Of a stretch of 64,000 nt of DNA, positions 1 to 64,000 are shown in pieces (positions within the stretch are counted from its first letter, which is position 1; the number at the start of each line of letters is the position of its first letter). The DNA lies in NCBI RefSeq assembly GCF_003334405.1, contig NZ_QOWM01000005.1. One strand, given 5' to 3'. The translations under genes were made by a program, and so were the position numbers. Origin of the DNA: Escherichia coli. GTDB lineage: Bacteria > Pseudomonadota > Gammaproteobacteria > Enterobacterales > Enterobacteriaceae. The notes below the pieces were generated by a model. That model saw nothing but the letters and a program-made list of their open reading frames with translations. It had not been told where the DNA came from and did no database searches.

Positions 1-411
1 CATATGAGGATGAGTCTGCGTTACGGTTCCAGCTTCAATACCGGCATCGCGAATAATGCGATAGGCCTGCTGGCGAGAAAGCCGACTCCCGCGGCGAGAA
101 ATAAATATAGCGTCGGTCCGGTCAGCGCCTTTCCAGTTAGCACGTTCCTGGGTCCAGCGTTCCACGGCTTCACGCTCATCAAAACGTAACGGGTGAACGG
201 TAGAAAATCCGTTCTTCAGTCGGCGAATATTTATTCGACCTTCATTAAGGTCAAGGTCCTGATAATGCAGATCAAGCAGTTCACTAATACGCATCCCATG
301 CCGATATGCCAACAGAATAAGACAATAATCTCTGGCTCCCGTTGCCCCGTAACAAACCGCCTGCATCATGGCCTGAACTTCTTTACCGGTAAGATAACGA
401 CGTTTACTCAC
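1..411 (-). CDS. fimE: Type 1 fimbriae regulatory recombinase FimE, N-terminal part only (gene runs off the window start)
   Basis: Minus-strand frame from GTG at 409-411 reads VSKRRYLTGKEVQAMMQAV..., matching the recalled FimE N-terminus; lies about 476 bp downstream of fimB as in K-12; no stop before position 1. Confidence 0.85.
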   Translation of the reverse strand, partial: MSKRRYLTGKEVQAMMQAVCYGATGARDYCLILLAYRHGMRISELLDLHYQDLDLNEGRINIRRLKNGFSTVHPLRFDEREAVERWTQERANWKGADRTDAIFISRRGSRLSRQQAYRIIRDAGIEAGTVTQTHPHM

Positions 412-887
412 AATAGTAGTACTCCTGACTGAGATATATTTGAATGAATACCTATAGGAAACCTCAATCGGTCAAAATTAGCCCAATAGATAAAAAGATA
501 ACCACACACGAAGTGATGTGGCTATCAGTCAATTACATTAAATATCATACAAAAATAAAATATCACTGATGTGATAACATCTATTTTCATTGATTTGATT
601 CAATATAACAATAGATTGCAGTGGATTAACTTCCAGTTGCTTAAAAAATAAAGAAAAAATGTGAAAACAGATGAATTTAAGTGATGTGTAAATTTATGAA
701 TGATTTTGTTTATTTATTTTGAAGAACATAAACCATTGTATTTTGTATGGATATGGTTAACTTAATGTTTATTATTATAATTAAGAATCACACTTACAAT
801 AACATCAATTAATAAATGGTTAATCATTTTTGATATATCGTAAGAATAATGTAGTTTTTAACACCATCCCTGGTATCTCAACTATCT

Positions 888-1490
888 CTATAAAACAGCG
901 TGACGCTGTCGTCCTCTGGCCCTATCCCAGATGCCGTAAAAACGCCCTGCATTGCTGGCGGTATACCAGACAGTATGACGAATATTGCGATGCCCAAGAT
1001 AATCCTGGATAAGTCGCGTATCTATTCCCATATTCGCCAAAGCAAAACCACACGAATGGCGTAACATGTGCGGATGAATCTCCAGTGACAACCCGGCATT
1101 ACCACCGGAAGTCGAGATAATATGGTAAAACTGTTGCCGAGAAAGCGGATTCCCCTTACGCGATAAAAATACCCATTCGCTCTCAGCATGCGGGTACGAA
1201 GTACGGATACTCAACCAGTTTTTTAAAGCCTGAACTTCTTTGTTCAATAGCGGGTGCGTTGTTGAAAAGCCTTTTTTTAATCGATGGATATAGATACACT
1301 TTGCCTTAAGATCAATATCCGAAATCCTCAATCGACAAATTTCACTCGCCCGGAAACCATGAATAAAACAAAGCAAAGTCAGACAATAATTACGTGCTGC
1401 ATGAGGCCCGGTATTTGCTGCTTTAAGGAGTGATTCGATTTCACTATGGGTCAGGAAGTTCCTTTTTTTGTTATCAGCCTTATTCTTCAT
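888..1490 (-). CDS. fimB: Type 1 fimbriae regulatory tyrosine recombinase FimB
   Basis: 200-aa ORF MKNKADNKKRNFLTHSEIESLL...HPHMLRHSCGFALANMGIDTRLIQDYLGHRNIRHTVWYTA with the tyrosine recombinase C-terminal motif; matches recalled FimB. Confidence 0.9.
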   Translation of the reverse strand: MKNKADNKKRNFLTHSEIESLLKAANTGPHAARNYCLTLLCFIHGFRASEICRLRISDIDLKAKCIYIHRLKKGFSTTHPLLNKEVQALKNWLSIRTSYPHAESEWVFLSRKGNPLSRQQFYHIISTSGGNAGLSLEIHPHMLRHSCGFALANMGIDTRLIQDYLGHRNIRHTVWYTASNAGRFYGIWDRARGRQRHAVL

Positions 1491-2503
1491 CGTTTTCCCT
1501 TATAATTACAGACGCGCACTAGCTGTGCTGGGTTAGCAATAATCCAACATTTTAATCCTGATTATGTTTATAAAAGCGAACGTTTGCTTAATAACTAACG
1601 TAAGTGGACCAGTTCTTCTGAGTGAACTTAAATGGAGTAGCGATAGTTACTTATAATAACTTTGCCATACAAACGCCATGCTCTTGCATGCTATGTACCT
1701 TTATATATTTATAAATCTGATACGAATCGAATAATAACCCTCATCATTAATGCAACTAATCTTATCTATATATCATGTGATATGTTCTGTAACAAGTAAA
1801 ATCAACATAAAAAATTCAGCAAAATTTAATATTCGTTCAACTAGCCGTCTCACATATGACATTATTAGTCAACTGCATTTGCCACAAAATGGCTATTTCA
1901 TGGAACGCAGTAATTTCTTAGTGGCTATTATCATGCTAATTCTTAGATCCCTAGCGATTATTCCTGCCTGGTTCGTCAGCTTAGGCCATGAGATTGTTAC
2001 ATTCCCTTTTATCCTGGAGATATGGGGGAACGCAGGCGACGCTTTTTCATCTACATCCGTTGGTAACTATGGCTTTGGTCACTACGACTTAAACCTTCCT
2101 CAATCACAGCTATTCGCCGGGCGATACGGCAAACAAACTAAGTGAAACATCATCCTGAAAACACCAACATCAACAAGCCTCTCCAGATCGACATCAGGAG
2201 TGACCAGTTACAAGCCACAAACCAAGAAACATATTTCATGATGAGAATTATACTCAGCCTGATGGCGGGTAAACACTTATTTTCACCAAGCTCACTGAGT
2301 TAGCTTGCAAAGCTTTCTTTGTTTAGATTCTAAATAAATTATTTACAAAACAGATTGTTAAAAGAAAACCTTTAGTTTTTGAAGACCAATGCAAGTGTTC
2401 GTCTGGCTTCACATGGCATCTGCTTCTTAGGAAAAGATCGACATATTTTGTGACACGAATTGCAAATCTGGTTTTGTTGTATGGATTGCGTGATTTTTGA
2501 TCT

Positions 2504-2523
2504 GGTATAACAGGTATAAAGGT
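2504..2523. promoter_or_regulatory. Putative NanR operator (tandem GGTATA repeats) upstream of nanC
   Basis: GGTATAACAGGTATAAAGGT about 420 bp upstream of the nanC start; GGTATA repeats are the recalled NanR recognition element. Confidence 0.45.
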
Positions 2524-2943
2524 GCACCGCGATAGTCAATGAGACTGGGCATCTCGTAATCTATGGCAAACATCACTTCAGTTCTTTCTCATCGGGTGAT
2601 GAAAACGCACTTCAGTCTGAAAGGAATATGAAAATGAGATCAACAGACACTCTATTTTATGACTCTGGGTAAAATGGATTGAGTAAGCGATATAGCTTAC
2701 GAAAATTCAAATCAATTAAACATCAGCAGAGATTTTATACTCAGGTATTTAATCTGGCCCTCTGTTTATTTAAATAATGTGGAAAGAGATTTTTCACAGG
2801 AGATATTATACAAAAAATATAAAATACAGCTACCGGTTGCCAAAGACACTATAAGCCTGGCAAAAAAATATTACACAACATAAATGCTAATTGTTTATGC
2901 GGGCTTTGTATTGCTTTCTGTATCCTACAAATGAGTGAAATTT

Positions 2944-3660
2944 ATGAAAAAGGCTAAAATACTTTCTAGCGTATTATTACTGTGCTTTTCGTCCCCATTA
3001 ATTTCTCAGGCTGCGACACTGGACGTACGTGGTGGATATCGTAGTGGAAGCCACGCCTATGAGACTCGACTCAAAGTCAGTGAGGGATGGCAAAATGGAT
3101 GGTGGGCAAGCATGGAAAGTAATACCTGGAATACCATTCATGATAATAAAAAGGAAAATGCCGCACTCAATGATGTTCAGGTTGAAGTTAATTACGCGAT
3201 TAAACTTGATGATCAATGGACGGTGCGCCCGGGAATGTTAACGCATTTTAGCAGCAATGGCACACGCTACGGACCCTACGTAAAACTGTCCTGGGACGCG
3301 ACAAAAGATCTTAATTTTGGCATTCGCTATCGTTACGACTGGAAAGCTTACCGACAACAAGACTTATCTGGTGATATGTCTCGTGATAACGTTCATCGTT
3401 GGGATGGATATGTCACTTACCATATTAATAGTGATTTCACCTTCGCATGGCAAACGACGCTATACAGTAAACAGAACGATTATCGCTATGCAAACCATAA
3501 GAAATGGGCGACGGAAAATGCATTTGTTCTACAATACCATATGACGCCCGATATTACGCCATACATAGAATATGACTACCTTGACCGTCAGGGTGTTTAC
3601 AACGGCAGAGATAATTTATCGGAAAACAGTTATCGCATTGGTGTGTCATTTAAACTGTAG
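2944..3660 (+). CDS. nanC: N-acetylneuraminic acid outer membrane channel NanC (KdgM family porin)
   Basis: ORF with signal peptide MKKAKILSSVLLLCFSSPLISQA and beta-barrel-like sequence ending in F/L; ATG at 2944 preferred over the upstream GTG of the ORF track. Confidence 0.85.
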   Translation: MKKAKILSSVLLLCFSSPLISQAATLDVRGGYRSGSHAYETRLKVSEGWQNGWWASMESNTWNTIHDNKKENAALNDVQVEVNYAIKLDDQWTVRPGMLTHFSSNGTRYGPYVKLSWDATKDLNFGIRYRYDWKAYRQQDLSGDMSRDNVHRWDGYVTYHINSDFTFAWQTTLYSKQNDYRYANHKKWATENAFVLQYHMTPDITPYIEYDYLDRQGVYNGRDNLSENSYRIGVSFKL

Positions 3661-3679
3661 TAGACAGGAGACAGTCACA

Positions 3680-4786
3680 ATGAATAAAACAATAACGGCG
3701 CTTACTATCATAATGGCTTCATTTGCCGCAAACGCGTCTGTATTACCGGAAACTCCTGTGCCATTTAAAAGTGGTACCGGAGCAATTGATAACGACACTG
3801 TCTACATTGGTTTAGGTAGCGCAGGTACGGCATGGTACAAGCTGGATACACAGGCCAAAGATAAAAGATGGACAGCGTTAGCTGCATTCCCTGGCGGACC
3901 GAGAGATCAAGCAACCTCTGCATTTATTGATGGCAATCTGTATGTGTTTGGCGGCATTGGCAAAAACAGCGAGGGCTTGACTCAGGTATTTAATGACGTA
4001 CACAAATACAACCCCAAAACCAATAGCTGGGTTAAATTGATGTCGCACGCGCCGATGGGCATGGCGGGCCATGTGACTTTTGTACACAACGGCAAGGCTT
4101 ATGTTACTGGCGGTGTTAACCAGAATATCTTCAATGGCTATTTTGAAGATCTCAACGAAGCTGGAAAAGATTCAACCGCTATAGATAAAATCAACGCCTA
4201 CTATTTTGACAAAAAAGCAGAAGATTATTTCTTCAATAAGTTTCTGTTGTCTTTTGATCCCTCAACACAGCAATGGAGTTACGCTGGCGAATCTCCCTGG
4301 TACGGAACGGCTGGTGCGGCGGTTGTGAATAAAGGTGATAAAACCTGGCTTATTAATGGCGAAGCCAAACCAGGATTGCGAACGGATGCCGTATTTGAAC
4401 TTGACTTCACCGGTGATAATTTAAAATGGAATAAGCTTGATCCCGTCTCATCACCAGATGGCGTCGCTGGCGGTTTTGCGGGGATAAGCAATGATTCTCT
4501 TATATTTGCTGGAGGGGCCGGATTCAAAGGTTCACGAGAAAATTACCAGAACGGTAAGAACTATGCGCATGAAGGCCTGAAAAAATCATATAGCGTTGAT
4601 ATTCATCTTTGGTATAACGGGAAATGGGATAAATCGGGTGAATTATCGCAAGGTCGGGCCTACGGAGTATCATTGCCCTGGAATAATAGTTTATTAATTA
4701 TTGGCGGTGAAACTGCAGGCGGCAAAGCAGTGATGGATTCAGTTTTAATTTCTGTGAAGGATAATAAAGTCACAGTACAAAACTAA
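3680..4786 (+). CDS. nanM: N-acetylneuraminate mutarotase NanM (kelch-repeat beta-propeller, secreted)
   Basis: ATG at 3680 preceded by AGGAG at 3667-3671; signal peptide MNKTITALTIIMASFAANA; repeated GG/W kelch-like motifs; matches recalled YjhT/NanM. Confidence 0.85.
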   Translation: MNKTITALTIIMASFAANASVLPETPVPFKSGTGAIDNDTVYIGLGSAGTAWYKLDTQAKDKRWTALAAFPGGPRDQATSAFIDGNLYVFGGIGKNSEGLTQVFNDVHKYNPKTNSWVKLMSHAPMGMAGHVTFVHNGKAYVTGGVNQNIFNGYFEDLNEAGKDSTAIDKINAYYFDKKAEDYFFNKFLLSFDPSTQQWSYAGESPWYGTAGAAVVNKGDKTWLINGEAKPGLRTDAVFELDFTGDNLKWNKLDPVSSPDGVAGGFAGISNDSLIFAGGAGFKGSRENYQNGKNYAHEGLKKSYSVDIHLWYNGKWDKSGELSQGRAYGVSLPWNNSLLIIGGETAGGKAVMDSVLISVKDNKVTVQN

Positions 4787-4850
4787 CGCTTCAGGGCCCC
4801 GGTAAAGGGGCCCTGCTATCAATTTGTCATTTCAATTACGCGAAATTTAT

Positions 4851-5831
4851 ATGAACGCAATAATATCGCCTGATTATTACTATATTCTTACCGTTGCTGG
4901 TCAGTCTAATGCCATGGCGTATGGCGAAGGACTGCCATTACCGGACAGGGAAGATGCGCCTCATCCCAGAATTAAACAATTAGCGAGATTTGCGCATACG
5001 CATCCCGGAGGCCCGTCATGTCACTTTAACGACATTATTCCACTGACTCACTGCCCACACGATGTTCAGGATATGCAGGGTTATCACCATCCTCTGGCAA
5101 CGAATCATCAAACACAGTACGGCACCGTTGGCCAGGCACTGCATATAGCACGGAAATTACTGCCCTTTATTCCTGATAATGCAGGGGTTCTCATCGTTCC
5201 GTGTTGCCGTGGCGGATCGGCTTTTACCGCGGGCAGCGAAGGAACATATTCAGAACGGCACGGAGCCAGCCATGATGCTTGTCGTTGGGGAACGGATACT
5301 CCGCTATACCAGGATTTAGTCAGCAGAACGCGAGCCGCACTGGCAAAAAATCCGCATAACAAATTCCTCGGCGTATGCTGGATGCAAGGCGAATTTGACT
5401 TAATGACCAGTGACTACGCGTCACACCCTCAACACTTTAATCATATGGTTGAAGCCTTTCGTAGGGATCTAAAACAATACCATTCTCAGCTTAATAATAT
5501 TACTGACGCACCGTGGTTTTGCGGCGATACCACCTGGTACTGGAAAGAAAATTTCCCTCATGCGTATGAAGTTATTTATGGCAATTATCAAAATAATGTT
5601 TTAGCCAATATTATTTTCGTCGACTTCCAGCAACAAGGTGAAAGAGGACTGACGAACGCGCCTGATGAAGACCCGGACGATTTAAGCACGGGATATTACG
5701 GTTCAGCGTACCGGTCACCGGAGAACTGGACGACGGCACTGCGAAGCAGTCATTTCAGCACGGCAGCCCGTCGGGGGATTATTTCTGACAAGTTTGTAGA
5801 AGCAATTTTGCAGTTTTGGCGCGAAAGGTGA
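4851..5831 (+). CDS. nanS: 9-O-acetyl-N-acetylneuraminate esterase NanS
   Basis: ORF from ATG 4851 (MNAIISPDYYYILTVAGQSNAMAYGEG...) with the GQSN esterase motif; third gene of the nanCMS operon order. Confidence 0.85.
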   Translation: MNAIISPDYYYILTVAGQSNAMAYGEGLPLPDREDAPHPRIKQLARFAHTHPGGPSCHFNDIIPLTHCPHDVQDMQGYHHPLATNHQTQYGTVGQALHIARKLLPFIPDNAGVLIVPCCRGGSAFTAGSEGTYSERHGASHDACRWGTDTPLYQDLVSRTRAALAKNPHNKFLGVCWMQGEFDLMTSDYASHPQHFNHMVEAFRRDLKQYHSQLNNITDAPWFCGDTTWYWKENFPHAYEVIYGNYQNNVLANIIFVDFQQQGERGLTNAPDEDPDDLSTGYYGSAYRSPENWTTALRSSHFSTAARRGIISDKFVEAILQFWRER

Positions 5832-5838
5832 GCGTTCA

Positions 5839-6489
5839 TTAATTTGATTTATTCGCATCCATCAGCGCTTTTAACTGCTCCGGCGTAAACGGTGGTTTGC
5901 GTCGGTGCAACATCGCATGGCAATTAGGGTACACAGGCAGCAAATCATTAACTGGATCCAGCTGGTAATCCTCTTTAATGGCTGACAGCGGCACCAGGTG
6001 ATGCACATGGATAAAGCCTTCAGCGATATCACCATAGATCTTCACCAGATCAACACCGCATACGTTGCACTGGCATCCATGATGTTCGACCGCTTTATCT
6101 CGGGCCTTTTTATCGCGTTCATAGCGGTTTACTGTCACCTTTATCGCCGCACCTTCAAGGTATGTCTCCTGCGACGGCAACTCATCCGGGAACAGAACGT
6201 CGGCTATGGGAGCCGCAGCGGCTTTATCCAGATGAATATGAAATCCCTGCTCTATGAGTAGCTTGACACATTTAGATTTTATTCCGCCGGTGAAATCCGC
6301 AGGGGTAAATTGCGTCCCCGTCATCAATGTCGCTGCGATGCCAGCAATCGCCTTCGAGGGGTAACGTCGGCCATGATATTCAATCTCATACAACCGCGCA
6401 GGCTGGAACTGATGAGTTTCTCCCGCATCCCATAAATGGATAGCTTCGATGATATACCGCCGCGGAAGATGATCAGGGAGTTTATTCAT
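5839..6489 (-). CDS. McrA-like HNH endonuclease (candidate modification-dependent restriction enzyme)
   Basis: 216-aa ORF; C-terminal HNH motif CQCNVCG...HVHHLVPLS...NDLLPVYPNCHAMLH; N-terminal ~100 aa unassigned putative DNA-recognition domain. Confidence 0.55.
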   Translation of the reverse strand: MNKLPDHLPRRYIIEAIHLWDAGETHQFQPARLYEIEYHGRRYPSKAIAGIAATLMTGTQFTPADFTGGIKSKCVKLLIEQGFHIHLDKAAAAPIADVLFPDELPSQETYLEGAAIKVTVNRYERDKKARDKAVEHHGCQCNVCGVDLVKIYGDIAEGFIHVHHLVPLSAIKEDYQLDPVNDLLPVYPNCHAMLHRRKPPFTPEQLKALMDANKSN

Positions 6490-7257
6490 GGAGAATGTCC
6501 TTATACGTTCTCAGAACAGGCAGCAAAAAAACAAATGAGATCAAGGTAATATATCTTCACTTGCAGGCTTGAACAGCAGAAAATTTGCGAGCATGATCGC
6601 AATTATTTCACTGCCAGGGATATCAATAGCTTCCAGTAAATCGCTACAGCAGGCAATTGCCAATATAAAAATCTGGCACAAGGGTGAACAGCGCGCGCCG
6701 CATAAGCCATTGTTATTGCTATACGTATTAGCGGGATACCTGAATGGACATCCGCGCCTTTTCGATTATTGTAGTGGAACAGTCTACGAGGATGCAGTTC
6801 GAAGTGAGTAAGTAAAGGTTGCTGGAAACGATCAATGCCGCCATACAATGATTTTTTAGGATCAACAATGAGTAATAAAAACTACGAAAGTCACCGCAAA
6901 GCGATTGTTAGTAAAGGTATACCACCCGCTCTATTAAATAGGCTCACCAATTCGGATGTTCAGGTGATCAATACCTTCTTAACACGAGTGAGCAAACTGG
7001 AACTATCTCAACAAGAGAAAGACTGGATCATAAAAATCATCTCTATGGTTTAGACAATTTCAGCCTTGTAGCCTTTCAAGGGTTTTGTGTGGGTACAAAC
7101 ATTATCGAATCGGGGTATAGCCGCAGCTGTAGCTGTATCCACATCAGTAAGTTGATGTAGGTTGACTTAGGTTGAGCGAAAAATAGCGAAAAGCCTTGTG
7201 TGGCGCGGATTTCAGTCATAAAAAAACGTCCGTTGATGTCTATTGATGTTCCGATGG

Positions 7258-7300
7258 TGCGAAGGTGCAAAGGTGCGAAGGCCGGACTCAAACATGTGAC
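7258..7300 (-). repeat. Degenerate direct repeat of the leuX tRNA 3' end (att remnant marking the distal island boundary)
   Basis: GGTGCGAAGGCCGGACTCAAAC, with an internal duplication, resembles TGGTGCCGAAGGCCGGACTCGAACC at 44497-44521; about 100 bp below it also resembles the leuX-proximal flank. Confidence 0.5.
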
Positions 7301-7770
7301 TTAACCTCATGATTTAAAATTGTTAATAATAAACAATATCATCTTATACCAACACAGATACCAACACGAAAAATCACTGGTTTTCGGCATCGAACCAGGA
7401 CAATCAGCTCCTGATTGAGATACCGAGCTCTGTTACTCGTCATCTTCCTCGACAGGCTTCATTGCATCAAGTAGTACTCGCACCATCGCGATAGAACCAA
7501 TCCGGATAAAAGCATCTTCTCCATCTATATCTGTTAACTGATATCGCTCACTTGATGCCGGATAATTGTGTCGATTTGCAGCAGTGAACTCTTTCGTACA
7601 GCCAGAATGCGGCGGATGCTGGTTGAGCAGATAACGTCCGTATTCTCGTTGACCACTTCCGGACGGTAGGCTGTGATATCAGACATAATCGATATTCCTT
7701 TTTGCAGATAAATGAAAATGCCAGCCCTGTTCAGGCTGGCGTCAGTGGAATGAAGTCTGGTGAGTAAGAC

Positions 7771-7968
7771 TCACCGGTTCTGGTGCTGAAGCTGCAGTTG
7801 GCGCAGGGTACGGATATCCTCTCTGGCCTGTTCGATACAGGGCAACAGTGCTGCTGAATCCGTTTTATCCTCATTGTTGTCAAAGATAATTCCCGATTCG
7901 CAGTCGATATTGTCCTGCAGCCACGCAATCAGAATATCCAGTGCGGTTTCCGTGGTTAATGATTTCAT
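7771..7968 (-). CDS. Small hypothetical protein of the CP4-like prophage remnant
   Basis: ORF MKSLTTETALDILIAWLQDNIDCESGIIFDNNEDK... downstream of the toxin-antitoxin cluster; no motif recognised. Confidence 0.3.
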   Translation of the reverse strand: MKSLTTETALDILIAWLQDNIDCESGIIFDNNEDKTDSAALLPCIEQAREDIRTLRQLQLQHQNR

Positions 7969-7979
7969 GTTGTTCCTGG

Positions 7980-8468
7980 TTACCAGTTGAAAGTGGGTAA
8001 ACCCGGCAGGCATTCAGCGCTGGCATCCAGATGAATGAGACTGACGCCATAACGTCGGGTAAGTGTGATAACCAGACGACGGAACGTTTTTGACAGCCCC
8101 AGGCGTTTAAGCCGCAGAACCGGATATGACCACGCATCGGTACGTAACAGATATCCGCTACCTGTGAAATGAATCCATTCTGATTCACCAACGTCACTGG
8201 TCTGATGCGACAGCGAGTACAGCCAGGCGTTATCCTTTTCCGTGATATGTGCGGTACTGCAGCGTATGCCGGCAAGGGTTGCAAACGGTGGTAGTGTGCA
8301 GGTTGACTGTTGGTCGGATTCCTCCACCACGCGGAGTGAATAACCGTTTTCAGCGACCTTGTTAATCAGTTCAGTGAGATTAACACCATCGACGTCAACG
8401 ACAATTCGCCCCATGTTCAGTGCCTGCACATTAATTCTGTCGGCTTCCAGCATCAGGGAAAGTTTCAT
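7980..8468 (-). CDS. YeeW-like hypothetical protein downstream of the CbtA-like toxin
   Basis: 162-aa ORF whose ATG overlaps the toxin gene stop (ATGA), occupying the position of the third gene in CP4-type yeeU-yeeV-yeeW clusters. Confidence 0.4.
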
Positions 8469-8839
8469 CGTTTCTCCGGATGCTTACCCAGGGTAATGTT
8501 ATTTACCGTTCTGTAATTGTCGCGGGTCATCAGGCCGGTCGCCCTGCGAGCCCGGAGGATATCAATACTGTTTATTAACTGAGAGCGGGGACAAGTGCTG
8601 AATCCCGGCTGGTCGGTACGCACCAGCGCGTATTTTTCCACGAGAAAATTCACCGCATCACACAGTGAAATGCCAGCTTCAATATGCTGCTCAATCACAC
8701 GTTCATCGGCGAACGGTGTGTCATTCAGTGTAAGGCCGTAATGCTGGCCCAGTAGTCGGGAGAGCAGAGTCTGCCAGATGGTGACGGGAGACGGGCAGCT
8801 CGATGCCTCCCGTACGTGTGTATCGGGTAATGTTTTCAT
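8465..8839 (-). CDS. CbtA/YkfI/YpjF-family toxin (type IV toxin-antitoxin, cytoskeleton-targeting)
   Basis: 124-aa ORF ...[56 protein letters not shown]... closely matching recalled CbtA-family toxins. Confidence 0.75.
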
Positions 8840-8928
8840 ACTGAAGGTTTTCCTGATATGCAGAGATGAAAAATGGAAAAGTGGCGTGGTGAAAGCACCA
8901 GGCCGGAGCAGAAGGTTATTCCGGTGGT

Positions 8929-9297
8929 TTACTTTTTCGTTTCGGGCGTCGGATAAACAGCCAGATAAACGTAACCACCGCTACCGAGAGTGTCAGCTTT
9001 GCAGGTCAGACCTTTTGCATACAGCGTGACGGTATGCTGATGGCGGGGATTCAGTTCACCGCTGGTGAGCATGAGTTCCAGTTGTTTCATCAGCAGCGGA
9101 AAGGCCTGGTCCAGGTGGTACGCATCTGCATCGCTGAACAGGCCTCTGATACCGGCGCGGTCGGCAAGGTAATGCAGGCGGTTACCCTCCTGCACCAGAC
9201 GGGCGCCGAAACAGGGCGTCACTGTGCAGGGTAGTCTCCACCAGGGATGGTCGTCATTGTCATCGGGATGCGTTGTCCCGGAAAGTGTGTCTGACAC
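8929..9297 (-). CDS. CbeA/YeeU/YfjZ-family antitoxin
   Basis: From GTG at 9295-9297: [52 protein letters not shown]...; immediately upstream of the toxin gene. Confidence 0.7.
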
Positions 9298-9459
9298 GAT
9301 AAAATCCTCACAGAAAATCGGTGAATGATAGTTTAACGATGACGGGTCAGCCGGCGCGCAGACCGGCTTCGGTAAAGGTGTATTCGTTGATGAGCAGGAC
9401 CTCATCCACAGCGGCGTCTGAGCTCAGCCAGTCGTACTCGTTTTCCGGGTGACGGAACA

Positions 9460-9678
9460 TCAGTTCAGGGTGACGCTCATCAGCCGGACATACGGACCAA
9501 AACTGTCCTTACGGCGTTCTGCAAACACGGCCAGCACACCGGGAATATCCTGCACTTCACGACCGGTATACGCTTCAGCACTGCCGTGCCAGCGGTATTT
9601 GCCGGTACAGAACGGAAAAAGACGGGATGCCGGATGCTGACGGTGAATACGCATGGCTTCGCCACGGGTGATGATTTT
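9460..9678 (-). CDS. YeeT/YkfH/YpjJ-family (DUF987-like) small protein
   Basis: 73-aa segment MKIITRGEAMRIHRQHPASRLFPFCTGKYRWHGSAEAYTGREVQDIPGVLAVFAERRKDSFGPYVRLMSVTLN, as recalled for CP4 prophage YeeT-like proteins. Confidence 0.6.
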   Translation of the reverse strand, partial: KIITRGEAMRIHRQHPASRLFPFCTGKYRWHGSAEAYTGREVQDIPGVLAVFAERRKDSFGPYVRLMSVTLN

Positions 9679-10149
9679 CATAGTGGGATACCTCTGAAGA
9701 CAGAAGATAAAAGTGAAAACAGGTGTGATGTGGTTGTGACGGGTTAAAGCAGACCATGTTCGGCAAAGGAGAAAACCTGGCTGCCACCGACTATCAGATG
9801 GTCCGGCACCCGGATAGCTGGAGGTACCGTCATGAGAGTTGAGCAGAATAATTTCAGGGACATGTTCTCCGTTTATCTCTCCGGCCCGCCGCAGACGCAG
9901 CATGTGTTTTGTGTATCCCCGGCGGCCCGGGTCGCGCACACGGGTCTGGCAGGCGAAGAATGGCTGAAAGCCTTCCCGCTGCAGGCTTTCCAGTACGGTG
10001 ATGGTGGGGATGTACGTATAGTTCTGGCTTCGGGACGTGTGTTTATCTTCCCCGAAAATCCCCGGCACATAGTGCATCAGTTCTTCGTGTGTCAGCGGAC
10101 GGTCACGGCGTATCTGGTTCGCATAACCAAAACGACTGGCTAGTCGCAT
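9679..10149 (-). pseudogene. Truncated DUF932-like (YfjQ-family) prophage gene, N-terminal fragment fused in frame to downstream sequence
   Basis: First ~110 aa MRLASRFGYANQIRRDRPLTHEELMHYVPGIFGEDKHTSRSQNYTYIPTITVLESLQREGFQPFFACQTRV...LLNSHDGTSSY match the recalled YfjQ-type N-terminus; the frame then becomes low-complexity and runs into the YeeT-like ORF. Confidence 0.4.
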
Positions 10150-10560
10150 AATTTGCTCCTTATCGGTGGTTAAGATTTACTGGTGTAATAAATGAAAAAG
10201 CCACGTCTCCCGGAGAAGACGCGGCCTGATGGGTGAAATGAATGACGTTTATTGTCTGAGAAGACCGTCACTGGCGAGCCGCGTATTAAGCACCTTTCCG
10301 GCATCGGGTTCAGAATTCCGGCAGCGCCAGCGTCGCTGACCTTCCGCGTTGCGGATAACCCGACGGAAATGCATTCCCGGGTCATCCTGGATAAACACAT
10401 TGCGGTAAGCGGTTATGACAGCAACCGCCTGCCCGTATGAGAAAGATCCTTCAGCCAGGACATACTCTGTGTAACCCGGCATATCTGTTTTCTCCTGATA
10501 AATAAAAAGCCTCTGCCACGCGTTGTGACAGAGGCTGAAGCATGAAACTGACTTCAGGGA

Positions 10561-11016
10561 TCAGTTAACGTTTTTTCCGGAAACGGTAATCAGCAGTGGA
10601 TGGTAGTCCTGGGGATTGAAAACCGATAACGGCAGACTGACACGATGGCCGTTACTTTCTTCAGTTGCTTTGATGATTTCGGTTGTGGCGACATTTTCCA
10701 CGCACTCCGTTTCCAGAAATGCGTCTGTGGTTCGCGTGGCATTACTGTCACCAAAAGCTTCCGTTTCCATTTTTCTGGTCACCAGCGTCTGACCATATTT
10801 GTCTTTGAGTTGCAGAGTGATGGTGAGGGGGCCAAATCCTTCATCGTTTCCGCCATTATCCAGCCGGAACTGGTAAGCACAAATATTTCCCGGGAGCCAT
10901 ATCGTATCTGTATTGCGTATACTGATGTAACGTTGATCCTGTGCCCGGAGTGGGGCAGACCACGTTAACCCCAGAATGAAGGCGGTAATCATGCAGGTTT
11001 TGAACAGGTGAATCAT
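10561..11016 (-). CDS. Hypothetical secreted protein (signal peptide)
   Basis: 151-aa ORF with hydrophobic N-terminal MITAFILGLTWSAPLRA followed by a polar domain; no motif recognised. Confidence 0.4.
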   Translation of the reverse strand: MIHLFKTCMITAFILGLTWSAPLRAQDQRYISIRNTDTIWLPGNICAYQFRLDNGGNDEGFGPLTITLQLKDKYGQTLVTRKMETEAFGDSNATRTTDAFLETECVENVATTEIIKATEESNGHRVSLPLSVFNPQDYHPLLITVSGKNVN

Positions 11017-11091
11017 GGTATTTACCTCTCTGAGTCATGACGATGACACTGACAAATCAGGTGATAAAGCGTAAAAGGCGCAGAATAGCCG

Positions 11092-13068
11092 TTATGCCGG
11101 TAACTCCGGGGGTAATGCTTCTTCCAGTCGGTTAACCATATTGCCGAGATGGGATGCATCATATTCCATGACGGGGCGTTGCCTGATGATACTGACCACC
11201 AGTGGTTTGATTAACATATTGGTCGCGGCCCGTTGTTGTATACCGGCGGCGAAAATGATCTCCAGAGCATTCTGATCGATAACACGGGCCAGATTCTCGT
11301 TCAGATTTTCAATCTCATGTCCGGTCAGCAGGAAACTGCCGGCAAGCCATGTCACCTGCTCCTGAATCATTGCCAGAATTTTGACGCGATCTTCTTCAAC
11401 CAGCGCTCCGGCAATTTTTCCTGATACAGCGGAGGCAATCATTCCCCCCAGAACACCGCCAACCACACGCCCTGTCAGTGCACCAAATGGTCCCAGTGGA
11501 CTGAACAGTATTCCGCCCGCCACTGACCCGACAGCACCACCTGCCACACCGGAAGATGCCACGGCAAGATTCCTGATGAACTGCGTACCGGAGATCCGTC
11601 CCCGCAACATTTTGATCATGTCAGGGCCGGTTGTGACAGCTACCAGTGCCAGAGATGTCACCAGCGTACCCTTCATCACTTTGTTCAGGGCACTGATATT
11701 TCCTGCACCGGTCCCCTTCTGAAGAGCCAGTCGAACAGTCGGGCTGGCAGTCGAAAAATCAATGTGCTTCAGCATACCCTGAACAACACTGAGCCGGTGG
11801 AGTTGCTGGGTTGTGACGTAGACAGCCAGTGTGCGGGTGAAGGTTTTTCCTGCCTGGACAGCAGCTGTCTGCAGGGCAGCATCGCGATCGCCGGTGCTGA
11901 GCCAGAAGACCGATGCCGTCAGGGCAAAACTGATCCCTCCGGCCGCCAGACTGACAACCGAACCCTCGGCAATATCATAAGTGACCGATTCGATGGTCCC
12001 GAACCGGGTGATATTACGGGCCTGAGTATAAGTCAGATGAGCCATACACGCGGCTTCCGTTATTCTGCCGGATTCGTATAACGCCCGGTAACCACCGTAA
12101 GCATCGGCCTGAAGCACACCGCTGTAACCGGCCAGGTGATTTTGTGGATGGATACCTTTCCGGTCCGGACTGTACGCGAACCAGACCGCCGGGGGCATCT
12201 GTGAACCGGCGTTACGGTCATCACGGACGTAGACCCACAGCCGGGCTGTCCGGGTTTTACCGCTGCCCGGCTCCTGGACCGGGACGGGGATATCATCAGC
12301 ATGGACTTTACCGGGCATCAGCACATACTGGCGCAGGACGTCATACAGCGGCTCCAGCAGTTCAGCAACAGCACCTGTCCAGCGCCCCAGTGTGGCACGG
12401 CTCAGCTCCACTCCCTGACGACGGTATATTTCTGACTGGCGGTATAACGGCAGATGGTCTGCATATTTCCCGGTGACAACATGGGCCAGAAGCCCCGCTC
12501 CGGCATAACTGCGTGCAATGGGTTTTGAAGGTACTGGTGCCTGCACGATATGGTCGCACCGGCAACAGGCCTGTTTCGGACGTTGTGTTTCGATAACCTT
12601 AAAGGCGCTGCTGATAAGCTCCAGTTGCTCTGACACATCACATCCCAGAGAACTGAGTTCACCACCACAGGCAGGACAGCATTCCTCTTCCGGCCGGATA
12701 ACCCGGGTTTCACGGGGAAGTGAGGCCGGTAACGGTTTACGGGCTGAAGACTGGCGCAGGGCGGATGGCAGTACCGGGTCATATTGCTCACCCAGCGTTT
12801 CCGCCATTTCTTCCTGAAGTGCGCTGATTCGCTCCTGTGCTTCCTGTATCTGCCGTTCGGTTTTTGCACGAAGTTTTTCTGAGCTTTTACCGAACTGCAT
12901 ACGTTGCAGTTTCGCAACCAGCGCCTTCAGCCGGTTGATTTCGGAAGCATAAGCCGCCACCCGCTGTGAGAGCAGGCGGTTGTATTCAGCCATCTGGCGG
13001 ATGGTGTCCTGTTGCGTCTGCAACAGTGCCCGCAGGCGGGCGTTCTCATGAGCAAGTGAGGTGTCCAT
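11092..13068 (-). pseudogene. Chimeric ORF: IS66-family TnpC (N-terminal ~340 aa) fused in frame to a glycine-rich C-terminal fragment of an unrelated protein
   Basis: N-terminal part has IS66 transposase hallmarks ([37 protein letters not shown]); after ...EAACMAHL the sequence diverges from the second TnpC copy at 14392-15777. Confidence 0.6.
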
Positions 13069-13087
13069 ATCCTCACTTTACAACGGG

Positions 13088-13435
13088 TTATATGCGGATT
13101 CCAGCGCGTTCCGTTCGTTTCGGGTGCTTCCAGTTGATACCTTCAAGAAGCATGGATAACTGAGCCGGAGTAAGGTGCACCTTGCCGTCACGGGTGACTG
13201 GCCAGACGAAGCGGCCCCGCTCCAGGCGTTTGGTGAAGAGGCACAGTCCGTCACTGTCAGCCCACAACACTTTTATCTGGTCACCCCGGCGTCCGCGGAA
13301 GATGAACAGGTGTCCGGAGAACGGGTCATCCTTCAGGACGTTCTGAACTTTTGATGCCAGGCCGTTAAAGCCATTTCGCATATCGGTGATACCTGCAACC
13401 AGCCAGATACGCGAACCTGCAGGGAGAGATATCAT
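13088..13435 (-). CDS. IS66-family accessory protein TnpB (Orf2)
   Basis: 115-aa ORF MISLPAGSRIWLVAGITDMRNGFNGLASKVQ...; paralogous to the plus-strand copy at 13995-14342. Confidence 0.8.
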   Translation of the reverse strand: MISLPAGSRIWLVAGITDMRNGFNGLASKVQNVLKDDPFSGHLFIFRGRRGDQIKVLWADSDGLCLFTKRLERGRFVWPVTRDGKVHLTPAQLSMLLEGINWKHPKRTERAGIRI

Positions 13436-13926
13436 CAGTGGCTGCTCCCTTTTATTTCGCGGATAAGTGTCTGTAATAACGCCGGCGTCAGTTTACCTTT
13501 AAGCCTGAGAGTTCCGGCCGGCAGAACCAGCTCACAACACAGACTGTCGGACGGTGTATTTATCTGCTCTGGTTCCTGTGCGGGGGCCGGGATTTTATTA
13601 TCCGGCTCCGGCGTTAACGTCACGGGAAGCAGTGCCGGCATATTTTTTCCGGAAGGCAGCAGGCCACCTTTCCGGTATTGATGGCGCCAGTTGAAGAGCA
13701 GGTTATCGTTGATTCCGTTTTCCCGGGCGATCTGCGCCACACAGGCTCCGGGCTGCAGTGACTGCTCCACTAAGGCGATTTTAAACTCATAAGGGAAGTT
13801 GGGCCGCCGGGGACGTTTTTTTACCACGGGGGCTTCGGATATAACGGTGCTTTCAGGACGTACGACTGGTACCGTGGAAAATTGTCCGTAACCCTCAGTA
13901 TCAGCTGTGAGGTAACGTTCCGGCAC
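13435..13926 (-). CDS. IS66-family TnpA (Orf1)
   Basis: 163-aa ORF immediately upstream of and overlapping tnpB, the typical IS66 three-ORF arrangement. Confidence 0.65.
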   Translation of the reverse strand: MPERYLTADTEGYGQFSTVPVVRPESTVISEAPVVKKRPRRPNFPYEFKIALVEQSLQPGACVAQIARENGINDNLLFNWRHQYRKGGLLPSGKNMPALLPVTLTPEPDNKIPAPAQEPEQINTPSDSLCCELVLPAGTLRLKGKLTPALLQTLIREIKGSSH

Positions 13927-13994
13927 GGGACGCTCCGCTTCAATGGCAATGTCAGCGAAAAGCTCCTGACTCTGCTGATACAGGAACTGAAGCG

Positions 13995-14342
13995 ATGATC
14001 CCGTTACCTTCCGGGACCAAAATTTGGCTGGTTGCCGGTATCACCGATATGAGAAATGGCTTCAACGGCCTGGCTGCGAAAGTACAAACGGCGCTGAAAG
14101 ACGATCCCATGTCCGGCCATGTTTTCATTTTCCGGGGCCGCAGCGGCAGTCAGGTTAAACTGCTGTGGTCCACCGGTGACGGACTGTGCCTCCTGACCAA
14201 ACGGCTGGAGCGTGGGCGCTTCGCCTGGCCGTCAGCCCGTGATGGCAAAGTGTTCCTTACGCAGGCGCAGCTGGCGATGCTGCTGGAAGGTATCGACTGG
14301 CGACAGCCCAAGCGGCTGCTGACCTCCCTGACCATGCTGTAA
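13995..14342 (+). CDS. IS66-family accessory protein TnpB (Orf2), second copy
   Basis: 115-aa ORF MIPLPSGTKIWLVAGITDMRNGFNGLAAKVQ... Confidence 0.8.
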   Translation: MIPLPSGTKIWLVAGITDMRNGFNGLAAKVQTALKDDPMSGHVFIFRGRSGSQVKLLWSTGDGLCLLTKRLERGRFAWPSARDGKVFLTQAQLAMLLEGIDWRQPKRLLTSLTML

Positions 14343-14391
14343 ATCTCTTTATCCTGGTTGTCACAGAATAAGCCCGGTAAAATACGGGCTT

Positions 14392-15777
14392 ATGAACGAC
14401 ATCTCTTCTGACGACATCTTCCTGCTAAAACAGCGCCTGGCCGAACAGGAAGCGCTGATCCACGCCCTGCAGGAAAAGCTGAGCAACCGGGAGCGCGAAA
14501 TAGACCATCTGCAGGCGCAGCTGGATAAACTCCGCCGGATGAACTTCGGCAGTCGTTCCGAAAAAGTCTCCCGCCGTATCGCACAAATGGAAGCCGATCT
14601 GAACCGGCTTCAGAAAGAGAGCGATACGCTGACTGGTAGGGTGTATGACCCGGCAGTACAGCGTCCGTTGCGTCAGACCCGCACCCGTAAGCCGTTCCCT
14701 GAATCACTACCCCGTGACGAAAAGCGACTGTTGCCTGCGGCGCCGTGCTGCCCGAACTGCGGCGGTTCACTGAGCTATCTGGGCGAGGATACCGCCGAAC
14801 AGCTGGAGTTGATGCGTAGCGCATTCCGGGTTATCCGGACGGTACGGGAAAAACATGCCTGTACTCAGTGCGATGCCATCGTGCAGGCACCTGCACCTTC
14901 GCGGCCCATCGAGCGGGGTATCGCCGGACCGGGGCTGCTGGCCCGCGTGCTGACCTCGAAGTATGCAGAGCACACCCCGCTGTATTGCCAGTCAGAAATA
15001 TACGGCCGGCAAGGTGTGGAGCTGAGCCGTTCACTGCTGTCAGGCTGGGTGGATGCATGCTGCCGGCTGCTGTCTCCGCTGGAAGAGGCGCTTCATGGCT
15101 ATGTCATGACTGACGGCAAACTCCATGCCGATGATACCCCGGTCCAGGTACTGCTGCCGGGTAATAAGAAGACGAGGACCGGGCGGTTGTGGGCGTATGT
15201 TCGTGATGACCGCAATGCCGGGTCAGCGTTGGCACCTGCAGTGTGGTTCGCTTACAGCCCGGACAGAAAAGGCATCCATCCGCAGACTCATCTTGCTTGC
15301 TTCAGCGGTGTGCTGCAAGCGGATGCGTACGCCGGGTTCAACGAGCTGTATCGCAATGGTGGGATAACGGAAGCTGCCTGCTGGGCTCATGCCCGCCGAA
15401 AGATCCACGATGTGCACGTCCGCATCCCGTCAGCACTGACGGAAGAAGCCCTGGAGCAGATCGGTCAGTTGTACGCCATAGAGGCGGATATAAGGGGAAT
15501 GCCGGCAGAGCAGCGGCTTGCTGAACGTCAGCGAAAAACGAAACCGCTGTTGAAATCCCTGGAAAGCTGGTTGCGTGAAAAGATGAAGACCCTGTTCTTC
15601 GGCTCTGGCCATGGTGGTGAGCGGGGAGCGCTACTGTACAGCCTGATCGGGACGTGCAAACTGAATGACGTGGATCCAGAAAGCTACCTTCGCCATGTGC
15701 CTGGCGTCATAGCAGACTGGCCGGTCAACCGGGTCAGCGAACTGCTTCCGTGGCGCATAGCACTGCCAGCTGAATAA
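14392..15777 (+). CDS. IS66-family transposase TnpC, second copy (apparently full length)
   Basis: 461-aa ORF with MNFGSRSEKV, CCPNCGGSL, HADDTPVQVL, LWAYVRDDR, EAACWAHARRK motifs. Confidence 0.8.
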   Translation: MNDISSDDIFLLKQRLAEQEALIHALQEKLSNREREIDHLQAQLDKLRRMNFGSRSEKVSRRIAQMEADLNRLQKESDTLTGRVYDPAVQRPLRQTRTRKPFPESLPRDEKRLLPAAPCCPNCGGSLSYLGEDTAEQLELMRSAFRVIRTVREKHACTQCDAIVQAPAPSRPIERGIAGPGLLARVLTSKYAEHTPLYCQSEIYGRQGVELSRSLLSGWVDACCRLLSPLEEALHGYVMTDGKLHADDTPVQVLLPGNKKTRTGRLWAYVRDDRNAGSALAPAVWFAYSPDRKGIHPQTHLACFSGVLQADAYAGFNELYRNGGITEAACWAHARRKIHDVHVRIPSALTEEALEQIGQLYAIEADIRGMPAEQRLAERQRKTKPLLKSLESWLREKMKTLFFGSGHGGERGALLYSLIGTCKLNDVDPESYLRHVPGVIADWPVNRVSELLPWRIALPAE

Positions 15778-16015
15778 CACATCCCCGTCAATACGGCCCT
15801 CGCTGTACGCTTACTTTTGTTCGGACTGCTTATGGCCTTTTTCCACTGGTGTAGCAGGAAAGTTAACCGGCTGCCACCATGAGATGACGTGTAAACCGTG
15901 CAGGCATGTTTTCACGTGGTGACGCTTTCATTGGGGGTCTACGCCGGAACCCCAATATTGTTCACATACATGAATTTGAAAAACTAAGCGATACTGCTGT
16001 CCGTACCTTATAAAC

Positions 16016-17389
16016 TTATTTCAACGCTTCCGGCAGCGTCACAATCCACAGTTCACTGTCAGACTCCGGTTTCTCCAGTGGCTTCACTCTGAGGGTCGTT
16101 TCAACCTGCTTGTCGTCAAGCGTCAGCTTTCCTTCCGCGTTCACCCGATAATCCTTGAATGTCTTGCCCTCGACCGGATGTTGCATCGCCACCTTCACGC
16201 CAAAGTCGTTATCGTTCGCCACCGCCAGCGTTTTGCTGTCGATCAGCGCCAACCCTTCAGCCTTCTCCTGCTGCCAGCCCAAGGAGCGCAGATCAACAAC
16301 CTGCGTTTTCTGCGCAAGGGTAATGCCGCGCTGTGACAGGGTTTTCTCATCATCAAACTCCGGATACTCACCCGGCTTGTCGAAGCCTGACAGGTCGCTC
16401 GCCTTATTGAGATCGACCTCGTAAATCAGGTTACGCATTCTGTTGTTTTTATCTCTTCCCTGTTCGATCAGCAGGATGTGCTGGTTATCGAGCGCCACGA
16501 TGTCTCCGATTTTAGCGTCGCTGTTTTTGCTGTAGGCCGCGCTGTCGATAGGATAACCGTACATCGCGGTTTTTCCGCTTGCCGGATCGAAGCTCACCAG
16601 ACGCGTAAACAGCGCCTTTTTCTTGCTCTTAGCGTCGATATCCAGCGTACTTTGCACGGCGACAATAATACGCCCGTCCGGCATACGGGTGAGGCCTTCA
16701 AAGCCGCGGTTCGCCTGACGCCATTTGAGGATATTTGGCAAACCGCCCGCAATCGCTTTTTCCCCTTCCGCCGCCTGCGGACCGTGGATTGCCAGGATTT
16801 TCCCTTTACTGTCGATGTTAATCAGGAACGGGCCATACTCATCGCACAGCCAGTAACCTCCTTTACCATCCGGAGTGATCCCTTCCGTATCCAGCCCGCG
16901 ATTATCCCCCTTCAGTCTATGTAACGTGTCGCTGAAGGCCACTTCATTGGTGGAGCCAATCACGTCGCTTGCCAGCGGCAGACCGTTGATCGCGCCTTTA
17001 TCGTCATGCAGAGGACGAGGATCGATGGCCTCCGCTTTGCCGTTTTGTACACGAATCGTCATCAGCAGCGGCGCGAAATCTGGCGTAACGAAAATTTTAG
17101 TTTCGTTTTTCCCCTCTTTCGGTGAATCCGCGTTCGGACCGCGATCGGTAATGGTTGCGAATGTCAGGGCATCGCCCTGTTTACCGGTGAACAGCAGGCC
17201 AGAACCTATCCCAACCGGAAGGCCGTTCGGGAATGCACTGGCAAATGCGCCGGCGTAGTTCACGTGCGTGCCTTCTGGAAAACTGACGACATAGCGCTCA
17301 GCCGTAGGTTGTGCCGCCAGGGCAGAGAAAGAGAGCGTACAACCGATTAGCACGGGAATAATTTTTCTTTTCATATTGTTAGCATCCAT
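16016..17389 (-). CDS. Secreted hypothetical protein, possibly phytase-like/esterase-like beta-propeller
   Basis: 457-aa ORF with signal peptide MKRKIIPVLIGCTLSFSALAA; repetitive GxxG/D-rich blades; domain assignment from memory only. The true start may be the internal ATG at 17374. Confidence 0.45.
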   Translation of the reverse strand: MDANNMKRKIIPVLIGCTLSFSALAAQPTAERYVVSFPEGTHVNYAGAFASAFPNGLPVGIGSGLLFTGKQGDALTFATITDRGPNADSPKEGKNETKIFVTPDFAPLLMTIRVQNGKAEAIDPRPLHDDKGAINGLPLASDVIGSTNEVAFSDTLHRLKGDNRGLDTEGITPDGKGGYWLCDEYGPFLINIDSKGKILAIHGPQAAEGEKAIAGGLPNILKWRQANRGFEGLTRMPDGRIIVAVQSTLDIDAKSKKKALFTRLVSFDPASGKTAMYGYPIDSAAYSKNSDAKIGDIVALDNQHILLIEQGRDKNNRMRNLIYEVDLNKASDLSGFDKPGEYPEFDDEKTLSQRGITLAQKTQVVDLRSLGWQQEKAEGLALIDSKTLAVANDNDFGVKVAMQHPVEGKTFKDYRVNAEGKLTLDDKQVETTLRVKPLEKPESDSELWIVTLPEALK

Positions 17390-17654
17390 AAAGTGAAGAT
17401 CACACTACACCATAAAGAAGAAACGAGTCAGGAAAATGACATCGAATGGCAACATGCGCGGGCCTGAGGCCAAAGAAATGTAAAACACTGTTGTTATTTG
17501 TAACAACGGAAACATTTACGGAAATTATTTGTCTTTCTTCGTGATCAAAAATGCTGTGTCTTGTTGGATTGGAGTGATGAGGGCTGCGTTTAGGAAACGC
17601 CCTATATTGTACGGTTGCATTATCGCGGTAGGGGTAATGCACGTGTCAGTATGA

Positions 17655-17786
17655 TGAGCTGACCACACTCACGTGGGTGGACTGGTATAACAATCGACGA
17701 TTGCTGGAAAGGCAGGGCCATATCCCACCGGCAGAAGCAGAAAAAGCTTATTATGCTTCCATCGGAAACGATGATCTGGCAGCCTG
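17655..17786 (+). pseudogene. IS3-family transposase 3'-terminal remnant
   Basis: Reads ELTTLTWVDWYNNRRLLERQGHIPPAEAEKAYYASIGNDDLAA-stop, a typical IS3-family OrfB C-terminus with no upstream body. Confidence 0.5.
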
Positions 17787-18011
17787 AGTTCACAGATAAA
17801 ACACTCTCCAGGAAACCCGGGGCGGTTCACTTAGCCGCGTGTCCATTATTGCTGGATAAGATCAGTCAATAATAGCAGACCAACCACATCATGAGTCATT
17901 CTGACCGACACATGCCAGAAGCAGAGGCTCCATCCCATTTTATACCTACCTTATAACACTTAGAAAAACAACATGTTAAAAATGTCTATTGGAAACAATT
18001 TTATTTCCAAT

Positions 18012-18031
18012 TGTAATGATAACCATTCTCA
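18012..18031. promoter_or_regulatory. Putative Fur box upstream of fecI
   Basis: TAATGATAACCATTCTCAT resembles the Fur consensus GATAATGATAATCATTATC; fecIR is known to be Fur-repressed. Confidence 0.5.
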
Positions 18032-18074
18032 TATTAATATGACTACGTGATAATTAACTTTTGATGCACTCCGC

Positions 18075-18592
18075 ATGTCTGACCGCGCCACTACCACAGC
18101 TTCCTTAACGTTCGAGTCGCTTTATGGCACACATCACGGCTGGTTGAAAAGCTGGCTGACGCGCAAACTCCAGTCTGCTTTTGATGCAGATGACATTGCC
18201 CAGGACACTTTTTTGCGGGTAATGGTCAGCGAAACGCTCTCGACGATCCGCGATCCTCGCTCCTTCCTCTGCACTATCGCCAAACGCGTGATGGTGGACC
18301 TGTTTCGCCGAAACGCGCTGGAAAAAGCGTATCTGGAGATGCTGGCGCTTATGCCGGAGGGGGGAGCGTCTTCACCTGAGGAACGCGAAAGCCAACTCGA
18401 GACCCTACAACTCCTCGACAGCATGCTGGACGGGCTAAACGGCAAAACACGTGAAGCGTTTCTGCTTTCGCAACTGGATGGTCTGACATACAGCGAGATT
18501 GCGCACAAACTCGGTGTTTCCATCAGCTCCGTGAAAAAATACGTGGCGAAAGCCGTCGAGCACTGCCTGCTGTTCCGTCTGGAGTATGGGTT

Positions 18593-18596
<4 letters not shown>
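18075..18596 (+). CDS. fecI: ECF sigma factor FecI
   Basis: 173-aa ORF with sigma-70 region 2 and region 4 helix-turn-helix; followed by fecR and fecABCDE. Confidence 0.9.
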
Positions 18597-21957
<3,361 letters not shown>

Positions 21958-21966
21958 TGTGTTAAC

Positions 21967-21986
21967 GCCCGGCTTGCCGGGCTTTT
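21967..21986 (+). terminator. Stem-loop with T tract between fecA and fecB (putative attenuator)
   Basis: GCCCGGC-TTG-CCGGGC followed by TTTT, directly after the fecA stop. Confidence 0.4.
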
Positions 21987-22001
21987 AGCTGGAATGTGAT
22001 T

Positions 22002-22904
22002 ATGTTGGCATTTATCCGTTTTGTTTTTGCAGGCCTGCTGCTGGTGATCAGCCACGCCTTTGCCGCCACGGTTCAGGACGAACACGGCACGTTTACACTC
22101 GAAAAAACGCCACAACGGATTGTGGTGCTGGAACTCTCGTTCGCCGATGCGCTGGCCGCCGTGGACGTCAGCCCGATCGGTATTGCCGACGATAACGATG
22201 CAAAACGCATCCTGCCCGAAGTGCGTGCGCACCTGAAACCGTGGCAGTCCGTCGGAACGCGCGCGCAGCCGAGCCTGGAAGCCATTGCCGCTCTGAAACC
22301 AGACCTGATCATTGCCGACAGCAGTCGCCATGCGGGGGTTTACATCGCCTTGCAGCAAATCGCGCCGGTACTGCTGCTTAAGTCCCGCAACGAAACCTAC
22401 GCTGAAAATTTGCAATCTGCGGCTATCATCGGCGAAATGGTGGGTAAAAAGCGAGAGATGCAGGCACGCCTGGAACAACATAAAGAGAGGATGGCGCAGT
22501 GGGCCAGCCAGCTTCCCAAAGGGACACGCGTGGCCTTTGGCACATCACGCGAACAGCAATTCAACCTGCATACTCAGGAGACCTGGACCGGCAGCGTGCT
22601 GGCCTCTCTGGGGCTGAACGTTCCCGCTGCGATGGCGGGTGCGTCCATGCCGTCCATCGGCCTGGAGCAACTGCTGGCGGTCAATCCTGCCTGGCTGCTG
22701 GTTGCCCACTATCGCGAAGAGAGCATTGTTAAACGCTGGCAACAAGATCCGCTCTGGCAGATGTTAACCGCCGCGCAGAAGCAGCAGGTTGCTTCGGTCG
22801 ACAGTAACACCTGGGCGCGGATGCGCGGTATTTTTGCTGCAGAGCGTATTGCCGCTGACACGGTAAAAATCTTCCACCATCAGCCGCTTACCGTTGTGAA
22901 ATGA
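22002..22904 (+). CDS. fecB: Periplasmic ferric citrate-binding protein FecB
   Basis: ATG at 22002 gives a 300-aa product with signal peptide MLAFIRFVFAGLLLVISHAFA; the ORF-track start is an upstream GTG. Confidence 0.9.
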   Translation: MLAFIRFVFAGLLLVISHAFAATVQDEHGTFTLEKTPQRIVVLELSFADALAAVDVSPIGIADDNDAKRILPEVRAHLKPWQSVGTRAQPSLEAIAALKPDLIIADSSRHAGVYIALQQIAPVLLLKSRNETYAENLQSAAIIGEMVGKKREMQARLEQHKERMAQWASQLPKGTRVAFGTSREQQFNLHTQETWTGSVLASLGLNVPAAMAGASMPSIGLEQLLAVNPAWLLVAHYREESIVKRWQQDPLWQMLTAAQKQQVASVDSNTWARMRGIFAAERIAADTVKIFHHQPLTVVK

Positions 22905-23899
22905 CCGCGATAAAACACCCGGTGCTGCTGTGGGGGCTTCCCGTTGCAGCACTTATTATTATTTTCTGGCTGAGTCTGTTTTGCTACTCGGCCATTCCTG
23001 TTTCCGGAGCAGATGCAACCCGCGCCCTGCTGCCTGGACACACGCCAACGCTACCAGAAGCGCTGGTGCAAAACCTTCGTTTGCCACGAAGCCTGGTCGC
23101 CGTTCTGATCGGCGCAAGCCTGGCGCTCGCGGGCACGCTGCTGCAAACCCTGACCCACAACCCAATGGCCTCTCCTTCACTGCTCGGCATTAACAGCGGC
23201 GCGGCGCTGGCTATGGCGCTTACCAGCGCGCTGAGTCCGACGCCGATTGCAGGCTATTCTCTGTCGTTCATCGCGGCATGCGGGGGCGGCGTGAGCTGGC
23301 TGCTGGTCATGACCGCAGGAGGCGGATTTCGTCATACCCATGACAGAAACAAACTGATCCTCGCGGGTATCGCGCTGTCGGCCTTTTGTATGGGCCTTAC
23401 CCGCATCACCCTGCTGCTGGCCGAAGATCATGCTTACGGCATCTTTTACTGGCTGGCAGGCGGAGTGTCCCACGCCCGCTGGCAGGATGTCTGGCAGCTC
23501 TTGCCGGTGGTGGTCACTGCAGTCCCTGTCGTGTTGCTGCTGGCGAATCAACTGAACCTGCTCAACCTCAGCGACAGCACCGCCCATACGCTGGGAGTGA
23601 ACCTGACGAGGCTACGTTTGGTCATCAATATGTTAGTGCTGCTTCTGGTTGGTGCGTGCGTCAGCGTGGCAGGTCCGGTGGCGTTTATCGGTCTGCTGGT
23701 GCCACATCTGGCGCGCTTCTGGGCAGGCTTCGATCAGCGCAACGTACTGCCAGTGAGCATGCTGCTGGGGGCCACGCTGATGCTGCTGGCAGATGTACTC
23801 GCACGCGCGCTGGCCTTCCCCGGAGATCTGCCCGCAGGCGCAGTGCTGGCGCTGATTGGCAGCCCTTGCTTTGTCTGGCTTGTGAGGAGGCGAGGATGA
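22901..23899 (+). CDS. fecC: Ferric citrate ABC transporter permease FecC
   Basis: 332-aa polytopic membrane protein of the FecCD family; overlaps the fecB stop. Confidence 0.9.
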   Translation: MTAIKHPVLLWGLPVAALIIIFWLSLFCYSAIPVSGADATRALLPGHTPTLPEALVQNLRLPRSLVAVLIGASLALAGTLLQTLTHNPMASPSLLGINSGAALAMALTSALSPTPIAGYSLSFIAACGGGVSWLLVMTAGGGFRHTHDRNKLILAGIALSAFCMGLTRITLLLAEDHAYGIFYWLAGGVSHARWQDVWQLLPVVVTAVPVVLLLANQLNLLNLSDSTAHTLGVNLTRLRLVINMLVLLLVGACVSVAGPVAFIGLLVPHLARFWAGFDQRNVLPVSMLLGATLMLLADVLARALAFPGDLPAGAVLALIGSPCFVWLVRRRG

Positions 23900-24852
23900 A
23901 AATTGCGCTGGTTATTTTCATCACCCTTGCCCTGGCGGGCTGTGCGCTGTTATCACTCCATATGGGAGTGATCCCCGTGCCGTGGCGCGCGCTGCTGACC
24001 GACTGGCAGGCCGGACGCGAGCATTATTATGTATTGATGGAGTACCGACTGCCGCGCTTGCTGCTGGCACTGTTTGTCGGTGCAGCCCTCGCCGTGGCGG
24101 GCGTGCTGATACAGGGGATTGTGCGCAACCCTCTGGCATCACCGGATATTCTCGGCGTTAACCATGCCGCCAGCCTGGCCTCTGTGGGGGCTCTACTTCT
24201 TATGCCGTCACTGCCCGTGATGGTGCTGCCGCTGCTGGCCTTTGCGGGCGGCATGGCGGGGTTGATATTGCTGAAGATGCTGGCAAAGACCCACCAGCCG
24301 ATGAAGCTGGCGCTCACCGGCGTGGCGCTTTCTGCATGCTGGGCCAGCCTGACGGATTATCTGATGCTCTCGCGCCCGCAGGATGTGAACAACGCCCTGC
24401 TGTGGCTGACCGGCAGCTTATGGGGCCGTGACTGGAGCTTTGTGAAGATTGCCATCCCGCTGATGATTTTATTTCTGCCGCTGAGCCTGAGTTTTTGCCG
24501 CGATCTCGACCTCCTTGCACTCGGCGATGCGCGCGCCACCACGCTCGGTGTGTCGGTGCCCCATACCCGATTCTGGGCTTTGTTACTAGCTGTCGCCATG
24601 ACATCTACCGGCGTGGCCGCCTGCGGCCCGATTAGCTTTATTGGTCTCGTGGTGCCGCATATGATGCGTAGCATCACCGGTGGACGTCACCGCAGACTGC
24701 TGCCTGTTTCAGCCCTGACAGGTGCGTTGCTGTTGGTGGTTGCCGATCTGCTGGCGAGAATTATTCATCCCCCACTGGAGCTCCCGGTTGGCGTGCTGAC
24801 CGCCATTATCGGTGCGCCGTGGTTTGTCTGGTTGCTTGTGAGAATGCGATAA
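23896..24852 (+). CDS. fecD: Ferric citrate ABC transporter permease FecD
   Basis: ATG at 23896 (MKIALVIFITLALAGCALLS...) overlapping the fecC stop; the ORF-track 488-aa version is an over-extension. Confidence 0.9.
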   Translation: MKIALVIFITLALAGCALLSLHMGVIPVPWRALLTDWQAGREHYYVLMEYRLPRLLLALFVGAALAVAGVLIQGIVRNPLASPDILGVNHAASLASVGALLLMPSLPVMVLPLLAFAGGMAGLILLKMLAKTHQPMKLALTGVALSACWASLTDYLMLSRPQDVNNALLWLTGSLWGRDWSFVKIAIPLMILFLPLSLSFCRDLDLLALGDARATTLGVSVPHTRFWALLLAVAMTSTGVAACGPISFIGLVVPHMMRSITGGRHRRLLPVSALTGALLLVVADLLARIIHPPLELPVGVLTAIIGAPWFVWLLVRMR

Positions 24853-25620
24853 ATGACTTTACGAACTGAAAATCTGACGGTCAGTTACGGGACAGACAAG
24901 GTACTTAACGACGTTTCACTCTCACTGCCAACGGGGAAGATCACCGCCCTGATCGGTCCTAACGGTTGCGGGAAATCGACGCTGTTAAACTGTTTTTCGC
25001 GGCTTTTAATGCCGCAGTCTGGCACCGTATTTCTCGGCGATAATCCCATAAATATGCTCTCATCGCGCCAGTTGGCCCGCAGGCTTTCGCTGCTGCCTCA
25101 GCACCATTTAACGCCAGAGGGGATCACAGTCCAAGAGCTGGTTTCGTATGGTCGTAATCCCTGGCTGTCACTCTGGGGGCGTCTCTCCGCTGAAGACAAT
25201 GCACGAGTTAATGTCGCCATGAACCAGACCCGGATCAATCATCTTGCCGGTCGTCGGTTAACCGAGCTTTCCGGCGGTCAGCGCCAGCGCGTATTTCTGG
25301 CGATGGTCCTGGCCCAGAATACGCCCGTTGTATTACTTGATGAGCCAACCACCTATCTTGATATCAATCACCAGGTGGACCTGATGCGGTTGATGGGCGA
25401 ACTCCGGACTCAGGGGAAAACGGTGGTCGCTGTGCTGCACGACCTTAATCAGGCTAGCCGGTACTGCGATCAACTGGTGGTAATGGCAAACGGACATGTT
25501 ATGGCGCAAGGCACACCAGAAGAGGTGATGACCCCAGGATTGCTGAGAACAGTATTCAGCGTGGAAGCGGAAATACACCCCGAGCCGGTATCTGGCAGGC
25601 CGATGTGCCTAATGAGGTAG
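24853..25620 (+). CDS. fecE: Ferric citrate ABC transporter ATP-binding protein FecE
   Basis: 255-aa ORF with Walker A GPNGCGKST, LSGGQRQR signature and Walker B VLLLDEP. Confidence 0.9.
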   Translation: MTLRTENLTVSYGTDKVLNDVSLSLPTGKITALIGPNGCGKSTLLNCFSRLLMPQSGTVFLGDNPINMLSSRQLARRLSLLPQHHLTPEGITVQELVSYGRNPWLSLWGRLSAEDNARVNVAMNQTRINHLAGRRLTELSGGQRQRVFLAMVLAQNTPVVLLDEPTTYLDINHQVDLMRLMGELRTQGKTVVAVLHDLNQASRYCDQLVVMANGHVMAQGTPEEVMTPGLLRTVFSVEAEIHPEPVSGRPMCLMR

Positions 25621-26177
25621 ATTGCACAGGCCGTAAGAACCAAACCACGACTGAATGAAACTGGACTGGCGCCAGCAAGCCTGTTCAGACTGGGGCTGAA
25701 CTTTTCCGGACTCTGAAAGATTACCAATACTCATCGTCCATCCGCTTGCTTTAGGCTGACAGGTTCATAATCAACGCAAACCAGAGCTGTACAGGCTTGG
25801 GCGCGGCTTTCAAACCAGTCGTGATCACGGCAATCAATTTTGAACTCTGCTTAACGGACATTTCTGTATAACCCTTACGGCAACGAAAAACGCGAAGTTA
25901 AAATTTTAGAAACCCAAAAACGTGACATGACTAAGTTTAGATTTCAGGGGGGGAGATCAAAAAATTTCGCTCTGTGCCAGAGCGGACATTCACGGAGCTG
26001 GTTCATTACCAATGAGGTTGGGCTTTTGAGGATAAATCAATGATCAGACGCCAACGTAAATCAAAAGCAACCCTGGAACGGAATTGCTAATCCAGTTTCT
26101 GACCATCGATTTTTCTAAAAAGTGTGCGTTTGCTACTACTTAGGTAGGTGCAGCTTTCTTAATCACCGGCAGCCACG

Positions 26178-26519
26178 TTATACAGGCCAGTTGATGGATC
26201 GATTGTTATCAATGATATCTTCATGAGTCGGTGTCTCACCCAGCTTACCGAAGCTGGCATAAAGTGAAGGCAGACGGGCCCGTCCTTCTCCCTTTTTCGC
26301 CAGAGGGAAAGCGCGAAGCATGGTGGCAGCCTCCCAGTCACAACAATAGGATGGTGTGCACGGCTGCTGACGCCATGATTCAGCGATAGAGCCGGAAAAT
26401 ACGGGGTCAAAGCCGGTATCATTAACCAGAGTCATCGTGACCTGTACTGCGGCTGGATGATCTCCTGCTACTGCAACTGCTAGGCGACCGCGGCTCCCTT
26501 CAGGTAGTGAAGTGGTCAA
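26178..26519 (-). pseudogene. Possible C-terminal fragment of a dinucleotide-binding oxidoreductase-like gene
   Basis: 113-aa ORF isolated between the fec and dnd modules with no obvious N-terminal domain; assignment is a weak guess. Confidence 0.25.
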
Positions 26520-26837
26520 CTTAAACTGGCCACCGATTTAGAGTTTTTCCAGTAGCGGTGTTCCGATTCGTTTGGGGGCAACCCGCCGTTATTGTCATGC
26601 GGTCTTAGCGAGCTGTAATACCCGATGATATAGTCTGTGATCGCATGAGCAGCTTCGCTAAAGCTTATGCGTTAGCGCTCTACAGAAGTACAGAGCATGT
26701 CTGCACGGTTGCTCTGGGTTATAGAGCAAAATTGCGGGTATATTGAAAGGTGGTACGCAATTTATTACGTGAAAAAGCTGTAATTTCTAGCCAGTGTTAC
26801 GTAAAATATAACGTAACAAAATTCACCTTATGCTTTT

Positions 26838-27935
26838 ATGGATTACAGCATGGCTAGTGTTGATGCAGATTACTGCTACTCGTTTCCGGCTATACGTGGC
26901 ATTCAGGCTGGTCGCCCTTTCTATATCGCCACATGCCCGATGCGTATCATCCCGAAAATATTCAGTTTTGATGAAAATGATGTGCCACCGGAATTACGCG
27001 CACAGCGCACGCTAAATAAATCGCGCATTCCCGAGATGGTACGTTATTTGTTGGAAAACCCTAAAGATTATGTGTTTTCAGCTCTGACGGCTTCCATTGC
27101 CGTAGACGTTCAATTTGATGAGTTTCCAGGTTCTAACAATCTGGGGACGTTGTGCGTACCAATGGATGCGCAAATTCTAATCAATGATGGACAACATCGC
27201 CGTAAAGCGATTGAAGACGCTTTAGACGCTCGTCCGGAGCTGGGCCAGGATAATATCCCGGTGTTGTTCTTTGTCGATGAAGGCTTAAAGCGTAGCCAGC
27301 AGATGTTCGCCGATCTGAATAAATACGCCATTCGCCCCAGCCCATCGCTGGCGTCGCTATACGATCATCGCGATGCCTGTTCGAATCTGGCGCGTTATCT
27401 GGCAATGTCAGTAGAGCCGTTTGTTGGGATGACGGAACTGGAAAAATCTGGCATTAGCCAGAGGTCGAATAAGCTATTTACGTTGAGCAGCATCAAGCAG
27501 GCTACCCGCGCATTGTTGGGCAAAGATCCCAAAGAGGATAACTTTGAGGAATGCACCCACATTGCTACCCAATATTGGCAGGCTATTTTTAGTGTAATGC
27601 CTGATTGGCAATTAGCGGCTAAAAAGGAAGTTTCACCGGTTCAATTGCGACAAGATTATGTTCACGCTCATGGCATTGGATTGCAGGCACTTGGGCAACT
27701 AGGATATACCCTGCTGACGGATTATCCTGAGCAATGGCCGGAGAAAATCGCTGCACTCAAAACATTTAACTGGCGTAGAAACAATCCGGACCTCATCAAG
27801 CGAGCGATGCAGCATGGGAAGTTGAGTAAAACCAGTACCGCGATCCAGTTAACCTGCAATGCGCTAAAAACCGCACTCTCAATTCCCCTCACTCCTGAAG
27901 AACAGGAGCTTGAAGCTCAAATGGTTGTCTCATGA
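26838..27935 (+). CDS. dndB: DNA phosphorothioation regulator DndB (DGQHR domain)
   Basis: 365-aa ORF containing the DGQHR motif (INDGQHRRKAI); first gene of a dndBCDE-ordered cluster. Confidence 0.85.
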   Translation: MDYSMASVDADYCYSFPAIRGIQAGRPFYIATCPMRIIPKIFSFDENDVPPELRAQRTLNKSRIPEMVRYLLENPKDYVFSALTASIAVDVQFDEFPGSNNLGTLCVPMDAQILINDGQHRRKAIEDALDARPELGQDNIPVLFFVDEGLKRSQQMFADLNKYAIRPSPSLASLYDHRDACSNLARYLAMSVEPFVGMTELEKSGISQRSNKLFTLSSIKQATRALLGKDPKEDNFEECTHIATQYWQAIFSVMPDWQLAAKKEVSPVQLRQDYVHAHGIGLQALGQLGYTLLTDYPEQWPEKIAALKTFNWRRNNPDLIKRAMQHGKLSKTSTAIQLTCNALKTALSIPLTPEEQELEAQMVVS

Positions 27936-29554
27936 GTAAATTAGTTCAGGCCTATGATTTGGCCGAATACGAAGATTTTATTAATCAGGAACAGTTCGCC
28001 GGACGTCCTCTGGCCGAATATGTTGCTGAGGTTCAACGAATTTATTGTGCGGATAAACGTCCGTGGGTGATTGGCTACAGCGGTGGGAAAGATTCTTCCG
28101 CTGTGATCACGCTGGTGTATCTGGCCTTGCTCGGCCTGCCCCCGGAAATGCGCAGCAAAGATATTTTTGTGGTGTCGTCCGATACGCTGGTCGAAACACC
28201 GGTAGTCGTGGATCTGATTAAGAAAACGATGTTGCAGATTGAGGCGGGAGCGAAGCGTAACGGCTTGCCGATCACTCAACACGCGGTAACGCCTAAAACG
28301 AATGAAACCTTCTGGGTCAATTTGCTGGGGAAAGGTTATCCGGCTCCAACTCGTAGTTTCCGTTGGTGCACTGAGCGCATGAAAATCAACCCGGTGAGTG
28401 ACTTTATTAAAGATAAGGTCAGCCAGTTTGATGAAGTCATCGTCGTACTTGGTTCGCGCAGTAGTGAAAGTGCTTCTCGTGCGCAGGTGATCGCAAAGCA
28501 CAAGATTGATGGATCACGCCTTGCCCGGCATACCACGCTGGCAAATGCATTCATCTATACCCCCATTGATACCTGGGATGTAGAAGATGTCTGGAAGCTG
28601 CTGCGGGGCGCGTTCCGCTATGCCCCTGAAGATATCGACGAGTGGGAAAGCCCGTGGGGTGGAAACAACCGTCCACTGTGGACGTTGTATATGGATTCTT
28701 CCGCACAGGGTGAATGTCCTCTGGTAATTGATGATAGTACCCCTTCCTGCGGCAACTCGCGTTTTGGCTGTTGGACCTGTACCGTTGTCACTAAAGATAA
28801 GGCGATGGAAAGCCTGATCAAAAACGGTGAAGAATGGATGTCTCCGTTGCTGAAATATCGTGATCTGCTGGCATTTACCACCGATCCGGTGAATAAAGAC
28901 ACGTTTCGAAACTATAAGCGCCGTACTGGTAAGGTGAGCTATCAGTACGCTAAAGAAAGTGATGAGCCGGGGGCTGAGCGTAAGCATGTTCCAGGTCCTT
29001 ACTGGCTAAAATACCGTCAGCAATGGCTCAAAGAATTGCTGGAGATAGAGCGCGATTTGAATGCTCAAGGCCATACCATTACGTTAATTACCAAACCAGA
29101 GCTGCATGCGATTCGTCAGGAGTGGTTGAAAGATCCTAATGAACCAGACTGGTATGACACGCTGCCGGGTATTTACCGTGAAGTGTATCAACAGGATTTA
29201 GACTGGGTGGTGGACGATCAGTCGCGCTTTGATGCCAGCGATGCAGATCTGTTGGTGCAGATAGCGCAGGGATTTGACGTTGTGCCTGAAATGGTGATGA
29301 AACTCATCGAGCTGGAAGTTTCAATGGAAGGCTTAAGCCGTCGTCAGGGCATTTTTGACAAACTTGGCACGATTTTAAAGCAGGACTGGGGCACTCTCGA
29401 AGAAATTGAACAACAACAGGTCACTCTGCAAAAACGAGTTGAACGAGATATTCATCAGGAAGAACTTACAAAGCTGGAAACTGAACTTCAGGTTTTACAG
29501 CGCAGAATTGTTGATGCCAGTGAATCCTCGTTACTGATTGGGGAGGAGAAATAA
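27932..29554 (+). CDS. dndC: DNA phosphorothioation protein DndC (PAPS reductase-like PP-loop ATP pyrophosphatase)
   Basis: 540-aa ORF with PP-loop SGGKDS (IGYSGGKDSSAV) and conserved Cys cluster; overlaps the dndB stop. Confidence 0.85.
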   Translation: MSKLVQAYDLAEYEDFINQEQFAGRPLAEYVAEVQRIYCADKRPWVIGYSGGKDSSAVITLVYLALLGLPPEMRSKDIFVVSSDTLVETPVVVDLIKKTMLQIEAGAKRNGLPITQHAVTPKTNETFWVNLLGKGYPAPTRSFRWCTERMKINPVSDFIKDKVSQFDEVIVVLGSRSSESASRAQVIAKHKIDGSRLARHTTLANAFIYTPIDTWDVEDVWKLLRGAFRYAPEDIDEWESPWGGNNRPLWTLYMDSSAQGECPLVIDDSTPSCGNSRFGCWTCTVVTKDKAMESLIKNGEEWMSPLLKYRDLLAFTTDPVNKDTFRNYKRRTGKVSYQYAKESDEPGAERKHVPGPYWLKYRQQWLKELLEIERDLNAQGHTITLITKPELHAIRQEWLKDPNEPDWYDTLPGIYREVYQQDLDWVVDDQSRFDASDADLLVQIAQGFDVVPEMVMKLIELEVSMEGLSRRQGIFDKLGTILKQDWGTLEEIEQQQVTLQKRVERDIHQEELTKLETELQVLQRRIVDASESSLLIGEEK

Positions 29555-29555
29555 C

Positions 29556-31556
29556 GTGCTCATTAAACAGCTGGTATTACATAATTTTCGGGTATTTAAC
29601 GGTACACATACCATTGATCTGGCACCCAGAAAGCGTCCGCACGATTTGAATCCACGACCTATTGTGCTGTTTGGTGGTTTAAACGGCGCAGGGAAAACGT
29701 CTATCCTGTCGGCGATCCGCATAGCGTTGTATGGACGACTGGCGTTTGGGCTAGCGACTCAACAGCAAGAGTATATCGAACAACTCAGTGCATTGATTCA
29801 TAACGGCGCGTACTATATTGAGCAGCCGGAAGAAGCATCTGTAGAACTGACGTTTACCTATAATAAAGGCGGTCATGAGGCCGAATTTACCGTTACGCGA
29901 ACCTGGAAAAAGGGGAAGAGGGACCGCCTTTCTCTGCAACAGGATGGGCAGCCACTCAGTGAGCTGGATTACGATCAGTGCCAGGGATTTCTAAATGAGT
30001 TAATTCCGCATGGCATTGCTGATTTGTTCTTTTTCGATGGCGAGAAAATTGCAGAACTTGCTGAGGACGAATCCGGTAATATTTTACGTACTGCCGTACG
30101 ACGCTTATTGGGGCTGGATCTCATCTCTAAACTGCGTAACGATTTAATGATTTTTGTTAAGCGTCAGCAATCCAGCCAGCTAGCAAGTTCTCAGCAACAA
30201 CAGATTGCAGAGCTTGAAAAACAGAGTAAAGAATTAGCCTGCCAGACAGAAGCACTGCTGGAAAGCGCCGATTTTGCCAAATCGCGGATTGAGTTTCTAT
30301 CTAAAGATATAACCCATTATGAAGGCTTGCTAAATGCTCAGGGGGGCGCTTTTGCCCAGACTAAAGCGCAGGAAAAACAGAAAGTCGAAACGCTGCTAAA
30401 AGATAAAGAACATCTGGAAAAAGCACTGAGACAAGAATGCGATGGCTCGCTACCTTATGCGCTTGCGCCCACTATTTTGTCTCATTTGCTGCAACAAATT
30501 GCTGATGAAACGCAAATTAAACAGGCAAAAAGCTTTGAAAAAGAGCTGAGCCAGTTTTTAACGCAACTCAGAAATGATATTGCATTTCGTTCTGCGGGGA
30601 CTGGCAAAATAGCAGCTGAAGCGATTACCGATAATCTAAAAGATTATATGGCAACGAAACCAAAAGGTGATTTGCTCTTTGATATCTCTGAGCGTGAAGC
30701 AGGTATGCTTCAACAGTCTATTGAGATAGATAGTAAAAGAGCATGGCAGCGTTTCGAGCTTTATCGCACACAGTTATCTGAGATTGAACAACAGTTAGAA
30801 CAAGCGGCTGCTAATATTGCCCGCGCTCCTGAAGATGAGCAGCTGATGGATCTCTTTGAAAAATTACGTGACCTGGATAGGCAGCGCGAAGCCCAATTGC
30901 AGAAATATCGGTCATTGCTAGAAGATGCTAAACGTAAAAAACAGCAGCAACTGGATTGTGTTCGTCAGATTCAAAAAGCGCATGACGCCGCTCGTTATCA
31001 GCACAGTTATAGCAGTGCGTTTAAGAATGCTCAGGAAACGATAAATTTACTCGATCGCTACAGCGATGTATTAACCCAGGCTCGGGTAAAAACGCTGTCG
31101 ACAAACTTCGAGCTTGCTTACCGTAAGTTGGCTCGCAAAGAGGATTTACAACTTAGTGCGCATATCAACCCTCAAACGTTTGATGTTGAATTAATTGATG
31201 AGAATGGCTCAGTAATTAACCGTAAGTTACTTTCTGCTGGTGAAAAACAGATTTATGCAATTGCTATTCTTGAGGCGCTGGCGAAAACCTCTGGCCGTGA
31301 TTTACCAGTGATCATTGATACACCATTGGGTCGTCTGGACTCTCAACATCGAGATAAATTGATTAATCACTACTTCCCTGAAGCCAGTCATCAGGTTGTG
31401 TTGCTTTCTACCGATACTGAAGTAGATGAACGTTATTTTGTTGATCAGTTGCGTGATGATATCTCTCATGCTTATGAGATTGTGTTTAATGCACATACTA
31501 AGTCATCAACGCTGAAGCCTGGTTATTTCTGGGAATTAACTAAGGAGGCTATCTGA
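29556..31556 (+). CDS. dndD: DNA phosphorothioation SMC-like ATPase DndD
   Basis: Walker A GGLNGAGKTS, long central coiled-coil, C-terminal signature/Walker B region; likely start GTG 29556 after GGAGGAG, whereas the ORF track uses TTG 29538. Confidence 0.85.
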   Translation: MLIKQLVLHNFRVFNGTHTIDLAPRKRPHDLNPRPIVLFGGLNGAGKTSILSAIRIALYGRLAFGLATQQQEYIEQLSALIHNGAYYIEQPEEASVELTFTYNKGGHEAEFTVTRTWKKGKRDRLSLQQDGQPLSELDYDQCQGFLNELIPHGIADLFFFDGEKIAELAEDESGNILRTAVRRLLGLDLISKLRNDLMIFVKRQQSSQLASSQQQQIAELEKQSKELACQTEALLESADFAKSRIEFLSKDITHYEGLLNAQGGAFAQTKAQEKQKVETLLKDKEHLEKALRQECDGSLPYALAPTILSHLLQQIADETQIKQAKSFEKELSQFLTQLRNDIAFRSAGTGKIAAEAITDNLKDYMATKPKGDLLFDISEREAGMLQQSIEIDSKRAWQRFELYRTQLSEIEQQLEQAAANIARAPEDEQLMDLFEKLRDLDRQREAQLQKYRSLLEDAKRKKQQQLDCVRQIQKAHDAARYQHSYSSAFKNAQETINLLDRYSDVLTQARVKTLSTNFELAYRKLARKEDLQLSAHINPQTFDVELIDENGSVINRKLLSAGEKQIYAIAILEALAKTSGRDLPVIIDTPLGRLDSQHRDKLINHYFPEASHQVVLLSTDTEVDERYFVDQLRDDISHAYEIVFNAHTKSSTLKPGYFWELTKEAI

Positions 31557-31909
31557 TGCTCCCGAATCGAATGGCGCTTAGCCGTCAGACTGAAGATCAG
31601 CTTAAAAAGCTTAAAGGGTATACTGGGATTACACCCAATATTGCTGCCCGGCTAGCATTTTTCCGCTCGGTGGAGAGTGAGTTTCGCTATTCACCTGAAC
31701 GAGATAGTAAGAAGCTGGATGGTACGCTGGTGCTGGATAAAATTACGTGGCTGGGGGAGACACTACAAGCTACAGAATTGGTGCTGAAGATGCTTTATCC
31801 ACAATTAGAGCAAAAGGCGTTGATTAAGGCATGGGCTGCTCATGTTGAGGATGGGATTGCGGCATTGAGAAATCATAAAAGTTTAATTAGCTTATTAAAT
31901 GCTATATAA
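31556..31909 (+). CDS. dndE: DNA phosphorothioation protein DndE
   Basis: 117-aa ORF overlapping the dndD stop; size and position fit DndE. Confidence 0.8.
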   Translation: MLPNRMALSRQTEDQLKKLKGYTGITPNIAARLAFFRSVESEFRYSPERDSKKLDGTLVLDKITWLGETLQATELVLKMLYPQLEQKALIKAWAAHVEDGIAALRNHKSLISLLNAI

Positions 31910-31950
31910 AACATTTAAATTTATTGGTATGACCTTTTGTTTTCAACCTA

Positions 31951-31986
31951 AAACCACCTCCTAGGGAGGTGGTGATTGAGTTTTAT
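31951..31986. terminator. Bidirectional stem-loop terminator between convergent dndE and the ATPase gene
   Basis: Perfect palindrome CCACCTCC-CTAGG-GAGGTGG at 31954-31973 with an A-rich tract upstream and TTTT downstream. Confidence 0.5.
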
Positions 31987-31991
31987 AATTG

Positions 31992-33155
31992 TCATATTGC
32001 TAATTTTAAAATTAATTCACCGGCATCAGGCGAATGTATCAGCGTAGCTAAATGTGAACCACACTTGCAAGAATTGAAGTTGCTGTCCACTTTAAATTTA
32101 AAGCGTCCGTTAGCAACCTCAGCATATCGGTAATTTTCATTCTCACTTTTCTCTTTTAGTTCGATCCTGAATTCATTATTGATATTTTCTAAGCAATATA
32201 AGAATTTTTCTATCTCATATTCGTTAGTTTCAATCCAAAGAGCAATTGCAAAACCCTTTAAGGTAGATAAATGCTTATCCGATAAGATTTTAGACAGCTC
32301 AATGAAAAAATCATGATGATCACAAGTCATAGCATCGAACTCGCCCTCAAGATAATCGGCATCCACGCCTAATTTTGCAGCATAAGCCTGAATGTTATTT
32401 TTTATACACTCTATAACTTCTGCTTCTGGTGGTAAATTATTTTCTGAGGGTAGGAAAACATTTTTAATACAATCTGAATTTATTCCTCTGCTTTTAACTT
32501 GATCGGCATCGTAAACAGATACTATGTTCAGGCCAGAGCTATCTTTATAATGCTCAGATACTTTTTGTATATTAGATTCACCTTGTAGATTATGTAAGTA
32601 ACATGTAGAGTAAAGATGTGTGTTTTTTATTTTTAAGATATATTCAAGTACAAGTTTTGCAAAGTCATCCTCTATCAGGAAAATATTTTTCCTTTCAGGA
32701 GCTAAACCCAGTGCATTGAAATATCTATAATTATATCCACAATTTGATATGGTATATTTTTTGCCTTTTTTAGCTAAGACTAATACTGAGTTTAAGCCTT
32801 GAGGGCTGAGTATGTGTTCAGAGTGAGTAGCCATCAAAACATTTAATTTTTTAGTATCGATTGTGTAGGCTAAAAAATCCATGAAATTTTTCTGGCTTAC
32901 CGGGCAAATAAAACTCTCTGGCTCTTCAATGAAGAGGATTGAATTTTTTTCCGTATAAATAAGTTTCCAGATTGCTATAAGTAACTTATGTTCTCCTTGC
33001 CCCATACTCTCTGACGTATAAACTATATTACTGTTAACCTCTTTAACCTCAAAGTATGGGAAAGTTAAATCATCAATAATTCCTTCTACCTCATTAACTT
33101 TTACATACTCATATTTCTTGCCTGTGATTTTCTGAACAAAAAAAAAGATTTTCAT
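31992..33155 (-). CDS. ABC/OLD-like ATPase, C-terminal part (Walker B, H-loop and TOPRIM-like region); separated from its N-terminal part by a frameshift
   Basis: 387-aa ORF with LFIEEPESF (Walker B-like), MATHSEHIL, and a TOPRIM-like IFLIEDDF ... YDAD; begins with ATG directly abutting the T9 tract. Confidence 0.6.
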   Translation of the reverse strand: MKIFFFVQKITGKKYEYVKVNEVEGIIDDLTFPYFEVKEVNSNIVYTSESMGQGEHKLLIAIWKLIYTEKNSILFIEEPESFICPVSQKNFMDFLAYTIDTKKLNVLMATHSEHILSPQGLNSVLVLAKKGKKYTISNCGYNYRYFNALGLAPERKNIFLIEDDFAKLVLEYILKIKNTHLYSTCYLHNLQGESNIQKVSEHYKDSSGLNIVSVYDADQVKSRGINSDCIKNVFLPSENNLPPEAEVIECIKNNIQAYAAKLGVDADYLEGEFDAMTCDHHDFFIELSKILSDKHLSTLKGFAIALWIETNEYEIEKFLYCLENINNEFRIELKEKSENENYRYAEVANGRFKFKVDSNFNSCKCGSHLATLIHSPDAGELILKLAI

Positions 33156-33603
33156 TTAGCAAATGATAAGAATTTGATGTATTGAACCATCCATTTTTGT
33201 TTGGCGATGTGTTTATTTCGTTTATGATTTTTAATGCCATTGATGAAGCATCAAAATATTCAACATTTCTTAGTCCATCACCCAAAGACGAAGTGAAAGT
33301 TTGTTTCTCTCCATTAATTATTATATCAATGGAGATATTATCAATATCAGAAGAGCTAAAAATCCCAACATTACATATATCTTTCGACAGTATACCATAG
33401 ATAAGTTTCAATAACGACGTTTTACCAATGCCATTTCTTCCACATATAGAGGTTAAAGCTGAGTTTATCGTAATATCAGCATCTTCAAAGAGTGGTACAT
33501 TCTTAATGGATAAACTACATATTTTAATATTAAACTTTTTCCTGTTTGCCACATGATTCCAATAATCAGCTAATTTTGCCATTTTAATTGTTTCTATTGA
33601 CAT
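33109..33603 (-). CDS. ABC/OLD-like ATPase, N-terminal part (Walker A)
   Basis: 164-aa ORF with Walker A GRNGIGKTS; it reads through the T9 tract and terminates 12 codons later. Removing one T joins it in frame to the 387-aa ORF. Confidence 0.6.
   Translation of the reverse strand: MSIETIKMAKLADYWNHVANRKKFNIKICSLSIKNVPLFEDADITINSALTSICGRNGIGKTSLLKLIYGILSKDICNVGIFSSSDIDNISIDIIINGEKQTFTSSLGDGLRNVEYFDASSMALKIINEINTSPNKNGWFNTSNSYHLLNENLFFCSENHRQEI
33138..33146 (-). repeat. T9 homopolymer (A9 on the plus strand) at the junction of the two ATPase ORFs
   Basis: Nine consecutive A at 33138-33146 on the plus strand; on the coding strand ATC TTT TTT TTT GTT. Confidence 0.8.
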
Positions 33604-34799
33604 GTAGTTACCCCCGCTAAAACAGAATCTGCATAATTGTTGACGACGCTTATCAGATTCTTTTCATTTTCATGATAAAGTGCTCTATGCGCAGTTTTTA
33701 GATTATTTTTTTTCATCGTATTGAACACATCTGCTTTACTGGGGTCACTCTTCAAGAAAAATAGAGATATTATAAAGTCTCTGATGAGTAAGGAAGTACC
33801 AGTCATTACTCTTGATACAGCCCTAAAATTAAATTCTTCCAATAACTCCTTTACTTCATCTTTATTTTCACAATAAAACAATCCATCCAACACTCCCTCT
33901 TCTCTGAAAACGAATCTACCACTTTCAAAGCGGTAAAAGAAATCACTAAGGCTATCGTCTAAATTATAATTCGATTTTAAAATGGTTGAAAAAAAATAAA
34001 GCCATGAAGTTAAAGTGGCTTTTGTTATATGAACCTTACTTTCTTCACTATCAATCTTTTTCTTTGCCTTACTTAATATTAAAATGGATTTTTTTACTAG
34101 TTCTATGATTGAATTATCAAAAGGCTCATCTTCACGAGCCCTGTCGTTTAATTGCTTTTCTGTATAAGAAGCAATCAATGAATCCTTCTCAAGCATGTAG
34201 CAAAGTTTAATGAAAAGATCATGGTATGCCATCCTTTGATTACTAAAGCCTAGAAAGTGCTTGTCAAGCCCACAATCCGACATATAATCTACGAGAGATT
34301 TTATCTGGTTTCTTAAATCGCCAACATAAGCATTTCTCTTTTCTGCTGAAGTTAATTTAAGAGATTCATTCAATCTGTTGAATAGTTCACCGGGCTCTCC
34401 CTGATTGTATTCAACAATCTCAAATACTCGAATGGCATACCGTTCAAATCTGTTTTTTATTCTTTGAGGTAATTTATCAAAAGTTAATCCATCTAATTCT
34501 TTGATATCATCATCAATAGGTTCAATTAATCCATTTATTTTGAATTTATTATACATGAAATCTCTTATGGCACTTAATCGTTGCTGTCCATCGAGAACTT
34601 CTTGAATATAGGAATCTTCATTTAAAATAACATGGACAGGTGGAACCTGCCACCCTCTTAGAATAGTATCGATTAAAAGTTTTTTCTTCGGAAGTTGCCA
34701 GACTTCCGCCCTCTGGAAATCGGGTTGGAGATCTAGACTTCCTTCATGAATCCTAGAAAATATAGTCCTCAAATCTGGATCTGTAGTATTTATTTTCAT
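33594..34799 (-). CDS. DUF262-like (ParB/Srx-fold, DGQQR motif) protein
   Basis: 401-aa ORF with LQPDFQRAEVWQ ... VLDGQQRLSAI in the N-terminal 100 aa; its ATG overlaps the dptH stop (ATGA at 34796-34799). Confidence 0.65.
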   Translation of the reverse strand: MKINTTDPDLRTIFSRIHEGSLDLQPDFQRAEVWQLPKKKLLIDTILRGWQVPPVHVILNEDSYIQEVLDGQQRLSAIRDFMYNKFKINGLIEPIDDDIKELDGLTFDKLPQRIKNRFERYAIRVFEIVEYNQGEPGELFNRLNESLKLTSAEKRNAYVGDLRNQIKSLVDYMSDCGLDKHFLGFSNQRMAYHDLFIKLCYMLEKDSLIASYTEKQLNDRAREDEPFDNSIIELVKKSILILSKAKKKIDSEESKVHITKATLTSWLYFFSTILKSNYNLDDSLSDFFYRFESGRFVFREEGVLDGLFYCENKDEVKELLEEFNFRAVSRVMTGTSLLIRDFIISLFFLKSDPSKADVFNTMKKNNLKTAHRALYHENEKNLISVVNNYADSVLAGVTTCQ

Positions 34800-37700
34800 T
34801 TCATTAACTCCCAGAATGCTTTATCACGCATTTTCCTAACTTTTTTATTTCCATCTATATACAGGCTAAAATGCTTCTCAAGTTGTCGTATCTGGCCCAT
34901 TAAAGACTCCTGCTCACTTTTATCGTCAATGTTAAATACCGCCTTAATGTCCGAATTCCTAATCTCAGAAACTCGATGAATTACCCAAGTGAGAATATAA
35001 GAAGCATAATTATTCTCGCCTGTTTTAAAGTGAGTAATTTCTTGTGTTGATAGAATCGCCCCTACACCATATTCACGGCCTTCTTTAAGGATTTTACGCA
35101 AGCTGGCAAAATCCTGGCGCATAAAGTTATCGGCTTCATCAACCAGAATCATTTTGGTTAACTGGCGATAATCACCTCGCACCGTCGGTTTCCCACGCTT
35201 TTGCATCTGCGCATAAAAAAGATCCAGTGTCAGTGCAACTACCAGGTTTTGAATCTCTGATGGATAACCAGCGAGTTCGATAACTGTGACTCCATCAACC
35301 AGATCGTACAAACTGGTCATCTTCTCTGGATCCGTTTCAAAAATCTGGAAACCAGCCAGATTATAAAGTGCAGCATATAATGAATCTTCGTCGACCTTCT
35401 CTTGTGCCAGGTACTGCTGCCACACATCTTCAATAGTCGGTGCTACACGATTCCATGTTGATCGATCATGAGGCACTATTCCTGCTAAGTCATAGCACTC
35501 CATTATTAACGTAACCAGCTTCATGCGTTGTTTTACGCCAAGGTTATACGCTTTGCCCATCGTTTCAGCGAATGCCATGGCCGTATGCCTCGGTAACATG
35601 GGCATATCACCAAATAACGATAACGGATTGTAAGGTAACAACGATAGCTGATACCTCTTAGCTCCCGTAGCTTCAAGAAACGCATCATCCACATAGTCGG
35701 ATTTATAGTCGAAGATCAACAAGCCAATCGGTTTACCGTCAACGTTGTAGGACTGATTGCGCATCAGTTGCGTAACCAGCGATTTAGTAAACTGGGTTTT
35801 CCCGGTGCCCATTGTTCCAATAATGCCGGTATTAGTATTCATGAACTTAGCGGTGTTGGTTGGTTCCCAGTACAATGGATTCTGACGCACAGCATCATGA
35901 CCAAACAAGATCTGTAATGGTGTATTGCGGACATTACTGGGGGTTAGTGCCGATGCTTCAGGTTGTGGAAGCTCCAGCGCAGAAATGGGCGGCGGCTCAG
36001 TTGTTGTTGCTACCTGTACTGGGTGTGAAGAATTGACATCACACTCTGGTTTGAGCAGATATTTTTCCGGCACCCGATAGCGTTCAGCTAGTGGAGGTTG
36101 ATCACCTTGTGCTGCAATTAACGATGGAAGCAATGAATAGGGGATTTCGATCTGTAGAATATTCTCTGCCGTTTCTTTATAAGAGAGATCAAAACAGGTT
36201 CCGCTGTCTACATGAGCTACCACAAAGCCTTCTGCATAATCAGCAAGCTCACCTAACTGATAGTCGCCAGTGAGCCACCATTCACGTCGTTCCAGCAGAG
36301 GGGATAGCTTGTCGTTATCCAGTACACCATACAGACGCAACTTCTCTACCTGCATTAATACTTGGCGGATAAAAAGTGCCCGGTATAGTTGTGATGCTAG
36401 AGTTTTCGGCCCAAGAATATCTTGCTGTAAATAGCGTTTTAGCTCGCGGGCCTGCTGCCCCGCATGGTTGTAATCGGGGCGAGCTCCTGTTTTTACTTCA
36501 AGTGGTAACAGATACAGGTTGTTATCTTTGAAACCGACAAAGAGCACATCGTCAGAGATCGCTCCTTTCTGATAACCCTGTAAATGGCGCGATAAATCGC
36601 TTTCTTTCATTCTCAGCCCGACGTTGCCGGACACGCGGATCATCTCAGCTACTGACAGTGGAATCCAGCAAATATCTGACTGGAGCAGCATAGACTGTAC
36701 GAATTTGTATGCACCGATAATGCCGTGTTTTTCTTTGCGCTCCTTTTCATTTGAACGCAACATTTTTAACAGCCACTCACCGTTAAAGGCATTAAATTCA
36801 GCAAGTAGTTGCTGGCTATCAACGGTGGATTGTCCTGTTTGAAGGAGACGCAGGAACAACTCAACCTGTTTTGTGACAGTTACGGCGTCATAACCAGCAC
36901 AACTGGTGTACTGGTCAGAGTAATGAATTAGTACGACATCTTTTTGACTAGTAAAGAAATCGAGTGTGACCTTAGGGTCGATAATTGTGGTCCAGAGAGA
37001 GCTATCATAAGAGCGATTCAGCAGTTGCTTAAAGTTACCGCTCACAGCCAGACTAATTCCCTGACCGTGATACTGGCTGTTGCTCTGCCGTGCCGGTTGC
37101 CACAGACAGCCTAACAAGCGGGCGAGACGCAGGGCGCAAGACGATTCAGTATCGACATTACGCAGACCAAACGCGGTAAAGTAAGCATCGCCTTGTGTTT
37201 CAGCCCCTTCGCCTGCAATCAAGCCATGACATAAAACCCCGCTGGCAGCATCCTCAATGCGAATTTGGCGGCAATCAACCGGTGCGGTGTTGGTGAAAAA
37301 TGCGAGATGGGCGTAAGCCAGTTGATCGCTTTCCGGTGGCAGGATAAATTTGCTGAATGTTAAGCGACTGCGAAGCAGATCGATCAACATATCGGCTTCA
37401 GAACGCCACGCACCGCTGTTCAGACCAAGATCATTTTTAAGTTGTTCATAGCTGCCGCTTTCGGCAAAGCGGTCAAAGGCATTGGGTAGCAGACGTTCGT
37501 CATAGCAGTTTACGTGTATCGAAATTGCGTTATCTTTTTCCTGCTTAAAATAATCTACCAGTCCCAGGAATAGCTCTCTGGCTTCTCCCATATTAATAGC
37601 ATTAATAACCAGGGCATTATTTCCTGCACTCTGGAACAGCCGAGAATAGGCATCTGTAAATTCGTTTAGCTTGTCTTTCACCAGACGCTTAACATATTCG

Positions 37701-39880
37701 TGGCTCATCTGGCGCTGGGGAACAATATCTATCCAGAAGCGGTTTTCTACCATCGGTTGTAACTGTGCGTATTCATGTTCGCTATGATACACAAATGGCA
37801 TTAGGCCAGAGACGACCAGACGATCTAGAGTAATCTCTGGTAATGAAGCGAAGGAAGCTGATGTGGGGTATCCGGGCTCGGCGATAATAGTTTCAGCTAG
37901 CTGTAAATGATAAGCCATTACCAATGGGTGCAGAGGCGAGAGACGTTCATAATCGTCGCCGCGGCAAATCCCCAGATGTAACAGACGTTTTTCCTGGATG
38001 GTTAATGCTCTGCTTAGACTGATTTGCTGTAATGCCTGTTCAAAAGTAGCGATCATGTGACTGACTAATACACGATATTCTGCTGACCATGACACCAGAC
38101 TCGGCAGGGTATTTCGACGTTGATAGTAAACGAACAATTGGTGGTACGCATTATGGAGGTCGGGATAGCTCGCCAGAAGCTCATCCAGTGCAAACTCACT
38201 ACCATTACTGCCAGTGCTGAGCAGATTACGCTCGATCAGGGCGTACTCTTGCATAAGCAACTGCTGGCGAACACCAACCACATTATGTTCGATATTGTCC
38301 AGGATGACGCGACCTTTCAACTTGTTCCAGGTTGCATTCCCTTCTTCTTTAAAGAGTTTATTGAAACGACCCTGATCAAAAAGCAGAGGCAGTGTTAATC
38401 CTTCCTCTGCTCCTGGACCTTCGATGTTAAACAGTAAACGGGAGTCACCTGAAATCAAGGTAAATTTGATCAGCTCACTTTGATTCGCCAGCGTTTCAAA
38501 ATTAACGAGTGCATAATGGCGGCAATCAACATCATCACTTTCTTCATCAAGTAAACAGGTCTTGTCGCCGAACTCTGCAATACGTAACTCATTATCTTCC
38601 AGTTGCAGAGTTAATTGACCTTTACCAGGTTCAATACGATAACAATGCTGGATTTCATTAAGCCAGAATTGCCCTTGTTCAACTAACAGCAGGCGAAACT
38701 TGTACTCTTCTGCTGAGTTATTGCGGTTAATGATTTCGAGGCTAAAGAAGCAGGGCCGACCATCAAAAGGCACTGATGCCAGTATCTTAGAGTTTCTCCC
38801 CCCGAGCCGGCTAGTACGCCAGAATCGTTCTTTCTGTAACGGACGATGATGAGCAATTTTTACCTGATTGTCCTGAAGGTCGTTACCCTGGAAGATAAAC
38901 TCCAGCTCAACTTGTGACTGCCCCGGTAGAACCTGAACCAGGACACTGATATCTCGTTTACCTGCTTTACTGGTGCTTTTGGCTCTTTGCCAGACCTCAC
39001 CGTTTTCAGCAGTAATGTTTTCCAACACCAGTTTCTGTTCACTGTTTTGTGCTTTTTCATTCAGGTAGACGGAGAAATCAAGCTCACGCCAATCGTCATT
39101 GTCAACGAAATGCTCCTGAATGAATTTTGCACTAAATTCAGTTAGTACATTCTCCAGTTGCCCGCTGTAGCGTTCAACACTGTCCTCTATCTGGCGATAT
39201 AACTTTTGGTTTTCATTGAGCCGGGCGCGCAACTGCTTATCACTAAAATTCAGCAGGTTATTATCGTTGAATAACTTTAGCTCTGAGAAATCCAGATTGC
39301 CGTCGTCCAGCAGACGGTATAACGATGAAAATCCAAAAACCGTAGCGCCTTCATCCAATATTGTTGTCAACTGATCGCCCAGCAAACAGCGGGATACTTG
39401 AGAACGGGCGCTGTCCGTTGTGATTAACTTTTCGAGCTGGTGACGGAAGGTTTCTGGATGCCAGATAGCATCCGGTGCAGCGACATCTTTGGTACTATTG
39501 AGTAAGGTATCCAGCATGCTGTTGTGGATAATCAACAACGCTGTCTGGGCAAAAATGCCATTGCGGCCAGAAACCTGATCGCGTAAATGAGAAATATAGT
39601 TTTCTGTGAATGCAGGGGTAGTGGTGCCGTGCAGTACCGGAATAAGCTGGATATTATTACATTGGACGTAGGTAAGAAATTGCTCCGGTGCAATTTCTAG
39701 TTTATTTCCATTTGCTAAAGAGTCGAAAGCCTTCCAGAGCTTTAAGGCGTTATCCGGATCGGGAGATTTAAACTGGTAGCGCTCACCAGGCTGGATGATG
39801 CTGCTAACCCATTCAATGAAGGTTTCTGCCAGATAGGTTTCATACTGTTTTACGGACATATACGGCGTCTCCACTGTCAC
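34796..39880 (-). CDS. dptH: Phosphorothioation-dependent restriction protein DptH/DndH (large multidomain ATPase)
   Basis: 1694-aa ORF; C-terminal Walker A GTMGTGKTQ and Walker B ILVDEADNF; third gene of a DptF(549)-DptG(441)-DptH(~1700) array. The true start may be the internal ATG near 39859. Confidence 0.8.
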   Translation of the reverse strand: MTVETPYMSVKQYETYLAETFIEWVSSIIQPGERYQFKSPDPDNALKLWKAFDSLANGNKLEIAPEQFLTYVQCNNIQLIPVLHGTTTPAFTENYISHLRDQVSGRNGIFAQTALLIIHNSMLDTLLNSTKDVAAPDAIWHPETFRHQLEKLITTDSARSQVSRCLLGDQLTTILDEGATVFGFSSLYRLLDDGNLDFSELKLFNDNNLLNFSDKQLRARLNENQKLYRQIEDSVERYSGQLENVLTEFSAKFIQEHFVDNDDWRELDFSVYLNEKAQNSEQKLVLENITAENGEVWQRAKSTSKAGKRDISVLVQVLPGQSQVELEFIFQGNDLQDNQVKIAHHRPLQKERFWRTSRLGGRNSKILASVPFDGRPCFFSLEIINRNNSAEEYKFRLLLVEQGQFWLNEIQHCYRIEPGKGQLTLQLEDNELRIAEFGDKTCLLDEESDDVDCRHYALVNFETLANQSELIKFTLISGDSRLLFNIEGPGAEEGLTLPLLFDQGRFNKLFKEEGNATWNKLKGRVILDNIEHNVVGVRQQLLMQEYALIERNLLSTGSNGSEFALDELLASYPDLHNAYHQLFVYYQRRNTLPSLVSWSAEYRVLVSHMIATFEQALQQISLSRALTIQEKRLLHLGICRGDDYERLSPLHPLVMAYHLQLAETIIAEPGYPTSASFASLPEITLDRLVVSGLMPFVYHSEHEYAQLQPMVENRFWIDIVPQRQMSHEYVKRLVKDKLNEFTDAYSRLFQSAGNNALVINAINMGEARELFLGLVDYFKQEKDNAISIHVNCYDERLLPNAFDRFAESGSYEQLKNDLGLNSGAWRSEADMLIDLLRSRLTFSKFILPPESDQLAYAHLAFFTNTAPVDCRQIRIEDAASGVLCHGLIAGEGAETQGDAYFTAFGLRNVDTESSCALRLARLLGCLWQPARQSNSQYHGQGISLAVSGNFKQLLNRSYDSSLWTTIIDPKVTLDFFTSQKDVVLIHYSDQYTSCAGYDAVTVTKQVELFLRLLQTGQSTVDSQQLLAEFNAFNGEWLLKMLRSNEKERKEKHGIIGAYKFVQSMLLQSDICWIPLSVAEMIRVSGNVGLRMKESDLSRHLQGYQKGAISDDVLFVGFKDNNLYLLPLEVKTGARPDYNHAGQQARELKRYLQQDILGPKTLASQLYRALFIRQVLMQVEKLRLYGVLDNDKLSPLLERREWWLTGDYQLGELADYAEGFVVAHVDSGTCFDLSYKETAENILQIEIPYSLLPSLIAAQGDQPPLAERYRVPEKYLLKPECDVNSSHPVQVATTTEPPPISALELPQPEASALTPSNVRNTPLQILFGHDAVRQNPLYWEPTNTAKFMNTNTGIIGTMGTGKTQFTKSLVTQLMRNQSYNVDGKPIGLLIFDYKSDYVDDAFLEATGAKRYQLSLLPYNPLSLFGDMPMLPRHTAMAFAETMGKAYNLGVKQRMKLVTLIMECYDLAGIVPHDRSTWNRVAPTIEDVWQQYLAQEKVDEDSLYAALYNLAGFQIFETDPEKMTSLYDLVDGVTVIELAGYPSEIQNLVVALTLDLFYAQMQKRGKPTVRGDYRQLTKMILVDEADNFMRQDFASLRKILKEGREYGVGAILSTQEITHFKTGENNYASYILTWVIHRVSEIRNSDIKAVFNIDDKSEQESLMGQIRQLEKHFSLYIDGNKKVRKMRDKAFWELMK

Positions 39881-41165
39881 TCATTCTCTCCACATTTCCC
39901 ATGCGTTCATAAAACGCAACCAGCATTTGTGTAGACTGGTTATCCAGATAAAATCCGCGTTGCTCAAAACCACGTAGCAGCTCATGCAGACGGAGTTTTT
40001 TGTTTTTACCCACGGTAAGGTTAGTTAGTAGCAGTAGTCGATCCTGGTTCAGTACCAGCACTTTCCCCGCTCGGCCACGAACCTGAATGAAGTCAGTGCA
40101 AATCTGGCTTTCCAGCTCGTTGATGTATTTGCGATTTACCGCTGCTCGCTCGGTTTTCTTACCCTGAAACTGTTCAACGGCAACAGATAACAGCTGTTTA
40201 AAGGCATCTTCCAGGTTTGTAGCACGATCGCGTTCAGGAAGGTCTCGCTCCTCCTTACTAATGAACTTCTGTATATAATTATTGAGTTCATTTAGTACTC
40301 GATTCGATGTATCTGAATAACCTAAGCAATCTTGATATACCTGCCAAAGAGGGCGCTTTTCCTCACCTTTTACTTGTAATACCTCTAATGCAGAGAGTAC
40401 GGGGAATAATTTTTCACTTTGGCGGGCAAACCACTTATAGCCGAAGAGCTTTATTTTATCTCGTTCGGAGCTAGCTTTTTCAGTATCGAGGATAAAGAAC
40501 AATGATTTACTCTGCGGCTCGCCGTCTTGCCAGTTGTCCAGATTGAGCGCCAGTTGTGCGCACCAACTAAAGGCATACAAACGTAGAGTATTGGTCAGCT
40601 CCTGCAAAAGATATTGTGGGTGCTCTGCCAGAAACGCCAAATCAGACTGAAAACACGTTACCAGATAGGGTAAATAAGGTTGTTCTTTTGCAAATGGCCC
40701 CTCACCCAGTCGGATTAATTTTTTATTGAGCTTATTCAGCATCTCTTTTTCAATAAAATTCAACTTATCTTGTATCGGGTTATTAAGGCTAAAATCTCTC
40801 ATCAAATTGGCAAACAGTGTTCCAAGGCGTTTGTCGGCAGTCGAGCCTGCACTTATCTTTTCACCATCAAACTGAGCGTGGAACAGCAAGAACAGCGGGG
40901 AGACACGAAAAATATCCTGACTGGAAAAATACATCCGTTCCAGCACGGACAAGAACGCAGGTTCATCGATCAATATTTGCAGATGAGTTTTACAATCCTC
41001 GCGAAACTGCTCGAGACTGTATGTATCGATTTTATACTTCACGGCATAGCTCAGTACTAAACCTGTGACGATTTGCCAGTCAATATTGTTATTCTTATTA
41101 CGTATTGGAAGGTAGCTATCCAGCTGGTTATTACTAACTTTTAAATTTGTTGCAATGGGATACAT
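39840..41165 (-). CDS. dptG: Phosphorothioation-dependent restriction protein DptG/DndG
   Basis: 441-aa ORF between dptF and dptH with appropriate size and position. Confidence 0.7.
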   Translation of the reverse strand: MYPIATNLKVSNNQLDSYLPIRNKNNNIDWQIVTGLVLSYAVKYKIDTYSLEQFREDCKTHLQILIDEPAFLSVLERMYFSSQDIFRVSPLFLLFHAQFDGEKISAGSTADKRLGTLFANLMRDFSLNNPIQDKLNFIEKEMLNKLNKKLIRLGEGPFAKEQPYLPYLVTCFQSDLAFLAEHPQYLLQELTNTLRLYAFSWCAQLALNLDNWQDGEPQSKSLFFILDTEKASSERDKIKLFGYKWFARQSEKLFPVLSALEVLQVKGEEKRPLWQVYQDCLGYSDTSNRVLNELNNYIQKFISKEERDLPERDRATNLEDAFKQLLSVAVEQFQGKKTERAAVNRKYINELESQICTDFIQVRGRAGKVLVLNQDRLLLLTNLTVGKNKKLRLHELLRGFEQRGFYLDNQSTQMLVAFYERMGNVERMSDSGDAVYVRKTV

Positions 41166-41169
41166 GATG

Positions 41170-42819
41170 TTATCCCTCCATGCCGCTGATAGTAATCATG
41201 TCATCGTCCGCTCTTGCACTATAGACCCGCTTTAGGCCATCATAAAACTTGATTTCGCTGCTGGATTTTGCCTTTTCTGCGATTAGTTCAACGATTTCGT
41301 CCAGTAAGACAATCGCACTTTTATCATACTTATTAGGGCGATAGCCATTATTTAGTTTGCTCAATAGCTCAAATAAATTAAGACCGATCCGAATCGGATC
41401 TAGCGGATCTTGTCCTACTTTTAAATAGATATCGAAACAAGTTGTATGGGCTGTATTTTTCTTGAGAATTGAATCCCAGTCCGGTTTCAGCGCAACAGGT
41501 GCTGTGATTTTAATCCCACCAAATTCGCCTAAAAAGAACTCTTCTTTTTGGGTACTCAGTTCAGGTGCTTTACGGTTTGCGTAACGCTGAATACCAGCGA
41601 TAAGCTCGAAAGAGTAAAAGCGGTTTAGTGTTCTTTTTTGTTCCGGATCTGCGGTATAGTTTTTATGCAGATGCCAAATCTCTGAATAACGCTCAAAGAG
41701 CGCTTCTTTAAAGAATACAGAGAACCTTTTGTGATAGTTATTCCCTAAAGATTCATGTTGTAGTAGCCAGAAAAGTCTAATTAATGAAGCTGCGTCACCA
41801 GGCTTAACACATTGACGATCAAACGTAAGATGTAATTTCGCAAGTGTACTCAGAAAATCATCCAGTTCGGGATCAACTAATCCAAGCTCATAGCGCAAAA
41901 TAAATTGATCAATCTCGTATGTATGCAATCTGGCAGGATCAAAATCAGAAACCTTTTTAATTAGATCATTCTCTGCACCATTAAACAGATTATCAAACAG
42001 GTACCCAGGCCCTGTCAGCAGGTGGTGTAAAAAATCCAATAAGGTTCTTGTGGTAACAAATTGATCTTTTATTAATCGGGCTTTAAATAGCTGTGTTATT
42101 AAAACATTCTGAACACCGGGCATGCACAGTAGTTTAAAGTTAGCAACGGTTTTTAAATCATGTCCTATTGATTCATCACGTTGATAAATTGTGTAAAACA
42201 GGTTTTTGTCGTCATTCCCCGTTAATTGATTCATTAATTTTTTGATAAAAGGGGAGTATTCCCGCTCTTCGTCAAACTCGAACTTTGGATAATGTTCGAA
42301 ATCAAAAAATATACAATTTTCGTTGCGGTAAGGACGCTGGCCTTCCTGTTGCGCTGACAAGAATGAGTCAATAGCAGCACGGATAGCCATATGGGACTCA
42401 GAACCTTCTCTGGCAAAATTGGCTAGCATCCCGGTGTTGATACCGATGAGGAGCGGGTATGATTGCGAATGATGATTTTCAAATAAATCATTCAGTGCAT
42501 CGATAGCCGATTGTTGAGGCGCAAAGCTATGTGTCGCATCCAGATGGAAACTAAACTTCTGTTGATATTGTGGATCTGACTTACAGCGGGTTAAAATTTC
42601 GGATTTCCCGTCTCCACTACTTCCGCATAGAAAAATGATCTCACCGGGAGTAGCTGTATCCAGATAACGCTGTAACTCTTCTTCAATCTCTTGTTTAACA
42701 AAGAGTTGTTCTTTTAGCTCATCGAACACATCCTTTTGCCGATGAGTTTCTGTGGTTACGGAAAACGAAGATGACTTCGCAAGTACACCTAACGCTTTAC
42801 GTAATGTGATCGCGCTCAT
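41170..42819 (-). CDS. dptF: Phosphorothioation-dependent restriction protein DptF/DndF (P-loop ATPase)
   Basis: 549-aa ORF with N-terminal Walker A CGSSGDGKSE; first gene of the minus-strand array facing the integrase. Confidence 0.75.
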   Translation of the reverse strand: MSAITLRKALGVLAKSSSFSVTTETHRQKDVFDELKEQLFVKQEIEEELQRYLDTATPGEIIFLCGSSGDGKSEILTRCKSDPQYQQKFSFHLDATHSFAPQQSAIDALNDLFENHHSQSYPLLIGINTGMLANFAREGSESHMAIRAAIDSFLSAQQEGQRPYRNENCIFFDFEHYPKFEFDEEREYSPFIKKLMNQLTGNDDKNLFYTIYQRDESIGHDLKTVANFKLLCMPGVQNVLITQLFKARLIKDQFVTTRTLLDFLHHLLTGPGYLFDNLFNGAENDLIKKVSDFDPARLHTYEIDQFILRYELGLVDPELDDFLSTLAKLHLTFDRQCVKPGDAASLIRLFWLLQHESLGNNYHKRFSVFFKEALFERYSEIWHLHKNYTADPEQKRTLNRFYSFELIAGIQRYANRKAPELSTQKEEFFLGEFGGIKITAPVALKPDWDSILKKNTAHTTCFDIYLKVGQDPLDPIRIGLNLFELLSKLNNGYRPNKYDKSAIVLLDEIVELIAEKAKSSSEIKFYDGLKRVYSARADDDMITISGMEG

Positions 42820-43028
42820 AACTTCATGTTCTCTAAAGAAAGAATATCCTTATTCTATACAAGCTAACAATTGAGCACCATATGCCTTTTTCTCCAGGTA
42901 CGTTCAATACTCTGCAGAACTACCTGAAACCAATGCGCGGACAGCTACCATCATGAAATTGTTGCAACTTTGACCAACGAGCCTACTTAACAAAGTGTGA
43001 CGGTAGGCTCTATTTTTGTTACACAGCT

Positions 43029-44297
43029 TTAGCGCTTTAACGACGCAAAAATTTTGGCAAAATCAAACGGGCTAATCACTTTCTCGCGATTTACATCTAG
43101 AAAATCCGCCCACCACTGCAACATCAATCTTCTCTCATCCAAATGTTCTGCCTTATGGATATAAGCCGCTCGAACGGAGTTACGTTCCATATGGCTCATC
43201 TGACGCTCTACCGCATCCCTCGACCACAGCCCTGACTCAATCAGCGAGCTACATGCCATAGTCCTGAAACCATGCCCACAAACCTCTACCCTAGTGTCAT
43301 AACCCATAACGCGCAGCGCCTTGTTCACCGTGTTTTCACTCATCGGTTTACGCGGATCATGATCGCCAATGAAAACAAAATCGCGCTCGCCACTAAGCTT
43401 GTGAACCTGTTTGAGGATTGCCAGAGCCTGATGAGACAATGGCACCAGATGAGGTGTGCGCATTTTAGAACCACGTTGAGAGTGCTTCACTCCTTCGATA
43501 GCTTCTCGTTCTGCCGGTATCGTCCACATTGCCGTATCGAAATCGATCTCAGACCAGCGGGCAAAGCGCAATTCACTGGAACGAATGAAGATTAATAAGG
43601 TTAGCTCAACAGCCAGGCGGGTCAAAGGGCGTCCCGTGTAACCGTCAATTCGGTGGAGCAGTTCAGGTAGACGTTTCAGCTCAAGTGCAGGGCGATGGAC
43701 ACGGTTACTGGAAGCAACTGCGCCAGCCATCTCTTGAGCCGGGTTGTAATCAATCAGCCCACTTTGTACCGCATAGCGCATGATTGCTGTGGTTCTCTGC
43801 TGAAGGCGAGAAGCAACTTCAAAGCGGCCTGTCGCTTCCACGATTTTTATGGGTGCAAGCAGGTCACGAGTTTTTAGCTCTTCGATACTTCGTCTGCCAA
43901 TTGCCGAGAACAAATTGTCCTCTAAGCTCTTCAATACCCTTCGGCTGTGTTCTTCGGACCATTTCTTATTAGTAGCGTGCCATTCTCTGGCAACTGACTC
44001 GAAGGTAATAGCCTCTTTCGCCTGTTCTTCTTTCACAGCACGTTTATGCTCGCGAGGGTCGATTCCAGCAGCAACAAGTCTCCTAGCCTCTTCTCTTTTT
44101 TGACGGGCATCAGCCAGTGAAGTTTCAGGGTAAACACCGAAAGCCATCAGGTGTTGCTTGCCACCGAAGCGAAAGCGGAACCGCCAGTATTTTGAGCCGT
44201 TGGGATGAATCAGCAAAAACATGCCATCCCCATCGACTAGGGTGTACTCCTTTTCCTGCGGTTTCGCAGAACGTACTTTAGTATCTGTCAGAGCCAT
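43029..44297 (-). CDS. P4-type tyrosine integrase
   Basis: 422-aa ORF with the tyrosine recombinase C-terminal region (HGFRTMACSSL ... RAAYIHKAEH); start about 200 bp from the leuX 3' end. Confidence 0.85.
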   Translation of the reverse strand: MALTDTKVRSAKPQEKEYTLVDGDGMFLLIHPNGSKYWRFRFRFGGKQHLMAFGVYPETSLADARQKREEARRLVAAGIDPREHKRAVKEEQAKEAITFESVAREWHATNKKWSEEHSRRVLKSLEDNLFSAIGRRSIEELKTRDLLAPIKIVEATGRFEVASRLQQRTTAIMRYAVQSGLIDYNPAQEMAGAVASSNRVHRPALELKRLPELLHRIDGYTGRPLTRLAVELTLLIFIRSSELRFARWSEIDFDTAMWTIPAEREAIEGVKHSQRGSKMRTPHLVPLSHQALAILKQVHKLSGERDFVFIGDHDPRKPMSENTVNKALRVMGYDTRVEVCGHGFRTMACSSLIESGLWSRDAVERQMSHMERNSVRAAYIHKAEHLDERRLMLQWWADFLDVNREKVISPFDFAKIFASLKR

Positions 44298-44496
44298 AAA
44301 AGTTCTCCTTCCATGTGCCGCTGTGAGTATACAACCATTATCGAACCAGCATATATACTCGGTTCTATACTCACAAGCGACTTGATGTGGGTTGACTCAG
44401 ATTGACTTCTGTTGAAAGGAAAATCGCGGAAGGCCTTGTATGACGGGGATTTCAGGCATAAAAAAAGACCTCAGTTGAGGTCCATTTACATGCTTT

Positions 44497-44581
44497 TGGT
44501 GCCGAAGGCCGGACTCGAACCGGCACGTATTTCTACGGTTGATTTTGAATCAACTGCGTCTACCGATTTCGCCACTTCGGC
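44497..44581 (-). tRNA. leuX: tRNA-Leu (CAA anticodon), leuX
   Basis: Reverse complement reads GCCGAAGTGGCGAAATCGGTAGACGCAGTTGATTCAAAATCAACCGTAGAAATACGTGCCGGTTCGAGTCCGGCCTTCGGCACCA, 85 nt with CAA anticodon, long variable arm and encoded CCA. Confidence 0.9.
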
Positions 44582-44776
44582 ACTGAAGAGGTATGCGGAA
44601 AACGTTGTGAATTATACCTGTCACGCACCACCATGCAAGCGCCAGCTTGCTCGCACCTCGCTAAGTGCTGAAATTTTCAGCATTGCATACCGCGATGTGT
44701 AACCTTTGTCACACTCCAGGCACCCCGCCCTGCCATGCTCTACACTTCCCAGACAACACCAGAGAAGGACCAAAAA

Positions 44777-45796
44777 ATGTCGATGATAAAAAGCTATGCC
44801 GCAAAAGAAGCGGGCGGCGAACTGGAAGTTTATGAGTACGATCCCGGTGAGCTGAAGCCACAAGATATTGAAGTGCAGGTGGATTACTGCGGGATCTGCC
44901 ATTCCGATCTGTCGATGATCGATAACGAATGGGGATTTTCACAGTATCCGCTGGTTGCCGGGCATGAGGTGATTGGGCGCGTGGTGGCACTCGGGAGCGC
45001 CGCGCAGGATAAAGGTTTGCAGGTCGGTCAGCGTGTCGGGATTGGCTGGACGGCGCGTAGCTGTGGTCACTGCGACGCCTGTATTAGCGGTAATCAGATC
45101 AACTGCGAGCAAGGTGCGGTGCCGACGATTATGAATCGCGGTGGCTTTGCCGAGAAGTTGCGTGCGGACTGGCAATGGGTGATTCCACTGCCAGAAAATA
45201 TTGATATCGAGTCCGCCGGGCCGCTGTTGTGCGGCGGTATCACGGTCTTTAAACCACTATTGATGCACCATATCACTGCTACCAGCCGCGTTGGGGTAAT
45301 TGGTATTGGCGGGCTGGGGCATATCGCTATAAAACTTCTGCACGCAATGGGATGCGAGGTGACAGCCTTTAGTTCAAATCCGGCGAAAGAGCAGGAAGTA
45401 CTGGCGATGGGTGCCGATAAAGTGGTGAATAGCCGCGATCCGCAGGCACTGAAAACTCTGGCGGGGCAGTTTGATCTCATTATCAATACTGTGAACGTCA
45501 GCCTCGACTGGCAGCCTTATTTTGAGGCGCTGACGTATGGCGGTAATTTCCATACGGTCGGTGCGGTTCTCACGCCGCTGTCTGTTCCGGCCTTTACGTT
45601 AATTGCGGGCGATCGCAGTGTCTCTGGCTCTGCTACTGGCACGCCTTATGAGTTGCGTAAGCTGATGCGTTTTGCCGCCCGCAGCAAGGTTGCGCCGACT
45701 ACCGAATTGTTCCCGATGTCGAAAATTAACGACGCCATCCAGCATGTGCGCGACGGTAAGGCGCGTTACCGCGTGGTGTTGAAAGCCGATTTTTGA
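44777..45796 (+). CDS. ahr: NADPH-dependent aldehyde reductase Ahr (YjgB), zinc-type alcohol dehydrogenase
   Basis: ATG 44777 ([13 protein letters not shown]...), zinc-binding GHEVIG and Cys cluster, GIGGLGH cofactor motif. Confidence 0.85.
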
Positions 45797-45799
45797 AAA

Positions 45800-46363
45800 T
45801 CATTCGCAGCGCTGATCTGAGGCGCTGCCCTCTTTCGCACATATTCTGTTTTGTCGTATCGCCAGCACAGCCTGCCGACATTGTTCAGTGACATTGGCAA
45901 TATCATGGTTGATATCAATGCGCACAATATCCTGTTCATCTTCTTGTGGACGCTCCAGTGCCTCAAACTGACTTTTTAGTAACGCTACCGGCATAAAATG
46001 CCCAGCCCGACGCTGCATTCGCGCGAGAATAGTTTCATAGTCGCCATCTAACCAGAGGAAATGAACATGGGGGCTACCCTTGCGTAAAATATCACGATAC
46101 TGTTTTTTTAATGATGAACAGACAATAAATCCTGTTTCATTCTTTTTATAAAGACTGTATGAAGCATCATTTAAGCGTTCCAGCCAGGGAAGTCGATCTT
46201 CATCAGATAATGGAATACCCTGCGACATTTTATCTATATTTTTGGCTGGATGAAGATCGTCACCATCAATAAATTTAGCAGATAATAACGCGGCAACCTT
46301 GCTACCAATTAATGTTTTACCACTCCCTGAAACGCCCATCAAAATAAAGCTTTCACCCGCCAT
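45800..46363 (-). CDS. idnK: D-gluconate kinase IdnK (thermosensitive)
   Basis: 187-aa ORF with Walker A GVSGSGKT; divergent from idnD. Confidence 0.85.
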   Translation of the reverse strand: MAGESFILMGVSGSGKTLIGSKVAALLSAKFIDGDDLHPAKNIDKMSQGIPLSDEDRLPWLERLNDASYSLYKKNETGFIVCSSLKKQYRDILRKGSPHVHFLWLDGDYETILARMQRRAGHFMPVALLKSQFEALERPQEDEQDIVRIDINHDIANVTEQCRQAVLAIRQNRICAKEGSASDQRCE

Positions 46364-46579
46364 TTAAAATCTCCTGAATCATCTTACCTGCTGCGATACT
46401 ACGCCTGGTGGCATAATAATTTCACGTTTTTTTATTTCTGCTGATAAGAATTACAAGGCACATCACGTTATGCGTAACATAGTAATGTAACAATTTTCTG
46501 ACGTGATCTTCATCACAAATAATAACAATTAAAACCGCTTAAATGCTTCCGAGGTGTCTACCTGACCAGTGAGGAATTT

Positions 46580-47611
46580 ATGCAAGTGAAAACACAGTCC
46601 TGCGTTGTTGCGGGCAAGAAAACTGTTGCCGTTACCGAGCAGACGATAGATTGGAATAATAATGGAACATTAGTACAAATAACCCGAGGTGGAATTTGCG
46701 GTTCCGATTTACATTATTATCAGGAAGGAAAAGTAGGTAATTTCATGATAAAGGCACCGATGGTGTTAGGTCATGAAGTTATCGGTAAAGTTATTCATAG
46801 CGACTCATCAGAATTACATGAAGGGCAAACGGTAGCCATTAATCCGTCTAAACCGTGCGGTCACTGCAAATACTGCATTGAACATAACGAGAATCAGTGT
46901 ACAGATATGCGTTTTTTTGGCAGTGCCATGTATTTCCCTCATGTTGATGGTGGTTTTACCCGTTATAAAATGGTCGAAACGTCGCAATGTGTCCCTTATC
47001 CGGCCAAAGCTGACGAAAAGGTTATGGCTTTTGCCGAACCTTTAGCCGTCGCGATTCATGCCGCACATCAGGCCGGCGAGTTACAGGGCAAGCGAGTATT
47101 TATTTCTGGTGTTGGGCCCATTGGCTGCCTGATTGTCAGTGCTGTGAAAACACTGGGGGCCGCGGAAATTGTCTGTGCCGATGTGAGTCCCCGTTCCCTT
47201 TCGCTGGGTAAAGAGATGGGGGCGGATGTGCTCGTAAACCCACAAAACGACGACATGGATCACTGGAAAGCGGAAAAAGGCTATTTCGATGTCAGCTTTG
47301 AAGTGTCCGGTCATCCTTCATCAGTGAATACCTGTCTGGAGGTCACTCGTGCACGCGGCGTAATGGTGCAGGTAGGTATGGGAGGCGCGATGGCAGAATT
47401 CCCAATGATGACATTGATTGGTAAGGAGATTTCACTCAAAGGCTCTTTCCGTTTTACCAGCGAATTTAATACCGCAGTGTCATGGCTGGCGAATGGCGTT
47501 ATCAATCCACTGCCTTTACTGAGTGCTGAATATCCCTTCACTGACCTGGAAGAGGCGCTACGTTTCGCCGGTGATAAAACCCAGGCAGCAAAAGTCCAGC
47601 TTGTTTTCTAA
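46580..47611 (+). CDS. idnD: L-idonate 5-dehydrogenase IdnD
   Basis: 343-aa zinc-type dehydrogenase (GHEVIG, Cys-rich structural zinc site); first gene of idnDOTR. Confidence 0.9.
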   Translation: MQVKTQSCVVAGKKTVAVTEQTIDWNNNGTLVQITRGGICGSDLHYYQEGKVGNFMIKAPMVLGHEVIGKVIHSDSSELHEGQTVAINPSKPCGHCKYCIEHNENQCTDMRFFGSAMYFPHVDGGFTRYKMVETSQCVPYPAKADEKVMAFAEPLAVAIHAAHQAGELQGKRVFISGVGPIGCLIVSAVKTLGAAEIVCADVSPRSLSLGKEMGADVLVNPQNDDMDHWKAEKGYFDVSFEVSGHPSSVNTCLEVTRARGVMVQVGMGGAMAEFPMMTLIGKEISLKGSFRFTSEFNTAVSWLANGVINPLPLLSAEYPFTDLEEALRFAGDKTQAAKVQLVF

Positions 47612-47634
47612 GAGATAAATAAAGGAATAATACA

Positions 47635-48399
47635 ATGAACGATCTATTTTCACTGGCAGGAAAAAATATCTTGATTACCGGTTCAGCACAGGGCATTGGC
47701 TTTTTACTGGCAACCGGCCTGGGTAAATATGGCGCACAAATAATTATTAATGATATTACTGCCGAACGCGCAGAACTTGCTGTAGAAAAACTCCACCAGG
47801 AGGGTATTCAGGCCGTTGCCGCACCTTTTAATGTTACTCATAAACATGAAATTGATGCCGCCGTTGAACATATCGAAAAGGACATCGGCCCCATTGATGT
47901 GCTGGTGAATAACGCCGGTATCCAGCGCCGTCATCCTTTTACTGAGTTCCCTGAACAAGAGTGGAATGATGTGATCGCAGTAAACCAGACCGCCGTGTTC
48001 CTGGTATCGCAAGCAGTAACTCGTCACATGGTTGAACGCAAGGCAGGTAAAGTTATTAATATTTGCTCGATGCAAAGCGAACTGGGACGTGACACCATCA
48101 CCCCTTATGCCGCATCGAAAGGGGCGGTAAAAATGCTCACCCGCGGCATGTGCGTCGAGCTGGCGCGCCACAATATTCAGGTCAACGGTATTGCGCCGGG
48201 CTATTTCAAAACAGAAATGACTAAAGCACTGGTTGAGGACGAAGCCTTCACCGCCTGGTTGTGCAAACGGACCCCCGCCGCACGCTGGGGAGATCCGCAG
48301 GAACTGATTGGTGCTGCGGTGTTCCTTTCTTCAAAAGCCTCTGATTTCGTAAACGGCCACCTGTTGTTTGTTGATGGCGGCATGTTAGTGGCTGTTTAA
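47635..48399 (+). CDS. idnO: 5-keto-D-gluconate 5-reductase IdnO (SDR family)
   Basis: 254-aa ORF with TGSAQGIG and the SDR catalytic motifs. Confidence 0.9.
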   Translation: MNDLFSLAGKNILITGSAQGIGFLLATGLGKYGAQIIINDITAERAELAVEKLHQEGIQAVAAPFNVTHKHEIDAAVEHIEKDIGPIDVLVNNAGIQRRHPFTEFPEQEWNDVIAVNQTAVFLVSQAVTRHMVERKAGKVINICSMQSELGRDTITPYAASKGAVKMLTRGMCVELARHNIQVNGIAPGYFKTEMTKALVEDEAFTAWLCKRTPAARWGDPQELIGAAVFLSSKASDFVNGHLLFVDGGMLVAV

Positions 48400-48463
48400 C
48401 ACCTACTACCCTACGTGCAGCGCGAAAGCGCTGCTTTTCTGGCACTAATAAGAGATAAAGACT

Positions 48464-49783
48464 ATGCCATTAATCATTATTGCGGCAGGCGTCGCGCTGC
48501 TTCTTATCCTGATGATCGGCTTTAAAGTTAACGGCTTTATTGCCCTCGTTCTGGTAGCTGCCGTCGTCGGATTTGCCGAAGGGATGGATGCACAGGCCGT
48601 CCTGCACTCTATACAAAATGGTATCGGCAGCACGCTCGGTGGGCTGGCAATGATCCTCGGTTTCGGGGCCATGTTAGGCAAGCTGATTTCTGATACGGGT
48701 GCGGCACAACGTATCGCCACTACGCTGATTGCTACTTTTGGTAAAAAACGCGTGCAATGGGCGCTAGTGATCACTGGTCTGGTTGTGGGCCTCGCCATGT
48801 TTTTTGAAGTGGGTTTTGTCCTGCTGTTGCCGTTGGTATTTACCATCGTAGCATCATCAGGATTACCCCTGTTGTATGTTGGCGTACCAATGGTAGCAGC
48901 GCTCTCTGTAACCCACTGTTTTCTGCCGCCACATCCAGGGCCTACTGCCATCGCGACTATCTTTGAGGCTAATCTCGGAACGACTTTACTGTATGGATTT
49001 ATCATTACCATTCCGACAGTTATTGTCGCAGGACCGCTGTTTTCTAAACTGCTAACTCGCTTTGAGAAAGCACCACCGGAAGGCTTATTTAATCCTCATC
49101 TGTTTAGCGAAGAGGAGATGCCCTCCTTCTGGAACAGTATTTTCGCTGCCGTGATCCCGGTCATCCTGATGGCTATCGCCGCCGTTTGTGAAATTACGTT
49201 ACCGAAAACTAACACCGTGCGCCTCTTCTTTGAATTTGTCGGTAACCCTGCCGTTGCGCTGTTTATTGCCATTGTTATTGCGATTTTCACACTGGGCCGA
49301 CGTAATGGACGCACCATCGAGCAAATCATGGATATCATTGGGGATTCTATAGGCGCTATCGCGATGATTGTGTTTATTATCGCTGGCGGCGGCGCGTTTA
49401 AGCAGGTATTAGTAGATAGCGGTGTCGGGCACTATATTTCACACTTAATGACCGGAACTACGCTTTCGCCGTTATTGATGTGCTGGACTGTTGCGGCGCT
49501 GTTGCGTATCGCTCTGGGCTCTGCCACCGTCGCGGCCATTACCACCGCGGGTGTGGTGTTGCCGATTATCAACGTTACCCATGCCGATCCCGCTTTAATG
49601 GTACTGGCAACCGGTGCGGGCAGCGTGATCGCGTCACACGTAAACGACCCTGGCTTCTGGCTATTTAAAGGGTATTTTAATCTGACGGTTGGTGAAACGT
49701 TGCGTACCTGGACGGTGATGGAAACCCTTATTTCTATTATGGGTTTGCTGGGCGTGTTAGCCATTAACGCCGTATTGCACTGA
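48464..49783 (+). CDS. idnT: L-idonate / 5-ketogluconate / gluconate transporter IdnT (GntP family)
   Basis: 439-aa polytopic membrane protein. Confidence 0.9.
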   Translation: MPLIIIAAGVALLLILMIGFKVNGFIALVLVAAVVGFAEGMDAQAVLHSIQNGIGSTLGGLAMILGFGAMLGKLISDTGAAQRIATTLIATFGKKRVQWALVITGLVVGLAMFFEVGFVLLLPLVFTIVASSGLPLLYVGVPMVAALSVTHCFLPPHPGPTAIATIFEANLGTTLLYGFIITIPTVIVAGPLFSKLLTRFEKAPPEGLFNPHLFSEEEMPSFWNSIFAAVIPVILMAIAAVCEITLPKTNTVRLFFEFVGNPAVALFIAIVIAIFTLGRRNGRTIEQIMDIIGDSIGAIAMIVFIIAGGGAFKQVLVDSGVGHYISHLMTGTTLSPLLMCWTVAALLRIALGSATVAAITTAGVVLPIINVTHADPALMVLATGAGSVIASHVNDPGFWLFKGYFNLTVGETLRTWTVMETLISIMGLLGVLAINAVLH

Positions 49784-49849
49784 AAGAATAAAATATTGTG
49801 ATGTAGTTTCGGGGGAAGATTGAAGATTCCCCCGACGTTGGGAGAAGTT

Positions 49850-50848
49850 ATGCGCAATCACAGAATTTCTTTACAGGATATCGCTACGCTGGCTGGCGTA
49901 ACAAAAATGACCGTGAGTCGTTATATCCGCTCGCCGAAAAAGGTGGCAAAGGAAACAGGCGAGCGCATCGCCAAAATTATGGAAGAGATCAATTATATCC
50001 CTAATCGCGCTCCCGGCATGTTGTTGAATGCACAAAGTTATACCCTCGGTATCTTGATTCCGTCATTTCAAAATCAACTCTTCGCTGACATTCTCGCGGG
50101 AATAGAATCCGTCACCTCTGAGCATAATTATCAGACCCTTATTGCTAATTACAATTACGATCGCGATTCCGAAGAAGAGTCGGTGATTAACCTGCTCTCT
50201 TATAACATTGACGGGATTATACTTTCGGAAAAATATCACACCATCAGGACGGTGAAATTTCTGCGTTCAGCCACCATTCCGGTCGTGGAATTGATGGATG
50301 TACAGGGAGAACGGCTGGATATGGAGGTCGGTTTTGATAATCGGCAGGCCGCTTTTGACATGGTGTGTACCATGCTGGAGAAGCGAGTCAGGCACAAAAT
50401 TCTGTATCTCGGTTCCAAAGATGACACCCGCGATGAACAGCGTTATCAGGGGTATTGCGATGCGATGATGCTGCATAATCTTTCCCCATTACGCATGAAT
50501 CCACGCGCCATCTCATCCATTCATTTAGGAATGCAGTTAATGCGTGATGCCCTTAGCGCAAACCCGGATTTAGACGGTGTATTTTGCACCAATGACGATA
50601 TTGCGATGGGTGCGCTTCTGCTGTGCCGCGAGCGAAACCTCGCCGTGCCAGAACAAATTTCCATTGCGGGTTTTCATGGGCTGGAGATTGGCAGGCAAAT
50701 GATCCCAAGCCTCGCCAGCGTAATTACTCCCCGTTTTGATATTGGTCGGATGGCCGCCCAAATGTTGCTGAGCAAAATTAAAAATAACGATCACAACCAC
50801 AACACTGTTGACCTCGGGTATCAGATTTATCACGGCAACACGCTTTAG
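49850..50848 (+). CDS. idnR: LacI-family transcriptional regulator IdnR
   Basis: ATG 49850 after GGAGA; N-terminal helix-turn-helix [26 protein letters not shown]. Confidence 0.85.
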
Positions 50849-50925
50849 GTTATTTTCTCTTCATTACACGTATTCTCTTTGCCGGACGTTGCCTATACTC
50901 CAGGCAGGAAACTGGAGGATATCTC

Positions 50926-52428
50926 ATGAGCGAACCCCTGTTAATTGCCCGCACGCCGGACACAGAACTATTTTTACTGCCGGGAATGGCTAACCGTCAC
51001 GGGCTGATTACTGGCGCAACGGGGACGGGTAAAACTGTCACGCTGCAAAAACTGGCGGAGTCTCTATCGGAAATCGGTGTTCCGGTGTTTATGGCCGATG
51101 TGAAAGGCGATCTGACCGGCATCGCGCAGGCAGGAACGGCGTCGGAAAAACTGCTCGCAAGGCTTAAAAATATCGGCGTAAATGACTGGCAACCGCATGC
51201 TAATCCGGTGGTGGTGTGGGATATCTTTGGCGAGAAGGGCCATCCGGTGCGGGCGACGGTTTCGGATCTGGGGCCGCTGTTGCTGGCGCGGCTGTTGAAT
51301 CTCAACGATGTGCAATCTGGCGTGCTGAATATCATTTTCCGCATTGCTGACGATCAGGGGCTGTTACTGCTCGACTTTAAAGATCTGCGGGCAATTACCC
51401 AGTACATCGGCGATAACGCCAAATCCTTCCAGAATCAGTACGGTAATATCAGTAGCGCATCGGTTGGTGCCATCCAGCGCGGGCTGTTATCGCTGGAACA
51501 GCAAGGCGCAGCACACTTCTTTGGTGAGCCGATGCTGGATATCAAAGACTGGATGCGTACCGATGCCAACGGTAAAGGCGTTATCAATATCCTCAGCGCC
51601 GAGAAGCTTTATCAGATGCCGAAACTGTACGCCGCCAGCCTGCTGTGGATGCTTTCAGAGTTGTATGAACAATTGCCTGAAGCGGGCGATCTGGAGAAAC
51701 CAAAACTGGTGTTTTTCTTCGACGAAGCACATCTGCTGTTTAACGATGCGCCACAGGTACTGCTGGATAAGATTGAGCAGGTGATAAGGCTTATTCGCTC
51801 AAAAGGCGTGGGCGTCTGGTTCGTTTCGCAAAACCCGTCAGATATTCCGGATAATGTGCTCGGGCAGCTAGGTAATCGCGTTCAACACGCTTTGCGGGCT
51901 TTTACGCCCAAAGATCAGAAAGCAGTAAAAGCTGCGGCGCAAACCATGCGGGCCAATCCGGCGTTTGATACCGAAAAGGCAATCCAGGAACTGGGGACCG
52001 GTGAGGCGTTAATCTCGTTTCTCGATGCGAAAGGAAGTCCTTCAGTGGTGGAACGGGCGATGGTTATCGCGCCTTGTTCGCGAATGGGGCCGGTGACGGA
52101 AGATGAGCGTAATGGCTTGATTAATCACTCTCCGGTGTATGGCAAATATGAGGATGAGGTGGACCGGGAATCCGCCTATGAGATGTTGCAAAAAGGCTTT
52201 CAGGCCAGTACCGAGCAGCAAAATAATCCCCCCGCGAAAGGGAAAGAGGTAGCGGTGGATGACGGCATTCTTGGTGGATTGAAGGATATTTTGTTTGGCA
52301 CTACTGGACCACGCGGCGGGAAGAAAGATGGTGTGGTGCAAACAATGGCAAAAAGCGCCGCCCGCCAGGTGACGAATCAGATTGTGCGCGGGATGTTGGG
52401 GAGTTTGCTGGGGGGGAGAAGAAGGTAA
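50926..52428 (+). CDS. yjgR: Putative ATPase YjgR (DUF853-like)
   Basis: 500-aa ORF with Walker A GATGTGKT and Walker B FFFDEAH. Confidence 0.85.
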
Positions 52429-52588
52429 GCCAGGTGCGATTTGTCTTTGCCTGATGCGACGCTGGCGCGCCTTATCATGCCCACACCACTGCAATATATT
52501 GAATTTTCATGATTTTTCAGGCATGAACGAAGCACACTTTGCTAACAATAATAAAGGGAGCTTTCGCTCCCTTTATTCGTTCATCAGG

Positions 52589-53671
52589 TTACGATTTTCT
52601 CATTAACAGCCACAGGCTGATTAAGAAGAAGCTGGCACTTGGCAAAAGTGCGCCGATGATCGGCGGGATGCCGTAAACCAACGTCAGCGGGCCGAAGATC
52701 TGGTCCAGTACGTAGAAGACAAAACCGAAGCTAATACCAGTGACCACACGCACGCCCATCGGTACGCTACGCAGTGGGCCAAAGATGAACGACAGCGCCA
52801 TCAGCATCATCACCGCCACGGATAGCGGCTGGAAGATTTTGCTCCACATGTTGAGCTGATAACGTCCGGCATCCTGACCGCTCGACTTCAGATACTTCAC
52901 ATAGTTGTGCAAACCGCTGATAGAGAGTGCATCCGGGTCCAGCGCCACCACGCCCAGTTTGTCTGGCGTGAGGTTGGTTTTCCAGGTGCCGCTCACCGTC
53001 TGCGAACCGGTGATCTGTTTCGGATTGGTCAAATCAGATTCATCAACCTGCGACAGACGCCAGACTTTATGTTCAGGGTCAAACTTCGCGGTAGCGGCAT
53101 AGCGTACGGATTGCAGACGACGATTCTCGTTAAAGGCATAGATACTGATGCCACCTAACTCTTCGTCACCTTTAACCCGCTCAATGTAGACGAAGTTGTT
53201 GCCATCTTTCGCCCATAAACCTTGCTGGGTAGAGAGCAACGAGCCGCCGTACATCGCCTGCGCACGGTAGTTACGCGCCATCTGCTCGCCCTGCGGCGCG
53301 ACCCATTCACCAATCGCCATCGTCAGCAAGACCAGCGGAATGGCGGTTTTCATCACCGACAGCGCCACCTGCATACGAGTAAAACCAGAAGCCTGCATGA
53401 CTACCAGTTCGCTGCGCTGCGCCAGCATCCCAAGACCAAGCAACGCCCCAAGCAGAGCCGCCATCGGGAAGAAGATTTGCACATCTTTCGGCACGCTCAG
53501 CAAGGTATACATTCCTGCGCCTAACGCGTCGTAACTCCCCTGCCCGGCTTTTTTCAGCTGATCGACAAACTTGATAATGCCCGACAGCGACACCAGCATG
53601 AACAGCGTCATCATGATGGTGGTGAAAATAGTTTTACCGATATAGCGGTCAAGTACGCCAAAAGGTTGCAT
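52589..53671 (-). CDS. lptG: Lipopolysaccharide export permease LptG
   Basis: 360-aa membrane protein (MQPFGVLDRYIGKTIF...) overlapping the lptF stop. Confidence 0.9.
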   Translation of the reverse strand: MQPFGVLDRYIGKTIFTTIMMTLFMLVSLSGIIKFVDQLKKAGQGSYDALGAGMYTLLSVPKDVQIFFPMAALLGALLGLGMLAQRSELVVMQASGFTRMQVALSVMKTAIPLVLLTMAIGEWVAPQGEQMARNYRAQAMYGGSLLSTQQGLWAKDGNNFVYIERVKGDEELGGISIYAFNENRRLQSVRYAATAKFDPEHKVWRLSQVDESDLTNPKQITGSQTVSGTWKTNLTPDKLGVVALDPDALSISGLHNYVKYLKSSGQDAGRYQLNMWSKIFQPLSVAVMMLMALSFIFGPLRSVPMGVRVVTGISFGFVFYVLDQIFGPLTLVYGIPPIIGALLPSASFFLISLWLLMRKS

Positions 53672-54771
53672 CACACCGCTCCTTTACGCGAAAAACTGGC
53701 GCGCAGGCGGCGGACCGGCACGGTGTCCCAAAGGTTGAGAACAATCGCCAAAGCCAGATAAATCAGGTTAACGGTCCACATCCACAGCGTCGGGTCCAGC
53801 TTACCTTTACCGCCGTTCGATTTCAGGGAGGTCTGGATCAGGAAGAACAACAGATACAGCAGCATGGCTGGCAGCATCGATAGTACGCGCCCCTGACGCG
53901 GGTTAACCACGCTCAGCGGTACGACCATAAGTGCCATCATAAACACGGTGAACACCAACGTGATACGCCAGTTCAGTTCTGCGCGAGCACGATCGGTGTC
54001 AGTGTTCCACAATGTGCGCATGTCCATCTGGTCGGTATCGTTCGGGTCGAGCGCCACCGCCTGGTGACCAATGATCGCCTGATAATCCTGGAAATCCGTA
54101 ATGCGGAAATCACGTAACAGTGCAGTGCCTTCGAAGCGCGTTCCCTGGTTGAGAGTGACGACCTGGGAGCCGTCGCGCAGCTGGGTTAAATGTCCGGAAT
54201 CGGCCACCACCACAGAAGGACGTGCATTACCTTTTGGTCGAATTTGCGCGAGGAACACATCTTTGAAATCGCTGCCGTCAACGCTTTCGATGAACAGCAC
54301 CGAACTGCCATTAGTCGCTTGCTGGAATTGCCCTTGCGCCAGCGCCGCCATGCCAGGGTTCGCTTTCGCTTCTGCTAACACTTCATCCTGATGACGCGAT
54401 GACCACGGTCCCGCCCACATCACGTTAACCGCCGCGACGATTGCCGTGAATACCGCAAGGATCATTGCCGCTTTCACCAGAACCGCTTTGCTCAGGCCGC
54501 AGGCATGCATTACCGTAATTTCACTTTCGGTATACAGTTTGCCCAGCGTCATCAGCAGCCCGAGGAACAGGCTTAATGGCAGGATAAGCTGCGCCATTTC
54601 CGGCACGCCCAACCCGAGAAGGGAGAGCACCAGATTCGCCGGAATATCGCCGTCAACCGCTGCGCCGAGGATCCTCACTAACTTTTGACAGAAGAAGATC
54701 AAAAGCAAGATGAAGAGTATCGCCAGCTGGCTTTTGAGCGTCTCCCGCACCAGATATCTTATGATTATCAC
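53671..54771 (-). CDS. lptF: Lipopolysaccharide export permease LptF
   Basis: 366-aa membrane protein (MIIIRYLVRETLKSQL...). Confidence 0.9.
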   Translation of the reverse strand: MIIIRYLVRETLKSQLAILFILLLIFFCQKLVRILGAAVDGDIPANLVLSLLGLGVPEMAQLILPLSLFLGLLMTLGKLYTESEITVMHACGLSKAVLVKAAMILAVFTAIVAAVNVMWAGPWSSRHQDEVLAEAKANPGMAALAQGQFQQATNGSSVLFIESVDGSDFKDVFLAQIRPKGNARPSVVVADSGHLTQLRDGSQVVTLNQGTRFEGTALLRDFRITDFQDYQAIIGHQAVALDPNDTDQMDMRTLWNTDTDRARAELNWRITLVFTVFMMALMVVPLSVVNPRQGRVLSMLPAMLLYLLFFLIQTSLKSNGGKGKLDPTLWMWTVNLIYLALAIVLNLWDTVPVRRLRASFSRKGAV

Positions 54772-55034
54772 TTTAAATACGCCCGTAAAAACTCGTCTTT
54801 TGCAGGATTTTAGCTTGTTTCATGGCTTAAACGTCATTTATTCTCTTGAGTCGTCGAAATCGTCGCTAAGATAATTATACTCAACGGATTCACCTCTCAG
54901 ATTTTGTTCTGACGTGCCAATGCCGTAATAACGTTAAGATTAACACGAAGTCATCGCAACAGCGGACATGAGTTACGAAAGCTTGCAATTCTATCTGTAG
55001 CCACCGCCGTTGTCTTTAAGATTCAGGAGCGTAG

Positions 55035-56880
<1,846 letters not shown>

Positions 56881-56902
56881 TCCACCACAAGAAGCCCCAT
56901 AT

Positions 56903-57346
56903 ATGAAAAACGCGACGTTCTACCTTCTGGACAATGACACCACCGTCGATGGCTTAAGCGCCGTTGAGCAACTGGTGTGTGAAATTGCCGCAGAACGTTG
57001 GCGCAGCGGTAAGCGCGTGCTCATCGCCTGTGAAGATGAAAAGCAGGCTTACCGGCTGGATGAAGCCCTGTGGGCGCGTCCGGCAGAATGCTTTGTTCCG
57101 CATAATTTAGCGGGAGAAGGACCGCGTGGCGGTGCGCCGGTGGAGATCGCCTGGCCGCAAAAACGCAGCAGCAGCCCGCGCGATATATTGATTAGTCTGC
57201 GAACAAGCTTTGCAGATTTTGCCACCGCTTTCACAGAAGTGGTAGACTTCGTTCCTTATGAAGATTCTCTGAAACAACTGGCGCGCGAACGCTATAAAGC
57301 CTACCGCGTGGCTGGTTTCAACCTGAATACGGCAACCTGGAAATAA
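56903..57346 (+). CDS. holC: DNA polymerase III chi subunit HolC
   Basis: 147-aa [46 protein letters not shown]...; immediately upstream of and overlapping valS. Confidence 0.9.
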
Positions 57347-60201
57347 TGGAAAAGACATATAACCCACAAGATATCGAACAGCCGCTTTACGAGCACTGGG
57401 AAAAGCAGGGCTACTTTAAGCCTAATGGCGATGAAAGCCAGGAAAGTTTCTGCATCATGATCCCGCCGCCGAACGTCACCGGCAGTTTGCATATGGGTCA
57501 CGCCTTCCAGCAAACCATCATGGATACCATGATCCGCTATCAGCGCATGCAGGGCAAAAACACCCTGTGGCAGGTCGGTACTGACCACGCCGGGATCGCT
57601 ACCCAGATGGTCGTTGAGCGCAAGATTGCCGCAGAAGAAGGTAAAACCCGTCACGACTACGGCCGCGAAGCTTTCATCGACAAAATCTGGGAATGGAAAG
57701 CGGAATCCGGCGGCACGATTACCCGTCAGATGCGCCGTCTCGGCAACTCCGTCGACTGGGAGCGTGAACGCTTCACGATGGACGAAGGCCTGTCCAATGC
57801 GGTGAAAGAAGTTTTCGTTCGTCTGTATAAAGAAGACCTGATTTACCGTGGCAAACGCCTGGTAAACTGGGATCCGAAACTGCGCACCGCTATCTCTGAC
57901 CTGGAAGTGGAAAACCGCGAATCGAAAGGTTCGATGTGGCACATCCGCTATCCGCTGGCTGACGGCGCGAAAACCGCAGACGGTAAAGATTATCTGGTGG
58001 TTGCGACTACCCGTCCGGAAACCCTGTTGGGCGATACCGGCGTGGCCGTTAACCCGGAAGATCCGCGTTACAAAGACCTGATTGGCAAATATGTCATTCT
58101 ACCGCTGGTTAACCGTCGTATTCCGATCGTTGGCGACGAACACGCCGACATGGAAAAAGGCACCGGCTGCGTGAAAATCACTCCGGCGCACGACTTTAAC
58201 GACTATGAAGTGGGTAAACGTCACGCGCTGCCGATGATCAACATCCTGACCTTTGACGGCGATATCCGTGAAAGCGCCCAGGTGTTCGATACCAAAGGTA
58301 ACGAATCTGACGTTTATTCCAGCGAAATCCCGGCAGAGTTCCAGAAACTCGAGCGTTTTGCTGCACGTAAAGCAGTCGTTGCTGCGGTTGATGCACTCGG
58401 CCTGCTGGAAGAAATTAAACCGCACGACCTGACCGTTCCTTACGGCGACCGTGGCGGCGTGGTTATCGAACCGATGCTGACCGACCAGTGGTACGTGCGT
58501 GCCGATGTACTGGCGAAACCGGCAGTTGAAGCGGTTGAGAACGGCGACATTCAGTTCGTACCGAAGCAGTACGAAAACATGTACTTCTCCTGGATGCGCG
58601 ATATTCAGGACTGGTGTATCTCTCGTCAGCTGTGGTGGGGTCACCGTATCCCGGCATGGTATGACGAAGCGGGTAACGTTTACGTTGGCCGCAACGAAGA
58701 CGAAGTGCGCAAGGAAAATAACCTCGGTGCCGACGTTGCCCTGCGTCAGGACGAAGACGTTCTAGACACCTGGTTCTCTTCTGCGCTGTGGACCTTCTCT
58801 ACCCTTGGCTGGCCGGAAAATACCGACGCCCTGCGTCAGTTCCACCCAACCAGCGTGATGGTATCTGGTTTCGACATCATCTTCTTCTGGATTGCCCGCA
58901 TGATCATGATGACCATGCACTTCATCAAAGATGAAAATGGCAAACCGCAGGTGCCGTTCCACACTGTTTACATGACCGGTCTGATTCGTGACGACGAAGG
59001 CCAGAAGATGTCCAAATCCAAGGGTAACGTTATCGACCCGCTGGATATGGTTGACGGTATTTCGCTGCCAGAACTGCTGGAAAAACGTACCGGCAATATG
59101 ATGCAGCCGCAGCTGGCGGACAAAATCCGTAAGCGCACCGAGAAACAGTTCCCGAACGGCATTGAGCCGCACGGCACCGATGCCCTGCGCTTCACCCTGG
59201 CGGCGCTGGCGTCTACCGGTCGTGACATCAACTGGGATATGAAGCGCCTGGAAGGTTACCGTAACTTCTGTAACAAGCTGTGGAACGCCAGCCGCTTTGT
59301 GCTGATGAACACGGAAGGTCAGGATTGCGGCTTCAACGGTGGTGAAATGACGCTGTCGCTGGCGGACCGCTGGATTCTGGCAGAGTTCAACCAGACCATC
59401 AAAGCGTACCGCGAAGCGCTGGACAGCTTCCGCTTCGATATCGCTGCAGGCATTCTGTATGAGTTCACCTGGAACCAGTTCTGCGACTGGTATCTGGAGC
59501 TGACCAAGCCGGTAATGAACGGTGGAACCGAAGCCGAACTGCGCGGTACTCGCCATACGCTGGTGACTGTACTGGAAGGTCTGCTGCGCCTCGCGCATCC
59601 GATCATTCCGTTCATCACCGAAACCATCTGGCAGCGTGTGAAAGTACTTTGCGGTATCACTGCCGACACCATCATGCTGCAGCCGTTCCCGCAGTACGAT
59701 GCATCTCAGGTTGATGAAGCGGCGCTGGCCGACACCGAGTGGCTGAAACAGGCGATCGTTGCGGTACGTAACATCCGTGCAGAAATGAACATCGCGCCGG
59801 GCAAACCGCTGGAGCTGCTGCTGCGTGGTTGCAGCGCGGATGCAGAACGTCGCGTAAATGAAAACCGTGGCTTCCTGCAAACGCTGGCGCGTCTGGAAAG
59901 TATCACCGTGCTGCCTGCCGATGACAAAGGTCCGGTTTCCGTTACAAAGATCATCGACGGTGCAGAGCTGCTGATCCCGATGGCTGGCCTCATCAACAAA
60001 GAAGATGAGCTGGCGCGTCTGGCGAAAGAAGTGGCGAAGATTGAAGGTGAAATCAGCCGTATCGAGAACAAACTGGCGAATGAAGGCTTTGTCGCCCGCG
60101 CACCGGAAGCGGTCATCGCGAAAGAGCGTGAGAAGCTGGAAGGCTATGCGGAAGCGAAAGCGAAGCTGATTGAACAGCAGGCTGTTATCGCCGCGCTGTA
60201 A
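57346..60201 (+). CDS. valS: Valine--tRNA ligase ValS
   Basis: 951-aa class I synthetase with HIGH-type motif (GSLHMGHAF), KMSKS, and C-terminal coiled-coil. Confidence 0.95.
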
Positions 60202-60223
60202 TCAACACCGTGATGAAAACGAA

Positions 60224-60249
60224 GGCCGGAGCATGCTCCGGCCTTTTTT
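60224..60249. terminator. Rho-independent bidirectional terminator between convergent valS and yjgN
   Basis: GGCCGGAGCATGCTCCGGCC hairpin followed by TTTTTT, preceded by an A-rich tract. Confidence 0.7.
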
Positions 60250-60254
60250 ATCTC

Positions 60255-61451
60255 TTACAGAAATGGTAAAGAAGACATAACTCCCCGTGAAATACTGGCT
60301 AAGAAGCCTTTATCTGGTTGTTCTTCTTTATTGATTAAAGGAAGGTCATCCAAATCGCCCAGCAAATACGTATTTTTTGCCTGCCAGTCAATCATCCATA
60401 TTTTCAGCAGTGGGTAAGCCAGACCACCCGTAATCCCGGATATCACCACCAACGCACACATGCGATAAAGCATACCGTGGTACGTTAAAGTTGAGCGAAA
60501 ACGAATACGCCCATCATTCAGTGACAGGTTGCTCATAAAATGATTTCGCAACGACACCGTTAAATAACTGGTGCTAACAGCAATCCCAAAATAATAGATT
60601 AACTGCGCGATTATCATTTTACGCTGCATTTCCATAAATTGCTGTAAATTCTCAATGTCATCATTTGCATATACAGAACTATCATACGCATTTAATATTT
60701 GATCGAAGATAATATAACCAGCAACAGCGAGAAAAGGCAATAAAGCTAAAAATGCGAGAATGGCATATTTTATACAATACGTAGTATCTAAATTCACCTT
60801 GAAACGATGTATACCGAAACTGGTATTGCTCCAGAGAAAACTCATTACCAGACTATATAAAGTACCATTAAAAATACCAATGGAAACAATACCAACTATT
60901 GCCATCAGAACCATGGATATAATAACACTACTTGAACTATTGGCAGGTAGCATCTTTGTCGAGATAAAGAAAACAGTCCCCATCCCAATGGCCATTAAAA
61001 TCGGCAAGAAAAAGGTCACCCACCAGAACCCTTTCATAGAGCAATTAAAACTAAATCTTACGCCGTTGAGACTGGTCATTAAGGCCTGATGACGCAGTCC
61101 TTTTGCTGCCATAAATATAAGCAAAACCAACAGTAACAAAGTCAAAACACAACCAACAAGCGGCATATCTGCTGACACTGTCATTAAGATTGCGAAATAG
61201 AAAAAAACAAAAAAAAGACAACTAACAAAAACATTCCCACCGGTAATTCCATAAGAAAATCGTTGTCCGTTAACTTCCATATTAGCATAAAGATAACGCT
61301 TACATTTCATTAATGCCCATGGTAAATAGATACCTAGCGTTATAATCGTTAACAACACATTCACCACGCAAATAAGAAAATATCTCTCACCTGTACCATG
61401 AAAAACAAACGAATGGGACGGAACATCCATTTCATTAATAACTTGAGCCAT
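60255..61451 (-). CDS. yjgN: Inner membrane protein YjgN (DUF898)
   Basis: Polytopic membrane ORF; start taken at MAQVINEMDVPSHSF, the ORF-track start lying 9 codons upstream. Confidence 0.8.
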   Translation of the reverse strand: MAQVINEMDVPSHSFVFHGTGERYFLICVVNVLLTIITLGIYLPWALMKCKRYLYANMEVNGQRFSYGITGGNVFVSCLFFVFFYFAILMTVSADMPLVGCVLTLLLLVLLIFMAAKGLRHQALMTSLNGVRFSFNCSMKGFWWVTFFLPILMAIGMGTVFFISTKMLPANSSSSVIISMVLMAIVGIVSIGIFNGTLYSLVMSFLWSNTSFGIHRFKVNLDTTYCIKYAILAFLALLPFLAVAGYIIFDQILNAYDSSVYANDDIENLQQFMEMQRKMIIAQLIYYFGIAVSTSYLTVSLRNHFMSNLSLNDGRIRFRSTLTYHGMLYRMCALVVISGITGGLAYPLLKIWMIDWQAKNTYLLGDLDDLPLINKEEQPDKGFLASISRGVMSSLPFL

Positions 61452-61643
61452 AAAAGTTCCCTGAATTAAAAAATCCATTGATATAACTTATATATACAGA
61501 CAGTAAAATGTTCTGCCACGTTACAATACTCTTATCAGTAATAGGCTGGCAAAAACTTTATTACTTTATAAGTCGCTTGCGTACGTAAGAAGAGAGTGGT
61601 ATTAAACAAATGTATAATTACTTTATTTTTATTGGGTTAAACT

Positions 61644-62147
61644 ATGAATAACATTGCGCCGCAATCACCTGTAATGCGTCGCCTGACGCTGCAGGATAAT
61701 CCTGCTATCGCCCGCGTCATTCGTCAGGTATCCGCCGAATACGGTCTTACCGCTGATAAAGGCTACACCGTCGCCGATCCGAATCTTGACGAGCTGTATC
61801 AAGTGTATAGTCAGCCTGGCCATGCATATTGGGTCGTTGAGTACGAGGGTGAAGTGGTCGGCGGCGGTGGGATAGCGCCATTAACCGGGAGTGAGTCGGA
61901 TATTTGCGAACTGCAAAAGATGTATTTTCTTCCAGCTATCCGCGGCAAAGGGCTGGCAAAAAAACTGGCCTTAATGGCGATGGAGCAGGCGCGAGAGATG
62001 GGTTTCAAACGCTGCTATCTGGAAACGACCGCTTTTTTAAAGGAAGCCATTGCGCTTTATGAGCATTTGGGCTTTGAGCATATCGACTATGCGCTTGGCT
62101 GCACGGGCCATGTCGATTGTGAAGTGCGGATGTTGCGCGAACTCTAA
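61644..62147 (+). CDS. yjgM: GNAT-family N-acetyltransferase YjgM
   Basis: 167-aa ORF with acetyl-CoA binding motif RGKGLAKKL. Confidence 0.8.
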
Positions 62148-62199
62148 AAAAATGCCCGCGTGTTCACACTCGCGGGCATTCGAACATTAACAACGTACG

Positions 62200-62290
62200 T
62201 TTTGTTTATGCCGGATGTGACATGAATGCCTTATCCGGGCTACAAATTCACCAGGTTGCAGGAACTACCTGGGCCTGATGCGCTACGCTT
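62200..62290. repeat. REP palindromic element
   Basis: GCCGGATGTGACATGAATGCCTTATCCGGGCTACA ... GCCTGATGCGCTACGCTTA has REP-type imperfect palindromes. Confidence 0.5.
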
Positions 62291-62292
62291 AA

Positions 62293-62709
62293 TTAGTGGC
62301 GAACTCCGTCATCGTCTTCATCGACAAAATCTTCATCGTCGCCATCTTCGCCGTTAGGATCTTCAAAGTAAGTGCCCCAACCGTCGTACTCAACGTCAAA
62401 TTTCTCTGCCAGCGTCATCAGTTGTTCAACCTGGGCATCGATCAGATCGGCATTCAATGCGCACTCGCTGAGGATGTCGCAGCAAATCACGATGTCACCA
62501 TCTTCAACTTCCAGCTCTTCTGGATCGGTCACTTCGTAACCGAGTTTAAACGCTTCAACTGCTGCTTTTTCCAGTGTTTCCAGATCGTCTGCGGAAAGAT
62601 GGTGTTCGATGGTGTACAGCGCGTCCGGATCGCTGCCATCTTCCAGTAATTCTTCAATAATCAAACGTGTTTCTTCACGCTGTTCTTCCAGTTGTTCCGG
62701 GTTTGCCAT
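62293..62709 (-). CDS. rraB: RNase E inhibitor RraB
   Basis: 138-aa highly acidic protein [39 protein letters not shown]... Confidence 0.85.
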
Positions 62710-62805
62710 GGCTCATTCCTCTTAATGTCCTGCCGATACTCTTATTGTCACACACCACTGACATTGCCTCCACCTTTGTGACAAAGATTTATGCTTTAGA
62801 CTTGC

Positions 62806-62845
62806 AAATGAATAATCATCCATATAGATTGAATTTTAATTCATT
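62806..62845. promoter_or_regulatory. Tandem ARG boxes (ArgR operator) upstream of argI
   Basis: AATGAATAATCATCCAT and TTGAATTTTAATTCATT resemble the ARG-box consensus TNTGAATWWWWATTCANW. Confidence 0.5.
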
Positions 62846-62870
62846 GAGGCGTTAGCCACAGGAGGGATCT

Positions 62871-63875
62871 ATGTCCGGGTTTTATCATAAGCATTTCCTG
62901 AAATTACTCGATTTCACGCCAGCTGAACTTAACAGCCTGCTGCAGTTAGCCGCGAAGCTGAAAGCCGATAAGAAAAGCGGTAAAGAAGAAGCCAAACTCA
63001 CTGGTAAAAACATCGCGCTCATCTTCGAAAAAGACTCGACTCGTACCCGATGCTCTTTCGAAGTTGCCGCATATGACCAGGGTGCTCGCGTTACTTATCT
63101 CGGCCCAAGCGGCAGCCAGATTGGTCATAAAGAGTCGATTAAAGACACTGCCCGCGTGCTTGGTCGCATGTATGACGGTATTCAGTATCGCGGCTATGGT
63201 CAGGAGATTGTCGAAACACTGGCGGAATACGCTGGCGTGCCGGTATGGAACGGCCTGACCAATGAGTTTCACCCCACGCAGCTTCTGGCGGATCTCCTCA
63301 CCATGCAGGAGCATTTGCCCGGCAAAGCGTTCAACGAAATGACGCTGGTTTATGCAGGTGACGCGCGTAACAATATGGGCAATTCGATGCTCGAAGCTGC
63401 GGCGCTTACCGGTCTGGATTTGCGTCTGGTCGCGCCGCAGGCATGCTGGCCGGAAGCTGCGCTGGTTACGGAATGCCGCGCCCTGGCACAGCAAAATGGT
63501 GGGAATATTACGCTGACAGAAGATGTCGCGAAGGGAGTTGAAGGTGCTGACTTTATCTATACCGATGTGTGGGTGTCGATGGGGGAAGCAAAAGAGAAAT
63601 GGGCGGAACGGATTGCATTGCTGCGTGAATATCAGGTGAACAGCAAGATGATGCAGTTGACCGGTAACCCGGAGGTCAAATTCCTCCACTGCCTGCCCGC
63701 GTTTCATGACGACCAAACGACGCTTGGTAAGAAAATGGCGGAAGAGTTTGGCCTACATGGCGGAATGGAAGTTACTGATGAGGTCTTCGAATCTGCCGCC
63801 AGCATTGTTTTTGATCAGGCGGAAAACCGCATGCATACCATCAAAGCGGTGATGGTCGCGACGCTCAGTGAATAA
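62871..63875 (+). CDS. argI: Ornithine carbamoyltransferase ArgI
   Basis: 334-aa ORF with carbamoyl-phosphate binding STRTR and ornithine-binding HCLP motifs. Confidence 0.9.
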
Positions 63876-64000
63876 TTGATATTGCTATAAAGATGCCGGG
63901 AAATACAAACCATCCCGGCATCACATTATTTTATGCAGTGATAGGTTTATTATTCCAGCCAAATTTTTCTATTGCTATACGTAAATTTTCCGGTGGATTT

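Follow-up and report, generated by a model that had tools for sequence, protein, structure and literature searches.

Analysis of the window (the whole 64-kb stretch of DNA under study) revealed what is almost certainly an Escherichia coli B7A-type DNA phosphorothioation (PT) restriction-modification system, located on a genomic island that has inserted at leuX. B7A is the model strain for systems of the dndBCDE plus dptFGH type. The locus is an ordinary one because the B7A-type dndBCDE/dptFGH genes are well studied; the assignment of the seven Dnd-Dpt genes is already known, and the locus is a further copy of the reference E. coli system. Alignment of positions 26500-44400 with B7A revealed 99.98% DNA identity over 17.9 kb, with 2 SNPs and 1 indel. 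The seven proteins DndB, DndC, DndD, DndE, DptF, DptG, and DptH were each 100% identical to their B7A counterparts (7/7), and the two loci share gene order, orientation, leuX island type, and integrase. In the profile searches for Dnd/Dpt families that the first-pass annotation had proposed as a check, all seven proteins scored above the curated NCBIfam equivalog cut-offs, and PADLOC concurred. Nothing was found against the B7A-type assignment. These results bear out the annotation's complete dndBCDE and dptFGH set lacking a linked dndA; its coordinates, strands, and sizes for the seven open reading frames were also confirmed. As a by-product, a gene pair overlooked in that first reading, encoding a DUF262 protein and an OLD-family nuclease, is located in the slot where Salmonella Cerro 87 carries dndI.

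[quoted passage not shown] The motifs quoted in the first reading, DGQHR in DndB and SGGKDS in DndC, were found, and DndD, described there as SMC-like, contains the Walker A sequence GAGKTS. A putative DndB operator (26754..26815, plus strand) consists of two boxes that lie 23-84 nt ahead of dndB: a perfect match to TACG-N10-CGTA at 26798-26815 and, at 26754-26771, a copy with one mismatch, TACGcaatttattaCGTg. The pattern search returned 2 matches in 64 kb, compared to 0.48 expected by chance. The motif comes from footprinting experiments in Salmonella Cerro 87 (PMC4507180), and DndB is predicted from the sequence to bind both boxes.

The restriction genes lie on the minus strand in the contiguous order dptF-dptG-dptH, convergent with dndBCDE. 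dptF (dndF; 41170-42819) encodes 549 amino acids (TIGR03238, 439.4 bits, cut-off 50), and dptG (dndG; 39840-41165) encodes 441 amino acids (TIGR03236, 301.3 bits, cut-off 20). dptH (dndH; 34796-39880; RefSeq start 39859) encodes the large restriction subunit of 1694 amino acids (TIGR03237, 1210.7 bits, cut-off 620.65; PADLOC DndH, 2832 bits), whose C-terminal part is a HerA/FtsK-like translocase. No promoter was convincingly predicted for dptF. The two arrays had been described as facing each other; they are indeed on opposite strands, but two additional minus-strand genes at 31992-34799, after dptH, intervene, and dndE and dptH are therefore not direct neighbours. The last of these genes ends 82 nt from dndE, and the only element in between is a palindromic hairpin with a 9-bp stem, ACCACCTCCTAGGGAGGTGGT (31953..31973), which the terminator scan reported on both strands. 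This hairpin between the convergent units likely acts as a bidirectional terminator.

With respect to the sulfur source, a six-frame search of the 64 kb returned neither SxHK nor GSAC cysteine desulfurase signatures, and no cysteine desulfurase is annotated in the collinear regions of B7A and FDAARGOS_1077, in agreement with the earlier statement that the gene is missing. The absence of a linked dndA is typical of Enterobacteriaceae. The iscS gene, located outside the 64-kb window, is present in all E. coli tested and substitutes for dndA (PMC4373003); published work on B7A and its close homologue shows that housekeeping IscS takes the place of DndA (PMC4373003, PMC6435447). For B7A, d(GpsA)/d(GpsT), modification at GpsAAC/GpsTTC sites, a requirement for IscS, and active restriction have been reported (PMC4507180, PMC4373003, PMC6435447, PMC12345140). 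The Rp phosphorothioate was demonstrated at GpsAAC/GpsTTC of B7A genomic DNA, with d(GpsA)/d(GpsT) at ~370-400 per 10^6 nt and 4855 of 40,701 GAAC/GTTC sites (~12%) modified (PMC4507180). Cloned B7A dndBCDE-FGH restricts M13 1000-fold (PMC12345140), and the mechanism of DndFGH is summarised in PMC11662687. According to this published work, IscS, encoded elsewhere, would hand sulfur to DndC, and DndC, DndD, and DndE would together exchange a non-bridging phosphate oxygen for sulfur at GAAC/GTTC, the operon being repressed by DndB via TACG-N10-CGTA boxes. The convergent operon would supply a DptF-G-H complex that translocates along DNA and nicks unmarked DNA, and its ATPase would be damped by phosphorothioates on self DNA. 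The biochemistry was worked out in B7A and Salmonella Cerro 87; the present analysis covers gene identities and integrity, near-identity to B7A, operon layout, operator-like boxes, and the terminator hairpin that both units share.

The two genes between dndE and dptH were omitted from the first-pass annotation although they lie within its own coordinates; its interpretation of the locus is otherwise supported. Both genes are co-oriented with dptH, belong to the same transcription unit, and are translationally coupled. The first (33594-34799, minus strand) encodes a ParB/Srx-like DUF262 protein of 401 amino acids that lacks a nuclease domain; the first 4 nt of the gene overlap the stop of dptH, and its last 10 nt overlap the start of the second gene. 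The protein matches Pfam GmrSD_N (5e-20), contains an invariant DGQQR motif at residues 70-74, and has an all-alpha C-terminal half. The second gene (31992-33603, minus strand) encodes an OLD-family ABC-ATPase/Toprim nuclease and is frameshifted in the window: a T9 tract at 33138-33146, corresponding to T8 in B7A, splits it into open reading frames of 164 (33109-33603; Walker A only) and 387 (31992-33155) amino acids. Because of this frameshift, the interval 31992-34799 reads as three open reading frames. B7A carries the same pair, with the second gene annotated as an "ATP-dependent nuclease," between dndE and dptH; apart from the 2 SNPs, the B7A locus differs in that its nuclease gene is intact and lacks the extra T found here. 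The tract is T8 in the intact copies of 12 other genomes. The GC content of the module is 0.32, compared to ~0.40-0.47 for the dpt genes. No description of the pair was found in the searchable literature.

Analysis of the intact 536-amino-acid B7A OLD protein revealed matches to Pfam AAA_15/AAA_21 and to the PADLOC profiles HEC-04 (2e-27) and ATPase-Toprim (2e-15). Its AF2 model has a pLDDT of 90.2, and the best Foldseek matches were Thermus OLD 6p74 (9e-12) and GajA 8u7i. As in OLD-family nucleases, an N-terminal ABC ATPase with Walker A/B and H-loop is followed by a C-terminal Toprim domain with invariant E and DxD; residues G55-K61, E227-E229, H260, E311, D365, and D367 are invariant in 52 homologues. 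In HEC-04, defence depends on the equivalent residues K62 and E319/D375/D377. Published contexts of OLD proteins comprise a single gene (class 1), a UvrD-like helicase (class 2), and a retron (class 3), with a class 4 mentioned but not defined (PMC10568477). The partner here differs from classes 1 to 3, being a DUF262 gene in all loci examined. Class 4 we take to be PARIS.

In SspE and DndI, the PT status of DNA is read by DUF262 domains. It is close to an even chance, judged by analogy, that the pair is a further PT-coupled effector, in which the DUF262 protein would read PT status and gate the OLD ATPase/Toprim nuclease; in this strain the frameshift would inactivate it. On this reading, the pair would be a functional analogue of DndI made of two proteins, and it would use the dndBCDE mark in common with DptFGH. 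A known parallel is dptBCDE-dptFGH-dndI of Salmonella enterica Cerro 87, which is likewise of the GAAC/GTTC type, IscS dependent, and equipped with the DndB operator motif, and in which a DUF262-containing gene downstream of dndH is co-transcribed with dndFGH (PMC4507180, PMC11662687). Slot, strand, position downstream of dptH in the same operon (with the 4-nt overlap), and an N-terminal DUF262 domain with DGQQR all match dndI. DndI of Cerro 87 is a single PT-sensing polypeptide (1,971-bp open reading frame, ~656 amino acids) with DUF262 and a DUF1524 HNH domain, whereas the slot here holds a DUF262-only protein and a separate nuclease. No HNH or DUF1524 match was found in the 401-amino-acid protein. 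Against a PT-coupled role, neither single-sequence nor profile searches of the PDB with the DUF262 protein matched DndI (9JFL) at E<=1, and the PT-sensing Tyr of DndI/SspE was not mappable. SspABCD-SspE has other modification genes, another motif (CpsCA, single strand), and the SspE nuclease as a fused DUF1524 domain.

Alternatively, the pair may be an autonomous Menshen-like/OLD-type module that is nested in the defence hot-spot of the Dnd-Dpt locus and independent of phosphorothioation, a serious possibility though somewhat less than an even one. As in Menshen (NsnABC), a DUF262/ParB-like first gene overlaps an ABC ATPase gene downstream of it, and the Menshen profiles of PADLOC matched (NsnA, 3.1e-33; NsnB, 2.8e-14, covering only part of the profile). 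In the Menshen survey, the first two genes are almost always followed by a third (PMC12065111). Unlike Menshen, the locus has no NsnC gene (inPIN plus effector), and the ATPase itself ends in a Toprim domain and a beta tail; a DUF3696 tail was not detected on it. Autonomy would also fit the low GC content of the module and the match to HEC-04, a single-gene ABC-ATPase/Toprim system that was validated alone and occurs embedded in other systems. The dndE-dptH slot is moreover variable in E. coli, with REase, DGQHR proteins, or AgrB-like genes. Translational coupling to dptH argues against autonomy. Other slot occupants are ParB-superfamily or Dnd-associated proteins (for example DndI and TIGR04172 "phosphorothioation-associated DGQHR protein 1"), and the association therefore appears functional rather than accidental.

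Inspection of genomic contexts, a small set not drawn at random, which limits its weight for PT coupling, divided relatives of the pair into dnd-adjoining loci and more distant free-standing pairs with no dnd genes nearby. All nine independent loci with closer homologues (DUF262 44-75% identical), from Enterobacterales, Vibrio, Aeromonas, Shewanella, and Pseudomonas, carry dndBCDE within ~6 kb (9/9), and they group as a single clade apart from 11 free-standing homologues (bootstrap 200/200). Three of the nine lack dptFGH in the stretch examined (L013, Salmonella ICE L014, and Pseudomonas L099); for this reason, the pair is the sole candidate for a restriction partner in L014 and L099 and one of two in L013, where an Mrr-type REase is also present beside it. 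Such long-term, clade-wide linkage to dndBCDE over four orders, including loci without dptFGH, weakens the autonomous reading. The pair has also co-diverged with the dnd cluster: identities of the E. coli proteins to those of Pectobacterium, Aeromonas, and V. parahaemolyticus are 94/82/70% for DndC, 75/65/62% for DUF262, and 60/46/42% for OLD. The closer OLD homologues (>=30% identity), only some of whose loci were checked for dnd genes, differ from other OLD nucleases in an extra C-terminal beta-rich tail of ~60 amino acids, which the distant, shorter homologues lack; confinement of this tail to the closer homologues is consistent with PT coupling. On the other side, ~16 loci with more distant relatives have no dnd genes nearby, which indicates that PT is not intrinsic to the pair architecture. 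Free-standing pairs without dnd genes, among them those of Bacillus, Hymenobacter, Marinobacter, and Paenibacillus, favour autonomy. The free-standing relatives inspected (L011/L012, L015) showed no conserved third gene.

Taken together, we tentatively propose, again by analogy, that the pair may be an undescribed two-protein PT-coupled restriction module, a split DndI/SspE analogue in which a ParB-like PT reader would gate an OLD nuclease, recruited from a widespread free-standing two-gene (Menshen-like) system. With similar caution, such a module might use the dndBCDE mark alongside DptFGH, or serve as the main restriction partner in Pseudomonas and the Salmonella ICE. If the pair is PT coupled, it would add a further effector type to one shared backbone mark and a new partner class to the OLD-family nucleases. 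In that case, the pair may contribute to the phenotype of B7A-derived "dndBCDE-FGH" clones spanning the locus, a caveat for experiments with contiguous B7A clones. The frameshift here and the intact copies in 12 other genomes provide natural on/off variants.

Outside the Dnd-Dpt locus, this strain is not B7A itself: identity in the core flank is only 98.4%, the left part of the island has another arrangement, and an Ag43 segment of ~14 kb present in the B7A island is absent here. Expression and modification in this strain are for this reason inferred. The genes could be present yet silent or non-functional on a decaying island, given the frameshifted gene in the dpt transcription unit and, on the island, IS remnants and a truncated gene for PT-dependent restriction. 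This is very improbable, since none of the seven core proteins is truncated, all are identical to those of a strain whose activity has been demonstrated, and the promoter-proximal DndB boxes are intact. The B7A-type system predicts phosphorothioated DNA, degradation in Tris-buffered PFGE, and restriction of unmodified DNA for this strain.

The integration site of the island is the tRNA-Leu(CAA) gene leuX (44497..44581, minus strand; ARAGORN), next to a P4-type tyrosine integrase gene (43029..44297, minus strand) that scored 281 bits with NF007246, below the cut-off of 434, and is annotated by RefSeq as "tyrosine-type recombinase/integrase." The 3'-terminal 23 nt of leuX recur imperfectly at 7272-7293. 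The cargo inventory agrees with the earlier view of Dnd-Dpt as the main defence cargo; the other cargo comprises a fec operon, a CbtA/YeeU toxin-antitoxin pair, an antirestriction gene, and IS remnants. The truncated PT-dependent restriction gene was also observed on this island.

Analysis of the interval between dndE and dptH revealed two minus-strand genes that continue the dpt unit. The first-pass annotation had described dndBCDE as facing a convergent dptFGH array and did not mention these genes; the convergent orientation is correct, but dndE and dptH are not directly adjacent. The gene next to dptH (33594-34799) encodes a 401-aa DUF262 protein, and its first 4 nt overlap the stop of dptH. 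The second gene (31992-33603) encodes an OLD-family nuclease and shares 10 nt with the DUF262 gene. Translation of both genes is coupled to that of dptH, and their GC content is 0.32. The Dnd-Dpt system itself is already known; what merits follow-up is the overlooked, frameshifted DUF262-OLD module in the position of dndI.

The surrounding genes were assigned with the curated whole-protein (equivalog) cut-offs of the NCBIfam models, which all seven Dnd and Dpt proteins exceeded. The plus strand carries dndB (26838-27935; 461 bits, cut-off of 328), dndC (27932-29554; 539 bits, cut-off of 290), dndD (29538-31556; 507 bits, cut-off of 246), and dndE (31556-31909; 83 bits, cut-off of 72). The minus strand carries dptF (41170-42819, 549 aa; 439 bits, cut-off of 50), dptG (39840-41165, 441 aa; 301 bits, cut-off of 20), and dptH (34796-39880, 1694 aa; 1211 bits, cut-off of 621). 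Coordinates, strands, and lengths of the seven reading frames matched the first-pass annotation, and the motifs DGQHR (DndB), SGGKDS (DndC), and Walker A (DndD) were found in the translations. The gene names obtained with PADLOC agreed with those of NCBIfam. The top PADLOC v2 matches of DndC and DndE were profiles labeled "MTase_II," that of DptF was labeled "REase_II," and DptG also matched the MADS profile "mad7" (2.8e-171); automatic annotation could be misled by these labels.

Positions 26500-44400 were matched over at least 80% of their length by 15 complete E. coli genomes. Comparison with B7A, the model strain of the E. coli system, revealed 99.98% identity, with 2 SNPs and one single-base indel, and all seven Dnd/Dpt proteins were 100% identical to their B7A counterparts over the full length. 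To the right of leuX, the core flank shares 98.4% identity with B7A, and on the left the island is missing ~14 kb present in B7A (Ag43/YfjI); the source strain is not B7A itself. This is the B7A-type Dnd-Dpt system, which was already known, and the earlier reading is supported. In B7A, d(GpsA) and d(GpsT) occur at ~370 to 400 per 10^6 nt, and the modified sites are GpsAAC/GpsTTC, with 4855 of the 40,701 sites carrying the modification (PMC4507180). Cloned B7A dndBCDE-FGH restricted M13 1000-fold (PMC12345140).

A linked dndA gene was ruled out. A six-frame motif scan of the 64 kb revealed no class-V aminotransferase signatures (SxHK and GSAC), and the annotations of B7A and FDAARGOS_1077 list no cysteine desulfurase in the collinear regions; the earlier claim that dndA is absent therefore holds for the window. 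The iscS gene lies outside the window, and the role of IscS is taken from the literature, in which the housekeeping enzyme stands in for DndA (PMC4373003, PMC6435447).

A pattern search upstream of dndB detected two candidate DndB operator boxes, one perfect TACG-N10-CGTA (26798-26815) and one with a single mismatch (26754-26771). This motif was footprinted by DndB in Salmonella (PMC4507180). A terminator scan located a palindromic hairpin with a 9-bp stem (31953-31973, both strands) between the convergent units. A sigma-70 promoter scan matched the real sequence less often than a shuffled one and yielded no convincing promoter for dptF.

The position downstream of dndH is filled in Salmonella Cerro 87 by dndI, which is co-transcribed with dndFGH. 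The dndI product is a DUF262-DUF1524(HNH) protein sensing GpsAAC/GpsTTC, and DndI alone makes a defence system with IscS-DndBCDE (PMC11662687). The tyrosine that senses phosphorothioate (PT) is Y25 in DndI and Y30 in SspE. The DUF262-OLD module occupies the same slot as dndI. In other E. coli genomes, the slot contains a restriction endonuclease and a hypothetical gene (SE11 type, 9 genomes), a small protein and the TIGR04172 "phosphorothioation-associated DGQHR protein 1" (19 genomes), or an AgrB-like gene and a split DGQHR gene (111 to 125 genomes). At four other E. coli dnd loci, it spans positions 8249-9725 (L003), 8463-10156 (L004), 7847-9548 (L006), and 7749-9428 (L007). Since the cargo differs among genomes, the slot is a variable position, taken mostly by ParB-superfamily or nuclease genes.

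The DUF262 protein matched Pfam GmrSD_N (5e-20) and PADLOC NsnA (3e-33), and its DGQQR motif was invariant. In the AF2 model (pLDDT 90.8), the N-terminal half of the 401-aa protein is ParB/Srx-like and the C-terminal half is all-helical; the model contains no nuclease domain. Searching the PDB by phmmer and with a 51-sequence profile yielded only a marginal match to BrxU (E 0.53). Sequence homology to DndI or SspE was unsupported by these searches, and BrxU and SspE are tied to the DUF262 protein by fold comparison only.

The OLD gene corresponds to the 536-aa "ATP-dependent nuclease" of B7A. Its product contains ABC-ATPase Pfam domains and matched the PADLOC profiles HEC-04 (2e-27) and ATPase-Toprim (2e-15). 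The defence role of HEC-04, an ABC-ATPase/Toprim protein, has been validated by experiment, and the Lys and E/D/D residues at the equivalent positions proved essential there (preprint 10.1101/2024.01.29.577857). Alignment of 52 homologues revealed invariant residues in Walker A (K61), Walker B (E227-E229), H260, and the Toprim domain (E311 and D365-x-D367). The best structural matches of the model (pLDDT 90.2) were Thermus scotoductus OLD (6p74) and Gabija GajA. Homologues with at least 30% identity (509 to 550 aa), two truncated sequences excepted, end in an additional beta-rich tail of ~60 aa (55 to 63); Dnd linkage of these tailed proteins was checked at only some loci. The tail, residues 475 to 536 of the B7A protein (31992-32180 in the window), is poorly conserved in sequence and is missing from shorter, distant homologues (472 to 489 aa).

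In the window, the coding strand of the OLD gene has nine T residues at 33138-33146; B7A and 11 other complete genomes have eight, and WEM25 is likewise a T8 strain. The extra T splits the gene into two parts, of 164 aa (N-terminal) and 387 aa (the rest). The module was found in 13 of 5426 complete E. coli genomes and is of intact length in 12 of them; in EC416, both genes are split. The additional T may be a sequencing error in the homopolymer or a true inactivation by slipped-strand mutation.

Closer homologues of the pair (DUF262 identity of 44 to 75%) occur in Pectobacterium, Vibrio parahaemolyticus, V. vulnificus, Aeromonas, and Shewanella, where dptFGH-DUF262-OLD faces dndEDCB. Two Pseudomonas strains and a Salmonella conjugative element have the pair beside dndBCDE and no dptFGH in the sequence examined, an arrangement that mirrors published genomes with dndBCD and dndI but without dndFGH. 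These contexts were sampled one by one and form a small, non-random sample that gives no unbiased frequency of Dnd linkage. Across taxa, the pair loses identity in parallel with the Dnd/Dpt genes that flank it, indicating that they have long been inherited together and that the pair was not inserted recently. The pair may be a PT-coupled two-protein effector analogous to DndI and SspE, in which the ParB-like protein would read the DNA status and control the OLD nuclease; we give this reading a little less than an even chance.

A scan of genome contigs for DUF262 relatives gave at least 600 matches, and those listed were all at most 46% identical. At ~16 sampled loci of more distant homologues (38 to 46% identity), from Firmicutes, Bacteroidota, Actinomycetota, and Proteobacteria, the ATPase gene is still adjacent, and no dnd genes lie within 10 kb. 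A neighbour-joining tree separated nine Dnd-linked from eleven free-standing DUF262 proteins in 200 of 200 bootstraps. Alternatively, the pair could be a Menshen-like or OLD-type module that acts autonomously and lies within a defence hot-spot, a serious possibility that we rank below the PT-coupled effector. Canonical Menshen was rejected: its loci almost always include an NsnC gene (PMC12065111), which is missing here, and the ATPase of the pair has a fused Toprim domain. PD-T4-2 was also rejected, as it combines DUF262 with HEPN. The context of the pair matches none of OLD classes 1 to 3 as a review defines them, class 4 being merely mentioned there (PMC10568477). A comparative-genomic reappraisal of Dnd neighbourhoods reported HKD, HNH, REase, URI, HEPN, and PIN nucleases (PMC10853773); the pair is absent from it and from the DndI paper (PMC11662687). 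A full-text literature search, with subscription journals outside its reach, found no description of the pair.

Analysis of the island frame revealed a P4-type integrase (43029-44297) adjoining tRNA-Leu(CAA), leuX (44497-44581). The 3' end of the tRNA gene (44498-44520) is repeated imperfectly at 7272-7293 (copies of 23 and 22 nt, with one indel and one mismatch), and this direct repeat is probably the distal att site. The island would accordingly extend from ~7.3 to 44.5 kb (~37 kb), wholly inside the window, with fim/nan core genes to its left. Its other cargo (13890-26700) includes an IS66 element, the ferric-citrate uptake operon fecIRABCDE, and IS3 remnants on the flanks of the dnd module. 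A gene for a 216-aa HNH endonuclease (5839-6489, minus strand) lies next to nanS, just beyond the att-like repeat. Also by nanS and outside the repeat lies a 5' remnant (6569-6811, plus strand) covering residues 2 to 45 of the 284-residue "phosphorothioated DNA-binding restriction endonuclease" (NF045808); its truncation fits self-incompatibility, because the host's own DNA would be a target for a type IV enzyme that depends on PT. In Shewanella violacea (L097), an HNH gene with a ScoMcrA-type sulfur-binding domain (8909-9778) is located between dptH and the DUF262-OLD pair, next to dndBCDE; a nuclease that depends on PT is unexpected so close to genes that write the mark.

Follow-up and report, generated by a model that had tools for sequence, protein, structure and literature searches.

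In the dnd island of an Escherichia coli genome (contig NZ_QOWM01000005.1 of assembly GCF_003334405.1, of which a 64,000-nt stretch, referred to as the window, was analysed), two genes between dptH and dndE encode a DUF262 protein (A) and an ABC ATPase-TOPRIM protein (B). We consider the chances about even that A-B, located in a variable cargo slot of the island, is a two-protein defence module that acts together with the phosphorothioate (PT) modification made by DndBCDE and is functionally a split version of DndI and SspE. Relatives of the pair adjoin dndBCDE even where dptFGH is absent, and A-B is therefore a good candidate for a further PT-linked anti-phage effector. A literature search found no published description of the pair: for the interval from dpt to dnd, Ho et al. 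(2015; PMC4373003) mentioned only '1 to 3 hypothetical proteins', and the pair is missing from the survey of Dnd-associated nucleases by the Aravind laboratory (PMC10853773).

Both genes lie on the minus strand directly after dptH, as the first-pass annotation had stated. Gene A (33594–34799; 401 aa) starts in a 4-nt ATGA overlap with the dptH stop codon (34796–34799, minus strand), with a GGAG 8 nt upstream of its start. The first 10 nt of gene B (31992–33603; start at 33603) lie within A (33594–33603, minus strand); overlaps of this type, 1–20 nt long, were found in most related loci, across phyla. The ATGA overlap of dptH and A was also present in locus L082 of GCA_002354155, in Yersinia and in Pectobacterium, and in Aeromonas A starts 20 nt inside dptH. 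In Vibrio and Shewanella, A is set off from dptH by 140–220 nt or by another gene. On the other side, the convergent dndE ends at 31909, just 82 nt from the B stop (31992), and a 9-bp GC-rich hairpin (31953–31973) lies between the two stop codons. The 96-nt intergenic stretch with this hairpin (31905–32000) gave an RNA fold of −24.5 kcal/mol (z = −3.84). A T-run follows the hairpin on the minus strand only, suggesting that it is likely the terminator of the A-B transcript; it possibly terminates in both directions. Since the codons overlap and there is a single terminator, dptFGH-A-B may form one five-gene transcript. A promoter scan, with 18 sigma-70-like sites in the segment versus 28 in shuffled sequence, was uninformative on an internal promoter.

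In the window, B is broken into two ORFs (33109–33603 and 31992–33155) by a T9 homopolymer at 33138–33146 on the minus strand. In E. coli B7A the homopolymer is T8, which keeps the frame; strain EC416 has T7. Deletion of one T from T9 gave a 536-aa B identical to B7A WP_000021429.1. Of 5426 complete E. coli genomes, 13 carry the module with at least 99.8% identity, B7A among them. In 12 of the 13, the matched span was 3000 nt for a 3001-nt query, consistent with T8; the run length itself was read directly in B7A and EC416 only. The frameshift means that either the module is inactive in the source strain or T9 (+1) is a homopolymer error of the assembly. A tblastn search of 72,556 plasmids with A gave no match at E 1e-20.

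Gene A was assigned to the DUF262 family by a Pfam match to GmrSD_N/DUF262 (PF03235; 5e-20) and by fold comparison, in agreement with the earlier reading of its DGQQR motif. The protein comprises a ParB/DUF262 NTPase-like domain (about residues 1–160) and an all-helical C-terminal half (161–400). The DGQQR motif (residues 70–74; 34578–34592, minus strand; read from the sequence) falls within the Pfam match and is the predicted NTP-binding centre of DUF262; like the QRxxxW and FxxxN motifs, it was invariant in 25 homologues. BrxU and SspE were the best fold matches, ParB folds were matched too, and the nearest solved structure was BrxU, a GmrSD-family type IV enzyme. The first-pass annotation had called for structure prediction of the C-terminal region: residues 161–400 contained no beta-beta-alpha element and no HNH, Pfam gave no DUF1524 match, and no H..N..H was conserved in the 25 homologues. 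Neither A itself nor a profile of 25 sequences matched a PDB chain below E 0.5 (best, BrxU at 0.52), and DndI was not among the fold matches, so PT-sensing residues could not be mapped onto DndI/SspE. The best PADLOC model was NsnA, a remote match (3e-33; 1e-30 to 1e-42 for relatives of A). NCBIfam held no family for A, which RefSeq names 'DUF262 domain-containing protein'. When the A profile was compared by hhalign with DndB and with the DGQHR protein in the same slot of EcPNK004, only DGQxR aligned, at about 1% probability. Both genes are under purifying selection, with dN/dS of 0.04 for A and 0.08 for B, each within the range of the dpt and dnd genes.

The intact B combines an ABC ATPase, a TOPRIM nuclease, a helical domain and a small C-terminal beta-domain, and the earlier view of it as an OLD-like ATPase with TOPRIM motifs was borne out. 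Among 21 homologues, the Walker A motif GRNGIGKT (residues 55–62; 33418–33441, minus strand; sequence reading) had invariant G55, N57, G58, G60 and K61. The Walker B-type EEPE (residues 226–229 of the repaired protein; 32916–32927, minus strand; sequence and alignment) had invariant E227, P228 and E229, with E226 in at least 90%, and the H-loop was invariant. The same held for the TOPRIM residues E311 and D365/D367. In the AlphaFold model, E311 and D312 ('LIEDD'; 32667–32672, minus strand) directly follow strand beta-1 (306–310), and D365-A-D367 ('YDAD'; 32502–32510, minus strand) directly follows strand beta-3 (359–364), the canonical placement of these residues in a TOPRIM domain. With this AF2 model (pLDDT 89.2), Foldseek ranked the Thermus scotoductus OLD protein 6p74 first (2e-11), followed by GajA and PtuA, and a profile of B also matched 6p74 best in the PDB (5e-18). 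The best PADLOC model was HEC-04, remote (2e-27, 94 bits) and extending from the middle of the ATPase through the TOPRIM; ATPase-Toprim_I-B followed at 2e-15, and the GajA and NsnB models also matched. Both HEC-04 and ATPase-Toprim_I-B aligned over the TOPRIM region. Pfam matched AAA_15, AAA_21 and AAA_23 in the ATPase part and, across 21 B proteins, no TOPRIM, OLD, DUF4435 or DUF3696 family at threshold; the TOPRIM call thus rests on the motifs, the PADLOC models and the structure model. NCBIfam gave ATPase matches only, all sub-threshold, and RefSeq names B 'ATP-dependent nuclease'.

To place the pair among its relatives, close homologues were reached by single look-ups. All 14 gammaproteobacterial relatives (43–91% identity to A) lay within 4 kb of dndBCDE; these look-ups are the top of one match list and phylogenetically related, and so are not independent samples. 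In six of the 14, dptFGH was absent within 10 kb. Its absence was confirmed by tblastn for two Salmonella ICE loci and Pseudomonas 8209; the others were a third Salmonella ICE locus with a different A (49% identical to that of the window), Pseudomonas 1079 and, from gene calls only, Serratia (L100). These loci indicated that dndBCDE, and not dptFGH, is the neighbour with which the pair is conserved; this holds for one clade only. The first-pass annotation had tied the pair to the PT restriction operon; the coupling to dptH stands in the window, and across the clade the pair stays with dndBCDE. The arrangement relative to dnd was variable, convergent or co-directional, with a transposase or PIN gene inserted in some loci, and in Shewanella violacea an SBD-HNH gene lies directly upstream of A.

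Dnd-linked A and B each formed a single clade in two congruent neighbour-joining trees with midpoint roots. Within this clade B measured 527–581 aa, versus 473–487 aa in nine of ten unlinked proteins (alignment A2). The same alignment showed the C-terminal beta-domain (residues 478–536; 31995–32171, minus strand; five strands and one short helix in the model) in dnd-linked B only and not in the unlinked pairs. An HMM of this extension matched only dnd-linked B proteins and, against six-frame translations of all loci, gave no source outside B proteins. Outside the clade, the 10 kb around each of 15 more distant A-B pairs contained neither dnd nor dpt genes, so PT is not a requirement of the family as a whole. 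These distant loci came from Proteobacteria, Bacillota and Bacteroidota, usually with overlapping codons. A profile search of genome contigs gave at least about 20 true family members, all distant, among the matches listed. This widens the first-pass picture of the pair: the module belongs to a much larger A-B family whose members stand alone. In 15 distant loci with an intact A and enough downstream DNA, a B homologue with ATPase and TOPRIM directly followed A. Conversely, a DUF262 gene lay upstream of B in the 12 dnd-linked loci with both genes complete and, by gene calls, in Serratia L100. The pairing was obligate; B never occurred without A in the loci examined, and no third conserved gene accompanied the pair in related loci.

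A precedent for this slot is DndI. In Salmonella Cerro 87 the slot downstream of dndH is filled by dndI, which is convergent to dndE and co-transcribed with dndFGH; the DUF262 half of DndI is its PT sensor, and IscS-DndBCDE is all that DndI needs for defence, DndFGH being dispensable (PMC11662687, PMC4198939). SspE uses its DUF262 likewise (PMC9646914). PT-stimulated NTPase activity is a feature of DndI and SspE. Both share with A the N-terminal DUF262 with DGQQR (DndI, PDB 9JFL), and some genomes with dndBCD and dndI but no dndFGH parallel the A-B loci without dptFGH. However, DndI and SspE are single proteins with a fused DUF1524 HNH, whereas A has no HNH and its nuclease is the separate B; beyond the motifs, no sequence similarity of A to them was detectable. 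The islands of B7A and Cerro 87 had been proposed earlier for comparison: A-B is present in the former and absent from the slot in the latter, where DndI (DUF262 plus HNH) stands instead.

On this parallel, the helical, ParBDB-like half of A would bind DNA, whose PT status A would read. By binding or hydrolysing NTP, A would then control B, which as an OLD-type nuclease would nick or cut DNA without host PT marks. Translation of the two genes would be coupled, in this island probably on a transcript dptFGH-A-B that starts at the dptF promoter. We regard it as somewhat less probable than not, and put it forward tentatively, that DndBCDE and A-B make up a complete, previously unrecognised PT-based restriction system independent of DptFGH, in which the DUF262 sensor gates the OLD-type nuclease.

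Several described systems resemble parts of the pair. Like A, Menshen NsnA has a ParB-DUF262 plus helical ParBDB/C-domain layout, and in Menshen, too, an OLD-type ABC ATPase gene comes next after the DUF262 gene; the published model of sensor (NsnA), ATPase and effector is analogous to A-B (PMC12065111). NsnC, an inactive PIN plus effector, has no counterpart in the A-B locus with its 82-nt gap to dndE. NsnB is an ABC ATPase with a DUF3696 tail and no nuclease, whereas B has a fused TOPRIM and no DUF3696; the NsnB model covered only the ATPase core of B (2.8e-14), no better than GajA, PtuA and AriA. HEC-04/IbfA shares with B the ABC ATPase-TOPRIM order, and its Walker A and TOPRIM metal site, both conserved in B as Walker A and E/DxD, are both required for its validated anti-phage defence (bioRxiv 10.1101/2024.01.29.577857). 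It acts alone, whereas B is always preceded by A and dnd-linked B has the added beta-domain. B may suffice alone as HEC-04 does or may need A: the architecture matches, the PADLOC match is partial and, in the loci examined, B never stands without A. The OLD family likewise has an ABC ATPase and a TOPRIM with the catalytic E and DxD that B conserves. Class 1 OLD proteins have no partner, Class 2 (Gabija) has a UvrD-like helicase, Class 3 is the retron class and Class 4 (PARIS) has AriB (DUF4435). None of these fits B, whose conserved partner is the upstream DUF262 gene. Membership of PD-T4-2 was rejected, since the partner there is a HEPN protein (PMC10952713). GmrSD and BrxU have a fused DUF1524 nuclease, which A does not. 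A-B pairs make up a widespread family, with A resembling Menshen NsnA and B resembling HEC-04/IbfA, OLD and GajA, and correspond to no named system. This agrees with the first-pass annotation, PADLOC giving only remote matches (NsnA, HEC-04) and NsnC, the DUF3696 tail and DUF1524 being absent.

A less probable but substantial alternative is that A-B, a two-gene system akin to Menshen and HEC-04, defends autonomously and independently of PT and is only carried along by the dnd island, with A sensing a phage DNA feature or protein and activating B. The distant pairs fit this, as they stand alone or beside other restriction genes (HsdR directly upstream in L011). HEC-04/IbfA also fits as a single-gene defence that was itself discovered embedded in another, restriction system (bioRxiv 10.1101/2024.01.29.577857; PMC12111858). 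In other E. coli islands the dptH-dndE slot holds varied, unrelated cargo, so the co-location of A-B could be simple embedding. Composition points the same way. The pair is markedly AT-rich, as had been judged by eye, with 32% GC (0.31–0.34 across the pair) versus about 0.45 in dptH and 0.44–0.49 in dnd. Almost every related locus repeats this deficit, by 10–22 GC points relative to the flanks (L003 by 3), a pattern to be expected of a mobile cassette. The pair also diverges faster than its dpt and dnd flanks: between Pectobacterium and the window, A is 75% and B 59.5% identical, versus 88% for DptH and 94% for DndC. However, simple hitch-hiking does not predict that a clade spanning 43–91% identity stays beside dndBCDE across hosts, integration sites, orientations, ICEs and dptFGH-less loci, nor does it predict the clade-specific domain gain in B.

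It is improbable, in our estimate, that the pair acts like a type IV system, with A recognising foreign modified DNA (hypermodified cytosines or foreign-motif PT) and directing B to it, as a complement to PT restriction. BrxU, of the GmrSD family, is the solved structure nearest A and complements BREX in such a way (PMC10952713), and dnd loci often carry nucleases that read PT or other modifications (see also PMC10853773), such as the SBD-HNH of Shewanella violacea. However, what A matches structurally is the generic DUF262 fold, with no sign of a modified-base pocket, and the dnd-specific linkage is left unexplained. Least probable of all is a role as DptFGH accessory, as extra subunits or a back-up nuclease active only in complex with DptFGH: the dptH coupling described above (window, L082, Yersinia, Pectobacterium, Aeromonas) would fit, as would the published B7A 'dndBCDE-FGH' clone, which must include A-B because its two fragments add up to about 16.6 kb (PMC10470545) and the window has about 16.0 kb from dndB to dptF, but six related loci carry A-B and dndBCDE without dptFGH, A lies apart from dptH in Vibrio and Shewanella, and B7A DndFGH is a working 2:2:1 complex without extra subunits according to work cited in PMC10470545 and PMC11662687.

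The split DndI/SspE analogue that we favour bears on several questions. Work on DndFGH has E. coli B7A as its reference strain. If DndBCDE and A-B form a complete system, part of the 'DndFGH' anti-phage activity in B7A-derived clones would be due to A-B; since the cloned segment contains A-B, the contributions of A-B and DndFGH are to be separated. The interval from dptH to dndE appears to be a cargo slot in which PT-associated effectors could be sought. The pair also offers a way to test how a DUF262 protein signals to a separate effector, an open question for Menshen. The known PT-based defence effectors are DndFGH, DndI, PbeABCD, SspE and SspFGH. If confirmed, a DUF262 sensor that is separate from its nuclease and partnered with an OLD-type ATPase-TOPRIM protein would be a further architecture of PT defence; it would for the first time connect PT sensing with effectors of the OLD/Gabija/PARIS class, and would join DUF262 modification sensing to ABC-ATPase nuclease control.

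The dptFGH genes and the pair studied here form one minus-strand series. The integrase (43029-44297) comes first in the minus-strand gene order of the island and is followed by dptF (41170-42819), dptG (39840-41165), dptH (34796-39880), gene A (33594-34799) and gene B (31992-33603). The dndBCDE genes (26838-31909, plus strand) are convergent with this series. The dptH stop codon and the A start codon overlap in an ATGA (34796-34799, minus strand), and the A and B reading frames share 10 nt, the same value as that reported in the first-pass annotation. Its other observations on the pair (ORFs, motifs and low GC) were likewise all present in the window; GC content was 0.31-0.34 in A-B, compared with 0.45 in dptH and 0.44-0.49 in dnd. 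We infer that A-B is co-transcribed with dptFGH. A GC-rich 9-bp hairpin (31953-31973) separates the stop codon of B from that of dndE and has a T-run after it on the minus strand; RNA folding of the 96-nt stretch containing it gave -24.5 kcal/mol (z -3.84). The comparison with E. coli B7A that had been proposed showed the same genes at 99.9% identity, adjoining tRNA-Leu; RefSeq annotates A there as 'DUF262 domain-containing protein' and B as 'ATP-dependent nuclease'. The ferric-citrate operon fecABCDE adjoins the island (fec block at 19633-25620), and according to the B7A annotation an IS3 transposase remnant lies between fecE and dndB (about 26100-26600). The fec block, at 56-62% GC, and the dnd, dpt and A-B blocks are clearly unlike in composition, which makes the island a mosaic.

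In the window, gene B is split into two ORFs, the frame being broken within a T9 run (33138-33146). Deletion of one T from this run restored the exact 536-aa B7A protein. At this position B7A has T8 and strain EC416 has T7; in EC416, gene A also carries a 1-nt deletion within a T8 run. The 2.8 kb of A-B contain five homopolymers of A or T that are 7 nt or longer (33138-33146, 33989-33996, 33706-33713, 34089-34095 and 32944-32950), versus none in dptH or dndBCDE. This homopolymer variation represents either a hotspot of sequencing or assembly error or genuine slippage, possibly as a contingency-type on/off switch; under either explanation, gene B as assembled in the window is not intact.

Protein A matched Pfam GmrSD_N/DUF262 (5e-20, residues 11-159), and its DUF262 motifs QRxxxW, DGQQR and FxxxN were invariant across 25 homologues, which bears out the DUF262-type assignment first made from the DGQQR motif. 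A Pfam search gave no match to DUF1524 in A. In the AlphaFold model (pLDDT 89.6), the N-terminal domain is alpha/beta and the C-terminal half entirely helical; among defence-library models, Menshen NsnA was the top match (3e-33), followed by PD-T4-2_A (5.5e-18).

Protein B matched only ABC-type ATPase families in Pfam (AAA_15, AAA_21 and AAA_23). In PADLOC it matched HEC-04 (2e-27, over the C-terminal two thirds) and ATPase-Toprim_I-B, with weaker matches (about 1e-14) to GajA, NsnB, PtuA and AriA. An alignment of 21 sequences showed that Walker A, MGxGE, EPE (E227-E229), the H-loop, E311-D312, D365xD367 and H430 are invariant, and that D431 and E226 are kept in at least 90%. In the model of B (pLDDT 89.2), a beta-alpha-beta unit (306-383) places E311 after strand 1 and the DxD after strand 3; PMC12065111 describes such a placement of acidic residues as the TOPRIM signature. 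Beyond this unit, residues 392-473 form a helical domain, and residues 478-534 a small beta-domain comprising five strands plus one short helix. The best matches among solved structures were T. scotoductus OLD, retron PtuA and Gabija GajA. Together with the HEC-04 match and the invariant Walker A, E311 and D365xD367, they uphold the earlier OLD-like ATPase/TOPRIM assignment. A B homologue of Marinobacter confluentis (L002:11200-12855), unlinked to dnd, carries a C-terminal cold-shock (CSD) nucleic-acid-binding domain (Pfam 4e-6) in place of the small beta-domain of the dnd-linked B proteins, suggesting that the B C-terminus may be a swappable site for nucleic-acid-binding add-ons.

Comparison with named systems did not place the pair. 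Menshen was ruled out, as A-B has neither NsnC nor a DUF3696 tail, and the GmrSD/SspE/DndI family was ruled out by the missing DUF1524. The partner of B does not fit OLD classes 1-4; B was never solitary in the loci examined, ruling out HEC-04, and the partner in PD-T4-2 is a HEPN protein. A-B would work like a hybrid of these systems. No account of the pair turned up in the literature that could be searched.

About 2000 homologues of A were detectable, with lengths tightly clustered near 400 aa. We analysed a distant set of 15 loci with an intact A (38-46% identity) and enough downstream DNA, from hosts including Marinobacter, Psychrobacillus, Paenibacillus, Bradyrhizobium, Caballeronia and Lachnospiraceae. 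A B homologue lay immediately downstream of A in every one, mostly with a 4-nt overlap, and the 15 loci had no conserved third gene. Outside this set, L016 holds a truncated A fragment with no B, and L019 a single collapsed ORF. The PADLOC profile of the distant loci was that of the window pair (NsnA plus HEC-04/ATPase-Toprim). The dN/dS values between B7A and its closest relative (A 0.04, B 0.08) were similar to those of the dpt and dnd genes, and both genes are under purifying selection. In a Lachnospiraceae MAG (L011:701-6525), a distant A-B lies co-oriented 70 nt downstream of a type I restriction HsdR gene, a further instance of A-B embedded in a restriction system.

Each of the 14 homologues checked from gammaproteobacteria (43-91% identity; related sequences, drawn from the head of a single hit list) adjoined dndBCDE. 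In GCA_002354155 (91%), Yersinia similis, Pectobacterium, Aeromonas, V. parahaemolyticus and V. vulnificus, dptFGH-A-B is convergent with dndEDCB; Shewanella violacea has this arrangement plus an inserted SBD-HNH gene. A-B occurred with dndBCDE and no dptFGH inside 10 kb in Salmonella ICE contexts (two different A proteins, three loci), Pseudomonas sp. 8209 and 1079, in both of which A-B and the dnd genes are co-directional, and Serratia fonticola; a tblastn check covered the dnd-linked loci other than that of Serratia. The three Salmonella enterica loci (L090, L091 and L095) lie within an integrative conjugative element, with TraU, TraG_N and TraC upstream and ArdC-like and TraI genes downstream; thus a phosphorothioate (PT) module with A-B as its sole neighbouring nuclease candidate is mobile. 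In Serratia (L100:8295-14048), two genes precede A-B on the same strand, one for a protein of 162 aa and one for a second DndB-like protein (402 aa); a PIN-domain gene lies between A-B and dndEDCB, and an OLD-like DUF2813 ATPase gene lies further upstream.

Neighbour-joining trees of A and B (midpoint root) were congruent and placed every dnd-linked sequence in one clade. In the alignment, B is 527-581 aa long in this clade versus 473-487 aa in nine of ten unlinked proteins, the exception being the Marinobacter protein (552 aa) with its unrelated cold-shock domain. The excess corresponds to the C-terminal beta-domain, an HMM of which gave no match outside dnd-linked B proteins. Pectobacterium identities were 75% for A and 59.5% for B versus 88% for DptH and 94% for DndC; by this measure, A-B diverges faster than its flanking genes.

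The dptH-dndE gap (window 31910-34795; comparison loci L097, L098, L099, L092 and L100) is a variable cargo slot of dnd islands. In the B7A type it is taken up by A-B, and in Shewanella by SBD-HNH plus A-B. M505 and EcPNK004 have a DGQHR (DndB-like) protein there together with a small protein; the GCM39 gene encodes a 273-aa 'restriction endonuclease' and overlaps the stop codon of dptH; Salmonella Cerro 87 has DndI (DUF262 + DUF1524). ParB superfamily membership is common to many occupants. Among 5426 complete E. coli genomes, dndC was found in 207 and A-B in 13. Ho et al. (2015) described '1 to 3 hypothetical proteins' at this position, restricted to dnd-positive E. coli (PMC4373003). DndI shares a transcript with dndFGH. 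Its ATPase is stimulated by PT, it is toxic when PT is absent, and for defence it needs no partner beyond IscS-DndBCDE; its authors counted 61 genomes with dndBCD and dndI and no dndFGH (PMC11662687; PMC4198939). The B7A 'dndBCDE-FGH' plasmid pWHU4387 was assembled from 8,286-bp and 8,321-bp fragments, in a paper with no mention of A or B (PMC10470545). The distance from the dndB start to the dptF start is about 16.0 kb in the window (26838-42819), and pWHU4387 spans this whole interval, so the clone must contain A and B.

A sensor-effector pair is the most economical reading of A-B. Like other DUF262 proteins, A would read DNA and, using NTP, govern the activity of a nuclease, in this case the separate OLD-type ATPase-TOPRIM protein B. 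The main rival to the PT-based role favoured below for the dnd-linked clade is that A-B is an autonomous embedded system making no use of PT, which we regard as possible and the less probable account. It is supported by the distant relatives, which have neither a dnd nor a dpt gene inside 10 kb (the sense of 'unlinked' here, such genes being possible elsewhere in the genome), by the activity of HEC-04/IbfA as a single gene, and by the cassette-like low GC of A-B, 10-22 points under both the neighbouring dpt/dnd genes and the remainder of the locus in almost every related locus and host, across backgrounds of 29% to 55% GC (only 3 points in L003). A type IV-like sensor of foreign modifications is unlikely, and it is slightly less likely still that A-B serves as a subunit of DptFGH. 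For the dnd-linked clade, the sensor-effector pair may well serve PT-based self/non-self discrimination, as in DndI, a proposal that we favour and give an even chance; it draws on the persistent dndBCDE linkage, kept without dptFGH, on the clade-specific B domain and on the presence of DndI in the same slot.

Follow-up and report, generated by a model that had tools for sequence, protein, structure and literature searches.

The window analysed here, a stretch of 64,000 nucleotides of Escherichia coli DNA, carries a dnd island in which the genes of the dpt operon face the phosphorothioate-modification genes dndBCDE. Two further genes, coding for a DUF262 protein and an OLD-type nuclease, fill the space between dptH and dndE. 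The features considered are the following:

26850-31909, plus strand: dndBCDE, genes for phosphorothioate modification that converge on the dpt operon
31953-31973, in the gap between the converging nuclease and dndE genes: bidirectional terminator-like hairpin, ACCACCTCC-tag-GGAGGTGGT
31992-33603, minus strand: gene for an OLD-family ABC-ATPase and Toprim nuclease, directly 3' of the DUF262 gene
33138-33146, minus strand: T9 homopolymer, the cause of the nuclease gene's frameshift in the window
33594-33603, minus strand: 10-nt overlap between the stop of the DUF262 gene and the start of the nuclease gene (ATGTCAATAG)
33594-34799, minus strand: DUF262 (GmrSD_N / ParB-like) gene, 401 aa
34796-34799, minus strand: ATGA stop/start overlap of dptH and the DUF262 gene, 4 nt
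34808-34812, minus strand: Shine-Dalgarno-like (SD) GGGAG, 8 nt 5' of the ATG of the DUF262 gene
34796-39859, minus strand: dptH (DndH), 1687 aa from the RefSeq start, matched by PADLOC DndH and NCBIfam TIGR03237 (both E = 0)
39840-41165, minus strand: dptG, upstream gene of the same operon as dptH
41170-42819, minus strand: dptF, upstream gene of the same operon as dptH

The dptG and dptH genes overlap by 20 nt, and the mechanical open reading frame of dptH reaches beyond the RefSeq start, to a GTG at 39880. The hairpin at 31953-31973 is likely the end of a dptF-G-H-DUF262-nuclease transcript.

The dptH stop/start junction

The plus strand reads TCAT at 34796-34799, which is ATGA on the minus strand, with the dptH stop codon TGA at 34798-34796 and the ATG of the DUF262 gene at 34799-34797. 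On the minus strand dptH ends in GCA TTC TGG GAG TTA ATG AAA TGA (...AFWELMK*), and the DUF262 gene starts in the +1 frame relative to dptH with ATG AAA ATA AAT (MKIN...). The overlap had been noticed in a sequence-only reading of this DNA, and it stands: the two reading frames end and start at 34796 and 34799, and the RefSeq annotation of E. coli B7A gives the identical 4-nt overlap. Both genes are on the minus strand, which that reading had left unstated. The GGGAG element coincides with two conserved codons at the DptH C-terminus, those for Trp-Glu in ...AFWEL..., and the FWEL ending is common to all DptH proteins compared.

The annotated start of the DUF262 gene is correct, since its ATG is the first start codon 3' of an in-frame stop, M1 is shared without exception by 30 homologues and the AF2 model confidently includes residues 1-20 in the domain. 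An alternative in-frame ATG further downstream, which the sequence-only reading had named as evidence against coupling, can be dismissed: the next in-frame Met, residue 82, lies past the conserved QR and DGQQR motifs, and residues 1-24 show both conservation and structure. The same reading had raised the prospect of a separate promoter for the downstream gene, and none was found within 1.2 kb upstream on the minus strand, where a crude sigma-70-only scan of 34800-36000 (the 3' end of dptH) gave no consensus match. No terminator was found between dptH and the DUF262 gene, which are co-directional with zero intergenic space.

A 4-nt overlap is the commonest kind of operon junction, ordinary rather than rare, and in the B7A annotation of the same 64 kb it joins 6 of the 31 same-strand adjacent CDS pairs (tnpA/B, fecI/R, fecB/C, fecC/D, dndB/C and dptH/DUF262). 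The TGA comes free with the Met-Lys start of the DUF262 gene, since homologues without an upstream dptH also begin ATGAAAAT or GTGAAAAT. With a co-directional ATGA overlap and a functionally spaced SD inside the upstream ORF, the junction has the features of a coupled pair, and it shows no structural difference from the coupled ATGA/TGATG pairs of Huber et al. 2019, which likewise are co-directional with a 4-nt overlap and an SD in the upstream gene; termination-reinitiation at dptH/DUF262 is nonetheless a prediction here. Of the five native E. coli ATGA pairs tested in that study, four showed coupling by termination-reinitiation and one was initiated de novo (PMC6728339). Fold prediction gave no RNA structure around the junction by which the start site would be hidden or coupling enforced. 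The predicted RNA is unstructured (z +1.28, less structured than shuffles) with the SD and AUG unpaired and exposed, so independent initiation is equally possible and dependence on dptH is not predicted from the sequence.

The DUF262 protein and its nuclease partner

In the DUF262 protein, an N-terminal domain of NTPase type bearing QR, DGQQR and FxxxN motifs (Pfam PF03235, 5e-20, residues 11-159) is followed by a helical C-terminal domain. Q29 R30, D70-R74, F140 and N144 are invariant in its homologues, and residues 160-401 are all-helical in the AF2 model (pLDDT 89). The Pfam match is GmrSD_N alone, with no nuclease domain found, and NCBIfam holds no model for the protein, which matches PADLOC NsnA over residues 2-279 (3e-33, profile positions 45-331 of 385). 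Its best PDB fold is BrxU, and DndI and SspE are absent among the 50 best fold matches listed. Sequence searches of the PDB with the protein and with its 30-sequence profile returned nothing meaningful, and neither query matched 9JFL, so that the relation to DndI and SspE is one of domain family only; the PDB sequence and fold searches revealed no direct resemblance to the patch known to read phosphorothioate.

The nuclease gene is intact in E. coli B7A (536 aa) and split into ORFs of 164 aa and 387 aa in the window. B7A and at least 11 other genomes have T8 at this tract and EC416 has T7, and the module may be inactive in the window because of the frameshift in its T9 run. The protein belongs to the OLD family, having the Walker A/B motifs of an ABC ATPase together with a C-terminal Toprim Glu and DxD. 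Walker A/B and signature residues (G55-K61, E226-E229, H260-S261) and the Toprim catalytic residues (E311-D312, D365xD367) are invariant, and Pfam reports AAA_15, AAA_21 and AAA_23. HEC-04 is the best PADLOC family (2e-27, profile covered to position 486 of 494). The AF2 model (pLDDT 88.7) is closest in the PDB to the Thermus OLD nuclease 6p74 (3e-11), followed by the retron PtuA ATPases, retron Eco8 and GajA (8u7i, 8tjy). A C-terminal extension is common to the dnd-linked nucleases, and most dnd-free relatives are without it.

The constant, tightly overlapped partner of the DUF262 gene is this nuclease and not DptH: the DUF262/nuclease junction overlaps in 20 of 21 lineages, by 1-19 nt, dnd-free ones included, and the DUF262 partner is present in all 17 homologous loci listed with a visible downstream gene. 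Identity as a stand-alone HEC-04 was rejected, as the nuclease is always preceded, usually with overlap, by a DUF262 gene. PD-T4-2 was also rejected: although the DUF262 protein has a PD-T4-2_A match (5e-18), none to PD-T4-2_B was seen for the second gene among families at E <= 1e-8.

Several known systems share parts of this architecture. DndI of Salmonella enterica Cerro 87 (IscS-DndBCDE-DndI, PMC11662687) also has an N-terminal DUF262 NTPase with DGQQR, its gene likewise lies between dndH and dndE and is co-directional with dndFGH, and like the pair described here it occurs next to dndBCD(E) with and without dndFGH. In Salmonella, dndI is transcribed together with dndFGH, and it works when only IscS-DndBCDE accompanies it (PMC11662687). 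Stimulation of its NTPase by phosphorothioate DNA, and toxicity where phosphorothioate is absent, are further traits of DndI. However, DndI is a single polypeptide with a C-terminal DUF1524 HNH domain, whereas here the DUF262 protein lacks a nuclease and a separate OLD-type ATPase-Toprim protein is encoded. In Menshen NsnABC (PMC12065111), NsnA is a ParB-DUF262 protein with a helical C-terminal domain, as is our DUF262 protein, and the ABC ATPase core of NsnB is matched by the nuclease (3e-14, profile positions 205-282 of 345 only), but NsnB has a DUF3696 tail where the ATPase here has a fused Toprim. Menshen has three genes, including nsnC (inPIN + effector), while the present module has two; no NsnC gene is found 3' of the nuclease gene, where the terminator and the convergent dndE lie. 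The fusion of an ABC ATPase to a Toprim with conserved Glu and DxD is shared with OLD, HEC-04 and Gabija GajA. Yet HEC-04 and class 1 OLD are single genes and the partner of GajA is a UvrD-like helicase, not a DUF262 protein. GmrSD, BrxU and SspE share with the DUF262 protein the sensor/NTPase domain with QR, DGQQR and FxxxN. GmrSD-family type IV enzymes use a DUF1524 His-Me nuclease, whereas the pair is predicted to be Toprim-type and ATP-driven, and Pfam finds no DUF1524 in either of its proteins. The two-gene GmrSD-like systems GrwAB/TgvAB (PMC12137116) were excluded, as they keep the DUF1524 nuclease.

Distribution beside dnd genes and the slot behind dptH

Among 207 dptH-positive E. coli genomes, 13 have a pair of the window type and 31 a pair of a divergent type (44/207 with any pair), and those sampled outside the 44 carriers have different cargo; the DUF262 gene is therefore not present wherever dptFGH is. 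Nor is it confined to dptFGH. All 14 lineages examined with DUF262 proteins of 43-100% identity adjoin dndBCDE (a sample traced one by one, not a census), nine with dptFGH and five without it, namely a Salmonella ICE, three Pseudomonas and one Serratia-like lineage. The pair takes three arrangements relative to dndBCDE (convergent, co-directional upstream, and on an ICE).

A scan of genome contigs yielded, among the matches listed, relatives of at most 46% identity. They include 17 loci from many phyla in which a DUF262 homologue of 38-46% identity has an ATPase homologue directly 3', and none of the 17 loci listed has Dnd or Dpt genes within 8 kb. Since such distant relatives exist without dnd genes, phosphorothioate sensing is not a family-wide trait. 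In a neighbour-joining tree, midpoint-rooted and without support values, the dnd-linked DUF262 lineages group together, apart from the dnd-free relatives. The Dnd-associated clade thus travels with dndBCDE, with or without dptFGH, and the DUF262 protein and the nuclease are an obligate pair.

Conservation of the overlap, which the sequence-only reading had proposed as a check, holds in related Enterobacterales islands: the ATGA junction recurs in L083 as well as in Yersinia (L084) and Klebsiella (L086), and its frame relation is held across islands with 83-88% identical DptH, despite substitutions all around the junction. Elsewhere the overlap after dptH varies by lineage (4, 8, 11 or 20 nt, the last in Aeromonas) or is replaced by spacers of 37-173 nt, with gaps of 133-173 nt in Vibrio. 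The pair of Vibrio alginolyticus is set apart from dptH by a terminator-like hairpin and a spacer of 133 nt, so operon fusion is not essential to the module.

In E. coli SE11 the identical ATGA junction precedes an unrelated Mrr-like REase, and a strain with 97% identical DptH carries different cargo, which places the junction in a swappable slot between dptH and dndE. The contents of this slot in E. coli are the B7A-type pair, a PK8566-type pair (43% identity), the SE11 REase, hyp179 with DGQHR_dnd_1, and an AgrB-like gene with DGQHR; unrelated nucleases found in the slot are of REase, SBD-HNH and PIN types. The DptH C-terminus is always AFWEL followed by 0-8 cargo-dependent residues. The dptH frame continues into the first codons of the resident cargo, where it meets its stop codon.

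Alternative readings of the junction and the module

We consider it fairly likely that the ATGA is an operon junction which attaches a separate two-gene accessory restriction module, composed of a DUF262 NTPase 'reader' and an OLD-family nuclease, to the 3' end of dptFGH. The pair would be transcribed from the dptF promoter, with ribosomes that terminate dptH reinitiating at the overlapping AUG or 30S subunits loading directly on the exposed GGGAG, and the module would be switched on together with DptFGH at no fixed ratio. The pair is best read as a second restriction arm, probably phosphorothioate-linked, which sits in the position of DndI and would be expressed as part of the dptFGH operon. 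If Salmonella DndI is taken as the model, the DUF262 protein may read phosphorothioate or DNA status and control the Toprim nuclease, and this second arm could share the DndBCDE 'self' mark, both of which are speculative.

The sequence-only reading had taken the overlap to imply stoichiometric co-expression, with the DUF262 protein as a translationally coupled accessory subunit of DptFGH, such as a sensor. The overlap with its SD, its retention in four related islands and the role of DUF262 domains as modification sensors in SspE, GmrSD and DndI are in line with this, but we regard it as very unlikely. As published, the DndFGH complex has the composition F2:G2:H1 and lacks a fourth subunit, and dptG and dptH themselves overlap yet stand at 2:1 in it, so fixed stoichiometry cannot be read from an overlap. 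Any such pair is found in a minority of dptH-positive E. coli, five lineages have the pair and dndBCDE without dptFGH, about 17 among those listed have it without any dnd or dpt genes, and SE11 uses the same ATGA for an unrelated enzyme. Membership in the restriction complex is thus not upheld, while the view that the gene is no chance neighbour is, given that this DUF262 clade lies next to dnd genes in every lineage of the 14. We give hardly any credence to a DndB-like regulator of phosphorothioate modification acting outside any restriction module. DndB is also a ParB-superfamily NTPase and other slot variants encode DGQHR/DndB-like proteins, but the DUF262 gene always comes with an overlapping nuclease gene whose product retains all catalytic residues, relatives occur where there are no dnd genes to regulate, and the family matched best is that of the Menshen sensor NsnA and not DndB.

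A further possibility is that the pair is a generic, phosphorothioate-independent defence of Menshen-like or HEC-04-like type, hitch-hiking in the dnd island, the overlap borrowing the dptFGH promoter. The same pair does exist at 38-46% identity without dnd genes, HEC-04 gives defence alone as a single ATPase-Toprim protein, and unrelated nucleases share the slot. Against this, all 14 lineages of the clade at 43% identity or more adjoin dndBCDE, in three arrangements and five times without dptFGH, which makes loose island clustering a hard explanation, and the extension at the C-terminus of the dnd-linked nucleases is missing in most dnd-free relatives; we therefore judge it unlikely. Doubtful, but with more in its favour, is a functionally silent overlap, in which the DUF262 gene initiates de novo at its own SD and the ATGA is the by-product of a cassette inserted flush against the end of dptH. 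The exposed SD and AUG, the TGA contained in the Met-Lys start even without dptH, the drift of the overlap into other lengths or spacers, and the one native pair in five that initiated de novo agree with it, whereas the four coupled pairs in the same study (PMC6728339) and the frame relation kept across diverged islands speak for a functional junction.

Returning to the attached accessory module, we tentatively propose a more specific version of it. The site after ...AFWEL of dptH may be a precise cassette-exchange site at which nuclease/ParB-superfamily modules are swapped at the start codon, and the pair an undescribed, phosphorothioate-coupled 'split DndI' in which a Toprim replaces the HNH effector, DndBCDE marks are recognised as self, and DptFGH can be replaced. 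As part of the same tentative proposal, the pair may contribute to the defence credited to 'DndBCDE-FGH' of E. coli B7A.

There is little to learn from the overlap itself, and the module behind the junction is more useful. In E. coli B7A, a standard model of Dnd restriction, two uncharacterised genes are wired into the dptFGH operon; they resemble a complete sensor and nuclease system that follows the modification genes even without DptFGH, and may help to explain "orphan" dndBCDE clusters. Should the pair read phosphorothioate, it would join DndFGH and DndI as the third type of restriction partner of DndBCDE, and would be the first DUF262 reader to drive an OLD/Toprim nuclease in trans. Plasmids described as 'B7A dndBCDE-FGH' (e.g. 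pWHU4387) would contain the pair if they were cloned as one native fragment, and published B7A results would call for re-examination if the pair contributes. The exchange of cargo behind near-identical dptH genes is a natural experiment in which defence modules are swapped at single-codon precision.

The dptH/DUF262 junction

The ATGA overlap that the sequence-only reading placed between dptH and the downstream DUF262 gene is real: TCAT on the plus strand at 34796..34799 gives ATGA on the minus strand, which carries all genes concerned (dptH, the DUF262 gene and the nuclease gene behind it), and the RefSeq annotation of E. coli B7A has the identical 4-nt overlap. Over 22.6 kb the window differs from B7A by three substitutions and one additional T. 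The points of interest, however, are the module formed by the DUF262 and nuclease genes and the swappable slot that it occupies, not the overlap itself.

Features of the junction
34796..39880, minus strand: dptH/dndH open reading frame, 1694 aa (PADLOC DndH and NCBIfam TIGR03237, E = 0 each)
33594..34799, minus strand: DUF262 gene open reading frame, 401 aa, opening ATG AAA ATA (MKI…)
34799..34797, minus strand: ATG of the DUF262 gene
34798..34796, minus strand: TGA of dptH
34812..34808, minus strand: GGGAG (SD), 8 nt 5' of the DUF262-gene ATG

The RefSeq start of dptH is the Met equivalent to 39859, and the gene ends GAG TTA ATG AAA TGA (…AFWELMK*). The assignment of the DUF262 start to 34799 is sound, since this is the earliest start codon following an in-frame stop, M1 is invariant in 30 homologues and residues 1-20 form a confidently modelled strand and helix within the domain. 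Use of a downstream in-frame ATG was rejected, as the next Met is residue 82, past the catalytic motifs.

Though real, the overlap is ordinary. The B7A annotation of the same 64 kb contains 31 pairs of neighbouring same-strand CDSs, six of them with a 4-nt overlap (tnpA/B, fecI/R, fecB/C, fecC/D, dndB/C and dptH/DUF262), and a survey of 720 genomes puts overlapping pairs at about 15% of the co-directional ones, with the 4-nt class the commonest (PMC6728339). The TGA is inherent in the Met-Lys start of the DUF262 gene, and homologues without an upstream dptH (Salmonella, Pseudomonas) also open ATGAAAAT or GTGAAAAT. Further tight junctions of the island are dptG/dptH (20-nt overlap, window 39840..39859), dndB/dndC (4-nt, ATGA type, 27932..27935) and dndD/dndE (1 nt, 31556).

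Conservation of the overlap in related islands is partial. ATGA in the same frame relation, with substitutions on all sides, is found in E. coli, SRR1749386, Yersinia and Klebsiella. The Aeromonas dptH passes through ATGA in a different frame, giving a 20-nt overlap; V. vulnificus has a 173-nt gap; and in Shewanella violacea (locus L099) an SBD-HNH (ScoMcrA-like) gene sits between dptH and the pair. In V. alginolyticus a terminator-like hairpin with a T run (locus L091, 7880..7900) lies 13 nt past the dptH stop, and a spacer of 133 nt precedes the DUF262 gene, which suggests separate expression of dptFGH and the pair there.

The slot and the company of the DUF262 gene

dptH was found in 207 of 5426 complete E. 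coli genomes, and the cargo between it and dndE varies among them.

Cargo of the slot in dptH-bearing E. coli (cargo; example; junction with dptH; genomes)
DUF262 + nuclease, B7A type; B7A; 4-nt overlap; 13
DUF262 + nuclease, second type, 43% identity; PK8566; 11-nt overlap; 31
Mrr-like restriction endonuclease; SE11; identical, …TGGGAGTTAATTAAATGA
179-aa protein + DGQHR_dnd_1 (TIGR04172, 1e-117); strain 135, FORC_041; 8-nt overlap
AgrB-like + split DGQHR; O157 86-24; 37-nt gap after dptH

All DptH proteins compared terminate in …AFWEL plus 0-8 cargo-dependent residues (MK*, IK*, TK*, MKDKKNDY*, LTNE*, VF*, IFNENKYN*, LQ*). The dptH stop codon comes from the junction. As the same slot takes varied cargo, it is the slot, and not the DUF262 gene, that accounts for the tight junction. 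The DptH of FORC_041 (island L002) is 97% identical to that of the window despite different cargo, and DNA similarity between the two ends exactly where dptH ends. The SE11 endonuclease shares 58% identity with an Mrr_cat protein encoded just 5' of the pair in Pseudomonas 8209 (locus L089, 2639..3466).

The SE11 junction (locus L095, 8420..8423) leads into an unrelated gene, for a 273-aa Mrr-like product. Islands with a DptH 97% or 84% identical (L002 at 10704..12397, L096, L098) hold the 179-aa unknown protein and TIGR04172, 'DNA phosphorothioation-associated DGQHR protein 1', in the slot. In O157 86-24 the DGQHR gene is apparently split, with the AgrB-like gene ahead of it.

The claim that the DUF262 gene is no chance neighbour holds in view of its linkage. 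The gene keeps company with its nuclease partner and with the genes for modification rather than with DptFGH. Among closer relatives (43-100% identity), dndBCDE adjoins it in 14 of 14 lineages examined. dptFGH is present in nine of these (E. coli B7A type, SRR1749386, Yersinia similis, Klebsiella, Aeromonas, Vibrio alginolyticus, V. vulnificus, Shewanella violacea and E. coli PK8566 type) and absent from five (Salmonella ICE, Pseudomonas 8209, P. fluorescens, Pseudomonas 1079 and a Serratia-like contig). Among distant relatives (38-46% identity; Marinobacter, Psychrobacillus, Paenibacillus, Clostridia, Bradyrhizobium, Caballeronia, Pseudomonas and others), an OLD-like ATPase homologue lies directly 3' in 17 loci, none of which has a DptF/G/H or DndB-E homologue within 8 kb. 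The DUF262-to-ATPase junction is a 1-19-nt overlap in 20 of 21 lineages examined; it is this tight pairing that is deeply conserved. The NJ tree, rooted at its midpoint and without support values, puts the dnd-linked proteins in one group apart from dnd-free ones, with dptFGH-bearing and dptFGH-less members intermixed in it. The Serratia-like contig (locus L105, 7295..13048) combines several slot modules without dptFGH, in the order 162-aa protein, 402-aa DndB-like protein, DUF262 + nuclease pair, PIN-domain gene, dndEDCB.

Expression of the pair

Our results show that an autonomous DUF262 and OLD-nuclease pair is joined operon-style to dptFGH. A sigma-70 scan of the minus strand gave no promoter-like site in the 1.2 kb 5' of the DUF262 gene, and the sole terminator found for the minus-strand transcript lies past the nuclease gene. 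The pair would be transcribed from the dptF promoter, as with Salmonella dndI, which is co-transcribed with dndFGH (PMC11662687).

31953..31973, both strands: perfect 9-bp hairpin, ACCACCTCC tag GGAGGTGGT, with T-rich tails on either side

Judged by its sequence, this hairpin, between the nuclease gene and the convergent dndE, is likely a bidirectional terminator for both operons.

DUF262 translation would start by termination-reinitiation or direct initiation. Of the native E. coli ATGA pairs tested elsewhere, 4 of 5 behaved as coupled (PMC6728339). In the predicted fold of the junction RNA, by contrast, the SD and AUG are unpaired and the region is less structured than shuffles (z +1.28). 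Translational coupling from dptH to DUF262 is plausible but unproven. Neither route sets stoichiometry; dptG and dptH also overlap, yet the DndFGH complex is F2:G2:H1 (PMC11662687). The proposal that the DUF262 protein is a stoichiometric partner of the restriction complex is not supported.

The two proteins and related systems

The sole Pfam match of the DUF262 protein is GmrSD_N/DUF262 (residues 11-159, 5e-20), its QR, DGQQR and FxxxN motifs are invariant among homologues, and the rest is helical in the predicted model. In PADLOC the protein best matches the Menshen sensor NsnA (3e-33). Its closest solved fold is BrxU, then ParB/Noc, and it has no nuclease domain.

31992..33603, minus strand: nuclease gene, split by a T9 run at 33138..33146
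About 31995..32180, minus strand: C-terminal ~60 codons of the nuclease gene, residues ~478-534, confidently modelled

The first 10 nt of the nuclease gene (33594..33603) overlap the end of the DUF262 gene, and in B7A the nuclease gene is intact (536 aa, annotated 'ATP-dependent nuclease'). PADLOC places its product closest to HEC-04 (2e-27), in which an ABC ATPase is fused to Toprim; the 23 homologues compared show no variation in Walker A and B, E311-D312 or D365xD367. The AF2 model (pLDDT 88.7) best matches the Thermus scotoductus OLD nuclease (3e-11), followed by retron PtuA ATPases, retron Eco8 and Gabija GajA. Dnd-linked nucleases (512-570 aa in alignment A2, against 473-487 aa for most dnd-free relatives) carry a β-rich C-terminal extension of ~60 residues, absent from the latter, which could tie the pair to phosphorothioate or Dnd proteins.

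By analogy, the DUF262 NTPase would read DNA or phosphorothioate status and gate the ATP-driven Toprim nuclease, and the pair would form a second, DndI-like restriction arm sharing the DndBCDE marks. In function the pair may resemble DndI, whose gene sits at the same place and is also found with dndBCD alone (61 genomes; PMC11662687), but it lacks the single-chain DUF262-HNH architecture that defines DndI. Menshen is similar in NsnA and the ATPase core, whereas the pair has a fused Toprim in place of NsnC and the DUF3696 tail. The nuclease resembles OLD-family/HEC-04 proteins but is never solitary here. Identity with GmrSD, GrwAB or TgvAB was rejected, as the pair lacks DUF1524. The literature searched does not describe the pair as a Dnd partner, which does not in itself prove novelty, and the Rakesh/Aravind survey reports other nucleases near dnd genes.

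B7A and at least 11 further E. coli genomes carry T8 at the tract equivalent to 33138..33146 and encode the intact 536-aa protein. Strain EC416 has T7 there, a frameshift opposite in direction to that of the window. These differences could be sequencing error or genuine slippage that turns the nuclease off. A second T8 run, within the DUF262 gene, is likewise 1 nt shorter in EC416 (locus L106, about 2705; context GGCTTTATTTTTTTTCAACC), so that both genes of the pair are split in its assembly.

Follow-up and report, generated by a model that had tools for sequence, protein, structure and literature searches.

The 64-kb window of Escherichia coli DNA considered here (the whole stretch that was analyzed) carries a single tRNA gene, a tRNA-Leu(CAA) on the minus strand that is leuX, the gene for tRNA5-Leu (Table 1). 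ARAGORN, Rfam, the predicted fold and identity to known copies agree on this assignment. The gene scores 59.4 bits against the Rfam tRNA model RF00005 (gathering score 29) and its RNAfold structure, at −31 kcal/mol (z = −3.5), is a class II cloverleaf in which the variable arm is long; none of 200 shuffled sequences reached this energy. Its 3' end reads ...CTTCGGC-A-CCA, with an A73 discriminator and an encoded CCA, its anticodon is CAA, and the copies in K-12 and in strain 536 are each identical to it at 85 of 85 positions. An earlier note on this DNA had claimed a full-length leuX with CCA at this place without giving its strand, and ARAGORN returns exactly the same coordinates on the minus strand; the note had also named a failure to fold into a cloverleaf as the outcome that would overturn the claim, and the class II cloverleaf obtained here is a valid one. 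The leuX feature is real, ordinary, and fully accounted for by known biology.

The gene order ahr-leuX-int...nanS-nanM-nanC-fimB-fimE is common to the window, K-12, and strain 536. On the 5' side of leuX the conserved flank begins with ahr (yjgB) and continues through the idn genes and on to argF, and on the fim side it is formed by the nan genes. The suggestion that the fim switch is encoded at the other end of the window holds in part: fimB is complete there, but only the first 137 of the 198 fimE codons are present, and the window does not reach the invertible element fimS. Elsewhere in the window, Rfam matches at gathering level were seen for Ysr276 inside the pepA coding region (55596..55790, minus, 181 bits) and for two copies of naRNA4 between pepA and holC (56624..56699 and 56720..56795, both minus).

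Table 1. Features of the leuX locus, in window coordinates, from the fim side to ahr.
Feature	Position	Strand	Remarks
fimE, first 137 of 198 codons	1..411	-	cut by window start
fimB	888..1490	-	complete, 200 aa
nanC-nanM-nanS	2944..5831	+	conserved fim-side flank
Older island relic beside nanS	5834..7255		HNH ORF, endonuclease stub, relic arm
Tandem 8-nt units	7256..7279	-	3 copies of TTCGCACC in tRNA sense (GGTGCGAA on + strand), overlapping attR core
attR core, degenerate leuX/P4 core copy	7272..7289	-	GAGTCCGGCCTTCG-CACC; k-mer search, alignments
Decayed CP4-type module	7771..11016	-	DUF957, DUF5983, cbtA toxin, yeeU antitoxin, DUF987/DUF932 fusion, irmA
Two inverted IS66-family copies	11092..15777		
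fecIRABCDE, ferric citrate uptake operon	18075..25620	+	present in K-12 leuX island too
dndBCDE, DNA phosphorothioate modification	26850..31909	+	annotation transfer
OLD-like ATP-dependent nuclease and DUF262 gene	31992..34799	-	DUF262 gene at 33594..34799
dptH-dptG-dptF, phosphorothioation-dependent restriction	34796..42819	-	from annotation of 99.93%-identical FDAARGOS_1077
P4-family tyrosine integrase (int)	43029..44297	-	422 aa, apparently intact
Terminator-like hairpin and T-run	44466..44483	-	just downstream of leuX; terminator scan
attL core, last 20 nt of leuX	44497..44516	-	GAGTCCGGCCTTCGGCACCA in tRNA sense; equals P4 attP core, 20/20
leuX, tRNA-Leu(CAA) (tRNA5-Leu)	44497..44581	-	85 nt, CCA encoded; ARAGORN, Rfam, fold, identity
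ahr (yjgB)	44777..45796	+	conserved flank 5' of leuX

The integrase gene starts 200 bp past the 3' end of leuX. Its product shares 57.7% identity with the phage P4 integrase over 97% of its length (E = 1e-158); with the PAI II536 integrase the identity is 77%. The protein shows the Pfam domains Arm-DNA-bind_3, Phage_int_M, and Phage_integrase together with a match to the phrog_1 integrase family. The R/K/HxxR/H/Y residues, which were assigned by eye from the alignment, are invariant among the three proteins. An arm-binding tyrosine recombinase beside a tRNA 3' end and core direct repeats at both island ends are among the marks by which P4-family tRNA-3'-end islands are recognized, and both are found here, with the repeat at attR exact over 14 nt and then interrupted by a 1-nt deletion. 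For PAI II536, the P4-like integrase has been described as having high specificity for leuX (PMC3202238).

The 20-bp attP core annotated in phage P4 coincides base for base with the 3'-terminal 20 nt of leuX. All DNA downstream of leuX is island DNA, and the hairpin listed in Table 1 sits on the island-derived attL arm (44298..44496), which is conserved in the K-12 and 536 attL. A P4-family integrase would recombine the 20-bp attP core that duplicates the 3' 20 nt of leuX, and integration would swap the 3' end of the gene for an identical island-borne copy and an island-borne terminator, with the original 3' end displaced to the far end of the island. The gene is rebuilt on integration because the P4 attP core equals its last 20 nt, and it is left intact because the island brings its own copy of these bases. 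The earlier note had read leuX as the integration site of the island, in keeping with the adjoining integrase gene and the repeated core, and had presented its intactness as holding despite that role. There is no paradox in this, since a P4-type attP holds the last 20 nt of leuX, and among 5426 complete E. coli genomes a full-length leuX is found in 5425, in one copy per genome and whichever island is present (nearly all of the matched records are at least 99% identical to the window gene).

At its far end, the island is bounded by the degenerate core copy of attR, and it occupies 7290..44496, or ~37.2 kb. A pattern search that tolerated up to 3 mismatches found no copy of the leuX 3' end; it missed the attR core because this copy differs by a deletion. 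Relative to the leuX/P4 core, one G is deleted from the acceptor 3' strand and the terminal A is replaced by T, and the G deletion was confirmed in four sequences (the window, FDAARGOS_1077, 027_SK3, and SBF45). Exact identity between attL and attR is 14 nt, CGAAGGCCGGACTC, with 7276..7289 matching 44503..44516 in an exact k-mer search. Read in tRNA sense, the sequence of the distal site is ...CATGTTT/GAGTCCGGCCTTCG-CACC/TTTGCACC TTCGCACC A TCGG.... The 8-nt unit seems to have arisen from the tRNA 3' end and to form a small variable-number repeat; its copy number varies (three in the window and in SBF45, six in 027_SK3), and a G-to-A change at 7269 within the repeats is specific to the window.

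On its island side, attR is flanked by sequence that shares 95% identity with the distal end of PAI II536, and the TGTTT of this sequence matches the flank in P4 attP. The C-to-T difference in the T-loop at attR could be taken for decay, but this reading was rejected, with the same TGTTT/GAG flank occurring in P4 attP and in the close relative; judged from these alignments, TGTTT/GAG is the island-side flank. Strains 027_SK3 and SBF45 carry the same sequence up to the attR core and then different cargo, and this divergence right at the core confirms the island junction.

Between the attR core and nanS, the older relic ends in an arm (~7140..7255) that is ~76% identical to the leuX-proximal arm. 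This resemblance points to an earlier related island whose leuX-proximal end would have been displaced by the present island, and thus to serial insertions at one site. The 171-nt stretch 7130-7300, which comprises the relic arm, the repeats, and the attR core, is found with at least 80% coverage in 732 of the 5426 complete genomes. The HNH endonuclease ORF of the relic is intact (5839..6489, minus), and beside it a stub (~6626..6775, plus) preserves the first ~145 nt of a gene annotated as a "phosphorothioated DNA-binding restriction endonuclease"; strain 536 has the full gene (290 aa). A phosphorothioate-dependent nuclease would clash with phosphorothioate modification by the neighboring dnd island; the stub is likewise truncated in strains with other islands, and no correlation is shown.

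The cargo was named by transferring annotation from FDAARGOS_1077 (RefSeq), with K-12 compared as well. Identity between FDAARGOS_1077 and the window is 99.97-100% over 1-12039, where the window lacks 1443 bp, and 99.93% over 13890-50002. Full collinearity of the two was considered and rejected on the BLAST result, which gave the 1443-bp deletion on the left and a different segment at 12040-13889. The deletion lies at ~9815 (within the ORF at 9460..10149, minus), where the JAB/RadC-like and antirestriction genes are gone and the DUF932 and DUF987 frames are fused. Where the window has 12040..13889, FDAARGOS_1077 has a ~17 kb segment with IS21 and Ag43. The ORF at 11092..13068 is a chimera of the IS66 TnpC N-terminus and an unrelated C-terminal part. 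Continuing from the fim side, a phytase-like gene lies between the IS66 copies and the fec operon, which is followed by the dnd genes, the OLD-like and DUF262 genes, and the dpt genes.

Judged by its gene content, the island is a B7A-type dndBCDE/dptFGH phosphorothioation defense island, a kind already known, in a short form that also carries fecIRABCDE. Both gene sets stand on one integrase-bearing island, as in the B7A type, and all of their ORFs are open in the window. The OLD-like nuclease gene (31992..33603, minus) is frameshifted at 33138 and appears as two ORFs: an A9 run stands there, one A longer than the A8 of FDAARGOS_1077, whose OLD-like gene is intact (529 aa). The frameshift may reflect a sequencing error, slippage, or a pseudogene.

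The degenerate attR core bears on what would happen to leuX if the island were lost. Here, as in PAI II536, the distal repeat falls within the leuX 3' end, and the acceptor 3' strand that comes after it is defective. The far core, once displaced, would later have lost one G, and recombination inside the remaining 14-nt identity would then hand the defective 3' end back to leuX, which would leave an acceptor stem that is bulged or mismatched and no CCA in register. In strain 536, excision of PAI II536 leaves an incomplete leuX in this manner. When excision was simulated by joining the attL and attR cores within the 14-nt identity, ARAGORN fitted only a shifted 84-nt tRNA, containing one C.C mismatch and one G.U pair, to the resulting scar, and RNAfold gave a minimum free energy of −23.9 kcal/mol, compared with −31.0 kcal/mol for the wild type, with C3 bulged and a 3' end of A-CC-UU. 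Since the far-end core carries the 1-nt deletion, island loss would probably cost the cell its normal tRNA5-Leu, and an effect of island loss on leuX is structurally plausible. The predicted junction after a scarring excision reads ...CCTTCGCACCTT..., as opposed to ...CCTTCGGCACCA for an excision that spares leuX. If C3 bulges, the modeled scar tRNA keeps its A discriminator and CC and might have partial function.

The idea in the earlier note that excision events may affect leuX is therefore supported as far as structure goes, as the defective attR core would scar the gene on excision, but searches for a natural scar and for a directionality factor came back empty. A leuX joined to the relic arm, as expected of an excision scar, was found in 0 of the 5426 complete genomes, where the best full-length matches were 85-87% identical, and when the AlpA-like HTH protein from the closest relative served as the single tblastn query, no match to an AlpA-type recombination directionality factor was obtained in the window. 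These results bear on a rival reading, to which we give slightly less than an even chance, in which the island is a fixed and immobile remnant without a meaningful rate of excision and the coupling of island, leuX, and fimB is irrelevant in this strain. The empty count of scar alleles argues for it, as do the single-base deletion that leaves attR just 14 nt of identity with attL, the decay of the distal module by deletion and IS66 insertions, and the position of the AlpA-like gene in the close relative, which lies in the extra ~17 kb segment. It has to be set against an integrase that is full length, retains the invariant catalytic-region residues assigned by eye, and resembles that of PAI II536 at 77% identity, and against the reported excision of PAI II536, whose distal repeat shares the same 14 nt with leuX inside an 18-nt identity (PMC9686529).

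A broader proposal would make the locus a one-way ratchet, in which attB stays intact for entry, islands bounded by the decayed core can leave only by scarring leuX, and selection for tRNA5-Leu holds the Dnd/Dpt island in place. We regard this as a tentative idea that is rather unlikely as it stands. If true, it would extend an observation made in a single strain with PAI II536 to a stabilizing mechanism acting across the population, and if the cost to leuX held across the ~13% of genomes with the relic region, it would help to explain why the hotspot is almost never empty.

Any consequence for fimbriation depends on the link between leuX and FimB. An effect of leuX on FimB translation and type 1 fimbriation is credited to Ritter et al. 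(1997) in open papers that cite it (PMC11316696, PMC2408971), and to the extent that these papers relate the original work, the link put forward in the earlier note is backed. Following these published experiments, loss of leuX would lead to less FimB translation and less OFF-to-ON switching of fimS. The causal claim rests on those experiments and not on codon counts.

We nevertheless ran the UUG count that had been proposed as a check. In both the window and K-12, 6 of the 22 Leu codons of fimB are TTG, and they stand at identical positions (codons 39, 54, 82, 93, 134, and 151). For fimE the count is 1 of 19 Leu codons, taking the 137 codons of the window and the remainder from FDAARGOS_1077, and 2 of 19 in K-12. 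Published counts are reportedly five in fimB and two in fimE, compared with the six in fimB here. The direction of the difference is thus as proposed, and the TTG density of fimB is the highest among 41 window genes, but the enrichment is marginal and unrelated genes have similar fractions. The label of "rare-codon tRNA" does not fit, since TTG makes up 12-13% of Leu codons in window genes; its tRNA is a minor one, but the codon itself is of ordinary frequency and not truly rare, and UUG can be read by tRNA4-Leu (leuZ) too. The rare-codon argument is tempered accordingly, and the TTG count by itself does not single out fimB. Among the island genes, int has 9 TTG in 39 Leu codons and dndB, dndC, and dndD have 10 in 37, 11 in 52, and 16 in 86, respectively, which at ~19-27% is as much as in fimB. 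The count is consistent with the leuX-FimB link and adds no independent evidence for it.

These figures leave a possible though doubtful reading in which the TTG content of fimB reflects composition or chance and no regulatory design, and any effect of leuX on fimbriation is modest or indirect. With 6 of 22 codons on a background of 0.12-0.13, the binomial P is about 0.05, uncorrected for multiple tests, and fimB compared with fimE gives P = 0.10 in Fisher's exact test; like fractions occur in dndB (0.27), the HNH gene (0.25), ahr (0.25), and int (0.23). Standing against it are the conservation of all six TTG positions between K-12 and the window and the translational control of FimB by leuX, which the citing papers credit to direct experiments by Ritter et al. 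(1997).

Least probable, and in our view improbable, is a harmless excision in which the scar tRNA still works or strand exchange takes place on the 3' side of the deleted G, so that leuX function survives: tRNA-integrating elements do mostly regenerate the tRNA when excised, and ARAGORN still calls the scar a tRNA-Leu, folded with a single bulged C and with A discriminator and CC kept, but the identity left on the 3' side of the deletion is just 4 nt (CACC), less than the 6-8 nt typical of a tyrosine recombinase overlap region, the acceptor stem is ~7 kcal/mol weaker, and the analogous defective distal copy in strain 536 goes with an incomplete leuX after deletion.

Taken jointly, the locus is very probably explained by a normal single-copy leuX that was rebuilt by P4-type integration, a B7A-type dnd island, and a defective far core. 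P4-type integration at leuX, the B7A-type dnd island, and the leuX-FimB literature are all known already, and the finding carries little weight beyond annotation, as a textbook tRNA-gene attachment site of a P4-type island regenerated upon integration. The sole local addition is the distal core with its one-base deletion, which predicts a leuX scar on island loss, and this is a modest point. The window is placed in the well-described leuX hypervariable region, which is E. coli defense hotspot 37 in an EcoSal 2025 review (PMC12707154).

Comparison with known occupants of the site shows how far each part of this explanation is shared. The leuX of K-12 (b4270) resembles that of the window in its identical 85-nt tRNA, in its flanks, in the P4-like integrase at its 3' end, and in the fec operon carried by its island, where the K-12 record annotates the cryptic prophage PR-Y and KpLE2 elements at the intB/fec island. 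Unlike the window, K-12 has intB as a pseudogene and a cargo of sgc/yjh genes and IS elements without dnd/dpt, and in the region examined leuX is the one place with an exact match to the 14-nt core motif, with no exact copy of the relic core.

PAI II of strain 536 shares the integration site with the window island, together with an integrase 77% identical, a distal terminus 95% identical, and a defective distal core. PAI II of UTI89 is said, in 2008 work by Hannan and colleagues, to be comparable to PAI II536. At 102 kb and with hly, prf, hek, and other virulence genes, PAI II536 differs from the window island in size and content. Its distal repeat in strain 536 is the published 18-bp direct repeat (PMC9686529), GTTCGAGTCCGGCCTTCG, followed by ACCACACC, whereas in the window 14 bp are followed by the 1-nt deletion and the 8-nt tandem repeat. 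Past this repeat, at ~385..470 of the extracted stretch, strain 536 has a hairpin, a T-run, and a TGTCTGAAATC motif like those of the leuX-proximal arm, which suggests that it too may carry nested island remnants at the locus. Excision has been shown experimentally for strain 536, and re-insertion of PAI II536 into the deletion mutant is described as "restor[ing] the complete tRNA gene" (PMC3202238).

Phage P4 has the 20-bp attP core equal to the 3' end of leuX, an integrase of the same three-domain architecture (57.7% identity), and the TGTTT/GAG flank seen at attR. The window island is without P4 replication or capsid-size genes, its arms differ from the annotated arm repeats of P4, and it is a cargo island and not a phage. 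A likeness in cargo is seen in the dnd island described at leuX in E. coli B7A, in dndDB (PMC2663466), by Ho et al. (2015; PMC4373003), and in the EcoSal 2025 review (PMC12707154), which has dndBCDE and dptFGH beside a leuX-adjacent integrase and whose 3-kb int-leuX-ahr segment is 100% identical to that of the window. The reported size of the B7A-type island is 53-59 kb compared with 37 kb here, and the ~17 kb IS21/Ag43 segment present in FDAARGOS_1077 is absent from the window island.
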